Below are positions 1 to 64,000 of a stretch of 64,000 bases of DNA, piece after piece. Below the pieces are notes generated by a model, which was not told the DNA's origin, did no database searches, and was given only the letters and a program-made list of their open reading frames with translations. The DNA lies in assembly GCA_028711705.1 (NCBI GenBank), contig JAQTRS010000003.1, forward strand, positions 109,966 through 173,965. Direction: 5' to 3'. The position numbers and the translations under genes were made by a program. This DNA comes from Candidatus Moraniibacteriota bacterium (GTDB taxonomy: Bacteria > Patescibacteriota > Minisyncoccia > Moranbacterales > UBA1568). Each line of letters opens with the position of its first letter. Positions within the stretch are counted from its first letter, which is position 1.

Positions 1-24
1 ATGAGTATGGGCGGTACGTATGCC

Positions 25-537
25 TTATGGATGCGCTGGTTGCTGTTTTGCTGCAAGGGCGATGGCCTGACGTTCCTCTTCGGTAAGGGGAAACAGTTTG
101 GAATCGCCATGCTCGATCGGTTTGGCGTAGACGCGCGAACCTTCCCGGGTGTGAAGGGAAGAGATGATAGTGCCGGAATTTCTGCTGTCCAAAAGGGCTA
201 TGGCGAAGCTTTGATTGCTTCCGACCTCTTTGAAAGGATTGAATCGCACGACGCCGACCTTATGGATGCTTTTTTGCGCGAGGCGGTGGATACGATTGGA
301 AATCTCGAACAATTCTTGGATCTCCTTGTCCATAAGGGCCATGTCATCGGATTGCTTGAGGATGACATTTTCGAGGCTTTTGGCTCCATTGCCTTGGAAA
401 AGCGTGTTTTGTCGTTTGGCGATGAGTTTGGACTTATGGAAGAGTCGTATGATCAGAAAGCACAAGACGCCTTCGCCGAGGATAAGGCTCAGTATGGCGG
501 CTAGTAAAAAAGAAGGCTGTGTGAGCGAATCCTGCAT
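25..537 (-). CDS. DUF4446-family small protein (hypothetical)
   Basis: 170-aa ORF with a hydrophobic N-terminus and the segment VGVVRFNPFKEVGSNQSFAIALLD...SSLHTREGSRVYAKPI, which I recognise as typical of DUF4446 proteins. The overlapping + strand ORF 1..504 has no recognisable features. Confidence 0.5.
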   Translation of the reverse strand: MQDSLTQPSFLLAAILSLILGEGVLCFLIIRLFHKSKLIAKRQNTLFQGNGAKSLENVILKQSDDMALMDKEIQELFEISNRIHRLAQKSIHKVGVVRFNPFKEVGSNQSFAIALLDSRNSGTIISSLHTREGSRVYAKPIEHGDSKLFPLTEEERQAIALAAKQQPAHP

Positions 538-641
538 AGGTGAGGGGAATAAGGGTCTGTTTAGAATCTTTCTTCCCTTACATTAACACGCTTTTTGCGC
601 GCTGTAAAGGAGATTAGCGGCATGTATGCTATACTGCCCGT

Positions 642-1397
642 ATGGATATCTCCCTTATTATTTCCGCATTTATCGCGGGCCTCCTCACTTTCTTGGCGCC
701 GTGCACCCTGCCTTTGATTCCGGGATACCTGGCATTCGTGAGCGGGGCGTCACTTCGCGATTTCCGTGATACGAAACAATCTTTATCGGCTCAACGGAAG
801 ATATTTTTGAACGGGCTTTTCTTTGTGCTCGGTTTCAGCACTATTTTTATCCTGTTCGGGATAGCGGCCGGAAGCCTGGGTTCTCTGTTTGCCTCGTATA
901 AGTTGCAGTTATCGCGGATAGGAGGGGTGTTCGTGATCTTGTTCGGGTTGTTTATGCTCGAGGTGTTGCATTTGCCCATACTTCATCATACGAAGAGGAT
1001 TTCTGTTCCGCCGATGTTTCGCCGGGGCCGATTGCGGAATTCCTTTCTGCTCGGGGTGGTGTTCGGTTTCGGGTGGACACCGTGCGTCGGTCCGATTTTG
1101 GGATCAGTGCTGTTTTTGGCTTCTTCTACGGCAACCATGGGCCAAGGCGCCTTCTTGCTCGGTGTGTTTTCTTTGGGATTGGCGATCCCGTTCCTGATGC
1201 TCGCACTCGCGATCGGCACGGCGTCTTTGTGGGCGCATCATGTGGCGAGATTCGGTAAGGCACTTACGTTTATCGGTGGTTCCTTCCTTGTTTTTTTGGG
1301 CATTCTGCTCCTTACCGACAGCTTCGGGATCTTTTCGATTGCGATGTATCGCTGGTTTGATTTTCTCCACTACGAGAGCTTGCTGGAATACCTGTAG
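642..1397 (+). CDS. ccdA: cytochrome c-type biogenesis / thiol-disulfide transporter CcdA (DsbD family)
   Basis: Multi-TM protein with the paired conserved Cys motifs CTLPLIPGYL and GWTPCVGPILG characteristic of CcdA/DsbD core. Confidence 0.85.
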   Translation: MDISLIISAFIAGLLTFLAPCTLPLIPGYLAFVSGASLRDFRDTKQSLSAQRKIFLNGLFFVLGFSTIFILFGIAAGSLGSLFASYKLQLSRIGGVFVILFGLFMLEVLHLPILHHTKRISVPPMFRRGRLRNSFLLGVVFGFGWTPCVGPILGSVLFLASSTATMGQGAFLLGVFSLGLAIPFLMLALAIGTASLWAHHVARFGKALTFIGGSFLVFLGILLLTDSFGIFSIAMYRWFDFLHYESLLEYL

Positions 1398-1421
1398 CAG
1401 TCCGTTTGTGCACAGTCAGTG

Positions 1422-1508
1422 CGGAAGGGGGGAGATTCGAACTCCCGATACCGTTTCCGGTATGCCGCTTTTCGAGAGCGGTGCCTTCAACCACTCGGCC
1501 ACCCTTCC
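1422..1508 (-). tRNA. tRNA-Ser (anticodon CGA)
   Basis: The reverse complement folds as a cloverleaf. Acceptor GGAAGGG/CCCTTCC; anticodon stem CCGCT/AGCGG with loop CTCGAAA (anticodon CGA); long variable arm CATACCGGAAACGGTATC; T-arm GGGAG TTCGAATC TCCC; discriminator G. Confidence 0.8.
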
Positions 1509-1626
1509 AGTTGATCACTTGATTGTCCTCGTGCTTCCTGGGTTGCCTGCAGCAACCCGTCAATGCTCGCGCTTGCTCGCATGTGACCCACTCGGCCACC
1601 CTTCCAGTTGATCACTTGATTGTCCT
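1492..1626. repeat. tandem direct duplication (38 bp, two copies 97 bp apart) covering the 5' 17 nt of tRNA-Ser plus upstream flank
   Basis: cactcggccacccttccagttgatcacttgattgtcct occurs at 1492-1529 and again at 1589-1626. A hairpin gggttgcctgcagcaaccc lies between the copies. Confidence 0.8.
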
Positions 1627-1713
1627 TGCACCGTATTTGCATGACCTACTCTCTCTGTTGTACAATAGAATAAAGTCTTTTGCAACTTTTTCCACTAAAA
1701 TAAATTTAATAGT

Positions 1714-2259
1714 ATGAGCGTCCCATTTGCTGTTACCTTTGTTGATCCAGAGAGTCTGATTCGCCAGTTGACCATTTCTTCCGGATCGGTAGTGGCTGAT
1801 TTCGGTTGCGGTTCCGGATATTTCTCGCTCGCGTTCGCGAAGGCGGTCGGCAAAGAAGGCAAAGTCATCGCTTTGGATATACTGCCATCCGCTTTGGATG
1901 CGGTCGCCAGCCGCGCAAGGATGGCTGGATTTACGCAGGTTTCAACCAAGCGTGCCAATCTGGAAAAGGAAAACGGGTCGGGTTTGGCGCCGGAGAGCGT
2001 AGATTGGGTTATCCTCAAGGATATTTTGTTCCAGAACAAGAGCAAGGACATCATCCTTAAGGAAGTGCATCGCGTCGTTCGTCCGGGCGGGCATGTGCTA
2101 TTGATGGAATGGAAGAATACGGATGCATCGGTCGGGCCGGATCTTCATTTGAGGATTTCTCGGGAAGAGCTGACCTCATTGGTTCAATCATCGGGGTTTT
2201 CTGTGCAAAAAGAACTCTCGGTAGGGGATTTCCACTATGCATTTTTGCTGATGAAGTAG
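1714..2259 (+). CDS. class I SAM-dependent methyltransferase
   Basis: Motif I VADFGCGSGYFS, followed by an acidic residue after beta2 (IALDIL) and PGGHVLL motif. 181 aa. Confidence 0.75.
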   Translation: MSVPFAVTFVDPESLIRQLTISSGSVVADFGCGSGYFSLAFAKAVGKEGKVIALDILPSALDAVASRARMAGFTQVSTKRANLEKENGSGLAPESVDWVILKDILFQNKSKDIILKEVHRVVRPGGHVLLMEWKNTDASVGPDLHLRISREELTSLVQSSGFSVQKELSVGDFHYAFLLMK

Positions 2260-2286
2260 TCGTTACTCGATAGTCTTCGAATTATC

Positions 2287-3651
2287 ATGAAAAAAATACA
2301 AAAAATTATAGCTTTGTGTCTGATGTTGACTTCCTCGGTGATGCTTTCGGGCTGCGGGTTCAAGGATAATTCTCAAAAGTACGGCGTCAAGCTTGAAATT
2401 TGGGGGGTGTTTGACGATACGGATGCCTACGGTTCGATACTGAGCGATTACAAGAAACTCAATCCCTATATCACGGAAATCAAGTACAAGAAGCTCAACG
2501 TTGACACCTATAAGCAAGATCTTCTGGATGCGCTCGCCTCGGGAAAGGGCCCCGACATTTTCCTGATCCGCAATTCATGGGTACCGTCTTTTCAGGATAA
2601 GATTGTCGCAGCTCCCGCAACGTTCACCGACGAGCGAGGCTTCCGCGAGGCATTTGTCGATGTTGTGGCTAGCGATTTTATGGATGCCGACAAGAAGATC
2701 TATGGTGTGCCGCTCAGCGTCGATTCGCTCGGCCTTTATTATAATAAGGATATTTTCAATGCTGCCGGTATTCTCACGCCGCCGGCCACCTGGGAGGATT
2801 TCGCGCGTGATGCCGCCCTGCTTACCAAAGTGGATGAATTCGGCAATATCACACAGGCAGGCGCTGCTATCGGAACCGCCTATAATATCAACCGTTCCAC
2901 TGACGTGCTTTCGGCGATGATGCTTCAGGCAGGCGTCCCTTTCCATACGGACAGGAGTACCGGTATTGACTTCAAGAATGGTGAGCCGGCCCTTGAGTTT
3001 TATACGCAGTTCGCCAATACGCAGTCGCCGACCTATACCTGGAATACTCGGCAGCACTATTCAGTCGATGCGTTCTATGAAGGGCAGACTGCTATGATGG
3101 TCAATTATTCGTGGCAGTACGAGACGCTTAAGCACAAAAATGCCAAGCTCAATATCGGTGTAGCGCCACTCCCTCAATTCGCGGAGGGCACCAAAGCGAA
3201 TTATGCCAACTATTGGGGCTATGTGGTCGCTAAGAACAAGGAATTCGGACCGGAAGTGACGGATAAGACATTGCAGGACAAATTGCGCGTGCACGAAGCC
3301 TGGGAATTCTTACGCTATTTGACGATGCCCAACGGCAAGGCCATCACTTTGTATAATGCTATTACCGGTACGGCCAAGGAATTCCCGTTGGCGACCGATC
3401 CGGCTCAGGTGTATCTGTCGCAAACAAAAAAACCGGCCGCCAGGCGCGATTTGATCGAGCTTGCGCGACGCGATCTGGTGCTGGGCCCGTTCGCGGAGGG
3501 GAATATCATTGCGAAGAACTGGACGCAGGCTAACCCAGAGGCGGTGGAAACTATTTTCGCCGAGGTGATCGATTCGATCAATCGCGGCGCCGCGACCGTG
3601 CATGGCGCTTTAGGTGTAGCACAGAATCGCATAGGCTACCTGATAAAGTAG
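2287..3651 (+). CDS. ABC transporter extracellular solute-binding lipoprotein (family 1, sugar-type)
   Basis: Signal peptide with lipobox MLSGC. 454 aa, with overall similarity to sugar/oligosaccharide SBPs (DIFLIRNSW..., YGVPLSVDSLGLYYNKDIF). No permease or ATPase partner lies in the window. Confidence 0.7.
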   Translation: MKKIQKIIALCLMLTSSVMLSGCGFKDNSQKYGVKLEIWGVFDDTDAYGSILSDYKKLNPYITEIKYKKLNVDTYKQDLLDALASGKGPDIFLIRNSWVPSFQDKIVAAPATFTDERGFREAFVDVVASDFMDADKKIYGVPLSVDSLGLYYNKDIFNAAGILTPPATWEDFARDAALLTKVDEFGNITQAGAAIGTAYNINRSTDVLSAMMLQAGVPFHTDRSTGIDFKNGEPALEFYTQFANTQSPTYTWNTRQHYSVDAFYEGQTAMMVNYSWQYETLKHKNAKLNIGVAPLPQFAEGTKANYANYWGYVVAKNKEFGPEVTDKTLQDKLRVHEAWEFLRYLTMPNGKAITLYNAITGTAKEFPLATDPAQVYLSQTKKPAARRDLIELARRDLVLGPFAEGNIIAKNWTQANPEAVETIFAEVIDSINRGAATVHGALGVAQNRIGYLIK

Positions 3652-3674
3652 AGATGTAATGTGTTTGTAAAAAT

Positions 3675-4586
3675 ATGGTTATGATGATACGGAAGTTTTT
3701 TGCTTCTCAAAAAGCGTATAGCGTCGTGTTTGCCAGCTTCGTTTTTTTGAGCTTTCTTTTTATGCCGAACGCGACAGATGCTGCCGGTCTTGTGCCCTGC
3801 GGAACGGACAATAATTCGCCGTGCACCCTCTGCCATTTGGTCGTCGGTATAAAGAGTCTGATCGATTGGGGATTCGGCGTGATGACATTTTTCGCTATTG
3901 CGGTTATCGTGGCGATGGGTATCGTCTATATCGTGTCAGCGGGAAATCCTTCCATGACGACGACGGCGAAGAATGGCATCAAGGCTGCTTTGATCGGATT
4001 CCTTATCATGCTCGGCAGTTGGGTGATCGTGAATTTTTTCATGCTGACGCTCGCCAATAACGGTGTGGGCCGTGCGACCAGCTGGAACACGTTCACCTGC
4101 GATACGGCCACGAAGACACAACAGATCAATCAGACGCCAGCTACGCCGGGCTCTGTGACCGGTGGCACATTGTCGTGCACGACCGGTACCTGCGCCACCA
4201 ATTCGCAAGTTTCGGCAGCGGTGCGCAATAATGCATCCGGCCTGAATCCGAATATCCTGATGTCTATCATTGACGGTGGAGAAGGATGTAATAAAGCGAG
4301 TTCACCAGCGGGGGCTTGCGGGTATTCCCAGGTGATGCCGGCGTATAGGAAAAGCGTCTGCGGTCTGACGGGAACCGATGCGGATACATGCGCGGCGATG
4401 CAGAACGATCTGCAATTGGATATCAATTGCGGGGCGAAGTTTATCGCGACCGACTTCGCGGTGAGGTGCGGACCGAGCATTACCACTATCGCATCGTGCT
4501 ATAACACGGGAAATAGAAATAATTGTGGAGAGGGAAGTCCTCCCTATTGCCAGCGCGTAACGAGTTATTATAATTCATGTCCATAG
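3675..4586 (+). CDS. VirB2/TrbC-like pilin domain fused to SLT-type lytic transglycosylase domain
   Basis: N-terminus: signal peptide plus a two-helix hairpin with YIVSAGNPSMTTTAKNGIKAALIGFLIMLGSWVIV, the same fold and motif as downstream pilin paralogs. C-terminus: EGCNKASSPAGACGYSQVMPAY, which closely matches the SLT catalytic-core motif ES...SPAGAxGLMQLMP. Confidence 0.6.
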   Translation: MVMMIRKFFASQKAYSVVFASFVFLSFLFMPNATDAAGLVPCGTDNNSPCTLCHLVVGIKSLIDWGFGVMTFFAIAVIVAMGIVYIVSAGNPSMTTTAKNGIKAALIGFLIMLGSWVIVNFFMLTLANNGVGRATSWNTFTCDTATKTQQINQTPATPGSVTGGTLSCTTGTCATNSQVSAAVRNNASGLNPNILMSIIDGGEGCNKASSPAGACGYSQVMPAYRKSVCGLTGTDADTCAAMQNDLQLDINCGAKFIATDFAVRCGPSITTIASCYNTGNRNNCGEGSPPYCQRVTSYYNSCP

Positions 4587-4605
4587 CATCCTTGTTATCA
4601 ATCCT

Positions 4606-5295
4606 ATGAAAACATTACTCTTTATCCTCCTTGGCGTATTCTGCTTGAGCGCTCCTGCCCAGGCCGATGTCTTCGAATTACATTTTTCATATGATGCCAA
4701 GCAAAACACCCTCAATTTTACTGACAATCAAGACGCCGTGACGGTGAATAAGGAGAAGGATATCTCGATCGTCGAATTTTCCAAAAGCCCTTCTTCGGGT
4801 GATTTCGAATTCGCATTCATCGATGCGACCGGTTTTGAAATAGAGCGCAAAAATTTCACGCCGAAAGCCGGAAACTTCGTTGTGGAGACGCCGTATTACA
4901 GCATCGCGACCAAACTTATCGTACGTAAAATAGGTGTGGCCGAACCGATCCTTACCCGTGACATCAGCGCCTTGTCTACCTGCAATAACAATAAGATATG
5001 CGAATTCGAGAAAGGCGAGACCATCAACACCTGTCTTCCGGATTGCGGTTCCAGCAATGTGACCTATAGCGCGGAGACCAAAACGAAGCTTGAATCCTCC
5101 AACAATATCGTACGTGATGAGAAGACGGGATCCATCTTGCTGAACAATGTCAAAGTGGCAGCACCGCAACCTGAAGCGCAACTGCAAACCCCGCAGCCGA
5201 CCGCCGGTATGTCCGCAACCATGGTGGCGATTCTGAGTGCCATCGCCTTGCTAGTTTTGGGAGGCATAGGATATTTCGTTTATAAAAAGTGGTAG
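4606..5295 (+). CDS. secreted protein with C-terminal TM anchor (hypothetical)
   Basis: Signal peptide MKTLLFILLGVFCLSAPAQA, a Cys-containing beta-rich body, and a C-terminal TM helix with a KKW tail. It lies within the pilin array. Confidence 0.5.
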   Translation: MKTLLFILLGVFCLSAPAQADVFELHFSYDAKQNTLNFTDNQDAVTVNKEKDISIVEFSKSPSSGDFEFAFIDATGFEIERKNFTPKAGNFVVETPYYSIATKLIVRKIGVAEPILTRDISALSTCNNNKICEFEKGETINTCLPDCGSSNVTYSAETKTKLESSNNIVRDEKTGSILLNNVKVAAPQPEAQLQTPQPTAGMSATMVAILSAIALLVLGGIGYFVYKKW

Positions 5296-5304
5296 CACTA
5301 GGAC

Positions 5305-5583
5305 TTGTTTATGTTCATAGAAAGAGCGCAAGCGGGGGGAGTGATAGATAATGCACCGACATTTTCGGAGGTCTTTCTTAATGCGTTCATTTTTTTGTTG
5401 CAAGTCGCAGGTATCATTGGTATAATCGGAGTAGTTCTTGCCGGTGTGCTGTATCTCTTTGCCAATGGTGATTCCCGGCGCATCCGTGCTGCAAAAAATA
5501 TGCTGATAGCCATCGTGATCGGCTTCGCCATCCTTTTCGGAGCCTGGATAATCGTACAGGCCGTGAGCAGCTTTTTTTCATAG
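5305..5583 (+). CDS. minimal VirB2/TrbC-like pilin
   Basis: 92 aa consisting essentially of two hydrophobic helices separated by the loop LYLFANGDSRRIRAAKNML. This is the same core as the other paralogs (YLxSAGD...K). The start codon is uncertain. Confidence 0.45.
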   Translation: MFMFIERAQAGGVIDNAPTFSEVFLNAFIFLLQVAGIIGIIGVVLAGVLYLFANGDSRRIRAAKNMLIAIVIGFAILFGAWIIVQAVSSFFS

Positions 5584-5701
5584 GACTCACGTGCTTGGCG
5601 CATTTTTTATTGCCTTGACCGCTTGCAAAGACAATCGAAACGGCCCCAAGCACGTGTGTCTTTATAAAAATAAAAAAATAAAAGGAAAGGAGGTGAGTAA
5701 T

Positions 5702-6100
5702 ATGAAAATATCAGTAAAACATATAGCTTCGTTTACATTAGTGCTCGCTATCTTGGTGTTGCCCCAAGTTGTTTTTGGCGCAACTATCGGTCAGCAAGGA
5801 GGATGGACACAGGGTCTGACGAATGGAACAACAGGAGGTGTCTCCCAGCAGACCCCGACTACCATCGTTACCAACATCATCAACTACGCACTGGCTATCA
5901 TCGGTTTCTTGGGCGTCTTAGGATTCATCATCTCGGGTATCATGTATTTGGTATCGGCAGGTGATGAGGCTATGGCCGAGAAAGCGAAAAACAACATGGT
6001 CTACGCCATCATCGGTGTGATCGTCGCACTGTTGGGATATGTCGTTATGGCCGCTATCAGCACATTATTGTCTGCCGGTGGTGCCAACAACGGACTTTAA
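5702..6100 (+). CDS. VirB2/TrbC-like pilin paralog
   Basis: RBS aaaggaaaggagg, then ATG at 5702 (the ORF-track start at 5591 is upstream of the RBS). Signal peptide MKISVKHIASFTLVLAILVLPQVVFG, a Gly/Thr-rich variable segment, and a conserved C-terminal hairpin IISGIMYLVSAGDEAMAEKAKNNMVYAIIGVIV. Confidence 0.65.
   Translation: MKISVKHIASFTLVLAILVLPQVVFGATIGQQGGWTQGLTNGTTGGVSQQTPTTIVTNIINYALAIIGFLGVLGFIISGIMYLVSAGDEAMAEKAKNNMVYAIIGVIVALLGYVVMAAISTLLSAGGANNGL
5870..6096 (+). repeat. 227-bp segment 100% identical to 6375-6601 (3' half of pilin gene)
   Basis: By-eye comparison shows the nucleotide strings from accaacatcatcaactacgc to caacaacggact are identical in the two adjacent genes. Confidence 0.85.
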
Positions 6101-6123
6101 TCCTCAAGACAGATCAAACAAAA

Positions 6124-6154
6124 AACAGTCTCGCTATCCCGAGATTGTTTTTTG
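6124..6154 (+). terminator. rho-independent terminator
   Basis: Hairpin aacagtctcg / ctatcc / cgagattgtt, followed by a T7 run. Confidence 0.65.
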
Positions 6155-6183
6155 TTTACGCTTCCGCATTTTTTTGGTATAGT
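6155..6183 (+). promoter_or_regulatory. sigma70-like promoter (TTTACG - 17 - TGgTATAGT) for the next pilin gene
   Basis: Extended -10 tggtatagt at 6175-6183; -35 tttacg at 6155-6160; 17-bp spacer. The same module recurs at 6659-6687. Confidence 0.45.
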
Positions 6184-6221
6184 GAAAGAGTAAAAAACAA
6201 AAAGGAAAGGAGGTGTGTCTT

Positions 6222-6605
6222 ATGAAAATAACCGTAAAAAACATTGCCTCATCGGTTTTGCTACTCGTCATCATGGCTGTGCCTCAGGTTGCCTTCGGTC
6301 AGTGGGATATGGGTCAAAACCAGTCGGCAGCGACAGCCTTCGGCGTCTCGACCTCGACCCCTACCGATATCCTGACCAACATCATCAACTACGCACTGGC
6401 TATCATCGGTTTCTTGGGCGTCTTAGGATTCATCATCTCGGGTATCATGTATTTGGTATCGGCAGGTGATGAGGCTATGGCCGAGAAAGCGAAAAACAAC
6501 ATGGTCTACGCCATCATCGGTGTGATCGTCGCACTGTTGGGATATGTCGTTATGGCCGCTATCAGCACATTATTGTCTGCCGGTGGTGCCAACAACGGAC
6601 TGTAG
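6222..6605 (+). CDS. VirB2/TrbC-like pilin paralog
   Basis: RBS aaaggaaaggagg, then ATG at 6222. Signal peptide MKITVKNIASSVLLLVIMAVPQVAFG. The variable middle differs from the 5702 gene, but the C-terminal 76 aa are identical to it. Confidence 0.65.
   Translation: MKITVKNIASSVLLLVIMAVPQVAFGQWDMGQNQSAATAFGVSTSTPTDILTNIINYALAIIGFLGVLGFIISGIMYLVSAGDEAMAEKAKNNMVYAIIGVIVALLGYVVMAAISTLLSAGGANNGL
6375..6601 (+). repeat. second copy of 227-bp perfect repeat
   Basis: Identical to 5870-6096. Confidence 0.85.
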
Positions 6606-6630
6606 ACGAAGACGGTTCTCATGCAAAACA

Positions 6631-6660
6631 ACCCTGCTACAGGCCGGGTTGTTTTTTGTT
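6631..6660 (+). terminator. rho-independent terminator
   Basis: Hairpin aacaaccc...gggttgtt, followed by a T-run. Same architecture as the 6124-6154 terminator. Confidence 0.6.
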
Positions 6661-6687
6661 TACGCTTTTACATTTTCTTGGTATAGT
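6659..6687 (+). promoter_or_regulatory. duplicated sigma70-like promoter module (TTTACG - 17 - TGgTATAGT)
   Basis: -35 tttacg at 6659-6664; -10 tatagt at 6682-6687, preceded by TGg. The sequence gtttacgc...ttggtatagtgaaa is nearly identical to 6152-6186. Confidence 0.45.
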
Positions 6688-6736
6688 GAAATAAGTTAAG
6701 CGCACGTGGTAAATTTTAAGCAATGAAAATAAAAAT

Positions 6737-7201
6737 ATGTCCACACACCTGAAGAGCCTGATGTTTCCTTTGGTGATGATCGCGGTATTGTTTGCTCCCT
6801 TCGTCTCTTTTGCGGAGGTCTGCGGTGGCGGCACTATCGGAGGAAGCACCGGCGGAGGTATTTATGCTGGCGGTACCCTGGGGGTGGGCAGCGGCGCTTG
6901 TGGTGCCTTCGGCGGCTTGTCTTTGTGGGGCCCGACGCCGTTCGGTCTTCCTGGCGGAAGCATTTTCGGTATCGTTGCGACGGTGGTTGATTGGCTCTTG
7001 GCGCTTTTCGGCATCCTGGGCATTTTAGGCTTCATCATTTCAGGTATCATGTATCTGCTTTCAGCAGGGGATGAGAAGACGGCCGATAAGGCCAAAGCAG
7101 GACTCAAATACTCTATCATCGGTATTGTCGTCGGTCTGTCCGGTTTCGTCATTATGCAGGCGATTAACGGTCTTTTGAGCGGCATGGCAGGCGCATACTA
7201 G
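6737..7201 (+). CDS. VirB2/TrbC-like pilin paralog (Gly-rich ectodomain)
   Basis: Signal peptide, a Gly-rich variable region (GGGTIGGSTGGGIYAGGTLGVGSG), and a C-terminal hairpin IISGIMYLLSAGDEKTADKAKAGLKYSIIGIVVG. Confidence 0.6.
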   Translation: MSTHLKSLMFPLVMIAVLFAPFVSFAEVCGGGTIGGSTGGGIYAGGTLGVGSGACGAFGGLSLWGPTPFGLPGGSIFGIVATVVDWLLALFGILGILGFIISGIMYLLSAGDEKTADKAKAGLKYSIIGIVVGLSGFVIMQAINGLLSGMAGAY

Positions 7202-7242
7202 TGTCTTGCAGAGTAAATAGGATATAACTTTACACAAAACAT

Positions 7243-7887
7243 ATGTCGGTCACTCGAGAAAAAGCTGCATTCTTCAATCAGAGTCTCAAGGCCCTTCTAT
7301 TCGCTATCGTCGTTGCCGGTATATCGGTGGTATTTGAGCCCGTTTCTGCGGCGCCGGCTTACTGCACCTCGTCCGCAGCGCTCTATCAATGCGTGGCCCC
7401 GGGAACAAATTGCGCTTCCCTTGGATCCACCATGGTGGGTGATTCGGCCTGCGACACTGCCTGCAACGGAGGTTGGAAGTATTGCGGTTCGCAAGCACCG
7501 ACACCGCCGCCAACAGCCGCTCCTGCATCAGCGACGGGTGTCAGTTCGGCTGCAGCAGCAGGAGGGGCGACGTGCGGTGCAGGATTTTCGGCGACGGCAG
7601 GCGTGTGCTTCCCGACCGATACGGGACTTCCGGATCCTGCCGATGGTATCGCGCAGATTTTGGGAAACTTCTTCAGTTGGCTGCTGATTATCTTTGGTTT
7701 CTTGGCTGTTGGAGCCTTCGTTATTTCCGGTATACAGTACCTTGTCTCCGCCGGGGATGAGGATATGGCTAAGACGGCGAAGCGCAATATGAAATGGTCT
7801 ATCATCGGTGTGATTGTCGGGCTTTCGGGCTGGATTATCATGCAGGCCGTCGCCAATGCCCTCACCGCGCAGACGTCGATCTTCTAG
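7243..7887 (+). CDS. VirB2/TrbC-like pilin paralog (Cys-rich ectodomain)
   Basis: Signal/TM segment, an ectodomain with about 9 Cys residues, a Pro/Ala/Thr linker, and a C-terminal hairpin VISGIQYLVSAGDEDMAKTAKRNMKWSIIGVIVG. Confidence 0.6.
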   Translation: MSVTREKAAFFNQSLKALLFAIVVAGISVVFEPVSAAPAYCTSSAALYQCVAPGTNCASLGSTMVGDSACDTACNGGWKYCGSQAPTPPPTAAPASATGVSSAAAAGGATCGAGFSATAGVCFPTDTGLPDPADGIAQILGNFFSWLLIIFGFLAVGAFVISGIQYLVSAGDEDMAKTAKRNMKWSIIGVIVGLSGWIIMQAVANALTAQTSIF

Positions 7888-7923
7888 CGATGCGATATAA
7901 ACATATTTTTTAAAACAGCGACT

Positions 7924-8850
7924 ATGGTAACAAGCACCTGGCAAACATTTCTTCATAAGCGAAGCGCGACATTCTTATTGGCAGTCATGGTTATTGCTAG
8001 CGGATTTGTTGGCAATACGCAAGAAGCGCAGGCTGCGATAACCAAGGCTGCCTGTGAGGCACTCGGCACCGGATACAGCTGTTTGGCGGCGAGTGATCCT
8101 GCTGCTGCCGGACGAGAGAGTGTTGATCAGTGCAATATGAACACCGGGTTTCCTATAGTGACCGGGAACTGCTATAAGCCCTTGCCGCCGCCAAGCAATA
8201 CCGGACCAGGAACAACTACAGGTTCAGGAAGCAACACGGGACCAGGAACGTCTACGGGCCCTGGTAGTAATACTAGTCCGGGAACAACTACGGGAACAAC
8301 AACTGGAACCACCGCGACTGGAACCGGTGTTACCACCATATCCTTTCAGAATCCCTTGCAGTACAATACCGTACAAGATGTGCTAGGAAGCCTACTCACC
8401 ACGCTTCAGGGCATCATCGTGATCCTGTGCATCATCTTCATCATCATCGGCGCCATCCTCTACATCACCTCTGCCGGCGATAGCAAGCGGACGTCCGCCG
8501 GGAAGCTCGCCATCACCGCCGCCCTCATCGGATTGGCCATCGCCATCGCTGCTCCGTCATTCCTCAAGGAAATCTCGAATATCCTCGGATGGAACAATAC
8601 CCCTGCCAATGTGAGCGCTTCGCTTTCGATCTCGGCCATCCTTACCAATGTGCTCAACTTCCTTTTGGGCATCGTGGGTATCATCGCGATCATCATGCTC
8701 GTCATCGGTGCTATCATGTACCTTTCGGCGGCGGGGGATGAAGACCGTATCGATACCGGTAAGAGTATTGTGAAGTATTCCATTATCGGCATTATTATCG
8801 CTTTCTCAGCCTTGCTTCTCGTCAAGCAAGTCGCCACGTTTTTCCTATAA
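7924..8850 (+). CDS. pilin paralog with two tandem VirB2/TrbC-like hairpin domains
   Basis: Cys-containing N-terminal domain, a low-complexity linker (GPGTTTGSGSNTGPGTSTGPGSNTSPGTTTGTTTGTTATGTG), and then two successive pilin cores (ILYITSAGDSKRTSAGKLAI... and IMYLSAAGDEDRIDTGKSIVKYSIIG...). Confidence 0.6.
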   Translation: MVTSTWQTFLHKRSATFLLAVMVIASGFVGNTQEAQAAITKAACEALGTGYSCLAASDPAAAGRESVDQCNMNTGFPIVTGNCYKPLPPPSNTGPGTTTGSGSNTGPGTSTGPGSNTSPGTTTGTTTGTTATGTGVTTISFQNPLQYNTVQDVLGSLLTTLQGIIVILCIIFIIIGAILYITSAGDSKRTSAGKLAITAALIGLAIAIAAPSFLKEISNILGWNNTPANVSASLSISAILTNVLNFLLGIVGIIAIIMLVIGAIMYLSAAGDEDRIDTGKSIVKYSIIGIIIAFSALLLVKQVATFFL

Positions 8851-8879
8851 TCGAAGCAGACTGATGCTTGTGAAAATAA

Positions 8880-8910
8880 AAGACCCAAGAATACATCTTG
8901 GGTCTTTTTA
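8880..8910 (+). terminator. rho-independent terminator ending the pilin array
   Basis: Hairpin aagacccaaga / ataca / tcttgggtctt, followed by a T5 run. Confidence 0.7.
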
Positions 8911-8988
8911 ATATAAAAAAGCGGGCATATATACTATATATGCCCGTGTGTTACGTTGTGCAACGAACTATTGTCGCATTTACATCTT

Positions 8989-9873
8989 TTAACTACATTT
9001 GAACAGAGTTGCTTTCATTGTGCTATCTGTGCTTGTATAGTTGTCCGGATGTTGAAATACATTGATATCAAGATAGAGTTTCGTATCGTCTTGATCGAGT
9101 TTGAATCTATAGTTTGATCCGGCGTATACCATCTTGGCATTCTTTTGGAGCGTTACACCGCCGTAAGGTTTTGATTTGAACATAGCGGCGTCTGTAACCC
9201 ACTGCTTAACCGGTGATTCATCCAGTAGATTGCCGTCTGCGTCCACGGTACGAGAATAACTTACCTTTCCATTTACCAGAAACCATTGTTTTCTGGTCCC
9301 TTTAACTTTCAGGAGATACTCTCCCGGACCTGCTGTTGCCAGCAATGGTTTTTTGATAAATGTTTCAGTGCCTGGCGAAAAGGATAGCGTTGATATTTCC
9401 TCGGTACAAGCGGAAACGTTTTTCTCGGCAGTTTTTTTAGACAATACTGCCTTCCCATCGTTTGCTGCGACTACAATTTTTGATTCCGGTTGTATAGCCG
9501 CATCCATTTGTTTGGCGCTGCTTGCGACCGGTGTCGATGATACGCTTGGTTGCCCGAGTTTTTCATTGACTATATTTAGTCCAGGAACGAACCAATGGTA
9601 GTTGAAATAGAAAAACACGCTTGTTCCTACCAGAATCAATACTGCTCCAAGACTGAGCGCCTTCGGTTTGGTAAAGAAAATGATATAGATCATCAATGCC
9701 GCTACCCCGAAAGGAAAGAGCATCCACCAATTGAATTCTTGTGCAAGCTCAGTGTTTGGGTTTGCGACAGGTGCTTGATTGACGGAATCGCTACCCCCGG
9801 TAATATTTGCGAGAACCGTAACAATTATCAGAAATATAATGATTCCCACCACTACTTTTATCTTTGTGCCCAT
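8989..9873 (-). CDS. membrane protein (3 predicted TM helices + C-terminal beta-rich domain), hypothetical
   Basis: 294 aa with N-terminal hydrophobic helices and no recognised catalytic motif. It is immediately downstream of, and probably co-transcribed with, the SPFH gene. Confidence 0.5.
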   Translation of the reverse strand: MGTKIKVVVGIIIFLIIVTVLANITGGSDSVNQAPVANPNTELAQEFNWWMLFPFGVAALMIYIIFFTKPKALSLGAVLILVGTSVFFYFNYHWFVPGLNIVNEKLGQPSVSSTPVASSAKQMDAAIQPESKIVVAANDGKAVLSKKTAEKNVSACTEEISTLSFSPGTETFIKKPLLATAGPGEYLLKVKGTRKQWFLVNGKVSYSRTVDADGNLLDESPVKQWVTDAAMFKSKPYGGVTLQKNAKMVYAGSNYRFKLDQDDTKLYLDINVFQHPDNYTSTDSTMKATLFKCS

Positions 9874-9881
9874 AATTCCTC

Positions 9882-10850
9882 CTATTTTTCATTGGTGATG
9901 TTGCCAGCAAGCGCGCCGGCTTTTTCAAGCGGACTAGCGTTGCCATCTATGGTGATGGCTTGCCTTTTACCGCGTTCGGCTTGCACGATGGTTGCAATTT
10001 GCGCATCTGAGAGATTTGGAAAACTCTCCTTGTATCGCTTCATCTGCTTTATCACAGTTTCCGTCTCTTTGCTCTCTGCTTCTTGTTGTGCGTATTCTAC
10101 ACGAACGTTTGCGCGAGCTGCCTCCAATTCCACAGGAAGACGTACGGTAGTGATACGCACCCGGTTGAGCTTGATGCCCCACTCGGTCAGTGCGTGATTC
10201 TGAATGCCTTCAACCGCGAATTCTTCAAGCTCTTGCACTTCTTCTGCGCCGGAGGCTGGAACTCCGGGTATGCCTTCGCCAGTAAGTGTCCCGTTAATGA
10301 GAACATGTACAATGCCTACTTTCGAACGCGGAACCACTTCAGAGTTCAATTTTGAAACGATGAGGCGAAGGATTCCATCAACACCTTGTTTATAAAGATC
10401 CTCAGCGCCGGTCGCTCCAAGATATCTTTGCGGATCCACTACCTGCACCTCGGAGGACAAATCAATCTTTATCGGGACATCGTCCTTTGAAAGAATCTCA
10501 GTTACCTCCTGATCAATACTCCTTTTCTTCGCATCAACCTCTTGTATATTTCCAAAAGGTTTTGGCCAATACCAAACCAAACCTTCCGTAAGGACTTTTC
10601 CAGCCACCCTTTTTCCTAAAAATAAGGGTACGGCGGTAAATCCAATCTGTACCGTTCGTAGGCCTTCCCAGCCAAAGTACCATATTGACGCAGCAGCGCC
10701 AACTGATCCGAATACGGAGTATGCCCACCAAGATCCCTGCGGCGTAACCAGTGTCGCTACCCATGCCATGAGCATATAGCTAATGGCTGCTAGAATTACA
10801 TTCCATACGATTCCATGCACCCAATTGTTAGTTGGTCTCATTTTAATCAC
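9882..10850 (-). CDS. SPFH/band-7 (stomatin/HflC-like) domain protein
   Basis: N-terminal TM, then an SPFH-like core (IQEVDAKKRSIDQEVTEILSKDDVPIKIDLSSEVQVVDPQRY...) and a coiled-coil C-terminus rich in E/A/Q. Confidence 0.75.
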   Translation of the reverse strand: MIKMRPTNNWVHGIVWNVILAAISYMLMAWVATLVTPQGSWWAYSVFGSVGAAASIWYFGWEGLRTVQIGFTAVPLFLGKRVAGKVLTEGLVWYWPKPFGNIQEVDAKKRSIDQEVTEILSKDDVPIKIDLSSEVQVVDPQRYLGATGAEDLYKQGVDGILRLIVSKLNSEVVPRSKVGIVHVLINGTLTGEGIPGVPASGAEEVQELEEFAVEGIQNHALTEWGIKLNRVRITTVRLPVELEAARANVRVEYAQQEAESKETETVIKQMKRYKESFPNLSDAQIATIVQAERGKRQAITIDGNASPLEKAGALAGNITNEK

Positions 10851-11091
10851 CTCTTCATTTCAGTATATTTATTTGTCAAGGTACGTCTTTTACGACTACT
10901 CTTAACGGTTCTGTGTCGGTTGTAGAGAGAGTTCTCTAGCCAACACCCAATCCTAGCATAAAAATACGAAAAAGTCAAGTAAAAGAGGCTTGTTTGTAAG
11001 ATTTTTTGGGTAAAACGGCATCCAAAAGAAGTAATTTACTTTATTATCCCTTTCTAGAGGGAAAAACGCCATGTCAAATCAGGGGACCAGC

Positions 11092-11120
11092 TTGACAGAG
11101 TGACTTTTGCTTGCTATACT
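11092..11120 (+). promoter_or_regulatory. consensus sigma70 promoter (TTGACA - 17 - TATACT) upstream of nusA
   Basis: ttgaca at 11092-11097 and tatact at 11115-11120, with an exact 17-bp spacer. About 115 nt of leader follows. Confidence 0.5.
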
Positions 11121-11237
11121 CTAGGCAACGATGGAGATGGATGTTATGGTTCGCGAAAGCGGGCTTTTTTCTTTCTCGGGTTGTAAAAGAGTGCAAGTGG
11201 CATATGTTTTTTATCAGAGGCTTGCGAGGACGACGGG

Positions 11238-12668
11238 ATGAGTACGAGGAATTTTTTAGCAAAAAAATATCCGTACTCTGATAAAAAACATATGTCGATT
11301 GCGCACCACATTAAGCAGTTAAGTAAGAATAATCATATGGCAAAGAAAAAGGTAGAAGAAGTGGAAGAATCAGGGAGCTTCAGTGAGCGATTGGGAGAAT
11401 TCGGGGGTGCTGTGATGCAGCTTGCCGAGGAGAAGGGTATTTCCAAGGACAAAATCCTCGAGATCGTGGGGGCCTCATTGGCTGCTGCGTATAAGAAAGA
11501 CTATGGGAAGCGCGGACAGGTGATTGTCGGTGAATTCGACGAGGTTTCAAAGGAAGCCAAGTATTTCTTGGTGAAGGAAGTGGTGGATGAAACTACCCGT
11601 GAATTCGTGGAGGCGCCCGAAGAGGAGTTGGAAGAGATGGCGGATGCCTCTGTCGAGGGCGATGAGAAGCGCTTGCCTCGCTACAATGAGGAGCGGGATA
11701 TTACACTTGAAGACGCGCAGAAATTGAAGAAGGATGCGGTTTTGGGCGATACGGTCAGGATTGAGCTCGAATCCCATGATGAATTCGGTCGCGTGGCGGC
11801 GCAGACGGCCAAGCAGGTGATCATCCAGCGTATCCGTGAAGCGGAGCGCGAGTCGATGTTCGCAGAATACAAGGAGAAAGAAGGACAGGTCGTGAACGGT
11901 GTCGTGCAGCGTATCGAAGGACGATTGGTGTTTATCGATCTTGGCAAGTCGGTGGGTGTATTGTTCCCGGCCGAGCAGATCGAGGGCGAGAACTACCGCA
12001 TCGGGCAGCGTCTCAAGGTATTCATCCTGAAGGTGGAATCCGACGCCAAGGGGCCCGGCATCACACTGTCCCGCTCGCATGCGGATATCGTGCGCAATCT
12101 GTTCGCTTTGGAGGTGCCGGAAATCTTTTCGGGTACGGTGATTATCAAAGGTATCGCTCGTGAGGCGGGATCCCGCACCAAGATCGCCGTGACGGCGTCC
12201 GATGAGAGCATTGACCCGATCGGTTCATGCGTCGGACAAAAAGGAACCCGCGTTCAGGCAGTGATCGACGAATTGGGCGGCGAGAAGATCGATATCATCT
12301 TGTGGAACGAGGATGATGAAAAATTCATCCGTGCCGCGCTCAGCCCGGCGAAGGTCCTGTCGGTCTCGTTGAATGAGGAGTTGCACGAAGCACGCGTAAC
12401 CGTGCCTGATGATCAGCTTTCATTGGCCATCGGCAAGCGCGGACAAAACGTCCGCTTGGCCGTCAAATTGACAGGCTGGAAATTGGATATCGTATCCGCC
12501 GGTGCCGCTGCTCCAGCAGCGGAGGTGACTCCTGAAGCGGTGGAAAGCGCTTTAGCGGAAGTGACGGAGGTGGCTTTGGCTGCCGAAGAGACGGTGGAGG
12601 AAGTCAAGAAGACCGTCAAAAAGAAGGCTGTCAAGAAAACGAAGAAGGCTGGAAAGACCGAGGAATAA
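11238..12668 (+). CDS. nusA: transcription termination/antitermination factor NusA
   Basis: NusA N-terminal domain (LEIVGASLAAAYKK), an S1 domain (GQVVNGVVQRIEGRLVFIDLG) and two KH domains (LAIGKRGQNVRLAVKLTGWKLDIV). Lys-rich C-terminal tail. The start may be the internal ATG at 11337. Confidence 0.9.
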   Translation: MSTRNFLAKKYPYSDKKHMSIAHHIKQLSKNNHMAKKKVEEVEESGSFSERLGEFGGAVMQLAEEKGISKDKILEIVGASLAAAYKKDYGKRGQVIVGEFDEVSKEAKYFLVKEVVDETTREFVEAPEEELEEMADASVEGDEKRLPRYNEERDITLEDAQKLKKDAVLGDTVRIELESHDEFGRVAAQTAKQVIIQRIREAERESMFAEYKEKEGQVVNGVVQRIEGRLVFIDLGKSVGVLFPAEQIEGENYRIGQRLKVFILKVESDAKGPGITLSRSHADIVRNLFALEVPEIFSGTVIIKGIAREAGSRTKIAVTASDESIDPIGSCVGQKGTRVQAVIDELGGEKIDIILWNEDDEKFIRAALSPAKVLSVSLNEELHEARVTVPDDQLSLAIGKRGQNVRLAVKLTGWKLDIVSAGAAAPAAEVTPEAVESALAEVTEVALAAEETVEEVKKTVKKKAVKKTKKAGKTEE

Positions 12669-12719
12669 AAGGGGTGTCGATACCGAAATAACACTATAAT
12701 CCATCGTAACCATATCCGT

Positions 12720-13322
12720 ATGGCAAATATCAATCATGCGCCAAGCAAATATATGCTCAACCTCTTGCACGCGATTCCCGCGTTCGCGAACGAGGTGGAA
12801 CTCCGACTGAATGTGATTATCGAGCTCAACTCGATGACTATCAATAAGTATGAGGTTATCACGGAAACCGGCCACCTTAAGCTCGATCGCGTGGGATTCT
12901 CTTCCCTTTCGTATCCGTTCGCATACGGCGCCATCCCTCGTACTTGGGACGAGGATGGCGACCCATTGGATGTTGAAATCGTCGGCGTGACGGAGCCTTT
13001 GGTGAACGGATGCCTCGTGGAGGCCCGCATCATCGGTATCATGAAATTTCAGGATGACGGCGAAATCGATGACAAGGTGATCGCGGTGCTCGCTGATGAT
13101 AAGCGTATGGACCATATCACGAGCTTCGATCAGCTCGGCAGCCACTGGATGAAAGAAACCTCCTACTACTGGGAGCACTACAAGCACCTCAAGAAGCCGG
13201 GAACGTGCATGGTCAAAGGATTCTTCGGAGTCGAGGAGGCCGTCAAGATCATTAAGGAATGCGAGGTTCGTTACACGGAGCAGTACCTTCCGAAGTTCGG
13301 GGAGAGCCTTTTGGAAGAATAA
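12720..13322 (+). CDS. ppa: inorganic pyrophosphatase (family I)
   Basis: Family I PPase signature YPFAYGAIPRTWDEDGDPLDVEIV and downstream conserved Asp/Lys residues. 200 aa; the N-terminal extension and start are uncertain. Confidence 0.85.
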   Translation: MANINHAPSKYMLNLLHAIPAFANEVELRLNVIIELNSMTINKYEVITETGHLKLDRVGFSSLSYPFAYGAIPRTWDEDGDPLDVEIVGVTEPLVNGCLVEARIIGIMKFQDDGEIDDKVIAVLADDKRMDHITSFDQLGSHWMKETSYYWEHYKHLKKPGTCMVKGFFGVEEAVKIIKECEVRYTEQYLPKFGESLLEE

Positions 13323-13356
13323 GGAAGACGGATCGAATAGGTTCGGATAGAAAGAT

Positions 13357-13384
13357 AAAAAGTAGCTACACGGCTACTTTTTAT
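13357..13384 (+). terminator. rho-independent terminator
   Basis: Hairpin aaaagtagc / tacacg / gctactttt, followed by a T-run. Confidence 0.65.
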
Positions 13385-13501
13385 TATGGCTGCATGTATG
13401 GGCAAAGGATGGAGGGGTGATTTTTCGGAGGGCGGATGCGTAGGATCACTTGCCAAGGGGGAAGTTTTTGGTTACAATAAAGTATCTAAATTATTTATGT
13501 T

Positions 13502-14800
13502 ATGAAATCTATGCATATCGTTGTCAAGCCGCTTGCGCAGTCAGAAGTGGAGATTACCGTCACGTTGCCGTGGGAAGCGTGGAAAAGGCATGCTGCCAAG
13601 GCTGCGAAGAATATCGCCAAGGATGTGAAGCTTCCTGGGTTTCGTCCCGGAAAGGTTCCTCAGGAGGTAATCGAGAAGAAGTATGGCAAAGAAGCTATCT
13701 TGCTTGAGGCAGCCGATATCGCTATCCAGGAGTCTTATCCGGAGGTATTGCGCCAAGAAAAGCTTGAGACTATCGGACGACCGAAGGCGGAAGTCAAGGA
13801 GGCGACAGAAGGTAAGGATCTGGAGTATGTCGTGACGACGGCCGTGATGCCGAAGGCGACCCTTAAGCCATGGAAGGATGCTGTCAAGAAGATCAATAAG
13901 GAGCAGGCGGCGGAGAAGATCGAGGTATCTGAGGAAGATGTGACGAAGGAGTTGGACCGTCTTGCCAAGACCCGCGCGAAATTTATCACCGTCAACCGCG
14001 CCGCACAGAAGGATGACAATGTTGAGGTTGACTTCCAAGTGTTCCGTAACGGCGTTGTGATCGAGAACGGTACCGGAAAAAAGCACCCATTGGTATTGGG
14101 AAGCAATACGTTCATCCCCGGATTCGAGGAACAGCTTATCGGCATGAAAACGGGGGAGGAAAAGGAATTCGAACTTTCCTTTCCGGCGGAATACCATGCC
14201 AAGGATTTGGCAGGGCAGACGGCGACATTCAAGGTGGAATTGCGATTGATCCAGGAGCGAGAAGTGCCTGTTATCGATGATGCTTTCGCGCAGTCTTTGG
14301 GAAAATTTATGACTATCGATGAGCTGAAGGCGAATATCAAAGAGGGCATGGTTGAGGAGAAGAAGCAGCAAGGGAAAGAAGCGCATCAGGCGAAGATTGT
14401 CGAGGAGTTGATCGGTTTGACCGAAGCGGCGCTGCCGGCCGTCATGGTGGATGAAGAAGTGCACAAGATGATCCATGAATTCGAATCGCAGGTGCAGTCG
14501 ATGGGTATGAATTTGGATGAATACCTGAAGGGTCTTGGTAAGACGCACAAGGATCTACACAAAGATTGGGTCCCGCAAGCAGAGAAGCGATTGAAGGCGG
14601 CTTTGGCTTTGGACGAGGTAGCGAAGGATCAGGAAATCGAAGTCGCAGCCGAAGAGGTTGAAGTGGAAATGAACAAAACCTTGCAGTATTACAAGACGAT
14701 GACCGACGTGGAGAAGAAGATCGATCTTGAGAAGCTATACAGCTACGTGAAGGGGAAGATGCAGAATGAGAAGGTGTTCGAGTACTTATTGAAGCTTTAG
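13502..14800 (+). CDS. tig: trigger factor
   Basis: N-terminal ribosome-binding domain with GFRPGKVP, a central FKBP-like PPIase region and a C-terminal helical arm. 432 aa. Confidence 0.85.
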   Translation: MKSMHIVVKPLAQSEVEITVTLPWEAWKRHAAKAAKNIAKDVKLPGFRPGKVPQEVIEKKYGKEAILLEAADIAIQESYPEVLRQEKLETIGRPKAEVKEATEGKDLEYVVTTAVMPKATLKPWKDAVKKINKEQAAEKIEVSEEDVTKELDRLAKTRAKFITVNRAAQKDDNVEVDFQVFRNGVVIENGTGKKHPLVLGSNTFIPGFEEQLIGMKTGEEKEFELSFPAEYHAKDLAGQTATFKVELRLIQEREVPVIDDAFAQSLGKFMTIDELKANIKEGMVEEKKQQGKEAHQAKIVEELIGLTEAALPAVMVDEEVHKMIHEFESQVQSMGMNLDEYLKGLGKTHKDLHKDWVPQAEKRLKAALALDEVAKDQEIEVAAEEVEVEMNKTLQYYKTMTDVEKKIDLEKLYSYVKGKMQNEKVFEYLLKL

Positions 14801-14842
14801 GGTTTTACGCAGGGTCAAGTTTTTAGCCATTAAAGACTTTTT

Positions 14843-15439
14843 ATGGACAAAAATATCATGAACAATTATCTCATACCGACCGTTATCGAGAAGACGAGCT
14901 ATGGCGAGCGCGCGTATGATATCTATTCGCGTCTGCTTAAGGACCGTATCGTGTTTATCGGGACGCCCATCGATGACGGGGTGGCCAATTCCGTGATCGC
15001 TCAGTTGCTTTTCTTGGCTTCACAGAGCGATAAGGAGGATATCAAGATGTATATCAATTCTCCGGGAGGGGTGGTGACATCCGCTCTGGCCATCTATGAT
15101 ACGATGCAGTATGTGAAACCGCATATTCAGACGATTTGTTTGGGTATGGCCGCCTCGGCCGCTGCGCTTTTGCTGGCCGCCGGAGAGAAGGGGAAGCGTA
15201 TGAGCCTTCCCAATAGCGAGGTGATGATACATCAGGTGCTGGGGGGTGCGTCGGGCCAGGCGACAGATGTCGATATCCATGCCAGGCATATCCTCAAGAC
15301 CAAGGACCGTTTGAACGTCATTATGGCGCAGCACACGGGGCAGTCGTTGAAAAAGGTGACGCAGGACACCGAGCGCGATTACTTCATGAGCGCCGATGAG
15401 GCCCTGGCCTACGGCATCGTCGATAAGGTGATCCGTTAA
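14843..15439 (+). CDS. clpP: ATP-dependent Clp protease proteolytic subunit
   Basis: ClpP catalytic triad context: [11 protein letters not shown] (Ser), MIHQVLGG (His) and an Asp in YFMSADEA. 198 aa. Confidence 0.9.
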
Positions 15440-15560
15440 CGGCTGAAATGGCGGCTTATAAAAGACATACTCGAAGTTTCTGAGCAGACTTTTGGTGTTT
15501 TATGTAAGCAGTCCACCTCATCTGAGAGTATAGGCATGTGCTTATAATGGTATGAAAAAA

Positions 15561-15592
15561 CAGGCCCGAGGGTCTGTTCTTTCGTGAAACAG
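15561..15592 (-). terminator. rho-independent terminator for gpmI (minus strand)
   Basis: On the minus strand: aacagaccctcgggcctgtt, followed by tttttt. Confidence 0.55.
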
Positions 15593-15595
15593 GAT

Positions 15596-17164
15596 TTATT
15601 TCAGGAGACCAAGAAGGCTTTCGCCGTGCATCTCCGGGGGCTTTTGGATGCCCATGATTTCAAGGACGGTCGGGGCGACATCGCTCAGGAGCCCTTCGAT
15701 CTGGTTTTCTTCGCGTACCATCAATTCGGCGGTTTTTTCGCGATGATTGTCGCTCGTGATAAGCCAAAAGGGGATGGGATTGGTGGAGTGTTCCGTATCG
15801 ATTTCCCCGGTGGTGAGGTTTTTGACTTCCTCGACATTGCCGTGATCGGAAGTGACCAAGATGGCGCCACTGACTTTCATAACGGCCGGTATAAGCAAAG
15901 AAAGGCTTTTATCCGTGGCCTCGACGGCCTTGATGGATGCCTGCTCGTTGCCGGTGTGGCCGACCATATCCGGATTGGCGTAGTTGATGAGGATGAAGTC
16001 GTACTTACCCGAATCGATGAGCTCGATGGCTTTTTCGGTGATTTGCGGGGCGCCCATTTCGGGAACGTCGTCGAAGTGGGGGACAGTTTGCGAAGGTATG
16101 AGGAAGCGATCCTCGCCTTCGAAAGCTTGTTCGGTGCCTCCGTTGAAAAAATAGGTGACATGGGCGTATTTTTCTGTTTCCGCGATGCGGGCCTGTTTCT
16201 TTTTGTTCTTGCTGAGGGTTTCCCCGAGGCTGTTATGGATTTCTTCCGGAGGGAAGGCGATACTGACCGGGAGATCCTTTTCGTACTCCGTCATGGTGAC
16301 GAATTCCAGATCGAGCTGCTTTGGTCTGTCGAATTTGTCGAAGCCAGGAAGGGTGAATGCCTTGGTGAGTTCGCGGGCGCGGTCTTCGCGGAAATTGAAG
16401 AAAATCACGGAGTCGCCGTCTTGTATGGTGGCGACAGGCGCGTTTTTTTCCATGATGATGCACGGATCGATATATTCGTCGGTCATGCCTTTGGCATAGC
16501 ATGCCTCAAGATAGGCGCTGGCGCTGGCCGTGTGTTCGCCTTCGCCCTTCGTGAGCACGTCATATGTTTTTTCGATACGCTCCCAGTTGTTGTTGCGGTC
16601 CATGGACCAGTTTCTTCCGGCCAGACTAGCCACCTTGCCGACGCCGATGGTGCGGATGTGTCCTTCAAGATCGCGGATACTCTGGATGCCCGAGGTTGGA
16701 GATGAATCTCGTCCGTCAGTAAAGGCGTGAATAAAGACTTTTTTAAGGTTTTGTTCTTTGGCCATGCGCATGAGCATGTAGAGGTGATCCTTGTGGGCAT
16801 GTACCGATCCCTCGCTCACCAAGCCCATGATATGTAAGGAACTGTTATTTTTCGCGACACGGTTCATGGCCGAAAGCAGGGCTTCATTCTTGAAAAACGT
16901 CCCGTCTTGGATGGCAAGCGTGATGCGGGGCATGTTTTGGTAGATGACGCGTCCGGCACCCATGGTCATGTGACCCACTTCGCTGTTGCCGGGCGTATTC
17001 CAAGGCAATCCGACCGCGATGCCGGATGCCTGGAGGCTTGTCATAGGGTAGTATCGGTTGAGTTTGTCGAAGGTGGGGAGGGTGGCTTCTCGGATAGGGT
17101 TGCCTTGCGTGGTATTGGAAAGACCCCATCCATCGAGTACGACGAGTACGACTGGCTTATACAT
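15596..17164 (-). CDS. gpmI: 2,3-bisphosphoglycerate-independent phosphoglycerate mutase
   Basis: iPGM signatures VLDGWGL, SEVGHMTMGAGR and the C-terminal metal-binding region (DHGN). 522 aa. The antisense ORF 15584-16705 is rejected. Confidence 0.9.
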   Translation of the reverse strand: MYKPVVLVVLDGWGLSNTTQGNPIREATLPTFDKLNRYYPMTSLQASGIAVGLPWNTPGNSEVGHMTMGAGRVIYQNMPRITLAIQDGTFFKNEALLSAMNRVAKNNSSLHIMGLVSEGSVHAHKDHLYMLMRMAKEQNLKKVFIHAFTDGRDSSPTSGIQSIRDLEGHIRTIGVGKVASLAGRNWSMDRNNNWERIEKTYDVLTKGEGEHTASASAYLEACYAKGMTDEYIDPCIIMEKNAPVATIQDGDSVIFFNFREDRARELTKAFTLPGFDKFDRPKQLDLEFVTMTEYEKDLPVSIAFPPEEIHNSLGETLSKNKKKQARIAETEKYAHVTYFFNGGTEQAFEGEDRFLIPSQTVPHFDDVPEMGAPQITEKAIELIDSGKYDFILINYANPDMVGHTGNEQASIKAVEATDKSLSLLIPAVMKVSGAILVTSDHGNVEEVKNLTTGEIDTEHSTNPIPFWLITSDNHREKTAELMVREENQIEGLLSDVAPTVLEIMGIQKPPEMHGESLLGLLK

Positions 17165-17282
17165 AAAATTTCAATCAACAATTAGCAATTAACAATCAGC
17201 AAACTACGATATTTCCAGCCAGATGTTCGCCTGCTGTTAGTCATTGACTGCTTATCGCATAGTATAGCATTTAAGCCTCCTT

Positions 17283-17311
17283 TTGACAAAAGGGACCTGT
17301 TTGATTATGAT
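17283..17311 (+). promoter_or_regulatory. sigma70-like promoter (TTGACA - 17 - TATGAT), candidate rny promoter
   Basis: ttgaca at 17283-17288 and tatgat at 17306-17311, in the divergent gpmI/rny intergenic region. Confidence 0.4.
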
Positions 17312-17564
17312 GAGGGTACTAGACAATCGGTCTACTAAATATTCAAATCTTCGTTTTCGATCGGATAGCTGTAGCAATACACGGTATATACGACTGAACT
17401 GACAAATAAGCGTTTCTACTTATGCCATTTAGCAGACTTTTATTTAAACATATGAGGCGTGTGCATGCACGGACTTATTTACAGCGTATCTAGGCTCTTT
17501 TTTGTGAAAGGGCGACTTGTTTTTGCACGAAAAAACTACCCATCGAATCGAAGCCAACTCACAT

Positions 17565-19094
17565 ATGGAATCCGGTTTAATTTTTGTAGTCATCGCGGTA
17601 GCGGGGGCAATCGGCGCGATTTTTGGGTATCACACCCGGCAAAACATTGCTAAAAAACAGCTGAATACAGCGGAGGGAAAAGCGGCACAGATTTTGGATG
17701 AAGCGGAAAAGCAGTCCAAGGAAATGGTTTTGGATGCCAAGGATAAGGCGGTGGCCATCCTTGAGGATGCTAAAAAGAAGGAACAAGAACGCGAAGAGCA
17801 GATCGCGCGTCAAGAAGGCCGTATTGAAAAGCGTGAAGAGCAGGTTGAAAAGAAGATGGAGGAATTCGAGCACGGTAAGAAATTGCTCGAGCAGAAGGCG
17901 GAAGAAATCCGTGAAATCCGTCGCGAGACAGAAAAAATACGAGCCGAAGAACTTGATCGTCTGCAGAAGATCGCCGGTTTCGATAAGGAAGAGGCGAAAA
18001 ATATCCTGCTGCAGCTGACGGAAGACGAGAGCAAGGAGGCGCTGGTGAAGCGTATGGCCAAGCTTGAGAAGGAAGGGCATGAAGAGTTGGAGCGCAAGGC
18101 ACTTTCGATTATGGGCCAGGTTATTCAGAAGTACTCACGATCGCATGTATCGGAATTCACCACCACGACGGTTTCGTTGCCGTCCGATGAGGTGAAGGGA
18201 AAGATCATCGGTAAGGAGGGGCGCAATATCCGAACGCTTGAGAAATTGACGGGCGTGGAATTGATCGTCGATGATACTCCGGAGTCGGTGCTGATTTCCG
18301 GTTTCGATCCGGTGCGCCGAGAGATCGCGCGTATCGCTTTGGAAAAATTGATCGCCGACGGACGCATCCACCCGGCTCGCATCGAGGAGACCGTGGAAGA
18401 AGCCAAAAAAGAAATCGACGACAAGATTAAGGAGGCGGGTGAGGCGGCGGCCTATGAGGTTGGCGTGGCAGGACTGCATCCGAAGCTTTTGTATATCCTG
18501 GGCCGTCTGCGGTATCGCTACAGCTATAAGCAGAATATCTTGATTCATTCGCTCGAGGTTTCGTATCTTGCGGGAGCTTTGGCAGCCGAACTTGGTGCCA
18601 ATGTATCAGTCGCGAAGAAGGCGGGGCTGTTGCACGATATCGGCAAGGCGGTTGATCATGAGATCGAGGGGACGCATGTGAAAATCGGGATCAGGATTTT
18701 GGAGAAATTCGGTATCGCCAAGGAGGTTATCGAGGCGATGTGGGCGCATCATGATGAGTATCCGCACAATTCGCTTGAGGCTTATATCGTGACCGCTGCC
18801 GACGCCATTTCCGCATCACGTCCCGGCGCCCGCAAGGAGACGGCGGAGAAGTATATCAAGCGCATGGAGGATCTGGAAGCGCTGGTGAACTCTTTCCCTG
18901 AGGTGGAGAAGTCCTATGCCATCCAGGCGGGACGCGAAGTGCGTATTTTTGTGAATCCGGAAAAGACCGACGATCTGGCATCGATGAAATTGGCACGGGA
19001 AGTTGCCCGAAGGGTCGAGGATGAGCTGAAGTATCCTGGCGAGATCAAGGTAATCGTGTTCCGGGAAACGCGTGCGGTGGAGTATGCGAGGTAG
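17565..19094 (+). CDS. rny: ribonuclease Y
   Basis: N-terminal TM helix (LIFVVIAVAGAIGAIFGY), a long coiled coil, a KH domain (GKIIGKEGRNIRTLEKLTGVELIVDD) and an HD domain (LLHDIGKAVDHE). ATG 17565 is preferred over the upstream TTG at 17517. Confidence 0.85.
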   Translation: MESGLIFVVIAVAGAIGAIFGYHTRQNIAKKQLNTAEGKAAQILDEAEKQSKEMVLDAKDKAVAILEDAKKKEQEREEQIARQEGRIEKREEQVEKKMEEFEHGKKLLEQKAEEIREIRRETEKIRAEELDRLQKIAGFDKEEAKNILLQLTEDESKEALVKRMAKLEKEGHEELERKALSIMGQVIQKYSRSHVSEFTTTTVSLPSDEVKGKIIGKEGRNIRTLEKLTGVELIVDDTPESVLISGFDPVRREIARIALEKLIADGRIHPARIEETVEEAKKEIDDKIKEAGEAAAYEVGVAGLHPKLLYILGRLRYRYSYKQNILIHSLEVSYLAGALAAELGANVSVAKKAGLLHDIGKAVDHEIEGTHVKIGIRILEKFGIAKEVIEAMWAHHDEYPHNSLEAYIVTAADAISASRPGARKETAEKYIKRMEDLEALVNSFPEVEKSYAIQAGREVRIFVNPEKTDDLASMKLAREVARRVEDELKYPGEIKVIVFRETRAVEYAR

Positions 19095-19231
19095 GCGTTC
19101 GCCGAGCGTGAAGAAGGGGCCAGTTTGCTTTATTTTGAAGATAACTATACAATGAACAAAGCTACTGGTTAGCGAAACCCTCCCGGCTCATATAACAGGT
19201 TGAGAGGAAACTAGAAAGGCAGGTGGAAATT

Positions 19232-19528
19232 ATGGCAAAAACAACAGTGAAAAACGTTAACAAGGATATGCTGGTATCAGCGATCGTTGCACAGACAGAT
19301 CTGACAAAGAAAGACGTTGAAGCGGTTATTGAGGCTATGGTAGACACAATTACCAAAGAACTCAGTGGCGGCAGCAAAGTGACTTTGACAGGCTTTGGAA
19401 CTTTCAAGGTTTCTCAGCGCGCTGCTCGTGAGGGTATCAATCCTCAGACAAAGGCAAAGATTACTATTCCTGCAATGACCGTTCCTAAATTTACTGCAGG
19501 TAAGAGCTTAAAGGAAGCAGTAAAATAA
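19232..19528 (+). CDS. hup: DNA-binding protein HU
   Basis: RBS aggtgg, then ATG at 19232. HU signature GFGTFKVSQRAAREGINPQT. Confidence 0.9.
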   Translation: MAKTTVKNVNKDMLVSAIVAQTDLTKKDVEAVIEAMVDTITKELSGGSKVTLTGFGTFKVSQRAAREGINPQTKAKITIPAMTVPKFTAGKSLKEAVK

Positions 19529-19575
19529 AGAATCATCGGCTGTTTTGATTGACTTCCAATTTGAAACAAAAGATA

Positions 19576-19612
19576 GGATACTATCCCGCTGTGAAGCGGG
19601 ATAGTATTTTTT
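19576..19612 (+). terminator. rho-independent terminator
   Basis: Hairpin ggatactatcccgc / tgtgaa / gcgggatagtat, followed by a T6 run. Confidence 0.75.
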
Positions 19613-19676
19613 CTACCAGAGGCTCTTTATTTGACTCATTTTGGTTTTTTGGCTATGATGGGTAAGGTAAAGCTTT

Positions 19677-19748
19677 CGGGGTATAGTATAGTGGTAGTAC
19701 GAGTGGTTTGGGACCATTTAGTCTCGGTTCGATTCCGAGTACCCCGAC
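19677..19748 (+). tRNA. tRNA-Pro (anticodon TGG)
   Basis: Acceptor CGGGGTA/TACCCCG; anticodon stem AGTGG/CCATT with loop TTTGGGA (anticodon TGG); T-arm CTCGG TTCGATT CCGAG; discriminator A. CCA is not encoded. Confidence 0.75.
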
Positions 19749-19757
19749 AGGGATGAG

Positions 19758-19788
19758 GACCGCGGCATATGCCGCGGTCTTTTGTTTT
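19758..19788 (+). terminator. rho-independent terminator after tRNA-Pro
   Basis: Perfect hairpin gaccgcggcatatgccgcggtc, followed by ttttgtttt. Confidence 0.7.
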
Positions 19789-19794
19789 ACGGGT

Positions 19795-19890
19795 GGAGCG
19801 AGCGGAGGCGGAGTGCTTTTTCAAGACCGTGGTGTACTCACGGAGGTCATGAAAAAGCACTCCGCCCCCCGCTCTGTATTTTCAGCAGCG
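19795..19890 (+). other. long structured element (about 95 nt extended hairpin with a 17-bp perfect stem), function unknown
   Basis: ggcggagtgctttttca pairs perfectly with tgaaaaagcactccgcc. An outer gagcg/cgctc extension and an apical sub-hairpin gaccgtg...cacggaggtc complete the structure. Confidence 0.3.
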
Positions 19891-19928
19891 CGTCGAATGA
19901 GGTTGGGCACTGGCGGGGACGTTTTTAT

Positions 19929-19957
19929 TTGCCTAATGGAAGAATGTTGCCTATAAT
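19929..19957 (+). promoter_or_regulatory. sigma70 promoter (TTGCCT - 17 - TATAAT) upstream of FNR-like gene
   Basis: ttgcct at 19929-19934 and tataat at 19952-19957, with a 17-bp spacer. Confidence 0.45.
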
Positions 19958-20029
19958 GGTTATAATTACATATTCACGGAGGTGAGGATGTCAAGATGTT
20001 ATAAATAAGGCAGTATCGAACATTTCAGA

Positions 20030-20749
20030 ATGATGCAAACATACACTATCAAACTTATCGGGAAACAAGAGATCGCCGATCAGACCGTGGCGTTCGTGTT
20101 CGAGAAGCCGCAAGATTTCACGTTTCAGGCAGGGCAATATGTCGTCATGACGTTGCCGAAGCTTGCATTTCCCGATAATCGTCGCGGCATACGTTCGCTT
20201 TCTATCGCTTCCGCCCCGTATGAGGATACGCTTATGTTCGCGATGCGCATCACCGATAGCGGTTTCAAACAGACGCTCAATACGATGGAAATCGGCGACG
20301 AAGCGACCATTACCAAGGCCATCGGGCATTTCGTCTTGGATGAAAGCGAACGCCCCGTCGTGTTTTTGATCGGCGGTATCGGTATCACCCCCGCGCGCAG
20401 CATTCTCCGTCAGGCAGTGCGGGATGGATCAAAACGCCGCTTCTGTCTTTTCTATTCCAATAGGCGCCCCCAGGACGCCTCTTTTGCGAGTGAGCTCCAG
20501 GAATTTCCGACGCTAGATTATCACTGTGTCGATACGCTCACCAATCAGGATGCTGCCGATCGATGCGAATGGCAGGAAGAGCGGGGGTATATCTGCGACC
20601 ATATGCTGGAAAAATATCTCGACGATCCCAAAAGCCCGCAGTATTATGTCGTCGGTTCACCTGTTTTCGCCAATGCTATGATAGCGATGCTTACCGGGAT
20701 GGGGGTTGAAAAGGAATCTATCAAACAAGATCCGTTTACCGGCATTTAG
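20030..20749 (+). CDS. FNR-like FAD/NAD(P)-binding oxidoreductase domain protein (stand-alone)
   Basis: FAD-binding RxxS motif (RSLSIAS) and NAD(P)-binding GGIGITP motif of the ferredoxin-NADP reductase family. 239 aa, with no ferredoxin/2Fe-2S partner domain. Confidence 0.7.
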   Translation: MMQTYTIKLIGKQEIADQTVAFVFEKPQDFTFQAGQYVVMTLPKLAFPDNRRGIRSLSIASAPYEDTLMFAMRITDSGFKQTLNTMEIGDEATITKAIGHFVLDESERPVVFLIGGIGITPARSILRQAVRDGSKRRFCLFYSNRRPQDASFASELQEFPTLDYHCVDTLTNQDAADRCEWQEERGYICDHMLEKYLDDPKSPQYYVVGSPVFANAMIAMLTGMGVEKESIKQDPFTGI

Positions 20750-20809
20750 TATGGTGATAGTGCTGCCCCGTCGCACTTTGGGTCGCATGTAAAATAAATA
20801 TACAATCAT

Positions 20810-22351
20810 ATGGGGATACGGAGTAAGTTTTTCGTCGTTATAGGGCCGCTGATGATCGTTGTGGTCCTATTTATCTACAGCGTCATTTCCGGACGTTTCC
20901 TGGACCAGTTTTCGGATATCGAATTGGACCTTGCAAAGCAGAATGTCGATCGGGCGCTTAATGCTATCGACGGGTTGCTCGAGGATGTCAATACGAAGAG
21001 TTCCGATTGGGCGCAGTGGGATGATTCCTATGCGTTCATGCAGGATCATAATCAGGAGTATTGGCAATCCAATCTGAGCAATGATTCTATTTTGGATGGC
21101 ATGAAGCTTTCCGTTATGGTGTTTGTCGACAGATCCGGCCATGTGGTCGCCACCAAAAACGCACTTGATGCGGATAGCGATTCCGACGCAGTGCCCCAAG
21201 ATATCCTCGATGCGCTTCTTGATGGTAGATTCGTCAATTACGATGATGGTGCGGCGTTTCACAAGGGCATTGTGCATATCGGCGACATCGTGCTTCTCGT
21301 AGCTTCGCGGCCCATCATGCGTACGGATGGCACGGGTCCGGCAGCGGGTACGATCATATTCGCGCGCACGGTTGATGATGCTTTGATAAGAGAGATTTCG
21401 GATCGTATCCATTTGCCTTTGAAACTGTATGCTTCTACGGAGGTGTTGCCGCTTGAGGCGTGGCAGAAAGAAGTGCTTGCGGATGAGGGGAGAAAGGAGA
21501 GTGTCGATGTGGCTCATGTCGAGGGTGACATTGTGGCGGCATATGGGGCCGTGCACGATGTGTCTGGCGGGCACACCATCTTTACCCGCATAGAGATACC
21601 GCGGACGATATACCGTCACGGACAGGGTTTTGTGCGTTCCTTCAGTATTTTTTTCGGGGTGGCCTTTGTTATTTTTTCTATCACATTGATGCTTCTTTTG
21701 GAGTGGCTCGTTTTCGCCCCTATCTCCCGATTGAGCGCCGACGTGGACCGTATACGTTCAGGCGACGACGATGCGATGCGTATCAAGGTGACGGGGAATG
21801 ACCAATTCTCCCATTTGAGCGAAACCATCAATCAGATGATTGACGGCCTCTACAGGATGCGCCAGCAGAAAGAGGAGAGTGAGAGTCGCTTCCAGACGGT
21901 AGCCGACCTGGCTCCCGTGATGATTTGGATGTCCGGTGCCGATAAGCAATACTCCTATTTCAATAAGGGATGGCTCGATTTTACCGGAAGATCGGCTGAT
22001 GAAGAGCTCGGTAACGGTTGGGCAAAAGGCGTGCATCCGGATGATATCGATCAGCGTACGGCGGTCTATTCCAAAGCGTTCGATGCGAGGGAATCATTCC
22101 GCATGGAATACCGATTGAGGAATACTTCGGGCGAGTACCGATGGGTTTTGGATAGCGGCATACCGAATTTCGCTCCTGACGGAACCTTTTTGGGCTATCT
22201 TGGATCATGTATCGATATCACGGAACGAAGGATGGCGGAAGAGTCGAATACCAAGCGTATCAAAGAGATGGAAACCCTCAACAAGATGATGGTGAGCCGC
22301 GAATTGAAGATGATAGAGCTCAAAAAGGAATTGCAGCGGCTGAAGCAATAA
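20810..22351 (+). CDS. membrane sensor protein (extracytoplasmic sensing domain - TM - HAMP - PAS), no output domain
   Basis: N-terminal TM, a periplasmic sensing domain of about 250 aa, a second TM, a HAMP-like linker and a PAS domain (MIWMSGADKQYSYFNKGWLDFTGRS...YRWVLDSG), ending in a coiled coil. No kinase or GGDEF domain. Confidence 0.6.
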   Translation: MGIRSKFFVVIGPLMIVVVLFIYSVISGRFLDQFSDIELDLAKQNVDRALNAIDGLLEDVNTKSSDWAQWDDSYAFMQDHNQEYWQSNLSNDSILDGMKLSVMVFVDRSGHVVATKNALDADSDSDAVPQDILDALLDGRFVNYDDGAAFHKGIVHIGDIVLLVASRPIMRTDGTGPAAGTIIFARTVDDALIREISDRIHLPLKLYASTEVLPLEAWQKEVLADEGRKESVDVAHVEGDIVAAYGAVHDVSGGHTIFTRIEIPRTIYRHGQGFVRSFSIFFGVAFVIFSITLMLLLEWLVFAPISRLSADVDRIRSGDDDAMRIKVTGNDQFSHLSETINQMIDGLYRMRQQKEESESRFQTVADLAPVMIWMSGADKQYSYFNKGWLDFTGRSADEELGNGWAKGVHPDDIDQRTAVYSKAFDARESFRMEYRLRNTSGEYRWVLDSGIPNFAPDGTFLGYLGSCIDITERRMAEESNTKRIKEMETLNKMMVSRELKMIELKKELQRLKQ

Positions 22352-22405
22352 TCAAAGAGATGCGGAAGTTTCGACCGTATCTCACGGGCTGATCGTTTTA
22401 AAAAT

Positions 22406-24778
22406 ATGAGCATGGAATCAACCCGACTGCCCATCGTGAGCCGAAGGGAAGTCGCTAACGACGTTTTCGAGGTTTCTTTCGGCCTTTCTAGAGCGGATTT
22501 TCATTTTCAGGCAGGCCAATATATCCGGGTGGTTATCCCGCATCTTTCGTATCCCGATGGGCGGGGGAATTTTCGCGATTTCTTCATCAGTTCATCGCCT
22601 AACAATCACGAGCATATTTCTATAGCCTTCAGAAATACGGGGAGCGGTTTCAAAAAGACGCTGCTTGAATTGCCTCTCGGGTCATCGGTGGTCGTGCGTG
22701 GGGCATATGGTCTGCTCGAGCTGCCTCAAGAGCATCATCAGGGCCTGGTATTCATCGCCTTCGGTATCGGTATTACCCCCTTTCTGAGCATGATTCGCCT
22801 TGCAGCCGAGCGGGGATATGCAGGGTACCTGACGCTTATCTGCGTGCATGATGACATAGATTCGGTGCCCTATCTTGATGAGTTGAAGCAACTTCAGGAA
22901 AAAATACCCCGTTTCATCCTGAGGCAGAAAAGGGCTCCTTTGGACGAGGAATTCTTGCGTATACAAACGACGCATTCCAAAGAGTCTTTGTGGTATATTT
23001 CCGGTCCGCCCGATCTGGCACGTGAGGCTTTCGATATGCTCTGCGGCCTCGGGGTGCCTTTGGGAAATATCGTTTCTGAGGAGATGCTGGGTTATGGCGA
23101 GGGGGTGCCTGTGACATCTTCCGCAGCGGCCCAGCCGTTGCCAACTGTAGGCAGTTCGCCGAATGACCATGCGTTTTTCTTGGATGCCAAGAAATTGCGG
23201 TCCATCATCGAAACCAGCGCCGAGGGCGTGGTTATCACCAATCCCGATGGACTCATCTTGTATGTCAATGCCGAGTGGCAGAACATTACCGGTTGGAAAA
23301 GCGACGATGTCGTGGGCAAGATGACGCCCCGCATCCTCAAATCGGGAAAAACCAGACCGGAGGAATACGAGAAGCTGTGGAAAACCATCAGGCGCGGCGA
23401 GATAGCTCATATCGACATTATCAATAAGCGCAAAAATGGCAATCTGTACTATGCCGAGGATATCATACTGCCCCTCAAGAACGATCAGGGTGAGGTAACG
23501 GAGTTCGTCGGCTTCCAGCGAGACGTTTCGGAGAAGCAGCGCTATATGAAGCAATTCATACTGCACTCCGAAGAGCTGGCTGAGCAGAACAAGTTCCTTG
23601 AGAACACGAAAAAGGCGATGCTCAATCTGCTCGAGGATTCTCAGGAACTGGAAAAAAACCTGGAGCTCGAGAAGGCGGCTATCAAGAAGGAAAAAGAGAA
23701 GTCGGAAGGCATTTTGCAGTTCCTGAAATCCATCGGTGATGGCGTGCTCGCTGTTGATCTGGATTCGAATATTATCTTTATGAACAAGATGGCGGAGAAT
23801 CTGTCTGGATACACGTTCGAGGAGGTACAAGGCAAATACTATACCGACGCCCTGCATTTCATCCTGGAAAAAAACCCCGATGTCTCCTACCCGCGCTTCG
23901 TCGAGCAGGTGATAAAGACGGGCGTGATCAATAAGCTGCCGAGCCACACCTCTTTGGTGAGGCGGGATGGTAGCATCGTTCCCGTGTCGGACAGCGCGGC
24001 GCCGATTCGTGATGCTTCGGGGGTTATTGTCGGTTGCATCATCGTATTCCAAGATGATACCAAGAAGCGCGAATTGGATCAGATGAAGGATGGTTTCATT
24101 TCGGTGGCGGCGCATCAGCTTCGGACGCCGCTGGGGGGTATGCGATGGAATATGGAGCTGCTGCTTTCCGAGGATGTCGGGGAACTTCCTGAGCAGGTGC
24201 GCGTCGAGCTTGAACAGCTCTACGAAAACAGCCAGCGCATGGTGACGCTGGTCAATGATCTTCTCAACACCTCGCGTATCGACAATGAGGTTTCCAGGGT
24301 GAAATACGAATCCGAATCCGCGGATATCATCACCCTGCTTCAGAAAGTGATACACGAGGTTGCCGATGAGGCGAAAAAACGTGCGGTGACCATACGATTC
24401 GCCAATGAAGGAACCTTCGATTCGGTCCGTATCGTTCCGAAAAATATATACGAAGCCTTCCAGAATCTGATCGTCAATGCCGTGAAGTACAGCGATGCGG
24501 GGGACACGGTGACGGTCGGGGTGGAGCAGCACAAAGAGGCTATGCGTGTCACGATCGAGGATACGGGAATCGGTATTCCGAAAGATCAGCAATTGAAGCT
24601 ATTCTCGAAGTTTTTCCGCGCTTCCAATGCTATCCTCAAGGAGACGGACGGCAGCGGCCTAGGGCTGAGCGTCGCGAAGTTTTTTATCGAAGAGAATGGG
24701 GGGCGGATCCTTTTCGAGAGCGAGGAGGGAAAGGGGACGACTTTTTATGTTGATTTGCCCCTGGCGGCGAAAAAGTGA
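22406..24778 (+). CDS. hybrid FNR-like flavoprotein domain - PAS - PAS - histidine kinase
   Basis: N-terminal 230 aa are paralogous to the 20030 protein (FQAGQYIRVV, RDFFISSSP, FGIGITP). These are followed by two PAS domains, a HisKA H-box (VAAHQLRTPLGGMRW) and HATPase_c (GSGLGLSVAKFF). Confidence 0.75.
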   Translation: MSMESTRLPIVSRREVANDVFEVSFGLSRADFHFQAGQYIRVVIPHLSYPDGRGNFRDFFISSSPNNHEHISIAFRNTGSGFKKTLLELPLGSSVVVRGAYGLLELPQEHHQGLVFIAFGIGITPFLSMIRLAAERGYAGYLTLICVHDDIDSVPYLDELKQLQEKIPRFILRQKRAPLDEEFLRIQTTHSKESLWYISGPPDLAREAFDMLCGLGVPLGNIVSEEMLGYGEGVPVTSSAAAQPLPTVGSSPNDHAFFLDAKKLRSIIETSAEGVVITNPDGLILYVNAEWQNITGWKSDDVVGKMTPRILKSGKTRPEEYEKLWKTIRRGEIAHIDIINKRKNGNLYYAEDIILPLKNDQGEVTEFVGFQRDVSEKQRYMKQFILHSEELAEQNKFLENTKKAMLNLLEDSQELEKNLELEKAAIKKEKEKSEGILQFLKSIGDGVLAVDLDSNIIFMNKMAENLSGYTFEEVQGKYYTDALHFILEKNPDVSYPRFVEQVIKTGVINKLPSHTSLVRRDGSIVPVSDSAAPIRDASGVIVGCIIVFQDDTKKRELDQMKDGFISVAAHQLRTPLGGMRWNMELLLSEDVGELPEQVRVELEQLYENSQRMVTLVNDLLNTSRIDNEVSRVKYESESADIITLLQKVIHEVADEAKKRAVTIRFANEGTFDSVRIVPKNIYEAFQNLIVNAVKYSDAGDTVTVGVEQHKEAMRVTIEDTGIGIPKDQQLKLFSKFFRASNAILKETDGSGLGLSVAKFFIEENGGRILFESEEGKGTTFYVDLPLAAKK

Positions 24779-25002
24779 CAAAAAAAGCGCTTTCCTGTAC
24801 ACTTGAGATGAGCTGGCGGCGCCAGATGCCGCATATTCACAAGCATATAAGAAATAGCCTATTTAAAGAATACGGGTATTTTTTATTGTGCGGCGTATCT
24901 GGGCAGTATGTTTGGTCGGAGCATTCTTTTGGATGTGTCGTTCGCGCATATGCCAGCGAGTTCGTTAACAATGTAGTATTTGAAACTTAGGTGGAGATAA
25001 CG

Positions 25003-26280
25003 ATGAGCAATGATAATTTTTATGAGCGTTTCGAGAATTTTCAATCTGATGTGAACCAGAAAAACGCGCTTGGAGGTGTTTTTTCTGTGACGGGATCTTC
25101 GCTTGGAGCGGAGGTTTCCATTAACATCGATGGGAATACGATGCCAGTAACGTCGTATATGAGCTTGGATTATTTGGGAATGGGTCAGGAGCCTGCCGTG
25201 ATAGAGAATTGTATACGTAATATCCGATCATTAGGTACCGGGTTTGCGAGTTCAAGAACGGTGATGGAATCTTCTCAGCATCAGGCTCTGGAGAATGCCC
25301 TTGCCGATTTTAAGCGGATGAAATCTTGCTTGCTTGTCAATACCGGCTATTTGGCGAATGTTATACTCCCGCAACTGATATTCGACGACGTCATAGTGAC
25401 GGGAGGCTATAAGTTGCGTCGACCCCGTAAGAAAACCGTGGTATGTATGGACAGATTGACGCATGCATCTCTTCTTTCTACGTTGGCGACAATGAAAGGA
25501 AAGCGGGTGGTTGATAATGTGAAGAAGTATGATCACTTGGATTATGACTCCCTTCAGTCGATGTTGGATGAATATAAAAGCGATGATGTTCAGAAATTTA
25601 TCTTTACCGACAGCTTGTTTTCTATGGGAGGAGATTTTGCGAATGTGCGCCTATTGCTTGATTTTGCGAAGCATTATGATGCCATATTGGTTATCGATAA
25701 TGCGCATGCGGATGGCGTGTATGGTGCTGAAGGCAGAGGATACCTGGAAGCGCAGGGAATAACGAGTCAGGATGATCTGAAATATATCATCCAGACAGGC
25801 ACCTTAAGCAAGGCCATATGCGCTCTGGGCGGACATATCACATTCCCGTCATCGAGCCCTGTGGATCTGGCAAAGTTTTCCCAGTGGGAATTCATTTTTT
25901 CTGTGGCCATACCGACCTTTCTCGCGGCGACATGCGTTCATTCCATCAGGCTTATTCGTGGGGATATGGGTGATAAGAAGCGAGAACAGCTTCATATTCT
26001 TTCAGCTATCTTGCGATCGCGATTGCAGGAGAGAGGATTTAATATCTTGCGATCGACATCGCATATTATCCCCATTGTGATCGGAACGGCAGATACATGC
26101 CTTGCTGTTCATGATTATTTATTAAGAGAACACCGTATATGGATCGGGCCGATCCGATGGCCGGCCGTATCTGAAAACGGGGCGCTCCTGCGATGCGCTG
26201 TCACTGCGAATCATAGCGAGGAAAATATCGGCGAACTTATCGAGGCATTGGAGAAGGCGAGAAATCAATTCAGTTTTTAG
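25003..26280 (+). CDS. alpha-oxoamine synthase family PLP-dependent acyltransferase (CqsA/LqsA/BioF/KBL/SPT family)
   Basis: RBS aggtgg, then ATG at 25003. AOS-family fold with PLP-lysine motif GTLSKAICALGGH, and DNAHADGVYG and SLFSMGGD motifs. Confidence 0.8.
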   Translation: MSNDNFYERFENFQSDVNQKNALGGVFSVTGSSLGAEVSINIDGNTMPVTSYMSLDYLGMGQEPAVIENCIRNIRSLGTGFASSRTVMESSQHQALENALADFKRMKSCLLVNTGYLANVILPQLIFDDVIVTGGYKLRRPRKKTVVCMDRLTHASLLSTLATMKGKRVVDNVKKYDHLDYDSLQSMLDEYKSDDVQKFIFTDSLFSMGGDFANVRLLLDFAKHYDAILVIDNAHADGVYGAEGRGYLEAQGITSQDDLKYIIQTGTLSKAICALGGHITFPSSSPVDLAKFSQWEFIFSVAIPTFLAATCVHSIRLIRGDMGDKKREQLHILSAILRSRLQERGFNILRSTSHIIPIVIGTADTCLAVHDYLLREHRIWIGPIRWPAVSENGALLRCAVTANHSEENIGELIEALEKARNQFSF

Positions 26281-26339
26281 ATTTCGAAGCATGGTGTTAT
26301 GTGTTACAATTCAATACATAATACCATGCCTTTTTATTT

Positions 26340-27977
26340 ATGATGCAGATTATTTTTGGAGCCGCTGCTTTGAATTTTTTGGTGGGAGTCCTTCTTCTCA
26401 TCCAGAGGCGGCGTACGAAGGAAATAATCGCTTTCGGTGTCTTCTCTTTGATAACCGGCGTTTGGGGTCTATCGAATTTTCTTATTTACTATTACAACAG
26501 CGGCGTGTTTTTGGAGTCGGCCTATGCCTTCGGTGCCCTTACGGCGTCTTCGATGTTGGCCTGGTCATTTTTATATAAGCAAGGGTCGAATCGCACGAAC
26601 GTGGCGATTTTTATATATGCCTTGGGCATACTCATTTTCTGCCTTTCTTACGTCAATGGGTATGCTATTGGTGATATTCGTGGTATCACGGCAAGCGGCG
26701 TCGATGCCGATCCAGGATTATTTTCCGACGAGTATTCACTCTTTGTACTGGTGTCGCTGCTCTGGTCCTTGGCGAACGTGTTTTCGGTGTTCAGGAAATC
26801 TATCGGTTTTGAGCGGAAGCAGGCCCGATTGGTATTGGTTGGTCTGTTCGTATTCGTCGGAGTGACCATTATCGTGAGCGCTATCTTGCCGATTTTCGGT
26901 ATTTTGGGGTATACCAATCTCGACAGCCCGAGTTCTTTGATTTTCGTCATCTTCGTGGCATTCGCTATCGTGCGGTATCACTTCTTGGAGACACGGGTGA
27001 TTCTCGCGCAGGTGTTGGTGGGTGCTTTGGCTACCGTGTCGATCATCCAGCTTCTGAGTTCGACGACCGTGTTTGATGTGGTCATTACGATGATATCGCT
27101 TTGTATCGTCTTGGGTTTGGGGATATTTCTTGTACGGAGCGTGTTTAATGATATCCAGCACAAGAACGAGCTGCAGCGGGTGAATGTGCAGCTCAAGCGG
27201 AGCAAGCAGCGCTTGGGACAGGTAAACGAGCACCTAATGCAGCTCGATCAGGCCAAAACGGACTTTATCAATATCGCTTCCCATCAGCTCCGCACGCCTT
27301 TGGGAAGTATGCGTTGGAGCATGGAGATGATTCTTGCGGATGAGATGGGACCGATATCGGATTCAGCCAAGGATGCGCTCCGGGAGATATATGAGAATAA
27401 TCAGCGTATGGGCGATCTGGTGAATGATTTGTTGAGCGTGGCTCGCATCGAGCAGGGCAAGGTTGTGGAAAAAGCCGTAGCGACGGATATCGCGTCCGTT
27501 ATCAGCGAGGCGGTCAAGATGATGCAGCCCGAGGCGAAGCACAGGCAGATCACATTGCGATTCGATATGCCGACCAAGGATATCCCATCGATCATGGTGG
27601 CGCCGAAACGCTTTTTTGAGGTGATTCAAAACCTTATTTCCAACGCGATTAAGTACAATCGCCCAGAGGGAATGGTGATCGTCGCGATGGAAGTATCGAC
27701 ACGGCATATGCGCATTAGCGTGACGGACACAGGCATCGGTATCCCTCAATCGGAGCATGCTAAGATATTTTCGAAGTTTTTCCGTGCCGGGAACGCCTTA
27801 TCCACGAATACCGAAGGCACGGGACTGGGTCTGTTCGTGGCGAAGTCCTTTGTGGAGGAGAATGGCGGTATCATACGCTTCAAAAGCGAGGAGGGTGTGG
27901 GAACCACGTTCATTATCGAGTTGCCGATAACGGTGCCGACCGCGCAAGAGGATCAGCGCCAGGGCGAAGCGCGGTGA
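26340..27977 (+). CDS. sensor histidine kinase with N-terminal 7-8 TM domain
   Basis: About 250 aa of consecutive TM helices, then a HisKA H-box (IASHQLRTPLGSMRW) and HATPase_c (GTGLGLFVAKSF). There is no periplasmic domain and no receiver. Confidence 0.8.
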   Translation: MMQIIFGAAALNFLVGVLLLIQRRRTKEIIAFGVFSLITGVWGLSNFLIYYYNSGVFLESAYAFGALTASSMLAWSFLYKQGSNRTNVAIFIYALGILIFCLSYVNGYAIGDIRGITASGVDADPGLFSDEYSLFVLVSLLWSLANVFSVFRKSIGFERKQARLVLVGLFVFVGVTIIVSAILPIFGILGYTNLDSPSSLIFVIFVAFAIVRYHFLETRVILAQVLVGALATVSIIQLLSSTTVFDVVITMISLCIVLGLGIFLVRSVFNDIQHKNELQRVNVQLKRSKQRLGQVNEHLMQLDQAKTDFINIASHQLRTPLGSMRWSMEMILADEMGPISDSAKDALREIYENNQRMGDLVNDLLSVARIEQGKVVEKAVATDIASVISEAVKMMQPEAKHRQITLRFDMPTKDIPSIMVAPKRFFEVIQNLISNAIKYNRPEGMVIVAMEVSTRHMRISVTDTGIGIPQSEHAKIFSKFFRAGNALSTNTEGTGLGLFVAKSFVEENGGIIRFKSEEGVGTTFIIELPITVPTAQEDQRQGEAR

Positions 27978-28040
27978 TTTTATGGAGAAATGAGAGACAT
28001 CTGGTATACTTGGAAGAGAGACACATTAATATAAATATGT

Positions 28041-28442
28041 ATGACCGAAATAGTGCAGGGTCAAGATGCGCCAAAGGTTTCTCTTTTGGTGGTCGAAGAC
28101 GACAAGTTCTACGCTAATATCTATCGTGTGAAATTCACCAAGGAAGGATATGATATCCGCTTGGCAGGCGATGGCGATGAGGCGCTCAAGATGGCGCGCG
28201 AGCGCAAGCCCGATCTTATTTTGTTGGATCTGATTATGCCGAAAAAGGACGGGTTCGAGACGCTTCGGGAATTGAAAGCCGATACGAATCTTAAGGATAT
28301 TCGGGTAATCGTTTTTTCCAATCTCAGTCAGGATGAGGACATCAAGCGCGTAAAAGATGCTGGCGCATTCGACTATATCGTCAAGGCTAACATTTCGCTT
28401 CAGGATATGGTGGCCCGTGTGAAGGGGTATGTGGCCCAGTAA
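28041..28442 (+). CDS. single-domain response regulator (CheY-like receiver)
   Basis: 133 aa with acidic pocket LVVEDD, phospho-acceptor D in LILLDLIMPKKDG, and a conserved Lys near the C-terminus. No output domain. Confidence 0.85.
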   Translation: MTEIVQGQDAPKVSLLVVEDDKFYANIYRVKFTKEGYDIRLAGDGDEALKMARERKPDLILLDLIMPKKDGFETLRELKADTNLKDIRVIVFSNLSQDEDIKRVKDAGAFDYIVKANISLQDMVARVKGYVAQ

Positions 28443-28459
28443 TAACATCTGCTTCGAAT

Positions 28460-30175
28460 ATGCCAGAACAACAACCATCGGAAGAACTTATACCGGACGA
28501 GGTACTGTACCAGTTATTGCTTGAGACAGGATCGGTACCGCAGGCATCGCTTGATGTCGCCGCGCAGCGTGCTAAGGAGGAGCATACTTCTTTGTATGAG
28601 GCTATTTTATGGCATGATTTCGTGTCCGATGAGAAACTCTGCCGATTGGCGGCCGATTTTTTGCAGATGCCCTTCGTGCTGCTTGCGGGAATCGCCATCG
28701 AGGAAGATGTCTTGCGAACGATTCCGGAAGTGGTTGCCAAGAAAAACGCCATCATCGTTTTTCGGAAAGATACGGATGGCTTGCATATCGCGACCAAGCA
28801 GCCAGATAATGTTCAGATTATCGATTTTATACGAAGAAAGACAGGGATGTCCGTTACAGTGTATCTTTCGATGTCCCAAGATATAGCGAACGCACTCCTT
28901 TTATACGGAAAAAATATCACCAAAGCATTTGACGATATTATACACGAGAGTCTACTTGATGCGAAAGGGTCGTCGAGCGATCAGAATGCGTTGCCTATCA
29001 TCAAGATAGTAGACAATATCCTCTCGTATGCGTATCAGAACAAGTCCTCTGACGTGCATATCGAACCGCGAGAAGAAGGGTCTTTGGTGCGCTTTCGTAT
29101 CGATGGCATCTTGCATGATATCGTTACGCTTCCGCTTGAGATCCATCCGCAGATCGTGTCGCGCATAAAAGTGCTAGCAAAGCTCCGTACGGATGAACAT
29201 CAGGCGCCTCATGATGGCAAGATCCGTTTTGAATCGGAGGGTGAAGCTTTGGACATCCGTGTGTCGGTGGTGCCGGTAACGGAAGGGGAGAAAATAGTGA
29301 TGCGCCTCCTCTCGGAGCGTTCGCGTCAGTTTTCTTTGTCCAATCTCGGTTTCGGATCGAGCGATTTGGCTAAGGTGAACGAAGCCTATAACAAGCCATA
29401 CGGAACTATCCTGGTTACCGGACCGACCGGTTGTGGAAAGACTACTACGTTGTACTCCATATTGAAGCTTCTTAATAATCGCAAGGTGAATATAATGACC
29501 ATCGAGGATCCGGTGGAATATGATATGGAAGGCGTCAATCAGATTCAGGTGAATACTAAGGCGAATCTTACGTTTGCGACCGGATTGCGGAGTATTCTCC
29601 GTCAGGATCCCAACATCATTTTGGTGGGTGAAATACGTGACAAAGAAACGGCTGGTATCGCGATCAATCTGGCTATGACCGGACACCTCGTACTTTCTAC
29701 GCTGCACACCAATGATTCGGCGACAGCGGTTCCTCGTATGATCGATATGGATATCGAACCATTCCTACTCTCTTCGACTATCAATGTCATTGTCGCCCAG
29801 CGTCTCGTGAGAAAGATTCATGATGCTTGCCGTGTCAGCGAAGAGGTTTCTATTGAAGATCTGAACCAACGCTTGGGAGCTGCGCTCGTACATGAAGTAT
29901 TCGGTGATGCGAGCGAGTCTGGCAAAAGTGTGCGTCTGTACAGAGGAAAAGGATGCGATTTGTGCCATCAGACAGGATATCAGGGGCGCATCGGCGTGTT
30001 TGAGGTTATGACTATTGATGATAAGTTGCGCACCGCTATCACGAATCGCAAGGATGCGGCGACTATTGCCGATATCGCTATCGCTTCCGGGATGACGACG
30101 ATGCTTGAGGATGGTTTGGAGAAGGTAAAGCAAGGGATAACGACTTTGGATGAGGTGTTGAGGGTTATCAAATAG
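28460..30175 (+). CDS. pilB: type IV pilus assembly ATPase PilB (GspE family)
   Basis: N-terminal GspII_E domain, Walker A GPTGCGKTTT, His box, Walker B/Asp box and a tetracysteine-like motif (CDLCHQTG). 571 aa. Confidence 0.9.
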   Translation: MPEQQPSEELIPDEVLYQLLLETGSVPQASLDVAAQRAKEEHTSLYEAILWHDFVSDEKLCRLAADFLQMPFVLLAGIAIEEDVLRTIPEVVAKKNAIIVFRKDTDGLHIATKQPDNVQIIDFIRRKTGMSVTVYLSMSQDIANALLLYGKNITKAFDDIIHESLLDAKGSSSDQNALPIIKIVDNILSYAYQNKSSDVHIEPREEGSLVRFRIDGILHDIVTLPLEIHPQIVSRIKVLAKLRTDEHQAPHDGKIRFESEGEALDIRVSVVPVTEGEKIVMRLLSERSRQFSLSNLGFGSSDLAKVNEAYNKPYGTILVTGPTGCGKTTTLYSILKLLNNRKVNIMTIEDPVEYDMEGVNQIQVNTKANLTFATGLRSILRQDPNIILVGEIRDKETAGIAINLAMTGHLVLSTLHTNDSATAVPRMIDMDIEPFLLSSTINVIVAQRLVRKIHDACRVSEEVSIEDLNQRLGAALVHEVFGDASESGKSVRLYRGKGCDLCHQTGYQGRIGVFEVMTIDDKLRTAITNRKDAATIADIAIASGMTTMLEDGLEKVKQGITTLDEVLRVIK

Positions 30176-30286
30176 CAGCCGAAATGTTTAGCTTTCGATC
30201 GACGGGCGATCGAGTCCGTTTGTGGATTGTGTGATATGATGCATCGGACCGGTATTGAGAGGAGTTTCATTTTTTAACGCATATGT

Positions 30287-31345
30287 ATGACTCTTTTTTC
30301 GCGGGCGAGTTTTTTGGATATCTTGTTGTTTACAAAACACCTTTCGGTGATGGTAAAGAGCGGCATTACAGTAGCCGAGTCAGTCAAATCCCTCAAGCAT
30401 CAGGCGAAAACAGGCGCTTTCAAAAGGATTCTCGATCAAGTATCGGCCGACATCGAAAACGGCGATCCTCTCGCGAAGGCACTTGCGAAGTATCCTCAGG
30501 CTTTCAGTCATTTCTATATCAATCTTATCGCTATCGGTGAAGAGTCGGGAGTGCTTCAGGAGAATTTGGATTTCCTGTCCAAGCAGTTGAGCAAGGAATA
30601 CGCGCTTCGAAAGAAAGTACAGGGCGTGCTCCTGTATCCGGCGATCGTGCTGACGGCCGCCTTTGTGATCAGCGCCCTGGTGAGCATCTTCGTTTTGCCG
30701 AAACTTGTGAATCTTTTTGAGTCTTTCGATGTCGTTTTGCCGTTATCGACGCGTATCCTCCTATCCATCGCTCATGTCATGCAATCGCATGGAGTGATCA
30801 TATTCGTAACGATTCTTGCGGCGAGCATTTTTTTTCGGGTTTTGGCTTTCGTGCCACAGATCAGAAAATGGTATCACTGGTTATTTTTGAGTATGCCGAT
30901 TATCGGGCCATTCCTGCGAAATGTATACATTTCTTCCTCGTGTCGTGATTTGGGAATGATGCTTCAGGCGGGATTATCGATCACTCGTGCGCTGCGAGTG
31001 GAGTATGACACGATAAACAATCTCGTATTCAAGGAATATGTGAAGAGTTTGCAACTTTCTATAGCAAGGGGCGGGACTTTGTCGGGCGAATTATTGACGG
31101 GGAATTTTTCGAAGATACCGCCTTTGGTTTCGAAAATGATTGAGGTCGGAGAAGGGACCGGAAAACTCGAAGAATCGCTTCTATATCTGGGGGATTTCTT
31201 CGAAGAGGAGATTGATAATACATCGAAGAATTTTTCCACTGTTTTGGAACCGATCTTGCTTTTATGTATCGGATTGGTGGTCGCATTTGTCGCGTTGGCG
31301 ATCATATCGCCGATTTATTCATTGACGGGATCTGTCCATAGGTAA
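30287..31345 (+). CDS. pilC: type IV pilus inner-membrane platform protein PilC (GspF family)
   Basis: Two GspF-type repeats and three TM segments. 352 aa. Confidence 0.85.
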   Translation: MTLFSRASFLDILLFTKHLSVMVKSGITVAESVKSLKHQAKTGAFKRILDQVSADIENGDPLAKALAKYPQAFSHFYINLIAIGEESGVLQENLDFLSKQLSKEYALRKKVQGVLLYPAIVLTAAFVISALVSIFVLPKLVNLFESFDVVLPLSTRILLSIAHVMQSHGVIIFVTILAASIFFRVLAFVPQIRKWYHWLFLSMPIIGPFLRNVYISSSCRDLGMMLQAGLSITRALRVEYDTINNLVFKEYVKSLQLSIARGGTLSGELLTGNFSKIPPLVSKMIEVGEGTGKLEESLLYLGDFFEEEIDNTSKNFSTVLEPILLLCIGLVVAFVALAIISPIYSLTGSVHR

Positions 31346-31356
31346 ACTGAGTTGCT

Positions 31357-31785
31357 ATGAAAAAAGGATTCACGCTTGTCGAGCTATTATTGGTCATCGC
31401 GCTCATTATGATTGTCGGGATGCTTTCGGCAGCTTTTTATACCCGATTCCTGATGCAGAATAATGTTATCAATACGACTACGCAATTGGTCGGCAGCCTT
31501 CGGAAAGCGCAGATGTATAGTATGATGGGAAAACGGGGCGGTTCCTGGGGTGTGGCGGCTTTTCCTGGATCGATAGTGCTGTTTCAGGGTAATTCATATG
31601 CGTCGCGCGATGAGGCTTTGGATGAAGTGTTTGTCACGAGGCCCGATATTTCTACGGGAGATTTTTCGGAAATAGTCTTTGCGAAGACGACTGGACTTCC
31701 TGATATCGCACCGACTATCGTTATTTCCGAAGGTGGCGAGACGCGTACGTTGACGGTCAGTAATCAGGGTATAGTGAGCCAATAA
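31357..31785 (+). CDS. prepilin-type N-terminal cleavage/methylation domain protein (minor pilin)
   Basis: MKKG-FTLVELLLVIALIMIV: class III signal with Gly at -1 and Glu at +5. Confidence 0.7.
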   Translation: MKKGFTLVELLLVIALIMIVGMLSAAFYTRFLMQNNVINTTTQLVGSLRKAQMYSMMGKRGGSWGVAAFPGSIVLFQGNSYASRDEALDEVFVTRPDISTGDFSEIVFAKTTGLPDIAPTIVISEGGETRTLTVSNQGIVSQ

Positions 31786-31807
31786 CTATATGACAAGGAG
31801 ATTGAAA

Positions 31808-32284
31808 ATGAATACGCGTGAGTGCAAGGGATTCTCCGTTTTGGAGATCATTTTGGCCGTGGGAATTTTCGTGGTTATGGTTTCGGGGATGGTGATCGCC
31901 GTGCTTTCAGGCATGGAGACGAACCGTCTCGGACAAGAGGAAACGGTCGCGACGGAATATACGACGGAGGGGATAGAGGCAGCCCGATCGATACGTAATC
32001 TGAATTTTTCGGCATTGAATGATACTTCCGGAACTGGCATCGATCAAGTTTCCGGCGTGTGGTCTTTTTCTGGAAACGAAAACGTGCTTGATGGGAAATA
32101 TACGAGGGTTATTTCGATCGAGAGCGTGCGGCGGGATGGTTCCGGTAATATCGTTGAGAGCGGCGGCGGTATCGATCCGGATACGAAAAAAGTGACGGTG
32201 ACGACATCATGGGCTATTTCTTCATCGAGATATGACTCGGTGGTACTGATGACATATCTTACCAACTGGAAAGCTCCGATATGA
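31808..32284 (+). CDS. prepilin-type minor pilin
   Basis: RBS aaggag, then ATG at 31808. Class III signal KG-FSVLEIILAVGIFVV. Confidence 0.65.
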   Translation: MNTRECKGFSVLEIILAVGIFVVMVSGMVIAVLSGMETNRLGQEETVATEYTTEGIEAARSIRNLNFSALNDTSGTGIDQVSGVWSFSGNENVLDGKYTRVISIESVRRDGSGNIVESGGGIDPDTKKVTVTTSWAISSSRYDSVVLMTYLTNWKAPI

Positions 32285-32829
32285 TTATGAAACATACACA
32301 GCATACTATGCGGAGAGGATTCACTTTTATCGAGGTGCTTTTGTATATGGGCATCGTTTCATTGATGCTCACAGCGATCGTTTCTTTTGCATGGGTCATT
32401 ATCGATGCGGGAGTGAAGAGCGCTACGCAACAGGAAGTTTACGCCACGACAAGATATGTGAGCGAGCGGCTGATGTATGAAATCAGGAACGCTGCCGGTA
32501 TCGATGTTTCCGATTTCGATGTGAATCTTGCAAGTGATGAGACGAAAAATTGTTCTTTGGCGCAAGAGGGAACAAGTGAGTCGCTCCGTATCTTCGTGTC
32601 GAATAACCAAGTATTTATGAGGCTCCCTTCTTTGGAGATTGTCCCTTTGCAATCGACGGATACGAAAGTGACGAATCTTACCTTTACAGACTATTCTTCC
32701 GGTGATAGCAAGGCAAAATACGTCGGGTTTGTTTTGACGGTAGAGTCGAATTATCCGGGTGCAGCAGGACGGCAGGAATATCAGGAAAGCGTTACGATAC
32801 GATCCGGTGTCGAAGTGAGAAGTCATTAA
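32281..32829 (+). CDS. prepilin-type minor pilin
   Basis: Class III signal RRG-FTFIEVLLYMGIVSLML. The start overlaps the previous stop (ATGA). Confidence 0.65.
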   Translation: MIMKHTQHTMRRGFTFIEVLLYMGIVSLMLTAIVSFAWVIIDAGVKSATQQEVYATTRYVSERLMYEIRNAAGIDVSDFDVNLASDETKNCSLAQEGTSESLRIFVSNNQVFMRLPSLEIVPLQSTDTKVTNLTFTDYSSGDSKAKYVGFVLTVESNYPGAAGRQEYQESVTIRSGVEVRSH

Positions 32830-32879
32830 TCGTGTGCGAAGAGCGGGGTATTTTGTGACTTATTATAACAAACGAAGGT

Positions 32880-33254
32880 ATGAACAAAGGTTTTATTGCC
32901 ATGACAACCGTATTGATCCTTTCTGTGGCGATGGTCGCGATTATGACCACGGTGTCTTTGCTCTCTATCGGGGAATCGCAATCAGGATTCGCTTTGATGA
33001 AAGGGGAGGGCGCTTTACAATTTTCGGAAGGTTGCGCCGAGGATGCGCTGCTGCGTATTCGTGCCGATGAAGCCTATATTGGAGGCACTTTTTCTCATCC
33101 GGAAGGCGAATGCACGGCGGATATCGCTTCGGACGGGAGTATTAAAACAATCACGGTACGATCGAACGCTGTTGATTATAGCCGAAGCATCTCGATCATG
33201 CTTGAGCGGACGGTGACAGGTATTACGCTCATAAGCTGGCACGAGATACCGTAA
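32880..33254 (+). CDS. pilin-like membrane-anchored protein (PilX-like minor pilin candidate)
   Basis: MNKG-FIAMTTVLILSVAMVAIM hydrophobic N-terminus, lacking Glu at +5. Assigned by operon position. Confidence 0.4.
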   Translation: MNKGFIAMTTVLILSVAMVAIMTTVSLLSIGESQSGFALMKGEGALQFSEGCAEDALLRIRADEAYIGGTFSHPEGECTADIASDGSIKTITVRSNAVDYSRSISIMLERTVTGITLISWHEIP

Positions 33255-33337
33255 GCAATTGCCTTAATTTTCATTGTTATGGAAAGCTTGAGTAACACAG
33301 GGTTTATAAATTTCCAGAAAAACGATGAAGATATGGT

Positions 33338-34711
33338 ATGATATCGTATATGGGCATATTTTCAAAACAAAAAAACATCATCTTTATTTCCCATTCACGC
33401 TTGCGTGCAGTGCAGGTGAATCTGGGGCGTGCCAATGCAGGGAAGGTGATCGAGGATATCGTATGGAACAAAGAGACATTGCCATCGATACTTTCGGTTA
33501 TCCGTACAAAAATTGGGAGCGATATCCAGCTCGCACTAAGCGAAGATTTGGTATACGTCGTAAGTTTCGCTTTGAAAAACGCGACGAAATACACCCGTCT
33601 GACGATAAAGCAGGAGGCTTCGAGCTTTATCCCTGAGAATTTAGACGAGGTGCCTTGGGATTTCCGCAGTATCGCTGCTATCGTCGGCGATAAGCGTATC
33701 GGTGTCAGCAAGGGGGTGCAGGTAGCAGCGGTTTCGAAAGTTTTCCTGCACGACATCGCGCCGGCATTCGTATCGGCCGGTTTCGTGGTGGAGGCGATGG
33801 AGGCTGAATCATGCGCTTTAGCAAGACTGATGCATGATCAGGCCAGTCCGATACTTATCGTGCATACGGACCATGATAGAACCCTGCTAGTTATTCTTGA
33901 GCGCGGCGTCGTAATGGCAACACAAAATTTTGCGGAATCCATACATTCGGATGATATCGAGAGGTTCATAAGTTCGGCGCAGAAACATTTTTCATTGCGT
34001 ATCGCATCGGTTATTTTTTCCGAAGAATCGACGAAATCGCTCGGCGATGTGAGGGATTCGCTTCAGAGCAAGGGCTTTTCGGTGCAAGAGGCTTCTTTTG
34101 ACCCTATTCTCGGTCTTGCTTTGAAAAAAGATATCAGAGGAAATGATGCAGACGTATTGAATGTCAATCTGCTACCTCAAGAGAAACGAAACTTTTTGAG
34201 CCTCATACGGAGCCCTCGTGAAAAGCGATTACTGATCATTTTTTTTATTGTTTTTATCCTCGGATCGGTTGCAGTATCTGGGATGTTTATGTTTAATCGT
34301 TCAGTAAAGGCACCGATAAAGCAGGAGTCTGTCATAGCGGATATTCCTATTGAGGTTGCGAAACCCTCTGTGCCGCAAGATAATGCAGACGGTCTTGTGC
34401 CTCCATCCGGATCTGGTGCTGTCGCTGATTATGCGATCAGCATTCTTAATGGAAGTGGCATCCGGGGTGAGGCAGCCGGAGTAGAGAAGTTGGTTCGTGC
34501 GGAAGGCGCGACAAAGGTCCGTATCGGCAATGCAGATAACAATTCGTATACCAAAACCAAGATACGGGCAAAAAAAACCGTGCCTCCTTCGATGTCTCAA
34601 TCGATTGTGAAGGTATTGTCTTCGCGTTACGTTGTGGAAGATGTCGAAATATTGGATGATGGTGCGGAAGATGATATTATGGTAATAGTTGGCAGTCAAA
34701 AAAACGAATAA
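33338..34711 (+). CDS. PilM-PilN fusion protein with C-terminal LytR_C-like domain
   Basis: About 280 aa of cytoplasmic PilM-like region, then the PilN hallmark LNVNLLPQEKR immediately before a TM helix (LLIIFFIVFILGSVAVSGMF). The C-terminal segment (ADYAISILNGSGIRGEAAGVEKLV...VKVLSSRY) resembles the LytR_C domain. Confidence 0.55.
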   Translation: MISYMGIFSKQKNIIFISHSRLRAVQVNLGRANAGKVIEDIVWNKETLPSILSVIRTKIGSDIQLALSEDLVYVVSFALKNATKYTRLTIKQEASSFIPENLDEVPWDFRSIAAIVGDKRIGVSKGVQVAAVSKVFLHDIAPAFVSAGFVVEAMEAESCALARLMHDQASPILIVHTDHDRTLLVILERGVVMATQNFAESIHSDDIERFISSAQKHFSLRIASVIFSEESTKSLGDVRDSLQSKGFSVQEASFDPILGLALKKDIRGNDADVLNVNLLPQEKRNFLSLIRSPREKRLLIIFFIVFILGSVAVSGMFMFNRSVKAPIKQESVIADIPIEVAKPSVPQDNADGLVPPSGSGAVADYAISILNGSGIRGEAAGVEKLVRAEGATKVRIGNADNNSYTKTKIRAKKTVPPSMSQSIVKVLSSRYVVEDVEILDDGAEDDIMVIVGSQKNE

Positions 34712-34724
34712 AAGGATATATTTT

Positions 34725-35201
34725 ATGAAGCAGTCTGGTTTTCGGACAGAAAAAGGATTCACTCTTATCGAACTTCTTTTGGTGATAGGGATTATTTCAG
34801 TTTTGGCAGTCGTTGTGTTCGTTGCGCTTGATCCCGCGAAACGATTTGCGGATGCGCGTGATGCGAGGCGAAATTCCGATGTCCAAAATATCCTCAGCGC
34901 TATCCATCAATATATTATCGACAACAAAGGCGCTTTGCCTTCCGGACTCGGTACGACTGAAAATCAGATCGGCACGGCTACTTCCGGATGCGGCCTCGTG
35001 GCGGGCGAGTGCAATGTTGGTGCCACCGCCTGTCTCGATATGTCCGCTAATTTGGCGAAGTATCTCAAGTCGATACCGACCGATCCGCAGAACGGTACGG
35101 CTGGTACGACGCATTATTCCGTTCAAACAGATGTTAATGGCATCGTGACCGTACGCGCATGTGATACGGAAGGAACGACTGCTATCTCGATTTCGCGCTG
35201 A
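34725..35201 (+). CDS. type IV pilin (major pilin candidate)
   Basis: Class III signal KG-FTLIELLLVIGIISVLAVVVFVALDPAKRF. C-terminal Cys pair (CGLVAGECNVGATAC) for a disulfide loop. Paralog of the 48002 gene. Confidence 0.75.
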   Translation: MKQSGFRTEKGFTLIELLLVIGIISVLAVVVFVALDPAKRFADARDARRNSDVQNILSAIHQYIIDNKGALPSGLGTTENQIGTATSGCGLVAGECNVGATACLDMSANLAKYLKSIPTDPQNGTAGTTHYSVQTDVNGIVTVRACDTEGTTAISISR

Positions 35202-35291
35202 TCACAGGTACAAACTTTTAATGTCACCTCTGGCTGTGTGTTTTGGCGAGGGAGAGTCTTGTGCGCCGATTGCTAAATTCTCGATCGATAC

Positions 35292-36365
35292 ATGACCATG
35301 CATCAATCCATACGAACCTCTATTCAGAAACTCTTTTCCTTGCAGGTCGGTTTTTTTCTTATTCTCGCTTTGCCTGCGAGTACGAATTATAAGTTGAAGG
35401 ATTTCGGTATCGGAAGCGGCGGTTCCTCGACAGCTGCTTCCGCGAATTATAAGGCGGATGTAATAAGCGGCGAAACGGATAATGGCAACCTTACCGGAAC
35501 GACGTATAATTTAGGAACCGGACTTGCGTTTACCAATCAGGCCGATGTTCCGGCGGCGCCGACATTCACCAACCCGAGTAACTATTACAATAAGCTCAAG
35601 ATCGTTCTTGACGCGTCGAGCAATGCGACGGATACGAAATTCGCGATCGCTATCAGCCCCGATGATTTCGTGACGACGTACTATGTGCAAAGCGACGCCG
35701 CTATCGGTATGACATTGGGATCCGAGGACTATCAAACCTCTACCGGCTGGGGGAGTGCATCCGGGACGATCATCATCGGTTTGACGCCGAATACGACCTA
35801 TAAAGCGAAAGTAAAGGCGATGCAGGGGGATTTCACGGAAACGGGCTATGGGCCGATCGCCACCGCATCCACGATCAATCCGACTATGACCTTCGATATC
35901 GACGTATCGGCAACGGATACGGATACCAGTCCGCCATTCACGATCAATCTCGGTGACTTAATAGCCAGCACTATCACGGACGGGCCCCAGAAAATATGGG
36001 TTGATTTCTCGACCAACGGGGAGCTTGGCGGACGGGTGTATGTGGTCGCGCAAAATGCGGGGTTGCAAAGTGTTGCGGCGAGCTACAAAATCAATGCGGT
36101 TACAGGAAATCTCTCTGCCTTACCGCAAGGATTCGGTGCGCAGGGATCCTCGGTGGCTAATGGATTATCGATTGCTACGCTGTATGATCTTTCGGGGGAT
36201 AATGTCGGTGTGACAGATACCAACATCCGTGAAATATTTTCTTCAACGTCTCCGACGACAGGAGGACGAGGGTCATTTCTTCTCAAGGCGAAGTCGGCAG
36301 CCACTACGCCATCAGCGAGCGATTATGCGGAAACACTTACTGTTATCGCATCCGCAAGTTTCTGA
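35292..36365 (+). CDS. secreted Thr/Ser-rich surface protein (paralog A1)
   Basis: Signal peptide and a beta-rich T/S/G/N-rich body. C-terminal motif SDYAETLTVIASASF, shared with the 36469 protein (TDYTDTLTVVAAGRF). Confidence 0.55.
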   Translation: MTMHQSIRTSIQKLFSLQVGFFLILALPASTNYKLKDFGIGSGGSSTAASANYKADVISGETDNGNLTGTTYNLGTGLAFTNQADVPAAPTFTNPSNYYNKLKIVLDASSNATDTKFAIAISPDDFVTTYYVQSDAAIGMTLGSEDYQTSTGWGSASGTIIIGLTPNTTYKAKVKAMQGDFTETGYGPIATASTINPTMTFDIDVSATDTDTSPPFTINLGDLIASTITDGPQKIWVDFSTNGELGGRVYVVAQNAGLQSVAASYKINAVTGNLSALPQGFGAQGSSVANGLSIATLYDLSGDNVGVTDTNIREIFSSTSPTTGGRGSFLLKAKSAATTPSASDYAETLTVIASASF

Positions 36366-36468
36366 TTCATGTTCTTTGACAGTATTTTCGTGCATGTTAT
36401 ACTGTAATAAATTAGGTATAAAAATAAAATAAAACAATATGTACCGTGAGATATCCTTAGGAAATGGC

Positions 36469-37497
36469 ATGCGCAAAATCTCTTTCAGCAGCATAGTTGT
36501 TTTCGTTTTGGTTTTGATTCTACCGATACTTTTTTCCGAAGAAGCTCATGCTGCCGGTTTGCAGCAGGCCTATGTCCGCCTCGATCGTTTGGCGGATGGT
36601 GCTACGACCGGGGGGATGGTGTGCGCCAAGTCCGCTACCGCTTCGGTAGAAACGACCGTCAAAGTTACGTTCCCGTCCGGTTTCGCCACGGTGGATACTC
36701 CGGCCAATTGGACGGTGACTACGACTAATATCCCTGCGGATGCGACAGCGTGGATCGGTATCGGTACCGCTTCGGCGGCTTCTGGTCAGGATGTCACGTT
36801 CCCGAGCGGCGATATGGTAGTGGGCACGCTGTATTGCTTCAACTTTACGGGGACAAGCACGCTGACAAACGCCTCTGCTGCGAATAATCTGGTAGGTACG
36901 ATCACGACGCAACTCGCCGGCCCGACTGCTATCGATAGTTCGAGTTATGCACTGTCTATCGTTACGAATGATCAAATCGTCGTATCTGCATCCGTACCTG
37001 CGACATTCTCTTTCGCTTTGAGTGGAAATACTGATACTATGGGTACGTTGTCCACTACGACCGCTTCTTCTACTGGTAAGACCGTGACCATCGGAACTAA
37101 CGCCGCAAGCGGATGGGTGGCCTGGGTTAAAAGCGCCAACGCCGCATTGAATTCTGCCTCGACCGGTGCAACTATCGCTACGGCCGGAACGGTGAATAAT
37201 GCTCCATCGGATCTGGCTGCGCTTACCGGGTATGTGTTGGACGTTGACGTCACGACCGATAGTGCCACTGGTACGGGTTCTGTAACTCAGGCTTCTGATT
37301 ACGGTGCGGAATATAATGGAACCAATACGACTTCCGGAGGTACGCTTTCGACAACCTTCCAGCCGATCGCCGCTTCGAGCGGAACGACCGATGGGGATGT
37401 GCTGACCCTCATAGAACGTGCGAAGATCAGCGCTGTCCAGGGCGCTGCCACCGACTATACGGATACCTTGACCGTGGTGGCTGCCGGACGCTTTTAG
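36469..37497 (+). CDS. secreted Thr/Ser-rich surface protein (paralog A2)
   Basis: Signal peptide MRKISFSSIVVFVLVLILPILFSEEAHA. Same composition and C-terminal motif as the 35292 protein. Confidence 0.55.
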   Translation: MRKISFSSIVVFVLVLILPILFSEEAHAAGLQQAYVRLDRLADGATTGGMVCAKSATASVETTVKVTFPSGFATVDTPANWTVTTTNIPADATAWIGIGTASAASGQDVTFPSGDMVVGTLYCFNFTGTSTLTNASAANNLVGTITTQLAGPTAIDSSSYALSIVTNDQIVVSASVPATFSFALSGNTDTMGTLSTTTASSTGKTVTIGTNAASGWVAWVKSANAALNSASTGATIATAGTVNNAPSDLAALTGYVLDVDVTTDSATGTGSVTQASDYGAEYNGTNTTSGGTLSTTFQPIAASSGTTDGDVLTLIERAKISAVQGAATDYTDTLTVVAAGRF

Positions 37498-37568
37498 GCT
37501 CAAGATATGGTATATATAAAAGGATTCCGGTTCCGTCGGAATCCTTTTTACTTTGAGAGAATGTTCGG

Positions 37569-38651
37569 TTGTTGTATACTGGTGATATTATGAATCATAT
37601 GCGCTTCCAGAATAACAAAGCACTCTTTTTAGGTCTTGTTTTTGTTTTCATCCTCATCCTTTTTCCGTTACCGTCCTCTGCTGCCGATGGCAGTCTTCAT
37701 CTCGTCACATCGCCGTTGCCTATCAACCTGGTCACGACACCAGGCTCTTCCGTCACGACCCCTATCAAGATCAAAAACGGAGGCACACAAACAGAACAGC
37801 TCAAGATTACCTTGATGAAATTCAAGGCCTATGAATCCAATGGGCAACCGCAATTGATGGATCCGGAACCGACGGACGATTTCCTTACATGGGCTTCTTT
37901 TTCAGAAGATACGTTCACTGCTGCTCCCGATGAATGGAAAACTATCACCGCAACCTTCAATGTCCCGCAGGATGCGGCATTCGGATACTATTATGCTATT
38001 GTTTTTTCGCGTGCTCATGATGAAATTCCGACCGATTCGAAACAGACGGCCGTTGTGGGAGGCACCGCCGTTTTAGTGCTCCTCGAGGCCCGTGTCGATG
38101 ATGCGAAACGCTCCGTCGAGGTGACTGAATTCAGCACGGACAAGCAGATCTATGAATTCCTCCCGGCAACATTTACTGTCAAGCTCAAAAATACCGGCAG
38201 CGTTCATGTCGCGCCAAGAGGCAATATCTTCATCAACAAAGGAGATGAACATGACGTCGCGCTGCTTGAGATCAATGCCAATAAGGGGAATATCTTGCCC
38301 AATTCGACGAGAGATTTTAAGGAACCCTGGAAGGATGCTTTTCCGGTGTATGTGGAAAAAAAGCAGGATGGGAAAGTGGTCCTGGATGAAGCCGGCAACC
38401 AGGTGATGGAGCTTGTATGGGACTTCGGACAGGCTTCCAAACTCAGGTGGGGAAAGTATACCGCCAAGATGCTCCTCATTTACGATGATGGTCACCGGGA
38501 TGTCCCGATCGAAGGAGAGGTCTCCTTTTGGGTGGTGCCGTGGAGGTTGATCGGTGTCGGATTGTTCATCCTTGTTTTCGTGTTGATCGGTTTGAAGAAT
38601 ACACTGCAGAATATGTGGAAAAACGTGCACGGCTGGTTTGAGAAAAAGTAG
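37569..38651 (+). CDS. cell-surface protein, signal peptide + C-terminal TM anchor (paralog B1; DUF916/DUF3324-like architecture)
   Basis: Signal peptide, an ectodomain of about 300 aa with HVAPRGNIFI, and a C-terminal TM (LIGVGLFILVFVLIGL) with a short basic tail. Confidence 0.5.
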   Translation: MLYTGDIMNHMRFQNNKALFLGLVFVFILILFPLPSSAADGSLHLVTSPLPINLVTTPGSSVTTPIKIKNGGTQTEQLKITLMKFKAYESNGQPQLMDPEPTDDFLTWASFSEDTFTAAPDEWKTITATFNVPQDAAFGYYYAIVFSRAHDEIPTDSKQTAVVGGTAVLVLLEARVDDAKRSVEVTEFSTDKQIYEFLPATFTVKLKNTGSVHVAPRGNIFINKGDEHDVALLEINANKGNILPNSTRDFKEPWKDAFPVYVEKKQDGKVVLDEAGNQVMELVWDFGQASKLRWGKYTAKMLLIYDDGHRDVPIEGEVSFWVVPWRLIGVGLFILVFVLIGLKNTLQNMWKNVHGWFEKK

Positions 38652-38678
38652 GGTATAACAGTTGTATACTCAAATAGA

Positions 38679-39653
38679 ATGATGCGAATACGAATAATGG
38701 CAGGGAGGATATTTTTTGTGGCAAGCACGCTGTCTTGCTTCTTTGCGAGCCCGTTTTCCGCATGGGCTGATGAGGATCAAAAGGGGATATCGGTGAGCCC
38801 GATGTTTCAGGAAATATCGCTGGGCGAAGGACAATCGAGTCAGACATTTTCTATCGAAGCGTTCAATACGACCGATACCCTGATCACGCTGCGGTTGTCG
38901 GTGCTTGATTTCGGATCATTGGACGAGTCTGGCGGCGTGGCTTTTTTGGGTGCCGAACAGAACTTCGAAAAGCAGTACAGTATCGCTTCCTGGATACGGC
39001 TCGATCGCGACGCTCTGGTGCTCGGACCGGGCGAATCGCAGTCTGTTCAGGTAACCTTTGAAAACCGGGACTCGCTTTCTCCTGGCGGGCATTATGGCGC
39101 CGTCGTATTCAAGGTGGAGAATAGCGGTTCAGATACGGTGGATGAGAATGGCAAATCCAAGATCGCTATCAGCCAATCGTTTTCATCGCTCGTCTTCGCG
39201 AAGAAAGTCGGAGGGGTGCTCTATGATCTCAATATGCGCAGCGTTGAGAGAGAGACGAACTGGTTTCATCTGCCAGCAAGTATCACGACGCGCTTCCAGA
39301 ACAAGGGCAATGTGCACGTGGTACCACGAGGAACAATCGTTGTGACGGATCCTTTGGGAAAGGTTGTACAGAAGGGGGTTATCAATCCGGAGTCGGCCAT
39401 CATTTTGCCCGAAACATTCCGTTCGTACGTGACGCGACCGGTACTTTTAGGAGCCGCCCTTGTTCCGGGATACTATACGCTCACGACACAGTACCGCTAT
39501 GACGGGCGAGATGATGTCATTACGCATAGCTTTCGTTTTACGTATGTGCCGTTTTTTGAAATAGTCCCGATGATCGTGCTGCTCGGAGGTTTCGTGTGGT
39601 GGCGAAAGAAGAAAGTGGGCGCTGAAAAATCGAAAGTGAACCGTAGCGCATAG
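38679..39653 (+). CDS. cell-surface protein paralog B2
   Basis: Same architecture as the 37569 protein: HVVPRGTIVV, C-terminal TM IVPMIVLLGGFVWW and a KKK tail. Confidence 0.5.
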   Translation: MMRIRIMAGRIFFVASTLSCFFASPFSAWADEDQKGISVSPMFQEISLGEGQSSQTFSIEAFNTTDTLITLRLSVLDFGSLDESGGVAFLGAEQNFEKQYSIASWIRLDRDALVLGPGESQSVQVTFENRDSLSPGGHYGAVVFKVENSGSDTVDENGKSKIAISQSFSSLVFAKKVGGVLYDLNMRSVERETNWFHLPASITTRFQNKGNVHVVPRGTIVVTDPLGKVVQKGVINPESAIILPETFRSYVTRPVLLGAALVPGYYTLTTQYRYDGRDDVITHSFRFTYVPFFEIVPMIVLLGGFVWWRKKKVGAEKSKVNRSA

Positions 39654-39656
39654 CCT

Positions 39657-40286
39657 ATGAATGAAGAAGATATTCCTGAAGCAAAGCCGAAAAATATGGT
39701 GAAAAAGTTAGTATTCCTTTTGATGTGCGCGGCCATGTTTGCCGGCGTATGGATGGTGACGCGGATGCAACAACCTTCTCAGGGAGTCATCAGGAAGAGT
39801 CCGACACAAGTGAGTAGCGTGACAGCTCCGCCTCAGGAGAAGATCCGCCTCGAGGGAGAGTATCTTTCATTCGCGCATCTTTCTTCGTATACGCCGGTGG
39901 CGAAGCTTGAAGAATCAGAAGCGAAAGACGGAGAAGTTTCTGTCAAAAAACCGGGAGCATTCTTGCAATCCGATTTCCTTATCGCTTATACGGCCGCATC
40001 GTCCAAAAAAATAGCCGTTTCCGTAGAGTCCTTGCCGAGCAGCAATCTTGAGGATAATGCTTCGTTCAAATTTCGTATTTCGAGCCCAAAACTGTATACT
40101 CAAAGTATGGCTGATATCGGCAAAGAAAAAGTGATTCTCTTTGTGCGGGATGGGGATACGCGCGAGCAGTCGGTGTTTCTGAGACATAATGCTTTGGTGG
40201 TGCCGGTCGTTCTTTCCTCATCAAATACGAGTTTGGAATCTATGCGAGAGGAACTTCTGGCGATTGCCAACAGTGTCGAATGGTAA
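39657..40286 (+). CDS. membrane-anchored hypothetical protein
   Basis: N-terminal TM (LVFLLMCAAMFAGVWMV), then a soluble domain of about 170 aa. No recognised motif. Confidence 0.45.
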   Translation: MNEEDIPEAKPKNMVKKLVFLLMCAAMFAGVWMVTRMQQPSQGVIRKSPTQVSSVTAPPQEKIRLEGEYLSFAHLSSYTPVAKLEESEAKDGEVSVKKPGAFLQSDFLIAYTAASSKKIAVSVESLPSSNLEDNASFKFRISSPKLYTQSMADIGKEKVILFVRDGDTREQSVFLRHNALVVPVVLSSSNTSLESMREELLAIANSVEW

Positions 40287-40314
40287 TAGAGGCATTAAGT
40301 CAGTGTGCGAACGT

Positions 40315-41790
40315 ATGAAAAATAAAAAACAATTACAAAGAGCGAGGAAGTGGATGCGTCTGCACGTCGTTTTGACAGCGATCGCATTCGGGGTGTATTT
40401 TTTGGCGGCTTTTTTGTACAGTCCCCATTTTTTTCTCGTTGATCTGAAGGATAAAATATATGCCTTGGCGGATACAATCGGTGTGACCGCACGGGTTTTG
40501 GATGCGCCGGTTAAGCCGGTTGTGAGCGTTACGACGACATGCGATACCATTAAGGGAGAACTCTCCGTTACGGCAGATTGGGCGGATGATGAGAATTCAT
40601 ATACGTATGATATGTTTCGCGGTGGGAGTTTGCTTATGACCAACCTTACAAACTCATCATACAAGGATACCAATGTCACTGTTGGGACGAATTATGAGTA
40701 TTTCGTGGTAGCGAATGGGCCGATGGGTCCGGGAACGGCCACGTCCGATACCGTATCCATCACGACGCCTGCGGAGTGTATAAGGGTATTACCGAGTCCT
40801 TTGGTAGCGGCGACATCTATCGGTACTATGGATATCGCCGGACAATCCGGTGGGGCGCAGACGCTTGATCAGACCCCGTTGTTCTCCGGTACGACCAATA
40901 TTCCATTTGCTATTATCGATATCGTGGTTCATAGTAATGAAACTGTAGTGTTGCAGACAATCGCAAATGCTAATGGGTATTGGGAAATAGAGTCCCCTGT
41001 ACAGCTATCTTTCGGAGAACATACGATATATATCACTGCGACCGATCCTTCCGATAGTACGCGCACAGCAACGTATAATATCGTATTTTATGTGAATCAG
41101 GTGACAGCAGTGTCTGATAGCGATAGCGGGAATACGAGTAGTCATAGGAAGGCATCGCGATCACGGACGGTTTCGACCGCGTCTTCTTTATCTACGAAAC
41201 AATCATCGATACATACGATACCGACTTCGCCGGTCACGCCAGTTCTCATTCCTTTCGATTTCATTCTGCGTACTGAGGGCGACAATAGAACTTTTTTTCA
41301 GGGAAAAACGATCAGTGCGGAAGTAGCCATTACTCGGGTTGATGCGAATAATGCTTCTGCAGGAGGAACGATTCGTTATGCGCTTACGGATGGGGATGGC
41401 AATGCGGTCATATCTGTCGAAAAATCGATAGAAGGCTTGAGGGCAGGCAAAGTGATACGGGAAAGCATTCCGCTTCCTGCTGACTTGAAACAGGGTGAGT
41501 ATGTGTTGCTTGTTGAGTTTTCGAGTGGGAAATTCACTATCGTGAGGACGATGGATATTTCCGTTATGGAGCTGCCTTTGTCTGATCTTGGTGGCGGAGT
41601 TGTCATTACGTATCCGCAATTCGTGCGCAACATCGGATGGATCGCCTTCCTTTCACTCACATTATTGCTAGGATGGTTTTTGCTTTGGATCCGCGAATAT
41701 TGGTTGTACGCGCATGCAGCGCAGCATGTTGCTGAGAGGAATTTGGCTGGAAAAGGCCTTATAACGAAGAGAAAGGGGGTGTCTTCATAA
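40315..41790 (+). CDS. membrane protein with FN3/Ig-like extracellular domains
   Basis: N-terminal TM. FN3-like segment (YTYDMFRGGSLLMTNLTNSSYKDTNVTVGTNYEYFVVANG). C-terminal TM IGWIAFLSLTLLLGWFLLWI. ATG 40315 is preferred over the overlapping upstream start. Confidence 0.5.
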   Translation: MKNKKQLQRARKWMRLHVVLTAIAFGVYFLAAFLYSPHFFLVDLKDKIYALADTIGVTARVLDAPVKPVVSVTTTCDTIKGELSVTADWADDENSYTYDMFRGGSLLMTNLTNSSYKDTNVTVGTNYEYFVVANGPMGPGTATSDTVSITTPAECIRVLPSPLVAATSIGTMDIAGQSGGAQTLDQTPLFSGTTNIPFAIIDIVVHSNETVVLQTIANANGYWEIESPVQLSFGEHTIYITATDPSDSTRTATYNIVFYVNQVTAVSDSDSGNTSSHRKASRSRTVSTASSLSTKQSSIHTIPTSPVTPVLIPFDFILRTEGDNRTFFQGKTISAEVAITRVDANNASAGGTIRYALTDGDGNAVISVEKSIEGLRAGKVIRESIPLPADLKQGEYVLLVEFSSGKFTIVRTMDISVMELPLSDLGGGVVITYPQFVRNIGWIAFLSLTLLLGWFLLWIREYWLYAHAAQHVAERNLAGKGLITKRKGVSS

Positions 41791-41791
41791 T

Positions 41792-42109
41792 ATGGAAACT
41801 TTTTTAGTGGTAGCCGAGGCGATGACGATATTGGCGGCGATGATGTCGATAGTGTATACGGTTGGTATCGTATGGCGGGTGGAAAAAGAACTTGATGTGT
41901 CATATAAATTTTTCGCATTCGCTATCGTGTTTTTTTTGATTGCCGAACTTCTGAACGTGTATTATGTTGGACATGGTGTAAGCTTTGCTGTGGCTGAAAA
42001 ATTGAGCAAGGTCGTGTTTTCTGCATTGTTTTTGGTCGGGACCCTCTATATGCGCGATATTATCCGAAAACTCGACGGTGAAAAGCGGAAACAAAAGGGT
42101 AGGAAATAG
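41792..42109 (+). CDS. small membrane protein (hypothetical)
   Basis: 105 aa with three hydrophobic segments and a basic tail. No motif recognised. Confidence 0.35.
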   Translation: METFLVVAEAMTILAAMMSIVYTVGIVWRVEKELDVSYKFFAFAIVFFLIAELLNVYYVGHGVSFAVAEKLSKVVFSALFLVGTLYMRDIIRKLDGEKRKQKGRK

Positions 42110-42195
42110 CCACAAAAAGTACGTGTATCAAAAATCCGGCAATCGACCGGATTTTTTCATTTTTTATTTGTTGCGCCGATGTATTTTATGGTATT

Positions 42196-45100
42196 ATGAA
42201 GGAGGAAAATCATACAAAAATGAAGAACACATATCGATTCCGGTTTCTGGCATTTCTCGCTATCTTTTTAGTGGTTGGTTTTTTTGTTTCTACTCAGGAG
42301 TATTCGTTTGCGGCGACCGGTACGAACAAGAAAATAAATTTTCAAGGAAAGGTGGTCAATAGCAACGGAACTAATGTTGCTAACGGATCATACGGCTTTA
42401 TTTTCAGCATTTATACCGTTTCAAGCGGTGGCGCGAATGTGTGGACGGAAAGCAAATCCCTGACCGTGACCGACGGTATTTTCCAGACTGACTTAGGGGA
42501 TGTTACTACGCTTCCAGGATCTATCGACTTCAATACGGACAACATTTACCTTGGTATCAATTTCAACGGTGATGGCGAGATGTCGCCACGTGTGCAATTC
42601 GATGCCGTTCCTCAGGCATTCAACGCTCAGAAAGTAGCAGGACTTACAGTAACCGACACGACGGGCACACTGACGATTCCGAATGGTAAAACCATTTCTT
42701 TCGCGGATACTTTTTCAACTTCCGGTGCTTTCGCAACGACGCTTACTGCAACCGGAACAACCACTGTGACGCTTCCGACCACCGGGACACTTGCGACGTT
42801 ATCAGGCAGTGAGATTTTGAACAACAAAACCATCGGAAGCGCAGGCCTTATTTTTTCGGGAGCGGCTACGGATATCACGACTACTTCTGGAGAATCATTG
42901 GTGATTGTTGCGGCCGGTGCAGGAACGGTAGATATTCAGGACGCCACTACCGTTGACTCGCTTACCGCGGATACGGGGGGTATTTCTATTGCCGCCGGTC
43001 AATCGTATACGGGTTCGGGCGCGGTGACGCTTTCATCAGGAGGTGCTGCCGGTCTGACGATCGATTCTGCATCAGATGTGCTTACAGTGGCCACGGGAGA
43101 CTATCTTGCACTGAGTCATTCCGGCGTTGCGAGCGCCGCGGCAGGATATATCTGGTATGATTCGGGGGATAATAAATTCAAGATCAACGAAAACGGTACG
43201 ACCAAGACGTTATGTAATCTTACAGACGGTGGCTGCGGATCGGGTGGCGCGAGCGATCTGCAGACAACGTATGGTAATGATGCTGATGGATCGAATGCTA
43301 CGATTTCACTGACGGCTGCCGATGATGGTTTGGTCTTCACTAATCCGACCTCCGGTGGTACGGATGCGAGCTCTTTCCTTGCTTATTTCAACCAGCAGAA
43401 TACGACGGCCGCTGTATCGGCAGTCGATATTACTCAGGCTTCCAATGCTTCCAATGCGGTCAATATTACAGCCAATGCTATCGATGGCGAGATAGGACTT
43501 GATATCACGGCTAACGGTCTGACGTCGGGTAAGGGTATAGATGTCTCGTCATCATCGACTGCATTTACAGGCAATCTTTCCAATATATCTTTGACAGGAT
43601 CCAGTGCTGCTAATACCGGTAATGTGCTTGCGGTGTCAAATACTGGTACGGCGAATGCTAACACCTCGTTTTTTATCAATCATCAGGCAACTGGAACTGG
43701 CAATCTCGCTATGCGCGTGGATGATCAATCAAGTGATGCGACGCCGTTCGTTATCGATGGCAATGGCAATGTCGGCATCCAAACGAGTGCGCCTACAGAT
43801 GCTCTTCAGGTGGGAAGTGCGACGAATCGTGCCAATATGACAGCTTATGGTGATATTACGGCGGAAGGATATGATGTCCAACGCAGTCTGGCCGGCATCA
43901 TTGATATCTTTGTGTATGATACGACGCGTGATGCGGATGGCGGGGAATGGCGCAACTCGATCATTTCACAGCAGATGTCTTGGGCGACGGAAACCAAAGA
44001 TGATGGTATCGGCGATGCTTGCGATATCGCAGCTGATGATCGCTGCGGCAAGTCGATTTTTCCTCGTAAGGCGATTATAGCTACTACAGCGAGCGGCCTG
44101 TATATTTTTGATGGTGCGGACAATTCGCTATGGATGAAGTTTACCCAAGCAGGTACGTATGCTTTGGGTGCAGATACGAATAATAACCCGACAGGAGTGG
44201 GTGCGCAGAATGGTGTCATAGTAGTCGGAACCAATGGCACATCGGCTACCGGTATGTACGCTTTCGATTTTAAGCAGGATGCGATGTATCGTTATGATGC
44301 AACGAATCGCGTGCAGGGTGATAAAAATATCGGCAATCGAAATTCGACGGTGTCCTACGCGACCAATGCGAATACAAATTTTGCTCTTGTGAACTCGGTT
44401 GTTAATGATGTTTCGATCGCACTCATCACTTCATCGACTGAAGGTATGATCAACACGTTGACGCTACCATTAGATAGCGCAACAAGTCCGATGCGAGGCG
44501 TGACGCTTATTGCTGCAGCGACGGATACGGGGGTTTCCGTCGTCAATACTGCCAATCAAAGAGTGTTTAGTTATTCGGAAACGACAAACGATGACTATAA
44601 TCAGGTTGTCATCACAAGCCGTGGAAGGATGTATGCGACCAATGAGACCCAGCAGCAATTAGAAGAATGGAGAAATATCGATAGGGATGTGGCATCGGAA
44701 CTCAACGGAAACCCGGATCGATTCTATGATCAGACTGTCGGACGATCACCTATTACAACAGGAACGGCACCGACTATTTCCACTTCGCCCGGAACCCTTG
44801 CCGTTATCGAACGAAACTCAGCTGCTCGCGAATCAGCTGCTACAACCCTTCTTGAGACTGGTGATATCGTTTTTGTCGGTACGGATCAGGGTTTGGCCGA
44901 AGTGCATACTTCGGGAGGAAGCCTTGTTGGCGCCGCATGGTCCAAAATAACAACTTCGACGGTAGCGACTCCGTATATGGTCGGCGCTGCACGCTCAGTC
45001 TATCTTTTTGAGGAGGCTGCCGGTTCGACGGTCGCAGCAAGTTCTATCGGTGCGGCCGGTACGACCAATAACCCACTTAGATCAGCAGTGACAGGAACTG

Positions 45101-47970
45101 CCCCGACATTTGGTGGCGACGGTATTCGGGGAGTGAGTGTCAATTTCAATAACAATTCTTATTTATGTTCAGACGCGAACTCGGATGGTACGTGTGATGC
45201 GGATGCTGACTTCAATGCTGGTACGGTGAGTTTCACCGTTTCTTTATGGTTCAAGCATTCGACTACGGCAGCAGCCGATACGTTGTTCGAACGATGTTAT
45301 ACTCCCGTGGCGGCAACAGCGGCCGTCGGGTGTATATATGCCGGAATGCATACGACCGGGCAGATCCGTTTCGCTATCGATAGCCTTACGACGTGGACGT
45401 ATAACACTACCTATGATGACACTATTCTTTCGACTGCAACCTATAATGATAACCAATGGCATCATGCTGTGTTCACTAATACTGACACGGATATCTGTAT
45501 GTATATCGATGGGAAGCAGGCAGTAGCGTGCGACAGCACTATTGCAGCTACCGCGACAATGGATGCTTCGCAGGTATTGACGGTCGGAGGGTCGTGTGCT
45601 GGCGCGAACTGTGTGACGGGTGCGAACTTTTGGGATGGATCGATTGATGAGCTCGTGTGGAGTTCGAACGGTGGTACGACAAATGATGGATTAGCAGCGC
45701 AAAGCGCCAACAAACTTTATTTGGATGGTCGGGCCCACATGATACGGCCTTCTGATACGGTGGTTGATGCCACAACTTTTTCATCGACTACTATAGGGGA
45801 TTCCGCAGAAAATTATGTTCCAGGGTCGTTCGTGGGACTGGTTGTGGAGTTGAACGGTGGAACCGGCGCCGGACAAACGAGAACGATTATTTCTAACGAT
45901 GCGACTACCTTTACTGTGTATCCGGCATTCACGACTGTGCCCGATGCTACGACTGACTATCAGGTAAGTCCCGCGAAGCTGTATGGAGTGAACGGGGTTA
46001 CGGCTATTTCAGCGGATATGCCGACCAATCTCAACAAGATCCGCAAGGTCTATGTGGGAACGAGTAATGGATCGGATGGCGGAGGCATCAGTGTCTTTAC
46101 CAATGCCGGCGCTGGTTCAATTAAGACGGATGTGATTCATTCGGATGCCGGTTATCCAGCGGATGATTTCGGTTCGACGTGGTCAGGAACAGATGCTGAC
46201 GATATTAGCGCTATCGCTTCCTATTCCGATACGGTAGCCTTCGGTTCTGGTGCATTTTTGCGAGCGAAACGAAATGAAGTCAGTTTGAAGCAGCTTCAGT
46301 TAGATACTATAGGAGGGCTTGAAGATATTCGTCAAGAATTGGTCTCCAAACAGCTCTTCGGATCGACTCAGGACGTACTTGGTTTGGGTCAGGGAGCCGA
46401 CCTTGCAGAGCGTTATTATTCTGATGAATCTCTGATGGCGGGCACTATCATTTCTATAGATCCATCGCTTGATAATGGCGTTAAAAAGTCGACAGGGGCG
46501 TATCAGAAAGATATGCTCGGCGTTGTTGCTACCAAGCCAGGAATCACTTTGGGATCGGTACAAGATAACGCTTATCCTGTGGCTCTTGTTGGACGAGTGC
46601 CTGTTCTTGTGACGAATGAATCGGGGCAGATCTATGCAGGGGATAGGATAACTTCTTCTTCGGTTCCAGGCTATGGTATGCTTGCTATCAAAGCGGGGAG
46701 AGTGGCCGGAACCGTACTCGAGGATGCTTCGGGTTGGGATACCTGTCCTGCCGGAGTGATCACCGATGGACGAAATATCAAGTGCACAAGCGTGATGGTT
46801 TTTGTCAATCTTACGGATTATAACGGTCGATCGATCGATGTCGCGATGAAAGAGCACGCTCAGCAGCAAGCTCTTACCGGTGGCAATATCGATGGTTTGC
46901 AAGTGGACGGGTCAGTGGATACCGCGGTTCTTCCTGGCGACGAGGCTAATACCAATGGCGTCATCACTATTCTCAATACAGCTAGCAATGATCAGGATTT
47001 TTCGAGGCAGCAGCAAATACTATCCTTTTTGAATGATCTTAAAGAGGAACAAGCGAAATTTTCGCAGCAATCATCGGAGATATTTACCGATCAATTGTAT
47101 GCTGCGGACGGCGTCGTTACCCCGCAGTTGGTTGCAGATCTTATCATCGCCAAGCATATCAAGGCGGATTCGATAGAAGGTTTGGAGGTGTTTACGGATA
47201 AAATCGGCAGTCTTTCCGATCGCATCACGAATCAGGACAAGGACGTGACGACGCAGCAGCTTACGGCCGGAGATGCTGAAATCGGTTCATTGGCACTCGA
47301 AAGCGCGAAGGTGTCGATGAATATGGATGTCGCCGGCAAGCTTAAGGTGGGAGGCTTGATTGTCAGTGACAGTGCCACATTCAAGAATGATACTTTGTTC
47401 AATAAACTCGTTTCATTTATCGGAAAGGTTGTCTTCAAGAGCGATGTCGCTTTTGAAAAAACACCGACCTTTGGTAAGGATACGGCCGGATTCGCCAAGA
47501 TTGCCAAGGGTGCCGATCGGGTGGAAATCGTGTTTGGAACCGTGTATGAGAGGACGCCGATCGTGCAGGCGATGATGGTTTTCGATGATGAAAAGGCACT
47601 CGATACCGATGCGTCCGATGCGAATTCGGGCAATGATTCCGCGCCAGCCGTTTCCGGAGCGTCTTCTTCCAAAGAAAAAGATACGATCCAAAGACAATTG
47701 CTTGCCAAAAACTATTCGTACTTCGTGGTCAATCGAACTAAAAAGGGCTTCACCATCATTCTCAATAAACCGGCCGATGAAGACCTTGATTTTTCTTGGG
47801 TAGCTATCGCCGTGGCTGACGCGCAGACATTTGAAAGCAAAAAACCTGAACCTGTCGCAGACCCATCGGTTTCGATTCCTGCGATCACTCCTACGGTTTC
47901 GGAAAAAACTAGTATTCCTTTGATCACAGCGCCTACGACATCTCCTACGCCTATCGCGCCGACTTTGTAA
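42196..47970 (+). CDS. giant secreted protein (1924 aa) with LamG/concanavalin-A-like lectin domain and Thr/Gly-rich beta-repeat regions
   Basis: Signal peptide (FLAFLAIFLVVGFFVSTQEYSFAATG). Long T/G/A/S-rich repeats. LamG-like block (VSLWFKHSTT...NQWHHAVFT...DGSIDELVWSS). The likely start is ATG 42220 (MKNTYRF) after the AGGAGG. Confidence 0.75.
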   Translation: MKEENHTKMKNTYRFRFLAFLAIFLVVGFFVSTQEYSFAATGTNKKINFQGKVVNSNGTNVANGSYGFIFSIYTVSSGGANVWTESKSLTVTDGIFQTDLGDVTTLPGSIDFNTDNIYLGINFNGDGEMSPRVQFDAVPQAFNAQKVAGLTVTDTTGTLTIPNGKTISFADTFSTSGAFATTLTATGTTTVTLPTTGTLATLSGSEILNNKTIGSAGLIFSGAATDITTTSGESLVIVAAGAGTVDIQDATTVDSLTADTGGISIAAGQSYTGSGAVTLSSGGAAGLTIDSASDVLTVATGDYLALSHSGVASAAAGYIWYDSGDNKFKINENGTTKTLCNLTDGGCGSGGASDLQTTYGNDADGSNATISLTAADDGLVFTNPTSGGTDASSFLAYFNQQNTTAAVSAVDITQASNASNAVNITANAIDGEIGLDITANGLTSGKGIDVSSSSTAFTGNLSNISLTGSSAANTGNVLAVSNTGTANANTSFFINHQATGTGNLAMRVDDQSSDATPFVIDGNGNVGIQTSAPTDALQVGSATNRANMTAYGDITAEGYDVQRSLAGIIDIFVYDTTRDADGGEWRNSIISQQMSWATETKDDGIGDACDIAADDRCGKSIFPRKAIIATTASGLYIFDGADNSLWMKFTQAGTYALGADTNNNPTGVGAQNGVIVVGTNGTSATGMYAFDFKQDAMYRYDATNRVQGDKNIGNRNSTVSYATNANTNFALVNSVVNDVSIALITSSTEGMINTLTLPLDSATSPMRGVTLIAAATDTGVSVVNTANQRVFSYSETTNDDYNQVVITSRGRMYATNETQQQLEEWRNIDRDVASELNGNPDRFYDQTVGRSPITTGTAPTISTSPGTLAVIERNSAARESAATTLLETGDIVFVGTDQGLAEVHTSGGSLVGAAWSKITTSTVATPYMVGAARSVYLFEEAAGSTVAASSIGAAGTTNNPLRSAVTGTAPTFGGDGIRGVSVNFNNNSYLCSDANSDGTCDADADFNAGTVSFTVSLWFKHSTTAAADTLFERCYTPVAATAAVGCIYAGMHTTGQIRFAIDSLTTWTYNTTYDDTILSTATYNDNQWHHAVFTNTDTDICMYIDGKQAVACDSTIAATATMDASQVLTVGGSCAGANCVTGANFWDGSIDELVWSSNGGTTNDGLAAQSANKLYLDGRAHMIRPSDTVVDATTFSSTTIGDSAENYVPGSFVGLVVELNGGTGAGQTRTIISNDATTFTVYPAFTTVPDATTDYQVSPAKLYGVNGVTAISADMPTNLNKIRKVYVGTSNGSDGGGISVFTNAGAGSIKTDVIHSDAGYPADDFGSTWSGTDADDISAIASYSDTVAFGSGAFLRAKRNEVSLKQLQLDTIGGLEDIRQELVSKQLFGSTQDVLGLGQGADLAERYYSDESLMAGTIISIDPSLDNGVKKSTGAYQKDMLGVVATKPGITLGSVQDNAYPVALVGRVPVLVTNESGQIYAGDRITSSSVPGYGMLAIKAGRVAGTVLEDASGWDTCPAGVITDGRNIKCTSVMVFVNLTDYNGRSIDVAMKEHAQQQALTGGNIDGLQVDGSVDTAVLPGDEANTNGVITILNTASNDQDFSRQQQILSFLNDLKEEQAKFSQQSSEIFTDQLYAADGVVTPQLVADLIIAKHIKADSIEGLEVFTDKIGSLSDRITNQDKDVTTQQLTAGDAEIGSLALESAKVSMNMDVAGKLKVGGLIVSDSATFKNDTLFNKLVSFIGKVVFKSDVAFEKTPTFGKDTAGFAKIAKGADRVEIVFGTVYERTPIVQAMMVFDDEKALDTDASDANSGNDSAPAVSGASSSKEKDTIQRQLLAKNYSYFVVNRTKKGFTIILNKPADEDLDFSWVAIAVADAQTFESKKPEPVADPSVSIPAITPTVSEKTSIPLITAPTTSPTPIAPTL

Positions 47971-48001
47971 ATAAAATGTTTTGGAGGTATACTATAGACA
48001 T

Positions 48002-48478
48002 ATGAATAAACGTTTGCGTCATACATCACACGGATTCACACTGATTGAACTTTTACTTGTTATTGGAATTATCGCCGTACTTGCGGTAGTGGTTTTCGTG
48101 GCGCTTGATCCTGCGAAACGATTTGTGGATGCTCGAAATTCGAGACGGGTTTCCGATGCGCAGTTCATTCTCACCGCGGTACGCCAGTACGTGATCGACA
48201 ATGGTAGTACACTACCGACTGGTCTTGATACAATCGAGAAACAGCTCGGAACAGGCGTCTCAGGGTGTAGTCTTACGTACGGAGTCTGCAGCGCCAATAC
48301 GAATTATTGCCTTGATATGTCAAGCGATTTGGCGAAATATCTCAAGTCTTTGCCATTCGATCCGAAAGAGGGAACGTCCGTGAAAACTCACTATACGATT
48401 CAAGTCGATAGCAACAATATTATCACGGTACGCGCCTGCGATGCTGAAAACAATGAGGAAATAGTCGTTTCAGGTTAA
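48002..48478 (+). CDS. type IV pilin paralog
   Basis: HG-FTLIELLLVIGIIAVLAVVVFVALDPAKRFVDARNSRR is nearly identical to the N-terminus of the 34725 pilin. Conserved Cys pair. RBS ggagg upstream. Confidence 0.75.
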   Translation: MNKRLRHTSHGFTLIELLLVIGIIAVLAVVVFVALDPAKRFVDARNSRRVSDAQFILTAVRQYVIDNGSTLPTGLDTIEKQLGTGVSGCSLTYGVCSANTNYCLDMSSDLAKYLKSLPFDPKEGTSVKTHYTIQVDSNNIITVRACDAENNEEIVVSG

Positions 48479-48583
48479 AGGGTTTTTCTGTTGTCTGTAA
48501 AAAATAAGGCTCATAAACGAGTTTTTCAAAAAATTCTTTTTGGTAGCGAGATTGTTAATGAATGTGAGAGAATCCACAGTTGT

Positions 48584-49576
48584 ATGAGTTTCCGAGTTTT
48601 TTCTTTCAGCATTGCGGTTTTTACAACAGGAGTCGTGTGCGGTGTTTTTGGATATCGGTTTGTACGAGAGGGCACCTTTGTGGATATTCCCGAGGATACT
48701 TCTCGGCAGATTCGGCAAAATAGCCAGTATGTGTACACCAATCCCTTACTTGAATGCGAAGTAGCGCAGGGTGTTATTGATGTTCAAAAAGAAAATTTTC
48801 AGAAGGATCTGGAGAGTTTTGTTTATGATTTGAAGCAGCGGCGCACATTGACGAATGAGTCGATATATTTTCGTGATCTCAATAACGGACCGGCGTTCGG
48901 TGTCGATGCGAGAGAGGAATTTTTTCCTGCGTCATTGCTTAAGGTTCCGGTTATGATGGCTTATTATCGCTGGGCGGAGTCGGAACCCGGCCTTTTGGGT
49001 ACGGAGATTCTGTATGAGGCGCCGAAGGATTTCGGTATGACGCCGACTATTATCCCTCGTGAGCAGCTGACGGTAGGGCAGAGCTATACCGTGGAGGAAC
49101 TTATCCGTAGGATGATCGTTTATTCGGATAATCAAGCATTAAGACTTCTTTCAAGCCGGTTACCTTTGGAAAAGCTTAGAGACTTGTTTAAGATAGTCGG
49201 AGCTAAAGATGAAGTACTGGTTGATGTGAATGCTCAATTGACCGTCAAAGAATATGCTGGATTTTTCCGTATCCTTTTCAATAGTTCGTATCTTTCGCAT
49301 GATAACTCTGAGAAAGCGTTGAGGCTGCTTGCCATGACGGATTATGATGTTGCCCTTAAAGCAGGTGTCCCCCGTGAGGTGATGGTTTCGCATAAATTCG
49401 GAGAGGCAGGGACAGGTGATACGGAACGGCAATTGCACGATTGCGGTATCGTGTATTTCCCAGGGCATCCGTATCTCGCTTGTATTATGACGCGTGGCAA
49501 GGATATGGATGCTTTACGTCAGGCTATCGAGGACACATCACGTTTTATCTATGATAAAATCGATGGGCCATATTGA
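48584..49576 (+). CDS. serine hydrolase, class A beta-lactamase-like fold
   Basis: N-terminal TM. SxxK (ASLLK), SDN (YSDNQA) and a KxG-like (HKFGEAG) motif. The start is uncertain (ORF track gives a TTG at 48491). Confidence 0.6.
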   Translation: MSFRVFSFSIAVFTTGVVCGVFGYRFVREGTFVDIPEDTSRQIRQNSQYVYTNPLLECEVAQGVIDVQKENFQKDLESFVYDLKQRRTLTNESIYFRDLNNGPAFGVDAREEFFPASLLKVPVMMAYYRWAESEPGLLGTEILYEAPKDFGMTPTIIPREQLTVGQSYTVEELIRRMIVYSDNQALRLLSSRLPLEKLRDLFKIVGAKDEVLVDVNAQLTVKEYAGFFRILFNSSYLSHDNSEKALRLLAMTDYDVALKAGVPREVMVSHKFGEAGTGDTERQLHDCGIVYFPGHPYLACIMTRGKDMDALRQAIEDTSRFIYDKIDGPY

Positions 49577-49657
49577 TATCACCTTGTATTATGTGCACAT
49601 ATTTTGTATACTACAGATGATTTACCGGGTTAAAAAAACAAACGTAATTTTACGATT

Positions 49658-50458
49658 ATGGCGAGAATAAAAGAGGTGCCGCATACCACTATTACCGAAA
49701 TGCGTAAAGCGAAAAGCGTGTCCTCTCCGGCCTCAGAGGCCCCAGCTACGAAACGTTTCGGAATGAAAATATTTGGCAAGTTGTTTCTTATTCTGATCTT
49801 TATCGGCGCGGTCGGTGCTGCCGGGTATTTTTATTATCAGTACCGGAAAGTGACCAAAAACGATCAGTCGGCCGAGACGGCTGCATTGGTCAAGGAGTTG
49901 GGAAGTGTGATGGAGCTGCCGACGGATGAGACGCCGACGCTTGCGACCGTGACTGACAAGGAGAAACTTTCGGAGCAACCGTTTTTCAAGAAGGCAGAAA
50001 ATAATGATAAAGTTCTGATCTACGTGAAGGCAGGCAGAGCTATTCTGTATCGTCCCGCAGTGCACAAGATAGTTGACGTATCAACAATTAATGTAACAAA
50101 TGATCAACAGTCTGGATCCGCTTCCGAGAATGCGAACAAAACATCGTCCCAAGCCGTTCCGGCTTCAAGCGACGTTCATCCGACGCTTGCGTTGTACAAC
50201 GGCGCTAAGACCTTGGGCTTGACGTACAAAGTGGAAGAGCAGATCAAGGCGAGTTTTTCGAATGTCGACGTAGCAAAAAAAGAACCGGCTGCTCAAACGA
50301 ACTATGTGAAAACGGTTGTCGTGGATGTTTCTGGAAAATATAATTCGGTGGCGAATGACATTGCGAAGAATCTTTCTGCCGAAGTGAAATCGCTTCCGGA
50401 TGGCGAATCGAAGCCGGATACCGACATACTTGTTATCATAGGAGAAGACAAGTCGTAG
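49658..50458 (+). CDS. membrane-anchored LytR_C-domain protein
   Basis: TM LFLILIFIGAVGAAGYFYY. C-terminal LytR_C-like domain (LALYNGAKTLGLTYKVEEQIKASF...). Confidence 0.6.
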   Translation: MARIKEVPHTTITEMRKAKSVSSPASEAPATKRFGMKIFGKLFLILIFIGAVGAAGYFYYQYRKVTKNDQSAETAALVKELGSVMELPTDETPTLATVTDKEKLSEQPFFKKAENNDKVLIYVKAGRAILYRPAVHKIVDVSTINVTNDQQSGSASENANKTSSQAVPASSDVHPTLALYNGAKTLGLTYKVEEQIKASFSNVDVAKKEPAAQTNYVKTVVVDVSGKYNSVANDIAKNLSAEVKSLPDGESKPDTDILVIIGEDKS

Positions 50459-50511
50459 TGTGAATTTGACAGACGCATTTTTTTCTGCTATACTGTGTCT
50501 ATAAGAGTTTG

Positions 50512-50556
50512 AAACGGGTGACCTCTCCATGGAGGATTCATCCGTTTTATTTTCTC
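50512..50556 (+). terminator. rho-independent terminator
   Basis: Hairpin aaacgggtgacctctccatggaggattcatccgttt, followed by tattttctc. Confidence 0.6.
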
Positions 50557-50694
50557 TTATATGCCGATGAAGCGAGATCTGTTTGGAACATTTCTATAGT
50601 GTAAATTCTAGAGTTACACCTTGTGAAATGTCTCAGTCGGAAGTATCTTCGGCGGCAGCAAAAACAAAAATAAATAATACGTAAATATAAATAT

Positions 50695-50892
50695 ATGAAC
50701 GACGAAATCAAGGATATTACCACTGGTGAATCCTGTACATGCGAAGGCGATACGTGCCCGCACCAAGAGGAAACACAGGAAACCGGCTTCATGACGAAGT
50801 ATCGTGGTAGTGAGGAGATCGCATTAGCATTCTTGCTTGCATTGACCCCACTCGTAGTCCTTACATTTTTTGGACAAGTAGGACTTATATAA
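50695..50892 (+). CDS. small hypothetical protein (65 aa) with CxCx5C motif and C-terminal TM
   Basis: ESCTCEGDTCPHQEE, then the hydrophobic LAFLLALTPLVVLTFF. It is bracketed by two terminators. No RBS is evident. Confidence 0.25.
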   Translation: MNDEIKDITTGESCTCEGDTCPHQEETQETGFMTKYRGSEEIALAFLLALTPLVVLTFFGQVGLI

Positions 50893-50935
50893 TATAAACG
50901 AAGCTGTCTGTTTTCAGAATCAAAATTGAATACTA

Positions 50936-50963
50936 AAAACCTACCCTTTCGGGTAGGTTTTTT
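50936..50963. terminator. bidirectional rho-independent terminator (for + strand small ORF and minus-strand tRNA-Gly)
   Basis: aaaacctaccc / tttc / gggtaggtttttt, with A-tract and T-tract flanks. Confidence 0.6.
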
Positions 50964-50968
50964 ATGTG

Positions 50969-51040
50969 AGCGGGTGACCGGAATCGAACCGGCGTCCTCA
51001 GCTTGGAAGGCTGATATAATAGCCATTATACGACACCCGC
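50969..51040 (-). tRNA. tRNA-Gly (anticodon TCC)
   Basis: The reverse complement has acceptor GCGGGTG/CACCCGC, anticodon stem TCAGC/GCTGA with loop CTTCCAA (anticodon TCC), and T-arm GCCGG TTCGATT CCGGT. 72 nt. Confidence 0.8.
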
Positions 51041-51104
51041 AAAACTTACTTTCCATAGTATAGCGTGAGAGTCGATTTTTGTCCAGATGTGGTACAATGG
51101 GTGT

Positions 51105-52019
51105 ATGGATATCTTTTCTATCATATTGATCGTGGGGGGACTTTTCCTGTTCGAGGTGATGAGCAGTATCGACAATGCCATCATCAATGCGGAGGTGCTT
51201 TCGACCATGGGCGAGAAGGCGAAAAAATGGTTTTTGACGTGGGGGATTTTCTTCGCGGTGTTCGTGGTGCGCGGACTTTTGCCATGGCTGATCGTGTGGC
51301 TGGCAGTGCCGGGGCTTGGGTTTTTCGACGCGTTCACGGCGGCCTTCAGCAGCGACCCGCGGGTCAAGGAGTCGGTGGACACGGCCGCGCCGATACTGCT
51401 TATCGGAGGCGGCATCTTTCTGATTTTCCTGTTCTTTCACTGGTTGTTCGTGGAGCCGAAAAACTATGGTCTGCGAGGGGAGCGCTTCTTCCATCGGCAG
51501 AGCGCCTGGTTTTACGCGGTCGTGTCGCTTATCCTTATGACGGTGGTGTGGATGGCGCTCAAGCAGAGTCCGATGCTGGCGTTCGGCGCCGTGGTCGGAT
51601 CGACGGTCTTTTTCATCACGCACGGATTCAAGCAACAAGCGGAGGAAAGCGAGAAGCGGCTGATGAAGGGAGGGAGCAGCTCGCTGTCGGATCTGAGCAA
51701 GCTTTTTTATTTGGAGGCGATAGATATGACCTTTTCTTTGGACGGCGTGCTCGGAGCCTTCGCGTTCACGCTTTCGGTGCCGCTCATCCTGATCGGGAAT
51801 AGCCTCGGGGCGCTCGTGGTGCGCCAATTGACCTTGGGTAATATTGAGCGTATTCAGAAGTATAGGTACCTGAAGAACGGAGCGATGTATTCGATAGTGT
51901 TTCTGGGCGCCGTCATGCTGGCGGATGCCTTCGGGGTGCATGTGCCCGCATGGGTATCGCCGGCGGTAACGTTTAGTGCGGTGGGATACTTCCTCTGGAA
52001 ATCGTATCGGGAGTTGTAA
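51105..52019 (+). CDS. integral membrane protein, DUF475/TerC-like
   Basis: Multi-TM with the SIDNAIINAEVL motif typical of the TerC/DUF475 family. The start may be 51087. Confidence 0.6.
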   Translation: MDIFSIILIVGGLFLFEVMSSIDNAIINAEVLSTMGEKAKKWFLTWGIFFAVFVVRGLLPWLIVWLAVPGLGFFDAFTAAFSSDPRVKESVDTAAPILLIGGGIFLIFLFFHWLFVEPKNYGLRGERFFHRQSAWFYAVVSLILMTVVWMALKQSPMLAFGAVVGSTVFFITHGFKQQAEESEKRLMKGGSSSLSDLSKLFYLEAIDMTFSLDGVLGAFAFTLSVPLILIGNSLGALVVRQLTLGNIERIQKYRYLKNGAMYSIVFLGAVMLADAFGVHVPAWVSPAVTFSAVGYFLWKSYREL

Positions 52020-52031
52020 AAACAAAAAACT

Positions 52032-54548
52032 ATGCAGTGGAAGGATGCGACCGATAAATCAGCCGATGCGATAGCGAAAGAGATGCAGACATCCCTGGAT
52101 GGTTTGACGGTGGATGAAGTGATGCGCCGTCGCGAGGAATACGGAGCGAATCAGATCGAAGAACACAGCGTCAGATGGTGGCATACGTTGCTGCGCCAGT
52201 TCCAGTCATCATTCATCTACCTGCTCTTGGTGGCGGCGGGACTTTCTTTTCTGCTCGGTGAGCGCACGGAGGCCGAGATGATGCTTCTGTTTTTGCTTAT
52301 CAACACGCTTTTCGGATTTTTTCAGGAGCATCATTCGATCAAAACCTTGGATCTTCTGAAAAAGTATCTGGTGAGCCGGTCGCGGGTTATGCGCGGTAAC
52401 GAGGAAGTATCGATAGAGAGCCGAGATATCGTCCCCGGGGATGTGCTTATGCTTGCTGCGGGCGATAAGATCGCTGCGGACGTATATTTTATCGAGAGTC
52501 ATGATGTGATGGTGGATGAGGAAATCCTGACAGGTGAGTCGGTCGCGGTTGAAAAAATAGGCGGGGCATTGAAGGAACGGACGGAACAGATGTATCAGGC
52601 GAAGAATATCGGATTTGCCGGGACGGTGCTGATGCGCGGACGAGGTGTCGGCGTGGTGATAGCTACCGGAGGCGATACGGCTATGGGTGAAGTGGCGCAT
52701 CTTACGGAAACCACCAATCGCGAGAGCACTTTCGAGAAGGGGATACTCCGCTTCAGCCGCTTTATCATGCGTCTGGTCATCGTGACGCTGACGCTGATCT
52801 TCCTGGTCAACTTGCTGATCAAGGGCGAAGGTGCCAATCCGATGGAGCTTCTGATATTCTCTCTGGTGTTGGTCATTTCGGTGATACCGGAAGCGCTTCC
52901 TTTCGTGATTACCGTTTCGCTTTCGCGGGGGTCGCTGCGTTTGGCGAAGAAAAAAGTCGTGGTGAAAAGATTGTCCGCTATCGAAGATTTGGGGAGCGTG
53001 GAAGTGCTGTGCTCGGATAAGACGGGAACGCTCACGGAAAACAAGTTGACGATGGAAAAGGTGTATGCGGATAGCAAGAAACAATGCCTGTATGCGGCGG
53101 TTTTGGCATCGGATTATGCTGGTTTGGAAAAGGGTGAGGACGTCGATCCTTTCGACGAAGCGCTCTGGAATGCGATAGATGCAAAGGAGCGCGAAGCGCT
53201 TCTGGCATGCACGAAAATCAGCGAAGCCCCTTTCGATCCGGTACGGCGACGCAATAGCGCGGTGATATGGGATCAGGAGGAACGATGGCTGATCGTGCGC
53301 GGCGCCCCGGAGGCCATTATCGAGATTTCCACCCACCTCTCTTTTGAACAGAAGGCGAAGTACCTTAGGTGGATGGCGATGCAGGGCGAGGACGGACGGC
53401 GGGTATTGGCGGTGTCTCATAAGCCCCTTCCTGGCAAAGCGCAATTCTCCTTGGAACGGGACGAGAGCGATCTTGAATTTTTGGGATTGATTTCCTTTGT
53501 CGATCCCATTAAGGAGACGGCGCAGGAAGCGATCAATGAAGCGCGGCGTTTAGGGATAGAAGTGAAGATCATCACCGGGGACAGTAAGGAGGTGTCGGGA
53601 TCGGTCGCGACGCGTATCGGGCTGATCGCCTCCCCTCACGAGGTCATCCTCGGTGAGGAGCTGGAGGCTCTAGCGCATACGAAAAAATTGGAAATGGTGA
53701 GGAAATATTCGGTGTTCGCTCGCGTTTCACCGCAGCAGAAGTATATGATTATCGAGCTGCTGCAAGAGACGAAGGAAGTGGGGTTTTTGGGTGAGGGCAT
53801 CAATGATGCGCCGGCACTCAAGCTCGCGAACGTGGCGCTCGTCGTGCAGAGCGCGTCGGATATCGCGCGTTCCGCGGCGGACGTCGTGCTGCTCGATACG
53901 AGTTTAAAAGTCATCATCGATGGTATCCGGGAGGGGCGGAGTATTTTTGCCAATATCATCAAGTACATCAAGACGACGCTCACGTCCAATTTCGGCAATT
54001 TCTATTCCGTCGCCATCGCTTCCTTGCTGATACCGTTCGTGCCGATGCTTCCTCTGCAGATCCTTTTGATCGATATTCTCTCGGATTTCCCGATGATCGC
54101 TTTGGCGACGGACGCGGTGGATACGGAGGAACTGCAGAAACCGAAAGGGTATAATGTGAGGGATGTGGTGCTCTCGGCGACGATCCTGGGTGTCGTGAGT
54201 AGTATGTTCGATTTCATTCTCTTCGCAACCTTTTATCAGAAAGGTGAGGGTGTGCTTCAGACGAATTGGTTTATGCTGAGCCTGTTTACGGAACTCGTAC
54301 TGATTTTCTCCCTCCGCAGTAGACGTCCTTTCTGGAAAGCGAAGCGTCCTTCGACGATATTGGTGATGCTCTCCCTTGCAATGCTCACCATAGGCGTCAC
54401 GGTGCCGTTTACTCAGTTCGGACAACGGGTATTTCATTTCGCCCAACCGACGCATTCATCCGTAGTATGGATCCTGAGTCTGGTGGGAGTATATTTCTTT
54501 GCCACGGAGGTGGTGAAACGTTTGTACTGCCGCATAACGGAGGGGTGA
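52032..54548 (+). CDS. cation-transporting P-type ATPase (Mg2+/Ca2+ type)
   Basis: Phosphorylation motif CSDKTGTLT, hinge GEGINDAPAL and about 10 TM segments. 838 aa. Confidence 0.9.
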   Translation: MQWKDATDKSADAIAKEMQTSLDGLTVDEVMRRREEYGANQIEEHSVRWWHTLLRQFQSSFIYLLLVAAGLSFLLGERTEAEMMLLFLLINTLFGFFQEHHSIKTLDLLKKYLVSRSRVMRGNEEVSIESRDIVPGDVLMLAAGDKIAADVYFIESHDVMVDEEILTGESVAVEKIGGALKERTEQMYQAKNIGFAGTVLMRGRGVGVVIATGGDTAMGEVAHLTETTNRESTFEKGILRFSRFIMRLVIVTLTLIFLVNLLIKGEGANPMELLIFSLVLVISVIPEALPFVITVSLSRGSLRLAKKKVVVKRLSAIEDLGSVEVLCSDKTGTLTENKLTMEKVYADSKKQCLYAAVLASDYAGLEKGEDVDPFDEALWNAIDAKEREALLACTKISEAPFDPVRRRNSAVIWDQEERWLIVRGAPEAIIEISTHLSFEQKAKYLRWMAMQGEDGRRVLAVSHKPLPGKAQFSLERDESDLEFLGLISFVDPIKETAQEAINEARRLGIEVKIITGDSKEVSGSVATRIGLIASPHEVILGEELEALAHTKKLEMVRKYSVFARVSPQQKYMIIELLQETKEVGFLGEGINDAPALKLANVALVVQSASDIARSAADVVLLDTSLKVIIDGIREGRSIFANIIKYIKTTLTSNFGNFYSVAIASLLIPFVPMLPLQILLIDILSDFPMIALATDAVDTEELQKPKGYNVRDVVLSATILGVVSSMFDFILFATFYQKGEGVLQTNWFMLSLFTELVLIFSLRSRRPFWKAKRPSTILVMLSLAMLTIGVTVPFTQFGQRVFHFAQPTHSSVVWILSLVGVYFFATEVVKRLYCRITEG

Positions 54549-54560
54549 AGGTGAAAGCAT

Positions 54561-55157
54561 ATGAATCCATTTGTACAAAAACTATTCCATACCAGAGAAG
54601 GGAAGAAATTCCTCGCTTTCCTTGTGATCTTTATCGGTTTCTGGTATTCGGTTATCATGGGAGCGAGCCGTGTTTCGTGGCAGGATTTTGTTGACTATGT
54701 GCGAAATGTCACGAATGATTCTTTGCAAAAAACAGTTGATCAATCAAGTGATTTTGTATCGGTGAAGCGGGTGGTGGATGGGGATACCATCGAGCTTGAG
54801 GATGGCCGGAAGGTGCGCTATATTGGGGTCAATACGCCCGAGAGCGTCAAGGTGAATTCGCCGGCGGAGTGTTTCGGCAAAGAGGCAAGCGCGAAGAATA
54901 AGGAATTGGTCGAAGGGAAATCCGTGCGACTTGAAAAGGACGTATCCGAGGCGGACCGGTATGGGAGGTTGCTTCGTTTCGTGTATTTGGAGGATGGGAC
55001 CTTCGTGAATGATGAGCTGGTGCGCGCAGGCTATGCTCGCGTTTCAACCTTTCCTCCCGATGTGAAATTGGCTGAGCAATTCAAGCAAGCCGAACGCGAA
55101 GCGCGGGAAAATAAGCGCGGGATTTGGGCGGATGAGACCTGCGCCGGGAAGAGGTAG
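54561..55157 (+). CDS. membrane-anchored thermonuclease (SNase-like) family nuclease
   Basis: N-terminal TM. SNase core VKRVVDGDTIELEDGRKVRYIGVNTPE...YGRLLRFVY. Confidence 0.8.
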   Translation: MNPFVQKLFHTREGKKFLAFLVIFIGFWYSVIMGASRVSWQDFVDYVRNVTNDSLQKTVDQSSDFVSVKRVVDGDTIELEDGRKVRYIGVNTPESVKVNSPAECFGKEASAKNKELVEGKSVRLEKDVSEADRYGRLLRFVYLEDGTFVNDELVRAGYARVSTFPPDVKLAEQFKQAEREARENKRGIWADETCAGKR

Positions 55158-55256
55158 CAGAAAGTGATACCAAAGAGGACGCATGTATTTTTTCCGACCA
55201 GAGTGAGTACACTAGTGGTCTTGAAAAAATGTCTGCGTCCTTTGTTTAACTTACGA

Positions 55257-57020
55257 TTATCTTTTCTCGAGAATAGTTTTGGCAGTGACTTCCTTTCCGA
55301 GTTTGTCGATGATTTCCTGAAGAGAGAGCGCGCCGATCTTTCCTTGGTCGCGGGATTCGAGGGTGACGGTTTGCGATTCCATTTCTTGGGCACCGATAAC
55401 CAGGGTGTAGGGGATTTTCTGGAGCTTGCTCTCGCGGATTTTCTTGCCGAGAGATTCATTGTCATCGCGCAGCGTGACGCGAAGACCAGCGTTCTGCAGT
55501 TTTTTGAAGACTTTCTTGGCGTAGTCGTGATGCGCTTCGCTAATGGGGATGATGACCATCTGCACCGGCGCGAGCCACAGCGGGAAATTGCCGGCGAAGT
55601 GCTCGATGATGATGCCCATGAAGCGCTCGAGCGATCCGGAGATGGCGCGATGAATGACGACCGGGCGCTCCTTCTCACCTTTTTCATTGATATAGGCAAG
55701 GTCGAAGCGGTTCGGGAGATTGAAGTCGCATTGGATGGTGGCAAGCTGCCACTCCCGACCGATGGCATCGCGGAACATGAAGTCGAGTTTCGGCCCGTAG
55801 AACGCAGCTTCACCTTCGACCCGCTTATAGGGGAGGTTATTTTCTTTAGCGGCGCTCTCGAGCGCTTTTTCAGCAGCTTCCCATACGGAATCATCACCTA
55901 AGAATTTATCTCTGTTTTCTCCGCGAACAGAAAGACTGACCCAATAATCGGACGTGAGATCGAATGTGGTATAGAAGTCCTTGATGATATCGACGATGAC
56001 CCCGACTTCCTGGCCGATCTGATCGATACGGCAGAAGAGGTGTCCGTCGTCTTGGGTGATGGCGCGTACGCGGGTGAGTCCTGCGAGCTGGCCGGATTTC
56101 TCATCACGGTATACGGTGGCCGGTTCGAAGTAGCGCACCGGCATGTCGCGGTAGGAGAATTGATTGTCGTCGAAGATTTGCATGTGATGCGGACAACTCA
56201 TCGGCTTGAGGATGAATTTGTCTTCCTTACCCTGCACCCGGAAGAGTTCATCACCGAATTTCTCGGCGTGTCCGGATGTCTGGTAGAGTGTTTCTTTGGC
56301 GATGTGAGGCGTCCAAACGCGCTGGTAGCCCTTGCCTGCATGCAGGTCCCAGAGGTAGTCCTCGATGGACTTGCGGATAATCATACCGTTGGGCTGCATG
56401 AGCGGAAGACCGGCGCCGATAAGGTCGGAGAGAGTGAAGAGTTTGAGTTCTTTGGCGAGTTTGCGGTGATCACGTTTCTTGGCTTCTTCTTGCTGCCAGA
56501 TGTATTTGTCGAGCGCTTCTTTGGATTCGAAGGCCAGACCTGCAATGCGTAGGAGCTGCTGGTTTTTCTCGTTGGCTTTCCAATAGGCGCCGGCGAGGCG
56601 GAAGAGTTTGAAAGAGTTGGCGGGGATTTCGCTGGTATTGCCCACATGCGGTCCTTCGCAGAGATCGATGAAGTCACCCGTGCGGTATATGGTGATAATC
56701 TCGCCTCGGGACGCGATCTCGTCGATCAGCTCGAGTTTGAAAGATTGATGCGCGAAGAGTTTTTTGGCTGCTTCGATCGAGATTTCTTCTCGAATGAAGT
56801 CGAGTTTTTGGTTGATGAACCCGCGCATCGTCTTTTCCAGGATTTTGAAATCCTTGTCGGAAACGGTGATGCCGTCGGAAAGGAGGATGTCGTAATAGAA
56901 ACCGTTATCCGTGACAGGGCCGGTGCCAAATTGCGCTTTCGGATCGATTTTAAGAATGGCCATCGCAAGAAGATGGGCGAGAGAGTGGCGGTTATTGAAA
57001 AGCTGATCGGAGCTTGGCAT
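55257..57020 (-). CDS. thrS: threonine--tRNA ligase
   Basis: Editing-domain HxxxH (HSLAHLL), class II aaRS catalytic core and a C-terminal anticodon-binding domain. 587 aa; no N-terminal TGS domain. Confidence 0.9.
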   Translation of the reverse strand: MPSSDQLFNNRHSLAHLLAMAILKIDPKAQFGTGPVTDNGFYYDILLSDGITVSDKDFKILEKTMRGFINQKLDFIREEISIEAAKKLFAHQSFKLELIDEIASRGEIITIYRTGDFIDLCEGPHVGNTSEIPANSFKLFRLAGAYWKANEKNQQLLRIAGLAFESKEALDKYIWQQEEAKKRDHRKLAKELKLFTLSDLIGAGLPLMQPNGMIIRKSIEDYLWDLHAGKGYQRVWTPHIAKETLYQTSGHAEKFGDELFRVQGKEDKFILKPMSCPHHMQIFDDNQFSYRDMPVRYFEPATVYRDEKSGQLAGLTRVRAITQDDGHLFCRIDQIGQEVGVIVDIIKDFYTTFDLTSDYWVSLSVRGENRDKFLGDDSVWEAAEKALESAAKENNLPYKRVEGEAAFYGPKLDFMFRDAIGREWQLATIQCDFNLPNRFDLAYINEKGEKERPVVIHRAISGSLERFMGIIIEHFAGNFPLWLAPVQMVIIPISEAHHDYAKKVFKKLQNAGLRVTLRDDNESLGKKIRESKLQKIPYTLVIGAQEMESQTVTLESRDQGKIGALSLQEIIDKLGKEVTAKTILEKR

Positions 57021-57223
57021 AGGGTTTGGATTAGATTAAGAGATGGGTTCAAGACGGGGTTGTTTATACCATTAGCATAGCAATGAAGCCTCTTTTAGGC
57101 AAGGAGAGGCTTTTGGATATGACAAGGAGGTTATTGACGTGAGGTTTTTTGTCTGGTATACAAGGAAGGTCCTCAGTGAAGGGCATCGTAGAAACAGTGT
57201 ATTAACAATCAGTGGGGTGCGGT

Positions 57224-57976
57224 ATGAACAATAAAGATGTAAGGCGCGTCATCTGGGCGCTTGATGGTATGGGCGTCACCGCGGCGCAAGATGTGCTCGA
57301 TAAGGTTTTCGTTGAAAATAGCGATGTCAACCAAATGATCGCTATGATCAAGTTGAATGATATGGCGCTTTTGGGTGAGGATGCCATCATATCGATCATG
57401 AATCATGTTCCATCGGATACAGGGCTTTTTATTGATGGAAAGTGGGCGGATGTTTCGGGAACGATGAGGAATATCGCCAAGCGGTATGCTGGCCTTAGTC
57501 CTTCTATCGTTACGGTTCGAGAGAGTATCCATTGGAAATCTCTTTTAGCCATACGCGATGTATTGCCTCAAGCCACTATCGCGCTTGTTTCCGCATTGAC
57601 CGATATATCCGAAGCGGATTTTTTGCGGGATTATGGCATGGTGCCGCGCGAATACATTGCCAGGCATCTGGAGAAGTTCCAGCGATATCTCGGTGATGAT
57701 AACTCTCTCGGAGCAAGCGTATGCAGTCCGCTTGAGGCGAGTTGGCTTAGCGAGAGATTTCCTCATATCAAGCTGATTACCCCAAGTATCCGTAGTCTAT
57801 GGATGAAGGAGGATCATCAGCAGCGGACTCTTCCAGCTGATGAGGCTATAAAAGCGGGTGCTAAATTCTTGGTGATGGGGTCGCAACTTACCAAGGGAAA
57901 TCCTGAGGAAGGAATTTCCGCCGTGAAAAGTCGTCAGATGACGTTTGATGAAATCGTTTCTGCCGTAAGCGTGTAA
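57224..57976 (+). CDS. pyrF: orotidine 5'-phosphate decarboxylase
   Basis: PyrF motifs VIWALD, IKLND, FIDGKWADVSGTM (DxKxxDI), ASVCS, ITPSIR and the C-terminal GSQLTKGNP. Confidence 0.65.
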   Translation: MNNKDVRRVIWALDGMGVTAAQDVLDKVFVENSDVNQMIAMIKLNDMALLGEDAIISIMNHVPSDTGLFIDGKWADVSGTMRNIAKRYAGLSPSIVTVRESIHWKSLLAIRDVLPQATIALVSALTDISEADFLRDYGMVPREYIARHLEKFQRYLGDDNSLGASVCSPLEASWLSERFPHIKLITPSIRSLWMKEDHQQRTLPADEAIKAGAKFLVMGSQLTKGNPEEGISAVKSRQMTFDEIVSAVSV

Positions 57977-58117
57977 TCGCAACTAGGGGGAGTGGGTAAT
58001 TGAAGTAGTCGCTTTTGGTTTATCCTTAAGCGACCCTTTTTATTTCTACGGACTAGGGATTCCCGCCTCCGCGGAAATGTCAAACACCATTTTATATTTT
58101 CACAAACCACCAAAGTA

Positions 58118-58176
58118 AGCATATGTATTTTTCAGACCTTCTCGAGTACTCCAACGGTCTGAAAAATACATATGCT
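58118..58176. repeat. 21-bp perfect inverted repeat with 17-nt spacer (palindromic hairpin)
   Basis: agcatatgtatttttcagacc (58118-58138) and ggtctgaaaaatacatatgct (58156-58176) are exact reverse complements. Confidence 0.85.
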
Positions 58177-58199
58177 GACGATGATCATGATAGACAATT

Positions 58200-58237
58200 A
58201 AAAAAACCGCATCAGATTGCGATACGGTTTTTTTAGA
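58200..58237. terminator. bidirectional terminator (A-tract / hairpin / T-tract)
   Basis: aaaaaaccgcatcagattgcgatacggttttttt, downstream of the minus-strand DUF4012 gene. Confidence 0.5.
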
Positions 58238-58250
58238 TACTCTTGTAATG

Positions 58251-59666
58251 TTATTTCTTCTCCTCCACTTCCGTAAAATTGAATTTCAGATCCTTGGCAA
58301 GGGTGGCTTCCTGAGTGAATTCGCCCTTGTCGGTCTTGATATGGACAGTGACAGGGATATTGCCGATGCCGGATTGCTTTTGGATGAGAAGTTGGTATCC
58401 GTCGGCCTTGATGGTGTCGGGAAGCTCGTATTTGATGCCGGTGGCAAGGGCTTGGTTCATGACGGCATCCACTTTGTATCCGAAGATAGTCTTGTTGAAA
58501 TCCGTGCTGTCTTGGCTGAGGACACCGCCCGTTTTGACGCGGCTGTTCTCGATATACTTCGAGCCAAGCGGTGCGAGGATGCGGGTATAGGTGTGGTAGT
58601 CGCTGGTGCGCCAGTCGCCGTGGGTGGCGGTGTGGTCGTAGGTGTAGCTCACGGTCGCGACAGGTTTCGGTCCGGCAGTGAAGTCGACCGAGTAGTCAAG
58701 CGAGCGTTTCACCCAGTAGTCCGATTTGAGCGCGCCTAAGTTGGCGTCGACCACCATCACGTAGTCGCTCTCCCAGTCATCGGAAACGGTGCCGTCCCAA
58801 TGGACGCCGCTCACGATAGACTGCAGCGAGGGATCTTTGAACCAGATCATGATATTCTTGTCACGAAGTTCGGTCTGGGCGAAGGTGGCGAGTTTAGGGA
58901 TATTGTTGAGGGTACTGATGCGGCTGATGATTTCCGCGGCGATTTTTTTCATGATGGCTTTGCGATTCTGCTTGAGTTCGGCCGGGACGTCTTCACCCAA
59001 GAAAGGTTTTTCGACATTTTCTTCCAGTTTCATCGAAGCGTCGGCGGAAGCATAGGTGCCGTAGCCAGGCATCTCTATCGGCCCGGTGATGTCGAGGATG
59101 TGATCGAAGACATTGGCATTGACCGCGATGACGCCGTCGAACTGTTCACGGCCTCCGGCGAGACGGTAGAAATACTGCGCCTTGTCGACATTGGTCGGGA
59201 AGTCCGGTGAGAAGTTGGAGTCACGGAATTTCCATTTCTTGAGCTGGATCTGTTTGAACGGATAAGGCGGGGTGATGGTGGCGGTGATGCGCTGGTCGAG
59301 GAGGTTGGCGTCTTCGACGAAGCTTGAGATGATCTCTCCGTTCTTGACCTTGAGGATGGCGTATTGTCCCAAAAAACCACCGCCAGGGCGGAGTTCATAG
59401 TTGTTTTGGAGCATGACCATGAAGGTTCTGGTGATATCGTCTTTCTGGGAGAGTTTGCTTGCTAAGGTATTGACCGCTTCGATCTCCGCTTTGGTATCGG
59501 CTTCGATCGGCAGGAGCTTGGAGACCTTTTCGAAGAGCGAGAGCGAGTTGAGCGCAAGAATCTGCTTATGCGTCCTGCCGAATGAGACGAGGAAGAATCC
59601 TCCGATGGCGAGGGCGACGATACTTGCTGCGATGACGATATTTTTGCGAGTAAGATACTGTTGCAT
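58251..59666 (-). CDS. DUF4012 domain membrane-anchored protein
   Basis: N-terminal TM, then NNYELRPGGGFLGQYAILKV, which is characteristic of DUF4012 proteins. 471 aa. Confidence 0.65.
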   Translation of the reverse strand: MQQYLTRKNIVIAASIVALAIGGFFLVSFGRTHKQILALNSLSLFEKVSKLLPIEADTKAEIEAVNTLASKLSQKDDITRTFMVMLQNNYELRPGGGFLGQYAILKVKNGEIISSFVEDANLLDQRITATITPPYPFKQIQLKKWKFRDSNFSPDFPTNVDKAQYFYRLAGGREQFDGVIAVNANVFDHILDITGPIEMPGYGTYASADASMKLEENVEKPFLGEDVPAELKQNRKAIMKKIAAEIISRISTLNNIPKLATFAQTELRDKNIMIWFKDPSLQSIVSGVHWDGTVSDDWESDYVMVVDANLGALKSDYWVKRSLDYSVDFTAGPKPVATVSYTYDHTATHGDWRTSDYHTYTRILAPLGSKYIENSRVKTGGVLSQDSTDFNKTIFGYKVDAVMNQALATGIKYELPDTIKADGYQLLIQKQSGIGNIPVTVHIKTDKGEFTQEATLAKDLKFNFTEVEEKK

Positions 59667-59809
59667 GGGATTATACGATGAGAATTAAGTCTTTCTGTAT
59701 TGTAGCAGATGCGGTATATATTGAGAAGAAAAATGGGATGCATGTCGCACAGATATGTGGTATACTGCAGTTATGGATGTGTCGATCAAAGACTAACAAC
59801 ATATTTTCT

Positions 59810-60322
59810 ATGAAAGAGGTTTTAAGTACCATTTTCTTTTTAGCGATAGCTGGCAGTGCGCTGTGGGGATGGAATCGTTGGCAACAGACTGCTCGCGATG
59901 CGCGCAATACCCAGCCGTCCATCAATGCTTTGGCAATGGAGTCTTCGGTGTCGACCCCGGAATCGAAGGAGGCGCCTGAAGAGCCTGCCCCGGCGACCGA
60001 AGAGAAAAAACCAGAGGTAGCGAGCAGCGGAACTCCGAAAGAAACGCTCAACGTGAAGGTACTCAATGGCGGCGCGGCGAAGGGAAATGCCGGAAAAGTA
60101 CAGGACTTTTTGAAAAAAAACGGCTATAATAAGGTACAAATTGGCAATACGATCGGGGATTACACCGGCGTTGTCGTCTATTACTTGGATTCTAACGAAG
60201 CGTCTGCTACGGCCATACAGAAACTTCTTGTGAGTGACTTTCCAGAGGCGGAGGTTAGGGCTGCGTCCGCATCGGACAAGGAAGGGGGTAGCGCTCCGGT
60301 GGTGGTCATACTCGGCAAATAG
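59810..60322 (+). CDS. membrane-anchored LytR_C-domain protein
   Basis: TM LSTIFFLAIAGSALWGW, a Pro/Glu-rich linker and LytR_C (LNVKVLNGGAAKGNAGKVQDFLKKNGY...VVVYYLDS). ATG 59810 is preferred over 59678. Confidence 0.6.
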   Translation: MKEVLSTIFFLAIAGSALWGWNRWQQTARDARNTQPSINALAMESSVSTPESKEAPEEPAPATEEKKPEVASSGTPKETLNVKVLNGGAAKGNAGKVQDFLKKNGYNKVQIGNTIGDYTGVVVYYLDSNEASATAIQKLLVSDFPEAEVRAASASDKEGGSAPVVVILGK

Positions 60323-60449
60323 CCACAGCCTCGTTTCAAGCCATAGCGCATCGGTATGGTTTGAAGAATACGCCCAGAACTTTGACATTTCCGTATTTTT
60401 GCTTACAATGAAGTATTGCTTTCGTGTCATTTCTTAGGCTTTTTTGCTC

Positions 60450-62264
60450 ATGAACTCTCCTATCGAAGAAATCAAATCCAAGCTCAGTCTCGTCGATCTT
60501 GTCGGGGCGTATGTCCGTTTGCAGAAAATGGGGTCGCGTTTCAAGGCACCCTGCCCCTTCCACAATGAGAAGACACCGTCGTTCATGGTGGATGAAGAAC
60601 GGCAGATTTGGCACTGCTTCGGCTGCAACAAGGGTGGCGATGCCTTTGCTTTCCTGATGGAGATCGAGGGTATAGATTTTCGCGAAGCCCTGAAGGTTTT
60701 GGCGGATAGGACGGGTGTTGAATTGCCCAAGTATTCTCGGACGCAGGATAGCGGGGTGAAAAATCGCTCGTTCGAGATTCTGGAATTGGCGACGAAGTTT
60801 TATGAGAAGCAGCTTTGGGACGGCGCCGGGAAAAAAGCCTCGCTTCCGTATTTGCGTGACCGGGGACTGAGCGATGAATATATCGGAAACTTTCGCCTGG
60901 GGTTCGCACCGGACGGATGGAGGAATGTTTTGGATTTTTTGGTGGGACGTGGGTATGCGGCGGAGGAGATAGAGAAGACGGGACTTACGATCCGCAAGGA
61001 AGAGGGCAATACGTATTATGATCGTTTCCGTTCCCGCATTATGTTCCCGATCATGGATATTTTGGGGCGCGTCATCGGCTATTCGGCACGCATCGCGCCT
61101 GGCGGGGATGAATCGCAGGCCAAATATATCAATACGCCGGAAACAGGACTCTATCATAAGAGTCACGTGCTCTATGGTATACAGCGCGCCAAGCAGCCGA
61201 TGAAACAAAGCGATTTTGCTCTCATGGTCGAGGGCAATATGGATGTGATCGCGGCGCATCAGGCCGGTATCGGCAATACCGTGGCCGTTTCGGGAACGGC
61301 GCTGACCGGAGAACAACTGAGCATGATCAAACGCTACACGGAGAATCTGAAACTGTTTTTCGATATGGATGGTGCGGGTCAGATCGCTGCCCGTCGCAGC
61401 ACGGAAATCGCTTTGGAGAAAGGGTTTACGGTTTCCATAGTCTCTATCTTGCAAGGCAAGGATGCGGCGGATATCGCCAAGGAGGATCCGGAACTTCTGC
61501 GAACGGCCGTGACCGCATCCGTCCCGGCACCCCAGTATTTCCTGGAGAAAGCGCTGGTAGCTCACGATAAACACTTGCCTGAGGGGAAGCGCAAGATCGC
61601 GCACGAATACCTCAATCTCATCCGTTTCGTCTCGCATGACATCGATCGTGCGTTTTGGATACGCAAGTTGTCCGAGGCTCTGGATGTGGAAGAAATCACG
61701 CTTCTTAGCGTATTAAACAAAGTGGTGGGGGAGCAGAGCTCCTCATCGCCACAATCCGGAGTTTTTTCTGAAAAAAATACGTCTGAAACACGGTCGGCGC
61801 AATCGTTCGAGAAACGATCGGATTTTTTGCGCCGACAGGTTTGCGGCGTGATGATGCTGGAAGCTTCCGTCTGGGAACGATTGGCGACCGATACGCCCGA
61901 GGCACTGACTTCTTTTTTGACGCAAGATCCCCTGTTTCAGATATTGTGTGAAAAAGGAAAACAGGTGAACTTCATATTCGATGCCCTTTTGACGATGCTT
62001 TCGGAGAGTCATTTGCAACAAGAGATTACCCGATTGTACTTTGAGGGAGGGAAGATATTGGAGGGGACGCGGTTTGCGGACGACGAGGAGAAGAAGGTAT
62101 ATATCGGCCGCATTGCTGATCAGTATCTTTCGGAATTGGCCAAGGAATTGCGCAAAGAGGAGATGATCCGATTGGAACGTGCGATGAAAGAGGCTCAGGA
62201 GAGAGGAGATAAGATTGAGTCGCAACGCCTGCGAGCACAGTTCAGTGCGCTTTTGACGAGTTAG
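60450..62264 (+). CDS. dnaG: DNA primase
   Basis: Zinc ribbon [13 protein letters not shown]...[11 protein letters not shown], an RNA polymerase domain and a TOPRIM domain ([17 protein letters not shown]). Confidence 0.9.
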
Positions 62265-62341
62265 TCGTTTTTGACTTTTTCTGTGTTTCATCGTATGCTA
62301 ACTACAGTAAATACAAGGAGGGTGAACAAGTCGCAGCTTGT

Positions 62342-63928
62342 TTGCTTTTTCTCTATCTTTTTCGTATGAAGAATATCAAGAAGCCGGTAAAGAGGGTAGT
62401 GAAGAAGGTCGCGCCTAAGAAAATGGCTGTTTCGAGCCAGAAAAAAGCGACAAAAGGAAAAGTCGCCGCTTCGAAAAAAACCATCGCTCCCAAGAAGGTG
62501 CAAAAAACGAAAGCCGTGAAATCCGTCAAGAAAGTAATGAAAAAACCAGTAAAGAAAACACCTCATCCAAAAGCGAGGGTAGCGAAGCGCGCTTTGGCAA
62601 AAAAGTTTCCTGCGAAAAAGAAGGCCCTGGTTGTCGCTAAAAAGGCGGCACCGAAGAAGAAGGTTACTGTACCCACTCCGGTGAAAAAGGTGGCCAAGGT
62701 GACCAGGCAATTGCCTTTGAGCAAGCAGAAGCCTGAAGAAAAGGCGAAGCCTGCGGCGCATAAGGCTGCCGCACCGAAAGAAGTCAAGCCGAAAAAGGAA
62801 ACCATCCGCGAGCAGAAAGCCAATCAGAAGATGGATGCCATGGAAGAGCTGATGCTGCGAGGCAAGCAGCGCGGTTTCGTGACGGAGGATGAAATTATTC
62901 ACATCCTGCCGGAAGTGGAACAGGATTTGGACAATCTTGAAGACTTGTACGAGAAGCTTGAGGCATCGGGTATCCGCGTTGTCGGATCCGATGAGATGCT
63001 CAAGATCGAGACGGACAAACTTGGCAGCGAGTATGGCGAGAAGAAGCGCACCAAGGGACCGGATATGATGGTGGCGCACAGCAATGAGGAGAGCGACGAG
63101 TCGGCTGATCTGGTGCAGATCTATTTGAAGGAAATCGGACGTGTCGCGCTCTTGAAGGGCGATGAGGAGGTGAAACTCGCGAAGCTTATTGAGAAGGGAG
63201 ATTTGGCCGCCAAGCAGAAGCTGACCGAAGCCAACCTGCGATTGGTGGTGAGTATCGCCAAAAAATATGTGGGACGCTCGCACAACCTTTCGCTCCTCGA
63301 CCTGATTCAGGAGGGCAACATCGGTTTGTTCCGCGCTGTGGAAAAATTCGATTACCGCAAGGGATACAAATTCTCGACCTATGCGACCTGGTGGATCCGT
63401 CAGGCGATCACCCGTGCCTTGGCTGATCAGGCCCGCACTATCCGTATCCCGGTGCATATGGTGGAAACGATCAACAAGTATTCGCAGGTGATGCGTCGCC
63501 TCGTGCAGGATTTGGGGCGCGAGCCGTTGCCGGAGGAGATCGCCGTCGAGATGGACCTGGAAGTCGACAAAGTGCGGCACATCCAGAAAATTTCGCAGGA
63601 AACCGTGTCGCTGGAGACATCCGTGGGCGACAGCGATGACGACAGCGTTTTGGGAGACTTCATCGAGGATACCGAGACGGTGATGCCGCATCAGGCAGCC
63701 GCTCGCAAGCTCTTGAAGGAACACATCGCCGGCGTTTTGAGCGAACTGACCCCGCGCGAGCAGAAGATTCTCAAGATCCGCTTCGGATTGGAGGATGGCG
63801 TGACGCATACCTTGGAAGAGGTGGGACAGGAATTCGGCGTGACCCGCGAGCGTATCCGCCAGATCGAGGCCAAAGCCTTGGACAAGATCCGCGAACACGA
63901 CGTGGTCAAGAAACTGCGCGATTACTAG
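62342..63928 (+). CDS. rpoD: RNA polymerase sigma factor RpoD with Lys/Ala/Pro-rich N-terminal extension
   Basis: Regions 1.2-4.2 are present ([38 protein letters not shown]). The N-terminal ~170 aa are histone-H1-like and K/A/P-rich. Confidence 0.9.
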
Positions 63929-63936
63929 GGATATCA

Positions 63937-63961
63937 AAATCCCCTAAAAAGGGGATTTTTT
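63937..63961 (+). terminator. rho-independent terminator
   Basis: aaatcccc / taaaaa / ggggattt, followed by ttttt. Confidence 0.75.
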
Positions 63962-64000
63962 GTAATATCGAAAATTGAGAATGCTTCAAAGTGTGGTTTT

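Follow-up and report, generated by a model that had tools for sequence, protein, structure and literature searches.

The array of pilin-like genes on the plus strand at positions 3675-8850 of the window (the whole 64,000-nucleotide stretch of DNA analyzed here) raises the question of what such genes do when the T4SS genes that might be expected with them are not encoded alongside. Are they interchangeable surface variants, a remnant of a conjugative element, membrane anchors, or subunits for a T4SS encoded elsewhere in the genome?

Layout of the array and pilin family membership

The array contains seven pilin genes, with eight pilin domains, and one non-pilin gene. The preliminary description spoke of seven consecutive plus-strand genes; number and strand are correct, but a gene for a 229-amino acid non-pilin protein (X, 4606-5295) separates the first pilin gene from the second. 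X encodes a putative accessory protein with a signal peptide, a conserved-Cys domain and a C-terminal membrane anchor (hydrophobic segments at residues 3-23 and 198-227 according to hydropathy). It had no match in Pfam, NCBIfam or PHROG profile searches, and homologs were present at the equivalent position of only six other loci.

The first gene, G1 (3675-4586), encodes a signal peptide, a conserved Cys motif (GLVPCG...CTLCH), the pilin hairpin at residues ~60-128, a linker and a C-terminal lytic-transglycosylase-like domain at residues ~165-303. Downstream of X are the minimal pilin G3 (5305-5583), with a short leader and without a classical signal peptide, and two mid-size pilins, G4 (5702-6100) and G5 (6222-6605). 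The listed open reading frame of G4 begins at GTG 5591; the alignment places its start at ATG 5702, preceded by a GGAGG ribosome-binding site. G5 is a mosaic duplicate of G4, a "QW" pilin with orthologs in loci L002, L003 and L004 of which the mature N terminus likewise begins with QW. G6 (6737-7201) has a Gly-rich ectodomain, G7 (7243-7887) combines a Cys-rich ectodomain and a conserved GVC[FI]P motif with the core sequence ISGIQYL, and G8 (7924-8850) is a tandem double pilin in which Cys-containing and Thr/Gly low-complexity regions precede four transmembrane helices; these appear in the AF2 model as four long helices (pLDDT 82-92). The initial characterization of the ectodomains is accurate (21% Gly in the G6 protein, 16 Cys in G1 and 8 in G7, Thr/Gly low complexity in G8, a minimal G3 of 92 amino acids and an SLT-like C terminus in G1). 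All seven proteins were said to end in the hairpin, but in G1 the lytic domain follows it; G8, for its part, has two pilin domains. The window belongs to a Candidatus Moranbacteria (Patescibacteria) MAG, and the best database match, identical over 100%, was annotated "pilin [Candidatus Moranbacteria bacterium]" (MDD5083927.1).

Each protein has two hydrophobic helices around a polar loop, a unit that occurs twice in G8, as judged by hydropathy and alignment. The common motif between the helices, which had been noticed at the outset, is real in all seven and reads Y-[LI]-x-[SA]-[AN]-G-[DN]-x5-[AG]-K, with Y, G and K invariant throughout the alignment. An N-terminal hydrophobic segment resembling a signal peptide is present in five of the seven; the leader of G8 is below the hydropathy threshold, and that of G3 is short.

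Profile searches support the proposed membership in the VirB2/TrbC-related pilin superfamily. All seven products reached the gathering score of Pfam family PF18895 (T4SS_pilin; 26.6 bits), namely G1 with 26.6 bits, exactly at the threshold, G3 with 34.2, G4 with 39.4, G5 with 39.3, G6 with 33.7, G7 with 48.8 and G8 with 74.5 bits over two stretches; all are membrane hairpins of this family. For TrbC (PF04956; gathering score 27.9 bits), G8 scored 37.8 bits and G3 22.5 bits, the latter below the cutoff, and the other five gave no match. A profile search of PDB sequences matched no solved VirB2, TraA or TrbC pilin. Foldseek with the G8 model returned only unspecific helical bundles; helical hairpins hold little fold information.

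Agrobacterium VirB2 and RP4 TrbC are similarly two-helix hairpins with a signal peptide and a short cytoplasmic loop, and a lytic transglycosylase (VirB1) accompanies them. They differ in that a single pilin gene is part of the virB operon of a diderm and VirB1 is a separate protein, and the pilins examined here have no detectable similarity to solved VirB2-family pilins. The cutoff of the Mbov_0395 family of pilin-like conjugal transfer proteins from Mycoplasma ICEs (NF045849; 40 bits) was reached by G8 alone (47.4 bits), with G7 at 38.7 bits and the other pilins also below it, which suggests a relationship to a small hairpin protein of a monoderm-type T4SS. Unlike the array, members of that family are single-copy and encoded on ICEs beside transfer genes.

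In Patescibacteria, a VirB2 array is defined by at least two pilin genes of low identity, in tandem or one gene apart (PMC12102498), and the present locus has this arrangement. The definition also takes in a patescibacterial host that encodes a VirB4-type T4SS; the host here, a Candidatus Moranbacteria, is patescibacterial. Pairwise identity among its pilin domains is 25-51%, except for 81% between G4 and G5. One survey of Patescibacteria tallied 441 arrays, each with 2-11 pilins (PMC12102498), and pilin arrays in this group, their presence alongside type IV pili and the idea of host adaptation or variation are already published (Wang 2023, PMC10633639; Quinonero-Coronel 2025, PMC12102498; FEMS review 2025, PMC12857230). 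The published arrays resemble this one in their PF18895/VirB2-type genes, either contiguous or with a single non-pilin gene between them, their low identity, their chromosomal location and the absence of a relaxase. Quinonero-Coronel et al. (PMC12102498) place their emphasis on Microgenomatia and Saccharimonadia. In the present case, no virB4 was found near the array, the gene order is constant throughout the order Moraniibacteriota, and a pilin-lytic transglycosylase fusion is encoded first and a tandem double pilin last. One Moranbacteria genome with a single VirB2 in the part of Table S3 considered (PMC12102498) has five PF18895 genes in its array. New details reported here are the fixed-order operon in about 80 loci, its usual site between an SBP gene and nusA, the lack of virB4 in its flanks and an identical 227-nt core shared by G4 and G5.

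Conservation across Moraniibacteriota and the question of surface variation

The preliminary description likened the layout to a surface-variation locus. According to this explanation, the paralogs are alternatives, and the exposed pilin is varied by differential expression or by recombination among copies. G4 and G5 offer an argument for such exchange. The 227 nt encoding the G4 pilin core (5870-6096, plus strand) are 100% identical to 6375-6601 in G5 (repeat family D2, base-by-base comparison), and the immediately upstream DNA encoding the two ectodomains is only ~50% identical. Such a combination suggests recombination or gene conversion. A G5-like cassette is also present at another genomic site in the closest relative, and an analogy to Bartonella and Anaplasma has been drawn in the literature (PMC12102498). 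In these bacteria, divergent virB2 paralogs arranged in tandem are proposed to vary the exposed surface. There, the copies have been connected with evasion of the animal host's immune system and are located with or near T4SS genes, in contrast to the distinct types, orthologous across species, that we find here.

Comparison with relatives argues against exchangeable variants. The complete genomes CP064974.1 and CP064994.1 have syntenic arrays, as do about 80 other loci, and the same gene order with 1:1 positional orthologs recurs in roughly 80 loci that represent different species of Moraniibacteriota. Typically, a pilin-lytic transglycosylase fusion is encoded first and a minimal pilin second; between one and four mid-size pilins follow, then a Cys-type pilin and finally a tandem double pilin, a double-domain pilin being the usual last gene. 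Orthologs of G3 (~90 amino acids) hold the same position in most loci, and in 71 of 81 loci one or more pilins had G7 as their best match among the window paralogs, compared to 66 of 81 loci for G8. The chromosomal site is usually between an ABC substrate-binding-protein (SBP) gene and nusA; among the fetched loci, the SBP gene was upstream in 41 and nusA downstream in 42. The paralogs are old and differentiated, with positional orthologs across species, and the 25-51% identity of their cores indicates differentiated subunits and not interchangeable variants.

No hallmarks of programmed variation of the Neisseria pilE/pilS or invertible-promoter type were detected, that is, no recombinase among the neighboring genes and no long inverted repeats around a promoter. 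The ribosome-binding sites of G4 and G5 are clear, and none of the seven array genes looks like a truncated, promoterless or silent copy. The ectodomains do evolve faster than the cores, with 37-42% compared to 66-81% identity to the closest relative; this reflects divergence between species rather than a switching mechanism. Ectodomain length also ranges widely between species, from 113 to 487 amino acids in G7, 188 to 768 in G8 and 136 to 829 in G1. Taken together, surface variation among paralogs appears improbable, and a rapid surface-variation switch is unsupported, given the conserved order and orthology and the lack of switching elements.

T4SS genes and conjugation

Profile scans and a Walker A search identified no VirB4, VirD4 or VirB6 in the window, and profile scans found no relaxase, integrase or coupling-protein gene there. 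Among open reading frames of at least 200 amino acids, the only plausible nucleotide-binding product with a Walker A motif is the type IV pilus ATPase PilB (28460-30175); the sole other pattern match is within a 1924-amino acid surface protein (42196-47970). The type IV pilus genes noted earlier near 28-35 kb are indeed present, with PilB, PilC and N_methyl pilins. The claim that no VirB4, VirD4 or VirB11-like gene lies within 60 kb on either side is borne out for VirB4 and VirD4 but overstates the span, which is 3.7 kb on the upstream side and 55 kb on the downstream side. Likewise, no virB4 was found at any of the roughly 80 loci in flanks extending to at most 10 kb, and neither these flanks nor the window contained mating-pair-formation genes (VirB4, VirB6 and others).

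The short upstream view leaves room for the array to be a remnant or part of a conjugative element, with the rest just outside the window, and in GCA_000991325.1, labelled Moranbacteria, the pilin array is 14-18 genes from virB4. However, the neighbors are housekeeping genes (DUF4446, tRNA-Ser, a methyltransferase and SBP upstream; nusA, pyrophosphatase, tig and clpP downstream), and they are syntenic with the complete genome CP064974.1, in which 10 kb upstream are without a T4SS gene. In addition, G+C content is uniform (0.45-0.53 throughout the window), and in Patescibacteria relaxases are rare and the T4SS is chromosomal (PMC12102498). We consider a conjugative remnant highly improbable, in agreement with the earlier judgment that this is not a conjugation operon.

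In the rows of Table S1 covered, 13 of 15 Moranbacteria assemblies have VirB4, and in the corresponding part of Table S3, VirB6-VirB3-TrsD-VirB4 clusters are located more than 20 CDS from the T_virB2 match in four Moranbacteria genomes (PMC12102498). Some Moranbacteria possess a separate PF18895 gene directly beside virB4. If the true T4SS pilin is encoded there, the function of the remote array could be a different one.

A lytic-transglycosylase-like domain and the possible role of the array

The C-terminal domain of G1 was modeled with pLDDT >90 (AF2) and is predicted to adopt a goose-lysozyme-like fold. Its ten best Foldseek matches in the PDB are all lytic transglycosylases, including Slt, Slt70, MltF, Cj0843 and MltD (probability 0.91-1.00, E 0.03-0.7), and a PHROG "lytic tail fiber" family matches it with E = 6e-6. 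Against SLT (PF01464), G1 itself scored 11.5 bits (E = 0.23), under the gathering score of 21.3 bits; the orthologs in L004 (34.1 bits) and L038 (23.4 bits) are above it, and 13 homologs have a precomputed PF01464 match. The catalytic Glu (position 202 or 203) is present in 41 of 42 G1 homologs, Q219 in 40 and N277 in 38, and the G-x-x-Q and Y-N-x-G motifs are kept, so that the Glu is accompanied by G-L-M-Q-like and A-Y-N-x-G-like motifs. The first gene of the array thus joins a pilin hairpin to a modeled lytic-transglycosylase fold, which would be located outside the membrane.

We propose, with a probability of about 60% for the explanation as a whole, that the array represents, in Moraniibacteriota, the VirB2-like pilin array known from Patescibacteria, and that this chromosomal operon is inherited vertically and encodes subunits with differentiated roles for a patescibacterial T4SS encoded elsewhere in the genome. 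Once exported, the hairpins would be taken up by a T4SS resembling Gram-positive (monoderm) machinery, of which the core, VirB6-VirB3-TrsD-VirB4, may be encoded elsewhere on the chromosome, as in most Moranbacteria genomes in the part of the published table considered. They would then be assembled into a pilus-like or envelope-spanning structure for contact with the host cell, on which the N-terminal ectodomains would face outward, and G1 could open the wall locally in the role of VirB1. We know of no pilus seen in any patescibacterium, which counts against the polymerization step. Also against this proposal, a pilin with a 140-amino acid enzyme domain (G1), and orthologs with a protease or adhesin-type repeats, resemble membrane-anchored proteins more than subunits of a filament.

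G4 and G5 are candidate major subunits; each has a strong ribosome-binding site and is then followed by a terminator-like hairpin and a promoter-like site before the next gene. Behind G4, the putative terminator at 6116-6157 (plus strand) is followed by a promoter-like TTTACG-17-TATAGT at 6155-6183 (family D7, inverted pair I8). Behind G5, a different hairpin is present at 6629-6646, and the same promoter-like site recurs at 6659-6687, inside a 43-nt repeat (6649-6691). These sites are matches to consensus, from which their function is inferred. Minor, adaptor or tip subunits may be represented by G3, G7 and the tandem G8. The faster divergence of the ectodomains would fit adaptation to host surfaces over evolutionary time as opposed to programmed switching.

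A close parallel is Southlakia epibionticum ML1, a monoderm member of the Patescibacteria with type IV pili and several structurally similar, sequence-divergent VirB2-like pilins (PMC10633639, PMC12857230). Its pilins are encoded inside a T4SS cluster beside virB4, with separate peptidase and lysozyme genes after virB4. In the window, by contrast, the pilin genes make up an operon of their own, and one of the pilins itself carries the wall-cutting domain. The S. epibionticum array, homologous to the one described here, is essential (PMC10633639); this and its location inside the T4SS cluster argue against a different explanation, in which the PF18895 hairpin is mainly a two-helix anchor that displays enzymes or binding domains (lytic transglycosylase, protease, Cys-rich, Gly-rich) on the cell surface, with no filament and no need for a T4SS. 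Such display would agree with the SLT, subtilase S8 protease or InlB B-repeat (adhesin-type) domains that G1 and its orthologs carry on the hairpin, with the wide spread of ectodomain lengths, with the virB4-free flanks and with the pilin gene adjoining virB4 in some Moranbacteria. The short pilins G3 to G6, however, have hardly any ectodomain to display, and the cytoplasmic-loop motif and both helices are kept as in a polymerizing core. We regard a pure anchor function as plausible but unlikely.

Retaining the idea of pilin subunits, the operon might instead be a self-contained, vertically inherited pilus module uncoupled from virB4, with its own wall-cutting enzyme anchored by a pilin, a fixed series of specialized pilins and a covalent tandem pilin, that builds a heteropolymeric filament (base, shaft, tip) in a monoderm or assembles without VirB4. 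We consider this version doubtful. If true, it would imply a heteropolymeric T4SS-type filament in a monoderm or VirB4-free assembly, neither of which has been described for VirB2-family pilins.

The pilin array and the identity of its products

Based on an ORF listing and a Pfam scan, the region 3675-8850 holds seven genes on the + strand whose products reach the gathering score of the T4SS_pilin family PF18895 (26.6 bits), namely G1 (3675-4586, 26.6 bits), G3 (5305-5583, 34.2 bits), G4 (5702-6100, 39.4 bits), G5 (6222-6605, 39.3 bits), G6 (6737-7201, 33.7 bits), G7 (7243-7887, 48.8 bits), and G8 (7924-8850, 74.5 bits over two stretches). G8 additionally passes TrbC/VirB2 PF04956 (37.8 bits against a cutoff of 27.9 bits), and these profile matches support the earlier assignment of the array to VirB2/TrbC-type pilins. 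The G8 protein also matches the NCBIfam family of the Mycoplasma ICE "Mbov_0395 pilin-like conjugal transfer protein" (47.4 bits; cutoff 40), which hints that monoderm-type T4SS have a related hairpin protein and would bear on the origin of patescibacterial pilins. The best database match of G1 is a "pilin" of Candidatus Moranbacteria bacterium, MDD5083927.1, with 100% identity, and the G8 protein likewise has an exact match at NCBI.

In an alignment of the pilins, the Y, G, and K of the loop motif are invariant. According to hydropathy, most of the pilins consist of a leader and two hydrophobic helices, G8 has four helices, and G3 has only a short leader. The sequence check, including hydropathy, bore out the preliminary description of the variable N-terminal ectodomains, which ranged from Gly-rich and Cys-rich to minimal. 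The same description had the seven pilin genes follow one another directly; all seven are indeed present, but gene X (4606-5295, + strand) interrupts the array. Its 229-amino acid product has a signal peptide, conserved Cys residues, and a C-terminal anchor, and is without a match in Pfam, NCBIfam, or PHROGs. Among the fetched loci, homologues of X occupy the same position in only six others. Between G3 and G4, an imperfect hairpin (5574-5670) with 43-nt arms of 74% complementarity may function as a terminator or form a regulatory RNA.

A comparison of the pilin profile with PDB sequences matched no solved pilin, and a fold search with the AF2 model of G8, which has four long helices, returned generic helical bundles only; both outcomes are uninformative rather than negative. 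A link to small Gram-positive T4SS proteins was also considered and rejected, as no similarity could be detected between the pilin profile and pSK41 TrsB ("CagC family") or pCF10 PrgF and PrgG. Since none of these comparisons gave a pilin match, membership in the VirB2 superfamily rests on the profile matches. We infer from homology and from the genetics of Southlakia epibionticum that these proteins would form filaments.

Conservation and differentiation across relatives

Related loci comprised four syntenic loci obtained by exact look-up, one of them from the complete genome CP064974.1, and 77 loci from a scan of species-representative genomes, nearly all of Moraniibacteriota or Moranbacteria; another complete genome, CP064994.1, is among these. 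With a pilin HMM built locally, nearly all loci were seen to have between 3 and 9 pilin genes, all on the same strand. When each pilin of a relative was assigned to its best-matching paralogue in the window, the same ordered array recurred: a G1-type fusion, a minimal pilin of ~90 amino acids, one to four mid-size pilins, a G7-type pilin characterized by an ISGIQYL core and a GVC[FI]P motif, and last a tandem G8-type pilin. Positional orthologues have N-terminal motifs in common. An ABC substrate-binding-protein gene lies upstream of the array in 41 fetched loci, and nusA lies downstream in 42. Ectodomains diverge faster than the hairpin cores, with identities to the closest relative of 37-42% versus 66-81%, and ectodomain length varies greatly between species.

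The preliminary description had likened the array to a surface-variation locus. The faster divergence of the ectodomains notwithstanding, the recurring order, the motifs of the orthologues, and the conserved neighbours indicate that the paralogues are old and differentiated and that the locus is vertically inherited, which speaks against a fast-switching variation locus; neither a recombinase nor invertible repeats are present in the array region. The proposal of a surface-variation locus is thus not supported. An ordered operon located away from ATPase genes, a pilin-anchored transglycosylase, and a tandem pilin argue instead for subunits that have become differentiated, as opposed to variants that could replace one another.

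A mosaic of the adjacent genes G4 and G5 is the sole indication that recombination has occurred in the array. Their cores share 227 perfectly identical nucleotides (5870-6096 and 6375-6601), and the ectodomain-coding DNA directly upstream is of unequal length and only ~50% identical, a pattern that resembles gene conversion or an exchange of cassettes. After both genes there is a hairpin resembling a terminator, and beyond it a promoter-like site. The syntenic array of the closest relative (L007) has a single G4/G5-type gene. On another contig of the same MAG (L006), positions 9939-10368 resemble 6161-6589 of the window and constitute a lone G5-like cassette, including its upstream region, beside a MarR-like gene and pyruvate formate lyase. 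Identical cores, differing ectodomains, and this separate cassette point to cassette movement followed by gene conversion.

Three further observations concern the surroundings and the fetched loci. Upstream of the array there is a tRNA-Ser(CGA) gene (1421-1508), and an 89-nt stretch spanning this gene (1420-1508) is 100% identical in L007, with surroundings at ~72%. After the array, two convergent genes (8989-10850, - strand) encode a polytopic membrane protein, which has no family match and has homologues in 17 other loci, and an SPFH/Band 7 protein. Many TPA MAGs among L006-L080 are titled "uncultured Bdellovibrionales bacterium" and contain Moraniibacteriota-type arrays and synteny; these titles are probably wrong.

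A lytic-transglycosylase domain on a pilin hairpin

An AF2 model of G1 built from 42 sequences had a mean pLDDT of 81, with values above 90 at residues ~165-303, and its ten best PDB matches were all lytic transglycosylases. The catalytic Glu and two further lytic-transglycosylase signature motifs are conserved in G1 homologues. The Pfam cutoff for the SLT domain is missed by G1 of the window and passed by its orthologues; among PHROGs, G1 matches a "lytic tail fiber" family. The lytic domain comes after the second helix and would thus be oriented towards the wall. This placement fits a VirB1-like role that would be carried on a pilin hairpin. We found no description of a pilin-lytic transglycosylase fusion in the searchable literature.

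The domain attached to the hairpin differs among G1-type proteins. One of them combines subtilase S8 and SLT domains (L038, 6133-8622), and another has InlB B-repeats (L015, 6539-8653). In two further loci (L003, 11629-12768; L004, 10001-11077), SLT is replaced by a domain of ~150 amino acids with the conserved motif HINGYKVDIR and no Pfam match, which may be another cell-wall hydrolase.

Position of the array relative to the secretion machinery

A Pfam run on essentially all large ORFs of the window identified no VirB4, VirD4, VirB6, or relaxase. It matched the housekeeping proteins NusA, trigger factor, ClpP, iPGM, RNase Y, ThrRS, DnaG, and sigma-70, two-component kinases, and a type IV pilus set comprising PilB (28460-30175), PilC (30287-31345), and N_methyl pilins, which confirms the separate type IV pilus operon placed earlier at 28-35 kb. 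In a Walker-A screen of window ORFs of at least 200 amino acids, PilB was the only plausible nucleotide-binding match, the other pattern match lying inside a 1924-amino acid surface protein. G+C content is even across the window. The statement that no T4SS ATPase is nearby thus holds within the window, but the claimed 60 kb on either side is an overstatement, as just 3.7 kb are visible upstream of the array.

No VirB4 turned up near related arrays (flanks of up to 10 kb), either in a Pfam scan of large ORFs chosen to represent the recurrent ones or in a Walker-A screen. Nor did phmmer detect any when the full set of pSK41 Trs proteins was compared with all ORFs of 84 sequences, including the window, and the 10 kb upstream of the array in the syntenic complete genome CP064974.1 contain housekeeping genes only. 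According to a portion of Table S1 of Quinonero-Coronel et al. 2025 (PMC12102498), VirB4 is present in 13 of 15 Moranbacteria assemblies. In a portion of Table S3 of the same work, a VirB6-VirB3-TrsD-VirB4 cluster lies more than 20 genes from the T_virB2 match in four Moranbacteria genomes, in two of which a separate PF18895 gene adjoins virB4. The T4SS machine for the array pilins probably sits elsewhere in the genome. In GCA_000991325.1, the pilin array is 14-18 genes from virB4 (same portion of Table S3); given this spacing, it is possible that virB4 lies just beyond the flank length, on the upstream side of the window. In Paceibacteria, virB4 tends to sit near dnaA and dnaN (PMC12102498).

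The presence of VirB2-like pilins in a monoderm is one odd feature of patescibacterial T4SS. In the sole species tested, the patescibacterial T4SS is essential for epibiotic life. In S. epibionticum, the T4SS cluster contains a series of predicted pilins, and these are essential (Wang et al. 2023, PMC10633639). VirB2-like pilins have been reported in 1,948 patescibacterial assemblies, near virB4 in 1,135; the analogy to Bartonella and Anaplasma was drawn and adaptation to host strains suggested in the same work (PMC12102498), and a 2025 review gives prominence to the array and to the notion that a monoderm could have a pilus (PMC12857230). With array, analogy, and pilus idea already published, this kind of locus is known and our finding is a rediscovery. 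What is new is that the Moraniibacteriota version has a fixed order, a fusion of pilin and transglycosylase, and a tandem pilin, and that it is separate from virB4. The locus shows that the pilins of one large order constitute a conserved, ordered operon apart from the ATPase genes, and it supplies candidate major and minor subunits and a candidate for the missing VirB1 function. In GW2011_GWF2_35_54 (L050, 809-3003), five ORFs score above the gathering threshold of PF18895, versus a single VirB2 given in the portion of Table S3 (PMC12102498). Arrays far from virB4 thus seem to be under-listed there, which suggests that published array counts are too low for such arrays.

Elsewhere in the window, a 492-amino acid, Arg/His-rich, low-complexity ORF (50547-52025, - strand) has no family match; since a tRNA-Gly gene and ORFs of the + strand occupy part of the same DNA, it is probably not a gene. 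The 1924-amino acid protein, which has a Laminin_G_3 domain, is encoded past the type IV pilus operon, and a type IV pilin-like gene (N_methyl) comes directly after it (42196-48478 for the two); the large protein may be a pilus-associated adhesin.

Follow-up and report, generated by a model that had tools for sequence, protein, structure and literature searches.

The fusion gene and its neighborhood

The window analyzed here is a 64-kb stretch of DNA from Candidatus Moranbacteria (Patescibacteria). On its plus strand, positions 3675 to 4586 form a single unbroken frame of 303 aa plus a stop codon, in which a pilin hairpin is followed by a domain with the fold of lysozymes and lytic transglycosylases (pilin-LT). 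The protein is deposited at NCBI as MDD5083927.1, annotated as "pilin [Candidatus Moranbacteria bacterium]" on a 176,858-bp contig. That entry starts at a later ATG (M30) and is 274 aa long, and the signal peptide is thereby lost; homologues back the long start of 303 aa over the NCBI start at M30.

VirB2-type pilins are small structural subunits, and the N-terminal half of pilin-LT follows their plan of a signal peptide, two hydrophobic helices, and a short basic loop. The signal peptide (positions 3675 to 3785, plus strand) spans aa 1 to 37, with a hydrophobic core at about aa 13 to 30 and the ending ...ATDAAG. The mature N terminus carries the cysteine motif GLVPCG...PCTLCH (positions 3786 to 3839; C42, C50, and C53), which is the mark of a lineage of "carrier pilins" bearing lysozyme-like domains. 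It is followed by the VirB2-type hairpin (positions 3840 to 4058), consisting of TM1, an SAGN...AK loop with an invariant lysine (K99), and TM2. Kyte-Doolittle analysis revealed three hydrophobic segments, namely, the signal peptide (∼13 to 30), TM1 (∼61 to 87), and TM2 (∼100 to 128), and the AF2 model places the helices of the hairpin at aa 52 to 87 and 92 to 131. The Pfam family PF18895 (T4SS_pilin) matched aa 60 to 122 with an E value of 6e-6 and 26.6 bits, a score equal to its gathering score of 26.6. The NCBIfam model NF045849 (Mbov_0395 family pilin-like conjugal transfer protein) scored 23.6 bits, under its cutoff of 40. The pilin core can be aligned with those of six paralogues encoded downstream, and Y85, G90, K99, I107, and G108 are invariant across all seven genes.

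The hairpin is connected to the C-terminal domain by a linker (aa 129 to 167; positions 4059 to 4175) that forms a short beta-hairpin at aa 133 to 141, with a conserved W..F.C.T pattern including C142, and then runs into a disordered Thr/Gln/Pro stretch (AF2 pLDDT of <50 at aa 146 to 159). The C-terminal domain itself (positions 4176 to 4583, plus strand) is a disulfide-rich domain of 136 aa (aa 168 to 303) with the GH23, or family-1 lytic transglycosylase (LT), fold. Twelve of the 16 cysteines of the protein lie within aa 168 to 302, and most of these 12 are invariant. An earlier note on this DNA had described one open reading frame in which a signal and a two-helix core like that of the paralogues precede a cysteine-rich C-terminal part, and each element of that description is borne out by the features above.

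The earlier note had also raised the concern that the two halves might have been joined by a chimeric assembly or a frameshift. In an independent (Logan) assembly, the corresponding protein of 301 aa shows 100% identity through this junction. The two halves are also colinear in about 40 full-length homologues (30 to 69% identity) from separate contigs, one of them in a complete 1.1-Mb genome (CP064974.1). Because the fusion is conserved in this way, the suspicion that a pilin gene was artificially fused to a separate SLT gene fails, and we consider the chance of such an artifact to be vanishingly small. Taken together, these data show that a VirB2/TrbC-type pilin hairpin and a lysozyme-like domain of the GH23 fold are truly fused in one ORF. 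We regard the gene as genuine and conserved and its product as a VirB2-like "carrier" pilin found in Candidatus Moranbacteria (Patescibacteria).

Pilin-LT is the first of seven same-strand PF18895 genes between positions 3675 and 8850, whose pilin cores share only 20 to 30% mutual identity. The other six lie at positions 5305 to 5583, 5591 to 6100, 6213 to 6605, 6737 to 7201, 7243 to 7887, and 7924 to 8850, all on the plus strand, and the intergenic gaps in the array range from 7 to 131 nt. A single nonpilin gene interrupts the series directly after its first member (positions 4606 to 5295, plus strand). This partner gene encodes a 229-aa protein with a signal peptide, four invariant cysteines, and a C-terminal TM anchor, and it showed no family match. 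It directly follows pilin-LT in loci L001 to L004; its relatives are 195 to 240 aa long, share 30 to 36% identity across loci, and keep the signal peptide, the four invariant cysteines, and, in most cases, the C-terminal TM anchor. Upstream, a gene for a lipoprotein of the SBP_bac_1 type, a carbohydrate-type solute-binding protein, ends 23 nt before pilin-LT (positions 2287 to 3651, plus strand). No permease gene was found beside it. Just after the last pilin gene, a strong 11-bp hairpin terminator with a T-run (positions 8922 to 8946, scored on the minus strand) likely marks the end of the codirectional gene block.

The order methyltransferase, SBP_bac_1 protein, and pilin-LT recurs in four related loci (L002 to L005) at 37 to 45% protein identity, and the SBP_bac_1 gene is the conserved upstream neighbor in all four. 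The 195- to 240-aa protein comes next in L002 to L004, while L005 passes straight to the pilin genes. A full array of six to eight pilin genes is visible in L002 to L004, the loci long enough to contain one, and in L003 and L004 the array is followed, as in the window, by two reverse-strand genes and then NusA. In L005, the slot of pilin-LT is held by a pilin-SLT of the classical E-S type, so the subtype in the window is a positional orthologue that descends from a classical SLT. The surroundings in the window are those of a housekeeping region (NusA, IF2, trigger factor, and RNase Y) of flat composition. The locus is thus chromosomal and conserved in Moranbacteria; a mobile-element origin was ruled out by the housekeeping context, the conserved synteny, and the unremarkable composition.

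The C-terminal domain and its displaced glutamate

How close is the C-terminal domain to known lytic transglycosylases? Pfam SLT (PF01464) aligned with it in the correct register over profile positions 8 to 100 of 117 but at a subthreshold score (E = 0.23; 11.4 bits with a cutoff of 21.3), and only 6 of 61 aligned representatives of the subtype reached E ≤0.01 with this model. PF18896 (SLT_3) gave no match to the domain even at E values up to 10. No Pfam model captures the subtype, and the annotations of its members say no more than "pilin" or "hypothetical." A direct search of the PDB with the domain sequence returned noise alone (a TCR and an aminotransferase). Two profiles were then compared with the PDB sequences. 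Profile A1, built from 38 homologues of which eight are sisters with a classical E-S SLT domain, matched LtgA, Slt70, MltC, and MltE at ∼1e-4; profile A2, built from the subtype alone (27 sequences), had zero matches at E values up to 1. Because A1 contains classical members and A2 finds nothing, we do not count the A1 matches as independent support.

The fold assignment is carried by two other lines of evidence. In hhalign, the subtype profile matched the classical-type C-terminal domains found on the same pilin with a probability of 96.6% (E = 7e-10); Pfam SLT, in turn, recognizes these sisters at E values of 1e-8 to 6e-16. The AF2 model of aa 165 to 303 has pLDDT values of 94 to 98, and the fold predicted for the domain is the alpha-helical, lysozyme-like one of family-1 LTs, including the substrate groove. 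On the strength of the hhalign match to the classical sisters and the high-confidence model, we consider the predicted GH23/family-1 LT-like fold to be secure.

Motifs II to IV of family-1 LTs, which belong to the substrate groove, have recognizable counterparts, each either invariant or kept in ≥90% of members. The equivalent of motif II (canonical G-L-M-Q) is G216-Y-S-Q219 (positions 4320 to 4331), in which G216 is invariant and Q219 is conserved in ≥90% of members. Motif III (canonical A-Y-N-A-G) corresponds to C275-Y-N-T-G279 (positions 4497 to 4511), with Y276-N277-x-G279 conserved, and the tyrosine of motif IV is Y291 (positions 4545 to 4547), where Y-C-Q-R-V aligns with D-Y-V-K-K-V of LtgA. 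Motif I is where the subtype departs from its relatives. A gapless alignment sets I-I-A-R-E-S-S-C-N of the classical sisters against I-I-D-G-G-E-G-C-N of the window protein, with the upstream hydrophobic pattern and the downstream cysteine both in line. Since this flanking pattern aligns without gaps, the classical glutamate falls on G202, which is invariant, and the classical serine falls on E203; the same correspondence was obtained with MAFFT, with HMMER against LtgA, and with hhalign. All 61 representatives carry the G202-E203 pair (positions 4278 to 4283), whose glutamate is presumed to be the catalytic acid and lies one residue after the canonical one.

We considered whether the shift could be a mere alignment artifact, and a comparison of AF2 models ruled this out. 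DSSP assignment of the window model gives a helix from P192 to G202, with E203 just past its end, whereas in the classical E-S-type sister P0017 the helix runs from D212 to S223 and includes the glutamate, E222. The helix starts P192 and D212 are equivalent, and the glutamate of the window protein comes one residue later. The variants of the subtype tell the same story. The canonical motif of Slt70-type LTs is E-S-x-W, and A-G-E-H-Y-K-Q-type variants retain an aromatic residue three positions after the glycine, as in that motif, which argues that the backbone register is unchanged. The residue after the glutamate varies (G, S, H, K, V, R, L, or C), and in four members the sequence G-G-E-S-C restores E-S at the shifted position. 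E203 is the sole invariant acidic residue. The displacement of the residue with the carboxylate by one position is thus real.

From the conservation pattern, we infer that E203 is the relocated catalytic acid, with a glycine helix cap vacating the ancestral site. Catalysis is likely, since none of the 61 representatives departs from the G-E pair; a pseudo-enzyme is possible, and it is also possible that the candidate enzyme cleaves hydrolytically, as a lysozyme, rather than nonhydrolytically. With its invariant glycine at the ancestral position, the relocated glutamate would make the subtype a natural test case for the migration of a catalytic residue in the lysozyme/LT superfamily. The earlier note had quoted the string EGCNKASSPAGACGYSQVMPAY as a near-exact match to the LT catalytic core and had staked the case on a catalytic glutamate in alignment. 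The string is indeed present (aa 203 to 224; positions 4281 to 4346), but "near-exact" was an overstatement in view of the Pfam SLT E value of 0.23, the empty A2 search, and a motif that reads E-G, not E-S. As for the glutamate, strictly it is missing, a glycine occupying the canonical position; in functional terms it is probably there, with G202-E203 invariant in 61 of 61 and motifs II to IV kept.

Distribution and relation to known systems

The subtype profile was run as an HMM exhaustively against 1.84 billion cluster representatives and retrieved only 91 proteins at E ≤1e-3, 60 of them at E ≤1e-10. With few exceptions, the domain is C-terminal in these proteins and lies ∼150 to 350 residues into the chain. 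PF18895 was detected at E ≤0.01 in 51 of the 61 aligned representatives, the remainder being mostly short fragments. All named members belong to Candidatus Moranbacteria/Moraniibacteriota or to the "Parcubacteria group." The carrier pilin with the cysteine motif also bears other cargo elsewhere, namely, PF01464 (SLT), PF18896 (SLT_3), and once Calx-beta, and the N-terminal halves of these pilins are 45 to 74% identical to that of the window protein. A word-indexed search with an SLT_3-type C-terminal domain recovered six fragments, a count that is no measure of spread. PF18895 and PF18896 are consecutive Pfam accessions, and presumably the two models were built together.

The combination of a pilin and a lysozyme-like domain is thus already present in the databases, where it has gone unremarked, and in the literature on Patescibacterial pilin arrays and on T4SS_pilin/SLT we found no description of a pilin-lysozyme fusion. 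What is new here is the subtype with the relocated glutamate. As a conserved VirB2-type pilin that carries an enzyme fold, it would be the first pilin of the conjugative type to be "armed." Such a protein would surprise specialists in type IV secretion systems (T4SS) and in the cell wall, although its function is deduced and its link to a T4SS is indirect.

Several features of the window match the VirB2-like arrays described for Patescibacteria, including the PF18895 hairpin, the tandem array of seven genes, and the low identity (20 to 30%) among them. The described arrays comprise 2 to 11 pilin genes (PMC12102498, Quinonero-Coronel et al. 2025). They are essential in Southlakia epibionticum (PMC10633639, Wang et al. 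2023; PMC12857230), and Patescibacteria are described as epibionts that need their pilin arrays for growth on hosts (PMC10633639; PMC12857230). A function for pilin-LT would bear on the role of these essential and unusual arrays. Unlike the described arrays, the one in the window is headed by a pilin that bears a C-terminal enzyme-fold part of ∼170 aa, and it lies far from any virB4 in the DNA examined. No gene for VirB3, VirB4, VirB6, or VirD4 was found in the window, 64 kb in all, or over a distance of 10 kb in loci L002 to L005; within these limits, the VirB2/TrbC-type pilins have no T4SS core genes beside them. The PilB/PilC pair of a type IV pilus at 28.4 to 31.3 kb in the window belongs to a different system. 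In published work on Patescibacteria, pilin genes were near virB4 in only 1,135 of 1,948 assemblies (PMC12102498). Of 17 Moranbacteria assemblies taken from Table S1 of that work, 15 are listed with VirB4, so a distant T4SS locus with VirB4 is likely to be present elsewhere in the genome.

As an enzyme, pilin-LT stands apart from both the general and the secretion-associated lytic transglycosylases. In contrast to Slt70, Slt, MltE/EmtA, and MltC, its glutamate comes one residue later with an invariant glycine at the canonical site, and its domain contains 12 cysteines, scores below threshold with Pfam SLT, and has no sequence match to a solved LT. VirB1 of Agrobacterium, P19, EtgA (of a T3SS), and PrgK, TraG, and CwlT of Gram-positive T4SS are separate or ordinary TM- or lipid-anchored proteins encoded inside a secretion operon; the enzyme domain in the window, unlike theirs, is covalently joined to a pilin, with no T4SS core gene nearby. 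VirB1 in addition has a processed C-terminal part (VirB1*), whereas the window protein has no extension after its LT domain. The label "VirB1-like" given to the protein at first reading is therefore apt as an analogy and fails as a statement of membership, there being no VirB4, VirB6, or VirD4 nearby and no VirB1*-like extension.

The closest counterparts in architecture are the SLT_3 pilins P0058, P0073, and P0051, which likewise combine a pilin carrying the cysteine motif with a C-terminal cysteine-rich lysozyme-like domain. SLT_3 domains keep the classical A-E-S-G-G-N/G-L-F-Q-I-N core, whereas the window domain has no SLT_3 match. Pilin-LT is thus a member of neither the VirB1 family nor SLT_3. 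Invertebrate-type lysozyme, such as leech destabilase, is a eukaryotic secreted enzyme with no detectable sequence relationship to the window domain, and the resemblance to it probably reflects convergent disulfide stabilization of the same fold.

Possible functions of the fusion protein

What could a lysozyme-like domain do on a pilin? In classical type IV secretion systems, the wall is opened by a separate VirB1-type enzyme. Our preferred explanation is that pilin-LT would do this work in cis. After Sec export and cleavage of the signal peptide, the two hydrophobic helices would insert into the membrane as a hairpin, with the short lysine-containing loop in the cytoplasm. This predicted topology puts the C-terminal part outside the membrane, where the 136-residue disulfide-rich domain would be held on a flexible linker of ∼40 residues. 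E203, displaced by one position along the chain and with the invariant glycine in its old position, would serve as the acid catalyst. The peptidoglycan-cutting activity would in this way be physically tied to the pilin pool and, because of that tie, would act where the products of the adjacent array assemble, opening the producer's own cell wall as a VirB1 surrogate. This would suggest how a pilus-like structure may cross the wall without a separate VirB1, an enzyme reported to be absent from most genomes with VirB2 (PMC12102498). We judge the whole chain of steps to be about evenly poised between right and wrong.

Several observations run against a VirB1 surrogate. The canonical glutamate position is a glycine and E203 sits at the serine position; Pfam SLT stays below threshold and A2 is without PDB matches; and VirB4, VirB6, and VirD4 are absent from the window and from within 10 kb in the related loci. 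Nor do we know of an experiment in which a PF18895 protein formed a pilus. The heavy disulfide stabilization and the swapping of lysozyme-like domains would suit an exposed, outward role at least as well.

Both termini of the pilin face outward in VirB2/TraA-type pili, and the main rival to the surrogate builds on an outward placement. The fusion would be incorporated into, or cap, the pilus of the array and act as a blade that cuts host or prey peptidoglycan during epibiotic attachment; by extension, muropeptides set free in this way might be taken up by the orphan sugar-type binding protein encoded next to it. The 12 mostly invariant cysteines in 136 aa are typical of enzymes in an exposed environment, and a carrier pilin that is found with at least three lysozyme-like types (the G-E type, PF01464, and PF18896), and once with Calx-beta, suggests exchangeable surface cargo. 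The SBP_bac_1 gene is always immediately upstream, and the epibiotic lifestyle described for Patescibacteria, with pilin arrays essential on hosts (PMC10633639; PMC12857230), would fit such a role. However, a VirB2-type subunit with an appendage of ∼170 aa may be unable to pack into a filament, no permease lies beside the binding protein, and the displaced catalytic residue counts here too. We consider a pilus-displayed blade against the host wall to be rather unlikely.

A fuller version, which we regard as quite unlikely, assigns a part to every conserved element of the locus. The array would build a surface filament that exposes, on its leading or on a minor subunit, a working muralytic enzyme with the relocated glutamate. 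With it the epibiont would cut the peptidoglycan of its host, and the SBP_bac_1 protein and the 229-aa partner would capture the muropeptides set free. If true, this would be a combined device for attachment, wall breaching, and feeding, and the first enzymatically armed VirB2-type pilus.

The altered motif I could instead be read as a loss of activity. The domain would then be a noncatalytic wall anchor that binds glycan strands and tethers the pilin apparatus to the cell's own wall or to that of a host, consistent with the glycine at the canonical glutamate position in all members, the loss of the serine of the E-S motif, and the subthreshold Pfam SLT score. An invariant glutamate beside an invariant glycine, maintained down to ∼26 to 30% identity, looks catalytic, however, and not decayed, and the four G-G-E-S-C members restore E-S at the shifted position. 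We think an inert anchor very unlikely.

Finally, the protein could be a housekeeping autolysin for which the hairpin is a mere membrane anchor, the "pilins" of the array having no tie to a T4SS pilus. A chromosomal locus by NusA, IF2, and trigger factor, the conserved synteny, the lack of a T4SS ATPase nearby, and a PF18895 score exactly at threshold are all compatible with this reading. Yet the anchor is specifically a PF18895 hairpin with the invariant residues of the array, and its gene stands first in a pilin array in every case. We consider a generic anchor highly improbable. Elsewhere in Patescibacteria, such arrays lie inside essential T4SS loci (PMC12102498; PMC10633639; PMC12857230).

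Start codon and appendages of the carrier pilin

In the public annotation, the protein that joins a pilin hairpin to a lytic-transglycosylase-fold domain (pilin-LT; MDD5083927.1, 274 aa) begins at M30 (window 3762) and thereby loses its signal peptide. Homologue alignments and the gene call from the independent Logan assembly (301 aa) favoured an upstream start at 3675-3684.

The pilin that carries this domain was found with other appendages among related proteins. In P0056 the same carrier pilin is followed by a C-terminal Calx-beta domain, and four proteins of 441-683 aa (P0006, P0039, P0081 and P0123) have long Cys-rich or coiled N-terminal extensions preceding the pilin. Despite these extensions, the window subtype of the lysozyme-like domain (GE type) still occupies their C-terminal end. 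This variety of appendages indicates that the carrier pilin is a modular display scaffold.

Genes flanking pilin-LT

We examined five related loci, and in four of them the gene immediately 3' of pilin-LT encodes a protein of ∼195-240 aa (window 4606-5295; L001 10935-11639; L002 11038-11625; L003 11624-12346; L004 11109-11771). This protein type, which had no family match, has a signal peptide and four invariant cysteines (window numbering: C126, C132, C143 and C147); a C-terminal transmembrane anchor is also present in the window and L001 copies. On the basis of its conserved position, the protein is likely a functional partner of pilin-LT.

The invariable upstream neighbour, in the window (2287-3651, 23-nt gap) and in L002-L005, encodes a lipoprotein SBP_bac_1 carbohydrate-type solute-binding protein. 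The protein gave weak MalE/UgpB/GanS-like matches, and no permease gene lies beside it. Speculatively, it could be linked to capturing muropeptides or sugars. Further upstream, a DsbD/CcdA-like thiol-disulfide membrane protein (642-1397) may be relevant to the disulfide chemistry of several Cys-rich exported proteins encoded a few genes downstream.

Repeats in the pilin array and other surface equipment

A direct repeat of 249 nt (5851-6099 and 6356-6604, 97% identity) gives the adjacent paralogues 5591-6100 and 6213-6605 C-terminal pilin cores that are identical at the protein level, indicating a recent duplication or gene conversion within the array. Ahead of two pilin genes lies a 43-nt repeat (6145-6187 and 6649-6691), within which we noted a promoter-like TTTACG-17-TATAGT. 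The final array gene (7924-8850) is a single 308-aa ORF with two separate PF18895 modules, and a Gly/Thr/Pro-rich low-complexity region lies ahead of both.

Elsewhere in the window, a separate type IV pilus module (28460-31345; PilB-like T2SSE ATPase and PilC-like T2SSF) is followed by several ORFs of 320-360 aa without family matches. Together with a 1,924-aa protein that has a LamG/concanavalin-like domain (42196-47970), these genes represent surface equipment typical of Patescibacteria.

Follow-up and report, generated by a model that had tools for sequence, protein, structure and literature searches.

How can two neighbouring genes be identical at every base over more than 200 nt and be strongly diverged immediately upstream of that stretch? 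We addressed this question for g1 and g2, two adjacent members of a pilin gene array in a 64,000-nt stretch of chromosomal DNA (hereafter the window) from a Candidatus Moranbacteria (Patescibacteria) MAG. The first gene, g1 (5702..6100, + strand; NCBI PHT88_03290), encodes a 132-aa type-A VirB2-like pilin consisting of a putative signal peptide (5702-5779), a type-A mature N-terminal segment (5780-5869) and a two-helix core (5870-6097); g2 (6222..6605, + strand; NCBI PHT88_03295) encodes its 127-aa type-B counterpart, with putative signal peptide, type-B mature N-terminal segment and two-helix core at 6222-6299, 6300-6374 and 6375-6602, respectively. A preliminary description of the locus had claimed a perfectly identical 227-bp segment, and base-by-base alignment bears this out: 5870..6096 in g1 and 6375..6601 in g2, both on the + strand, agree at 227 of 227 bases, and mismatches at 5869 and 6097 bound the run. 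The ends of this tract coincide with the end of the type-specific segment and with the last codon, and the tract lies within a wider repeat (5851-6099 / 6356-6604, 97% identity) that is the sole long direct repeat within the 64-kb window. Identity along the pair forms a sequence mosaic, with 83% in the 5' UTR including the Shine-Dalgarno sequence, 65% in the signal peptide, 39% plus a 15-nt indel in the mature N-terminal segment, 100% in the C-domain tract, 51% in the post-stop region and terminator stem, and 91% over the 43 nt of T-tract and promoter module (6145-6187 / 6649-6691); the 5' parts had therefore been described correctly as diverged. At the protein level the pair shares 77% identity, which rises to 100% over the 76-residue core. 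When the columns of the g1/g2 alignment (381 nt with 70 mismatches) were shuffled in 20,000 trials, the longest identical run had a mean of 23 and a maximum of 65, versus the 227 observed.

Both products belong to the VirB2/TrbC-like T4SS_pilin family, scoring 39.4 bits (g1) and 39.3 bits (g2) against the PF18895 cutoff of 26.6. The name pilin, under which the two genes had been introduced, is thus appropriate for pilins of type IV secretion systems, but not in the sense of a type IV pilus pilin. Comparison by hhalign of the g1/g2 family with g5, which is the array member above the TrbC cutoff, gave a probability of 98.2%, and the match of g1/g2 to NF045849 (Mbov_0395 pilin-like conjugal transfer protein) was sub-threshold, at 28 bits versus 40. 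In the AF2 model of g1, residues 2-30 form a helix (the signal peptide), residues 31-51 are of low confidence or disordered, and helices 52-84 and 89-125 form a hairpin at pLDDT 87-93. The predicted architecture is of the VirB2 type, that is, a small protein with a long putative signal peptide, two hydrophobic helices and a short charged loop between them, and this inter-helix loop (SAGDE..AEKAK) is conserved family-wide. A Foldseek search of the PDB with the AF2 model found nothing at E <= 0.001 and generic helical hairpins at E >= 1, and the one match from profile searching of PDB sequences was weak and irrelevant; as Foldseek returned generic helical hairpins only, the fold neither confirms nor refutes VirB2 membership. 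Among ORFs of at least 120 aa in the window, none has a VirB4, VirB6, VirB3 or VirD4 domain, and the only component related to a type IV secretion system near the array is a VirB1-like fusion at its start, recognised via orthologs. Presumably the array acts together with a type IV secretion system whose genes lie in another part of the genome.

Seven VirB2/TrbC-like pilin genes, with eight PF18895 domains in total, make up the array (3675-8850), and a single non-pilin gene at 4606-5295 interrupts the run, which has the tandem layout of a patescibacterial VirB2-like array (at least two pilin genes, or one non-pilin gene between them). All genes are on the + strand. The first (3675..4586, 303 aa) combines an N-terminal T4SS_pilin domain, whose PF18895 score of 26.6 bits is exactly the cutoff value, with a Cys-rich C-terminal domain, and its orthologs in the related contigs L012, L014 and L020 match PF01464 SLT (VirB1-like lytic transglycosylase). 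For the product of the interrupting gene (4606..5295, 229 aa) a signal peptide and a C-terminal membrane anchor are predicted, and neither Pfam nor NCBIfam has a match to it; L011, L015 and L019 have a counterpart within the array, whereas L001, L012, L014 and L020 have none. The interrupting gene is followed by a small pilin gene (5305..5583; PF18895 34.2 bits, TrbC PF04956 22.5 bits and under its cutoff), a minimal VirB2-like array member of 90-92 aa that has a 90-aa ortholog at the equivalent position in all syntenic relatives. Downstream of g1 and g2 lie the pilin paralogs g3 (6737..7201, 154 aa, PF18895 33.7 bits) and g4 (7243..7887, 214 aa, PF18895 48.8 bits), the latter with a Cys-rich N-terminal extension, and finally g5 (7924..8850, 308 aa), in which a Thr/Gly/Pro-rich repeat linker joins two pilin domains (PF18895 74.5 bits over two stretches; TrbC PF04956 37.8 bits, above the 27.9 cutoff) and tandem repeats occupy 8193-8309. 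Array members other than g1 and g2 are divergent, and g3 stands outside the homogenisation of the pair, having 76% identity to g1 over 98 nt only and a core closer to its own L001 ortholog than to g1 or g2. A mobile-element origin of the array was considered and dropped because the array is flanked by housekeeping genes and its synteny is conserved in relatives.

For comparison we used eleven related contigs. The partition trees (partitioned NJ with bootstrap) comprise 22 genes drawn from 12 sources and were complemented by identity matrices and a codon alignment; the latter replaced ungapped stop-anchored comparisons for L011 and L017, which were out of register owing to C-terminal indels. 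Each of the two types is found in at least seven related genomes, and since the types are orthologous across genomes the duplication is old. The tree of the mature N-terminal segment splits the genes into A and B types and gives 0% support to every within-genome pair. In the C-domain tree, by contrast, A and B genes of the same genome pair with 100% support in the window, 99.7% in L001/L002 (one MAG, with unlinked loci on two contigs, so that mis-binning is possible) and 81% in L017, and more weakly in L011 (67%), L012 (59%) and L015 (46%), where conversion is older or partial. A comparison of orthologous loci, as had been suggested, thus revealed a phylogenetic incongruence: the C-domain groups by genome and the N-terminal part by gene type. 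Each type-specific segment comprises about 25-30 residues, with the motif GGWxxGLxNGxTG in type A and QWDMxxNQ... in type B, and a pN/pS of 0.35 (A) and 0.44 (B) demonstrates purifying selection on it. In the window pair, pS amounts to 0.018 for the C-domain and to 0.76 (saturated) for the N-part, and the A/B pairs of other genomes have a C-domain pS of 0.32-0.67 (Fisher p <= 2e-5). Given that range in other genomes, nucleotide-level constraint does not explain the identical core. An overlapping ORF or RNA element as the cause of identity was likewise rejected, as the segment is approximately 20% different between genomes, mostly at synonymous sites.

Taken with a probability of roughly 0.85, our reading is that g1 and g2 are anciently duplicated paralogs whose core segment is homogenised by recurrent gene conversion, while their N-terminal types are kept by purifying selection. 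The marks of concerted evolution are present, namely genome-wise grouping of the core with the opposite grouping of its flank, lineage-specific shared substitutions, and sharp tract ends. In support of this, the closest relative, represented by L018 and L021, two independent assemblies (SPAdes and MEGAHIT) with 100% agreement in their overlap, has an exact A/B tract of 100 nt with the same 5' boundary as that of the window. Within these 100 nt the window and L018/L021 differ at eight sites, each of which is common to both paralogs within a genome and none of which is type-specific; these eight fixed differences are of the synonymous type. In the other 128 nt, 23 sites of the window follow the A gene of the closest relative and five follow its B gene. 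The latest conversion in this genome was probably from A to B and very recent, with the tract in g1 as the probable donor and that in g2 as the probable recipient. L013 independently has an exact repeat of 326 nt, shared by two copies with 82% identity in their N-parts. Ongoing homogenisation or gene conversion had been one of the possibilities raised at the outset, and the grouping of the C-domain by genome, the lineage substitutions shared by paralogs and the exact tracts in L018/L021 and L013 all speak for it.

We propose that homologous recombination between the copies, presumably by a RecA-type mechanism, would repeatedly move the core-coding segment one way, as gene conversion. The core would thus evolve in concert within each genome, and purifying selection would retain the type-specific N-terminal segment; the last event would have spanned exactly 227 nt, from the first codon past the type-specific segment through the last codon. 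The same homology would also drive unequal recombination and lead to the cassette loss, gain and chimeras of the relatives. Both outcomes that the preliminary description had suggested looking for, variable copy number and chimeric 5'/3' combinations, occur among the related genomes. The pilin slot holds A plus B in the window, L011, L012, L015, L017 and L018, A alone in L001 and L014, four copies and a Fic gene in L013, and in L020 a single chimera, in which UTR and signal peptide are of type A and the segment is of type B; in L002 the B gene is at an unlinked locus, with a core still 90.7% identical. RecA-dependent gene conversion underlies the concerted evolution of duplicated bacterial genes such as Salmonella tufA/tufB and the rRNA operons. 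As in tufA/tufB-type concerted evolution, the paralogs studied here resemble each other within one genome more closely than orthologs of different genomes do, and have sharp exact tracts and shared lineage-specific substitutions. Unlike in those systems, conversion is limited to one domain and the adjoining segment remains paralog-specific, giving a stable mosaic, and the process also reaches an unlinked copy (L002). Gene conversion between tandem paralogs is textbook and mechanistically ordinary, yet it is real and recurrent here.

Could the identity have arisen in assembly or polishing, with copies that are truly diverged, or truly single, having been homogenised or duplicated in the MAG consensus? 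We regard this as very unlikely. A 227-nt exact repeat does exceed common assembly k-mers, but diverged repeats are not homogenised by De Bruijn assemblers, and the boundaries of the window tract are biologically meaningful ones. It is true that the sequence stems from a MAG and that only one contig carries each protein (P0001 and P0012, one contig each in the protein collection); against this, the tandem A plus B arrangement recurs in independent assemblies (ENA, JGI, NCBI, Logan), and the closest relative's exact tract, with its shared 5' boundary, is present in the SPAdes and MEGAHIT assemblies alike. That the region is hard to assemble follows from contigs L018, L021 and L022, the last being the single locus returned by a degenerate DNA pattern scan of metagenome contigs, all of which terminate inside the core domain. 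As the repeat breaks the relatives' short-read assemblies inside pilin genes, MAG surveys are likely to count too few array genes.

The locus had also been likened to antigenic-variation and contingency loci, in which case a programmed system would use the conserved ends to anchor frequent shuffling of exposed N-terminal cassettes into an expression site, in the manner of Neisseria pilE/pilS and Anaplasma msp2. In Neisseria pilE/pilS, silent promoterless donors convert the variable part of a type IV pilus pilin at one expression locus, with the help of a dedicated initiating element. Non-reciprocal recombination between pilin copies with common conserved segments is shared with that system; unlike it, g1 and g2 are of an unrelated family, and silent donors, conversion of the variable part and an initiating element are all lacking here. 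g1 and g2 are intact ORFs with a Shine-Dalgarno sequence and a terminator apiece, the one identified promoter module being that of g2, and silent, truncated or promoterless cassettes are absent, so that g1/g2 lack the combination of expression site and silent cassettes seen in pilE/pilS- or msp2-type loci. The divergent segment does lie between conserved flanks (signal peptide and core), as such shuffling would predict, but what is converted is the conserved core and not an exposed, hypervariable segment as in an antigenic-variation locus, which inverts the logic of pilE/pilS. The chimeric, gained and lost copies of the relatives also fit a shuffling system; these changes, however, are observed between genomes, not within one population, and the main types number only two, each with orthologs across genomes and subject to purifying selection. 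Nor is there a slippable simple-sequence repeat, as in phase-variable contingency loci, in or before g1/g2: TRF found no repeat inside either gene and only AAAAATAA x2.2 ahead of the g1 Shine-Dalgarno sequence, and the T7 and T4CT2 runs held by the promoter spacers are short for slippage. A recombination-initiating element, for instance a G4 motif, is lacking too. Arrays of VirB2 paralogs in Anaplasma and Bartonella have been proposed to serve antigenic or host-range variation (PMC3556328; PMC12102498), but for g1 and g2 we consider programmed variation highly improbable and do not retain the comparison with antigenic-variation or contingency loci. Scarcely credible is the very recent duplication that had also been put forward, here taken as the tandem copying of one pilin cassette with rapid divergence of its 5' half under diversifying selection afterwards: although the tandem unit repeats Shine-Dalgarno sequence, core, terminator and promoter at a spacing of 505-520 nt, and the two A-type copies of L013 with their exact tract could be one such case, A and B orthologs form separate N-terminal groups across at least seven other genomes, their N-terminal segments are under purifying selection, and the contrast between a saturated pS in the N-part and one near zero in the core is impossible for a young duplicate.

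VirB2-like arrays are known from Patescibacteria/CPR (Quinonero-Coronel et al. 2025, PMC12102498), and the present array resembles those of that survey in being tandem and chromosomal, in its number of small PF18895/PF04956 pilin genes, which is within the reported 2-11, in belonging to a monoderm patescibacterium with a reduced genome, and in having a VirB1-like (SLT) fusion gene at its start. The published arrays are highly divergent, with a mean of 25% and a maximum of 54% aa identity (PMC12102498), whereas g1 and g2 are well above that maximum. The same survey places a pilin gene near virB4 in 1,135 of 1,948 assemblies, unlike the present case, where virB4 is absent from the 64-kb window. 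The passages of PMC12102498 that we consulted make no mention of concerted evolution of the core. Tandem virB2 paralogs, 8-15 copies differing by strain, also occur in Anaplasma phagocytophilum, A. marginale and Bartonella (PMC3556328). As in g1/g2, these proteins combine a signal peptide with two hydrophobic helices that are conserved, and their diversity lies in a short mature N-terminal segment, although also near the C-terminus (PMC3556328). Anaplasma and Bartonella are diderm intracellular pathogens whose paralogs are virB4-2-linked and for which immune evasion has been proposed, whereas the organism studied here is an environmental monoderm; moreover, g1 and g2 carry two conserved N-terminal types that are not hypervariable, and the homogenising effect of conversion on their core is documented directly.

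What would such an arrangement achieve? Our analysis suggests that the two isoforms are distinguished functionally by their 25-30 N-terminal residues, presumably exposed on the surface, and that they are meant for the same structure; identical cores may let both share assembly partners or co-polymerise. In one Moranbacteria clade two array members combine an identical predicted polymerisation core with distinct conserved N-terminal segments, in an arrangement repeatedly remade by recombination. A more speculative idea, which we think doubtful, is that the signal-peptide and core segments are built-in recombination anchors and the N-terminal segment a swappable host-recognition module. If so, the Moranbacteria would maintain one VirB2-like filament in a few surface variants, core conversion would be selected because it keeps the isoforms co-polymerising or on the same assembly machine, and the gain, loss and relocation of cassettes, and their chimeras, would reflect epibionts retuning their host range. 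VirB2-like arrays are among the few gene sets essential to the epibiotic life of the cultivated Southlakia epibionticum, in which a six-pilin array is essential (Wang et al. 2023 as cited in PMC12857230). Given that arrays have already been described in Patescibacteria, partial homogenisation adds modestly to this picture.

The expression signals of the two genes are duplicated as well. A duplicated ribosome-binding site had been reported, and we read the same Shine-Dalgarno sequence, AAAGGAGG, from the sequence at 5686..5693 (g1) and 6206..6213 (g2), both on the + strand and both 8 nt 5' of ATGAAAAT (ATG). This sequence is found upstream of every A-type ortholog; among B-type genes it is found upstream of those of the window, L002 and L011 only, and is absent from the B genes of L012, L015, L017 and L018. 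Between the 92-aa gene and g1 lies a long imperfect hairpin (5582..5662, + strand; inverted repeat I1) with the perfect core CACGTGCTTGG / CCAAGCACGTG and a fold of -35.5 kcal/mol (z = -5.1), which could be a terminator, an attenuator or a processing site. Rfam at gathering thresholds found only three tRNAs in the whole window, and a permissive scan of 5300-7300 gave sub-threshold terminator-like matches only, with no family that fits this hairpin; a known RNA element behind either the identical tract or the upstream hairpin was thus discarded. Downstream of g1, an intrinsic terminator hairpin (6116..6157, + strand; inverted repeat I3, 18-nt arms, 94% complementary) folds at -22.2 kcal/mol (z = -7.5) and has an A-tract/T-tract stem of the bidirectional type, and downstream of g2 the centroid stem in the fold of 6603-6670 places an intrinsic terminator at 6625..6655 (+ strand; -19.2 kcal/mol, z = -2.4) that differs in stem sequence and has the same T-tract. 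The T-run of the g1 terminator overlaps the -35 of the next promoter, a module for g2 predicted by consensus scan at 6155..6183 (+ strand; TTTACG, 17-nt spacer, TATAGT, TG extended -10), and a matching predicted module for the next pilin gene (TTTACG-17-TATAGT plus TG; repeat family D5) is located at 6659..6687 (+ strand). The claim that a terminator runs into a promoter module after both genes is accordingly upheld: both hairpins fold and the module is present at both positions. The consensus scan identified no such module for g1, although g2 has one. The two modules do match, as had been noted, but they are more than the scar of a duplication, since a TGGTAnAGT element is conserved before array genes in relatives, an unlinked B-type gene included. 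In the window TGGTATAGTGAAA occurs at two sites only, and 29 of 100 shuffles gave at least two matches at up to 2 mismatches; this window-wide count alone being non-significant, it is conservation in relatives that makes the promoter module meaningful.

The tract shared by the two adjacent pilin genes g1 (type A, 5702-6100) and g2 (type B, 6222-6605) is best explained as gene conversion confined to one domain of two old VirB2-like paralogs, which thereby evolve in concert, the latest event in this genome running from A to B; we place the probability of this reading at roughly 0.85. Base-by-base comparison bore out the 227-bp perfect identity reported in the preliminary description, since all 227 of 227 positions match between 5870-6096 and 6375-6601, with mismatches at 5869 and 6097 delimiting the exact run. 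When columns of the g1/g2 alignment were shuffled, the longest identical run averaged 23 and never exceeded 65. A repeat finder extended the repeat to 249 nt at 97% identity (5851-6099 / 6356-6604), the sole long direct repeat within the 64-kb window. Pairwise alignment of both cassettes, scored per segment, gave 83% identity in the 5' UTR with its Shine-Dalgarno sequence, 65% in the signal peptide, 39% with a 15-nt indel in the mature N-terminal segment, 100% in the core tract (the C-terminal two-helix domain), 51% in the post-stop region and terminator stem, and 91% in the T-tract and promoter module. The other duplicated elements described earlier were likewise found: AAAGGAGG lies 8 nt upstream of ATGAAAAT in both genes, a terminator hairpin folds after each (-22.2 kcal/mol, z = -7.5 for g1; -19.2 kcal/mol, z = -2.4 for g2), and both copies of the downstream promoter module fit TTTACG-17-TATAGT with a TG extended -10.

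Both genes are predicted to encode VirB2/TrbC-like pilins of type IV secretion systems (T4SS), because their scores against Pfam PF18895 'T4SS_pilin', 39.4 bits for g1 (132 aa; NCBI PHT88_03290) and 39.3 bits for g2 (127 aa; NCBI PHT88_03295), exceed the curated cutoff of 26.6. The label of pilin genes therefore holds in the T4SS sense, and a type IV pilus identity is ruled out by the same matches. They belong to a run of seven pilin genes with eight pilin domains (3675-8850), and the g1/g2 family profile aligns to the array's final member, itself above the TrbC cutoff, with an hhalign probability of 98.2%; it also matches, below threshold, a family of pilin-like conjugal transfer proteins from mycoplasma ICE. 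The AlphaFold model of g1 comprises a signal-peptide helix (2-30), a low-confidence stretch (31-51) and, predicted with confidence, a helical hairpin (52-84 / 89-125). For so simple a fold, PDB fold and sequence searches were uninformative. The neighbours of the array are housekeeping genes. Those upstream encode a methyltransferase and a solute-binding protein, and those downstream encode an SPFH protein, NusA, trigger factor, ClpP and RNase Y; no VirB4, VirB6 or VirD4 gene lies within the 64-kb window. In the first array gene (3675-4586), a Cys-rich C-terminal domain is fused to the pilin domain. Its counterparts lie at 6472-7593 in L001, 2348-3409 in L012, 3656-4681 in L014 and 3666-4634 in L020 (L001-L022 denote contigs of related genomes), and several relatives have a VirB1-like lytic transglycosylase (SLT) in the C-terminal position. 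For the window copy no SLT match reached E <= 0.01, and this domain has possibly diverged or been exchanged for another. The two-domain pilin gene at 7924-8850 carries imperfect 18/36-nt tandem repeats (8193-8309) encoding a Thr/Gly/Pro/Ser-rich linker (TGPGTTTGSGSNTGPGTSTGPG...), a candidate for length variation or glycosylation. Distinct from this array is a type IV pilus cluster at 28460-33254, with a PilB-like T2SSE ATPase (28460-30175), a PilC-like T2SSF protein (30287-31345) and N_methyl prepilin-type genes (31357-31785, 32281-32829), plus a further N_methyl gene (47981-48478) that adjoins the gene for a 1,924-aa protein with a laminin-G/concanavalin-like domain (42196-47970). These N_methyl genes are the genome's true type IV pilins.

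Homologs of g1 numbered 47 in a collection of 5.8 billion proteins, all with PF18895, and eleven related contigs were recovered from NCBI, ENA, JGI and Logan. The locus is syntenic in relatives, running from the methyltransferase and solute-binding protein through a pilin-SLT fusion and a 90-aa pilin to the g1/g2 slot and three larger pilins. Protein alignment distinguished two mature N-termini, type A (...FG / xT..GGWxxGLxNGxTGGVSxxTPTxI) and type B (...FG / QWDMxxNQxxAxxFGVSTSTPTxIL), and many genomes hold both. Copy-number variation and chimeric 5'/3' combinations, which had been proposed as things to look for, both occur among relatives, the slot holding one to four copies. It contains A only in L001 and L014, and A and B in the window, L011, L012, L015, L017 and L018. 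In L013 (1108-2136 and 2244-4347) there are four tandem g1/g2-like copies and an inserted Fic-domain gene; an exact repeat of 326 nt, stop codon and terminator included, links copies 1 and 3 (2357-2682 / 3534-3859), and copy 3 has a 30-residue Cys/Thr/Pro-rich insertion after the signal peptide. The lone slot gene of L020 (5001-5381) joins an A-type 5' UTR (GGAGGTGAGTAAT) and A-like signal peptide to a B-type mature segment, as expected if tandem A and B genes had recombined within their signal-peptide regions. The MAG that contains L001 and L002 is labelled 'uncultured Bdellovibrionales'; its gene content fits Moranbacteria loci. Its B gene (L002, 7992-8384) lies away from the array, unlinked to the A gene (L001, 7992-8396), with acyltransferase on one side and MarR / pyruvate formate-lyase genes on the other. 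It has a TTTACG...CGGTATAAT promoter of its own and an A-like Shine-Dalgarno sequence. Because the cores of these unlinked genes are still 90.7% identical in nucleotides, either ectopic conversion or mis-binning is implied.

We split a codon alignment of the g1/g2-like genes at the core start (NIINYAL, window nt 5873). Nucleotide identity of the N-part tracks type (A-A 58-82%, B-B 44-69%, A-B 40-59%), and that of the core tracks genome, at 99.6% for the window pair vs no more than 80.4% with genes from the other genomes of the set and 100% between L013 copies 1 and 3. Separate neighbour-joining trees (300 bootstraps) agree. In the core tree, within-genome pairs are supported at 100% in the window, 99.7% in L001/L002 and 81% in L017, with lower values in L011 (67%), L012 (59%) and L015 (46%), and the four L013 copies cluster together; the tree of the mature N-terminal segment gives 0% support to every within-genome pair and sets A apart from B. 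Because the core groups by genome and the N-terminal segment by type, the A/B duplication is old and the core has been homogenised repeatedly and independently, in keeping with the ongoing homogenisation proposed earlier.

The nearest relative, whose A protein is 84% identical to g1, is represented by L018 (assembled with SPAdes) and L021 (MEGAHIT, from a separate ENA analysis), which overlap at 100% identity and jointly give A and B. Its A/B exact tract of 100 nt begins at the same codon as the window tract (ACC AAY, Thr-Asn before IINYAL) and ends 3' of the SAGDE loop. Within it, 8 sites differ between the two genomes and are common to both paralogs in each, and 0 sites are type-specific, the signature of concerted evolution. 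Over the remaining 128 nt, the shared window sequence sides with A of this relative at 23 sites and with B at 5, an imbalance that makes A the probable donor and B the probable recipient in the window's last conversion.

An assembly artefact could produce two identical tracts in a MAG. This is unlikely. Contigs of relatives break in this region: L018 ends (2497) and L021 starts (1) inside the exact A/B repeat, and L022 starts (1) within the same core domain. Because all three terminate there, the repeat evidently breaks short-read assemblies, which points to genuine repeats in these populations; short-read MAGs of this Moranbacteria clade probably fragment the pilin arrays and under-count them. 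Very recent tandem duplication, proposed earlier from perfect identity beside diverged sequence, is rejected, since both N-terminal types span genomes and separate in the N-terminal tree, and pS for the window pair is 0.76 in the N-part vs 0.018 in the core. Nucleotide-level constraint on the core is dismissed because core pS lies at 0.32-0.67 in the A/B pairs of other genomes (Fisher p <= 2e-5 vs the window pair).

Nor do the data favor the suggested antigenic-variation or contingency locus. Among orthologs, pN/pS is 0.35 (A) and 0.44 (B) in the mature N-terminal segment and 0.17-0.22 in the core, showing that the segment is under weaker constraint than the core, yet under purifying selection and without hypervariability. 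Neither truncated or promoterless copies at the locus nor slippery simple repeats at g1/g2 were found, and a classical mechanism of this kind is rejected. In pilE/pilS-type antigenic variation the arrangement is the opposite; in the window the exchanged part is the conserved segment. The termini of VirB2-family pilins flank a membrane hairpin. In Anaplasma VirB2 paralogs, too, the mature N-terminus is where diversity is concentrated (PMC3556328). Given this topology and this N-terminal diversity, the segment is likely the exposed, function-distinguishing part. We infer that the two isoforms, which would share a core and differ in their surface segments, may serve one T4SS-related structure.

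Gene conversion between tandem bacterial paralogs is well known, and the g1/g2 pair is a clean, recurrent example of this ordinary mechanism that adds one detail to a topical gene family. The array is of the Patescibacteria VirB2-like kind, for which the consulted passages of a survey of 3,035 genomes report 441 arrays of 2-11 genes, likened by its authors to Bartonella and Anaplasma VirB2 paralogs, with a mean within-array identity of 25% and a maximum of 54% (PMC12102498). At 77% identity with identical cores, g1/g2 lie beyond that reported range, and the survey passages found by keyword make no mention of concerted evolution of the core (PMC12102498). In Southlakia epibionticum, a six-pilin array is essential (PMC12857230).

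A TGGTAnAGT(G/A)AAA element follows the hairpin terminator at most other array genes examined in relatives and also lies upstream of the unlinked L002 B gene, because of which the shared module in the window is predicted to be a conserved promoter, more than a duplication scar. The element is absent from several intergenic regions, including those upstream of A in the window, L001, L011, L012 and L015. By inspection of intergenic sequences, the 91% identity of the modules within the window seems to exceed that of orthologous modules, and an older conversion possibly contributed. All A-type genes have a strong Shine-Dalgarno sequence, as do, among B-type genes, only those of the window, L002 and L011; the remaining B-type genes start after AAAAATATG, as does the window paralog g3 (6737-7201). 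Because g2 has an A-like Shine-Dalgarno sequence and, in the signal-peptide tree, an A-like signal peptide, an older 5' exchange between A and B is suggested in the window as well, which would leave only ~75-90 nt of g2 truly B-specific.

No promoter comparable to the g2 module was found for g1. The region's best sigma-70-like match (5398-5426, TTGCAA-17-TATAAT with TG) lies within the 92-aa pilin coding sequence, and may either drive transcription towards g1 from within that gene or have arisen by chance from the codons for LQVAGIIGII. Between that gene and g1 is an imperfect 81-nt hairpin (5582-5662; -35.5 kcal/mol, z = -5.1) with a perfect core of CACGTGCTTGG/CCAAGCACGTG, no T-run and no Rfam family match; CACGTG recurs at 6704-6709, 3' of cassette 2. 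A similar hairpin start (TGTGCTTGGCG / TTTGTTTGGCGCA) occurs at the equivalent place in L001 and L015. In L011 (4620-4680) and L012 (3715-3775), the place of this hairpin upstream of A is occupied by a palindromic GTCATTGCGAG(C/T)G..GCG..CAATC-type sequence that looks like a dispersed intergenic repeat.
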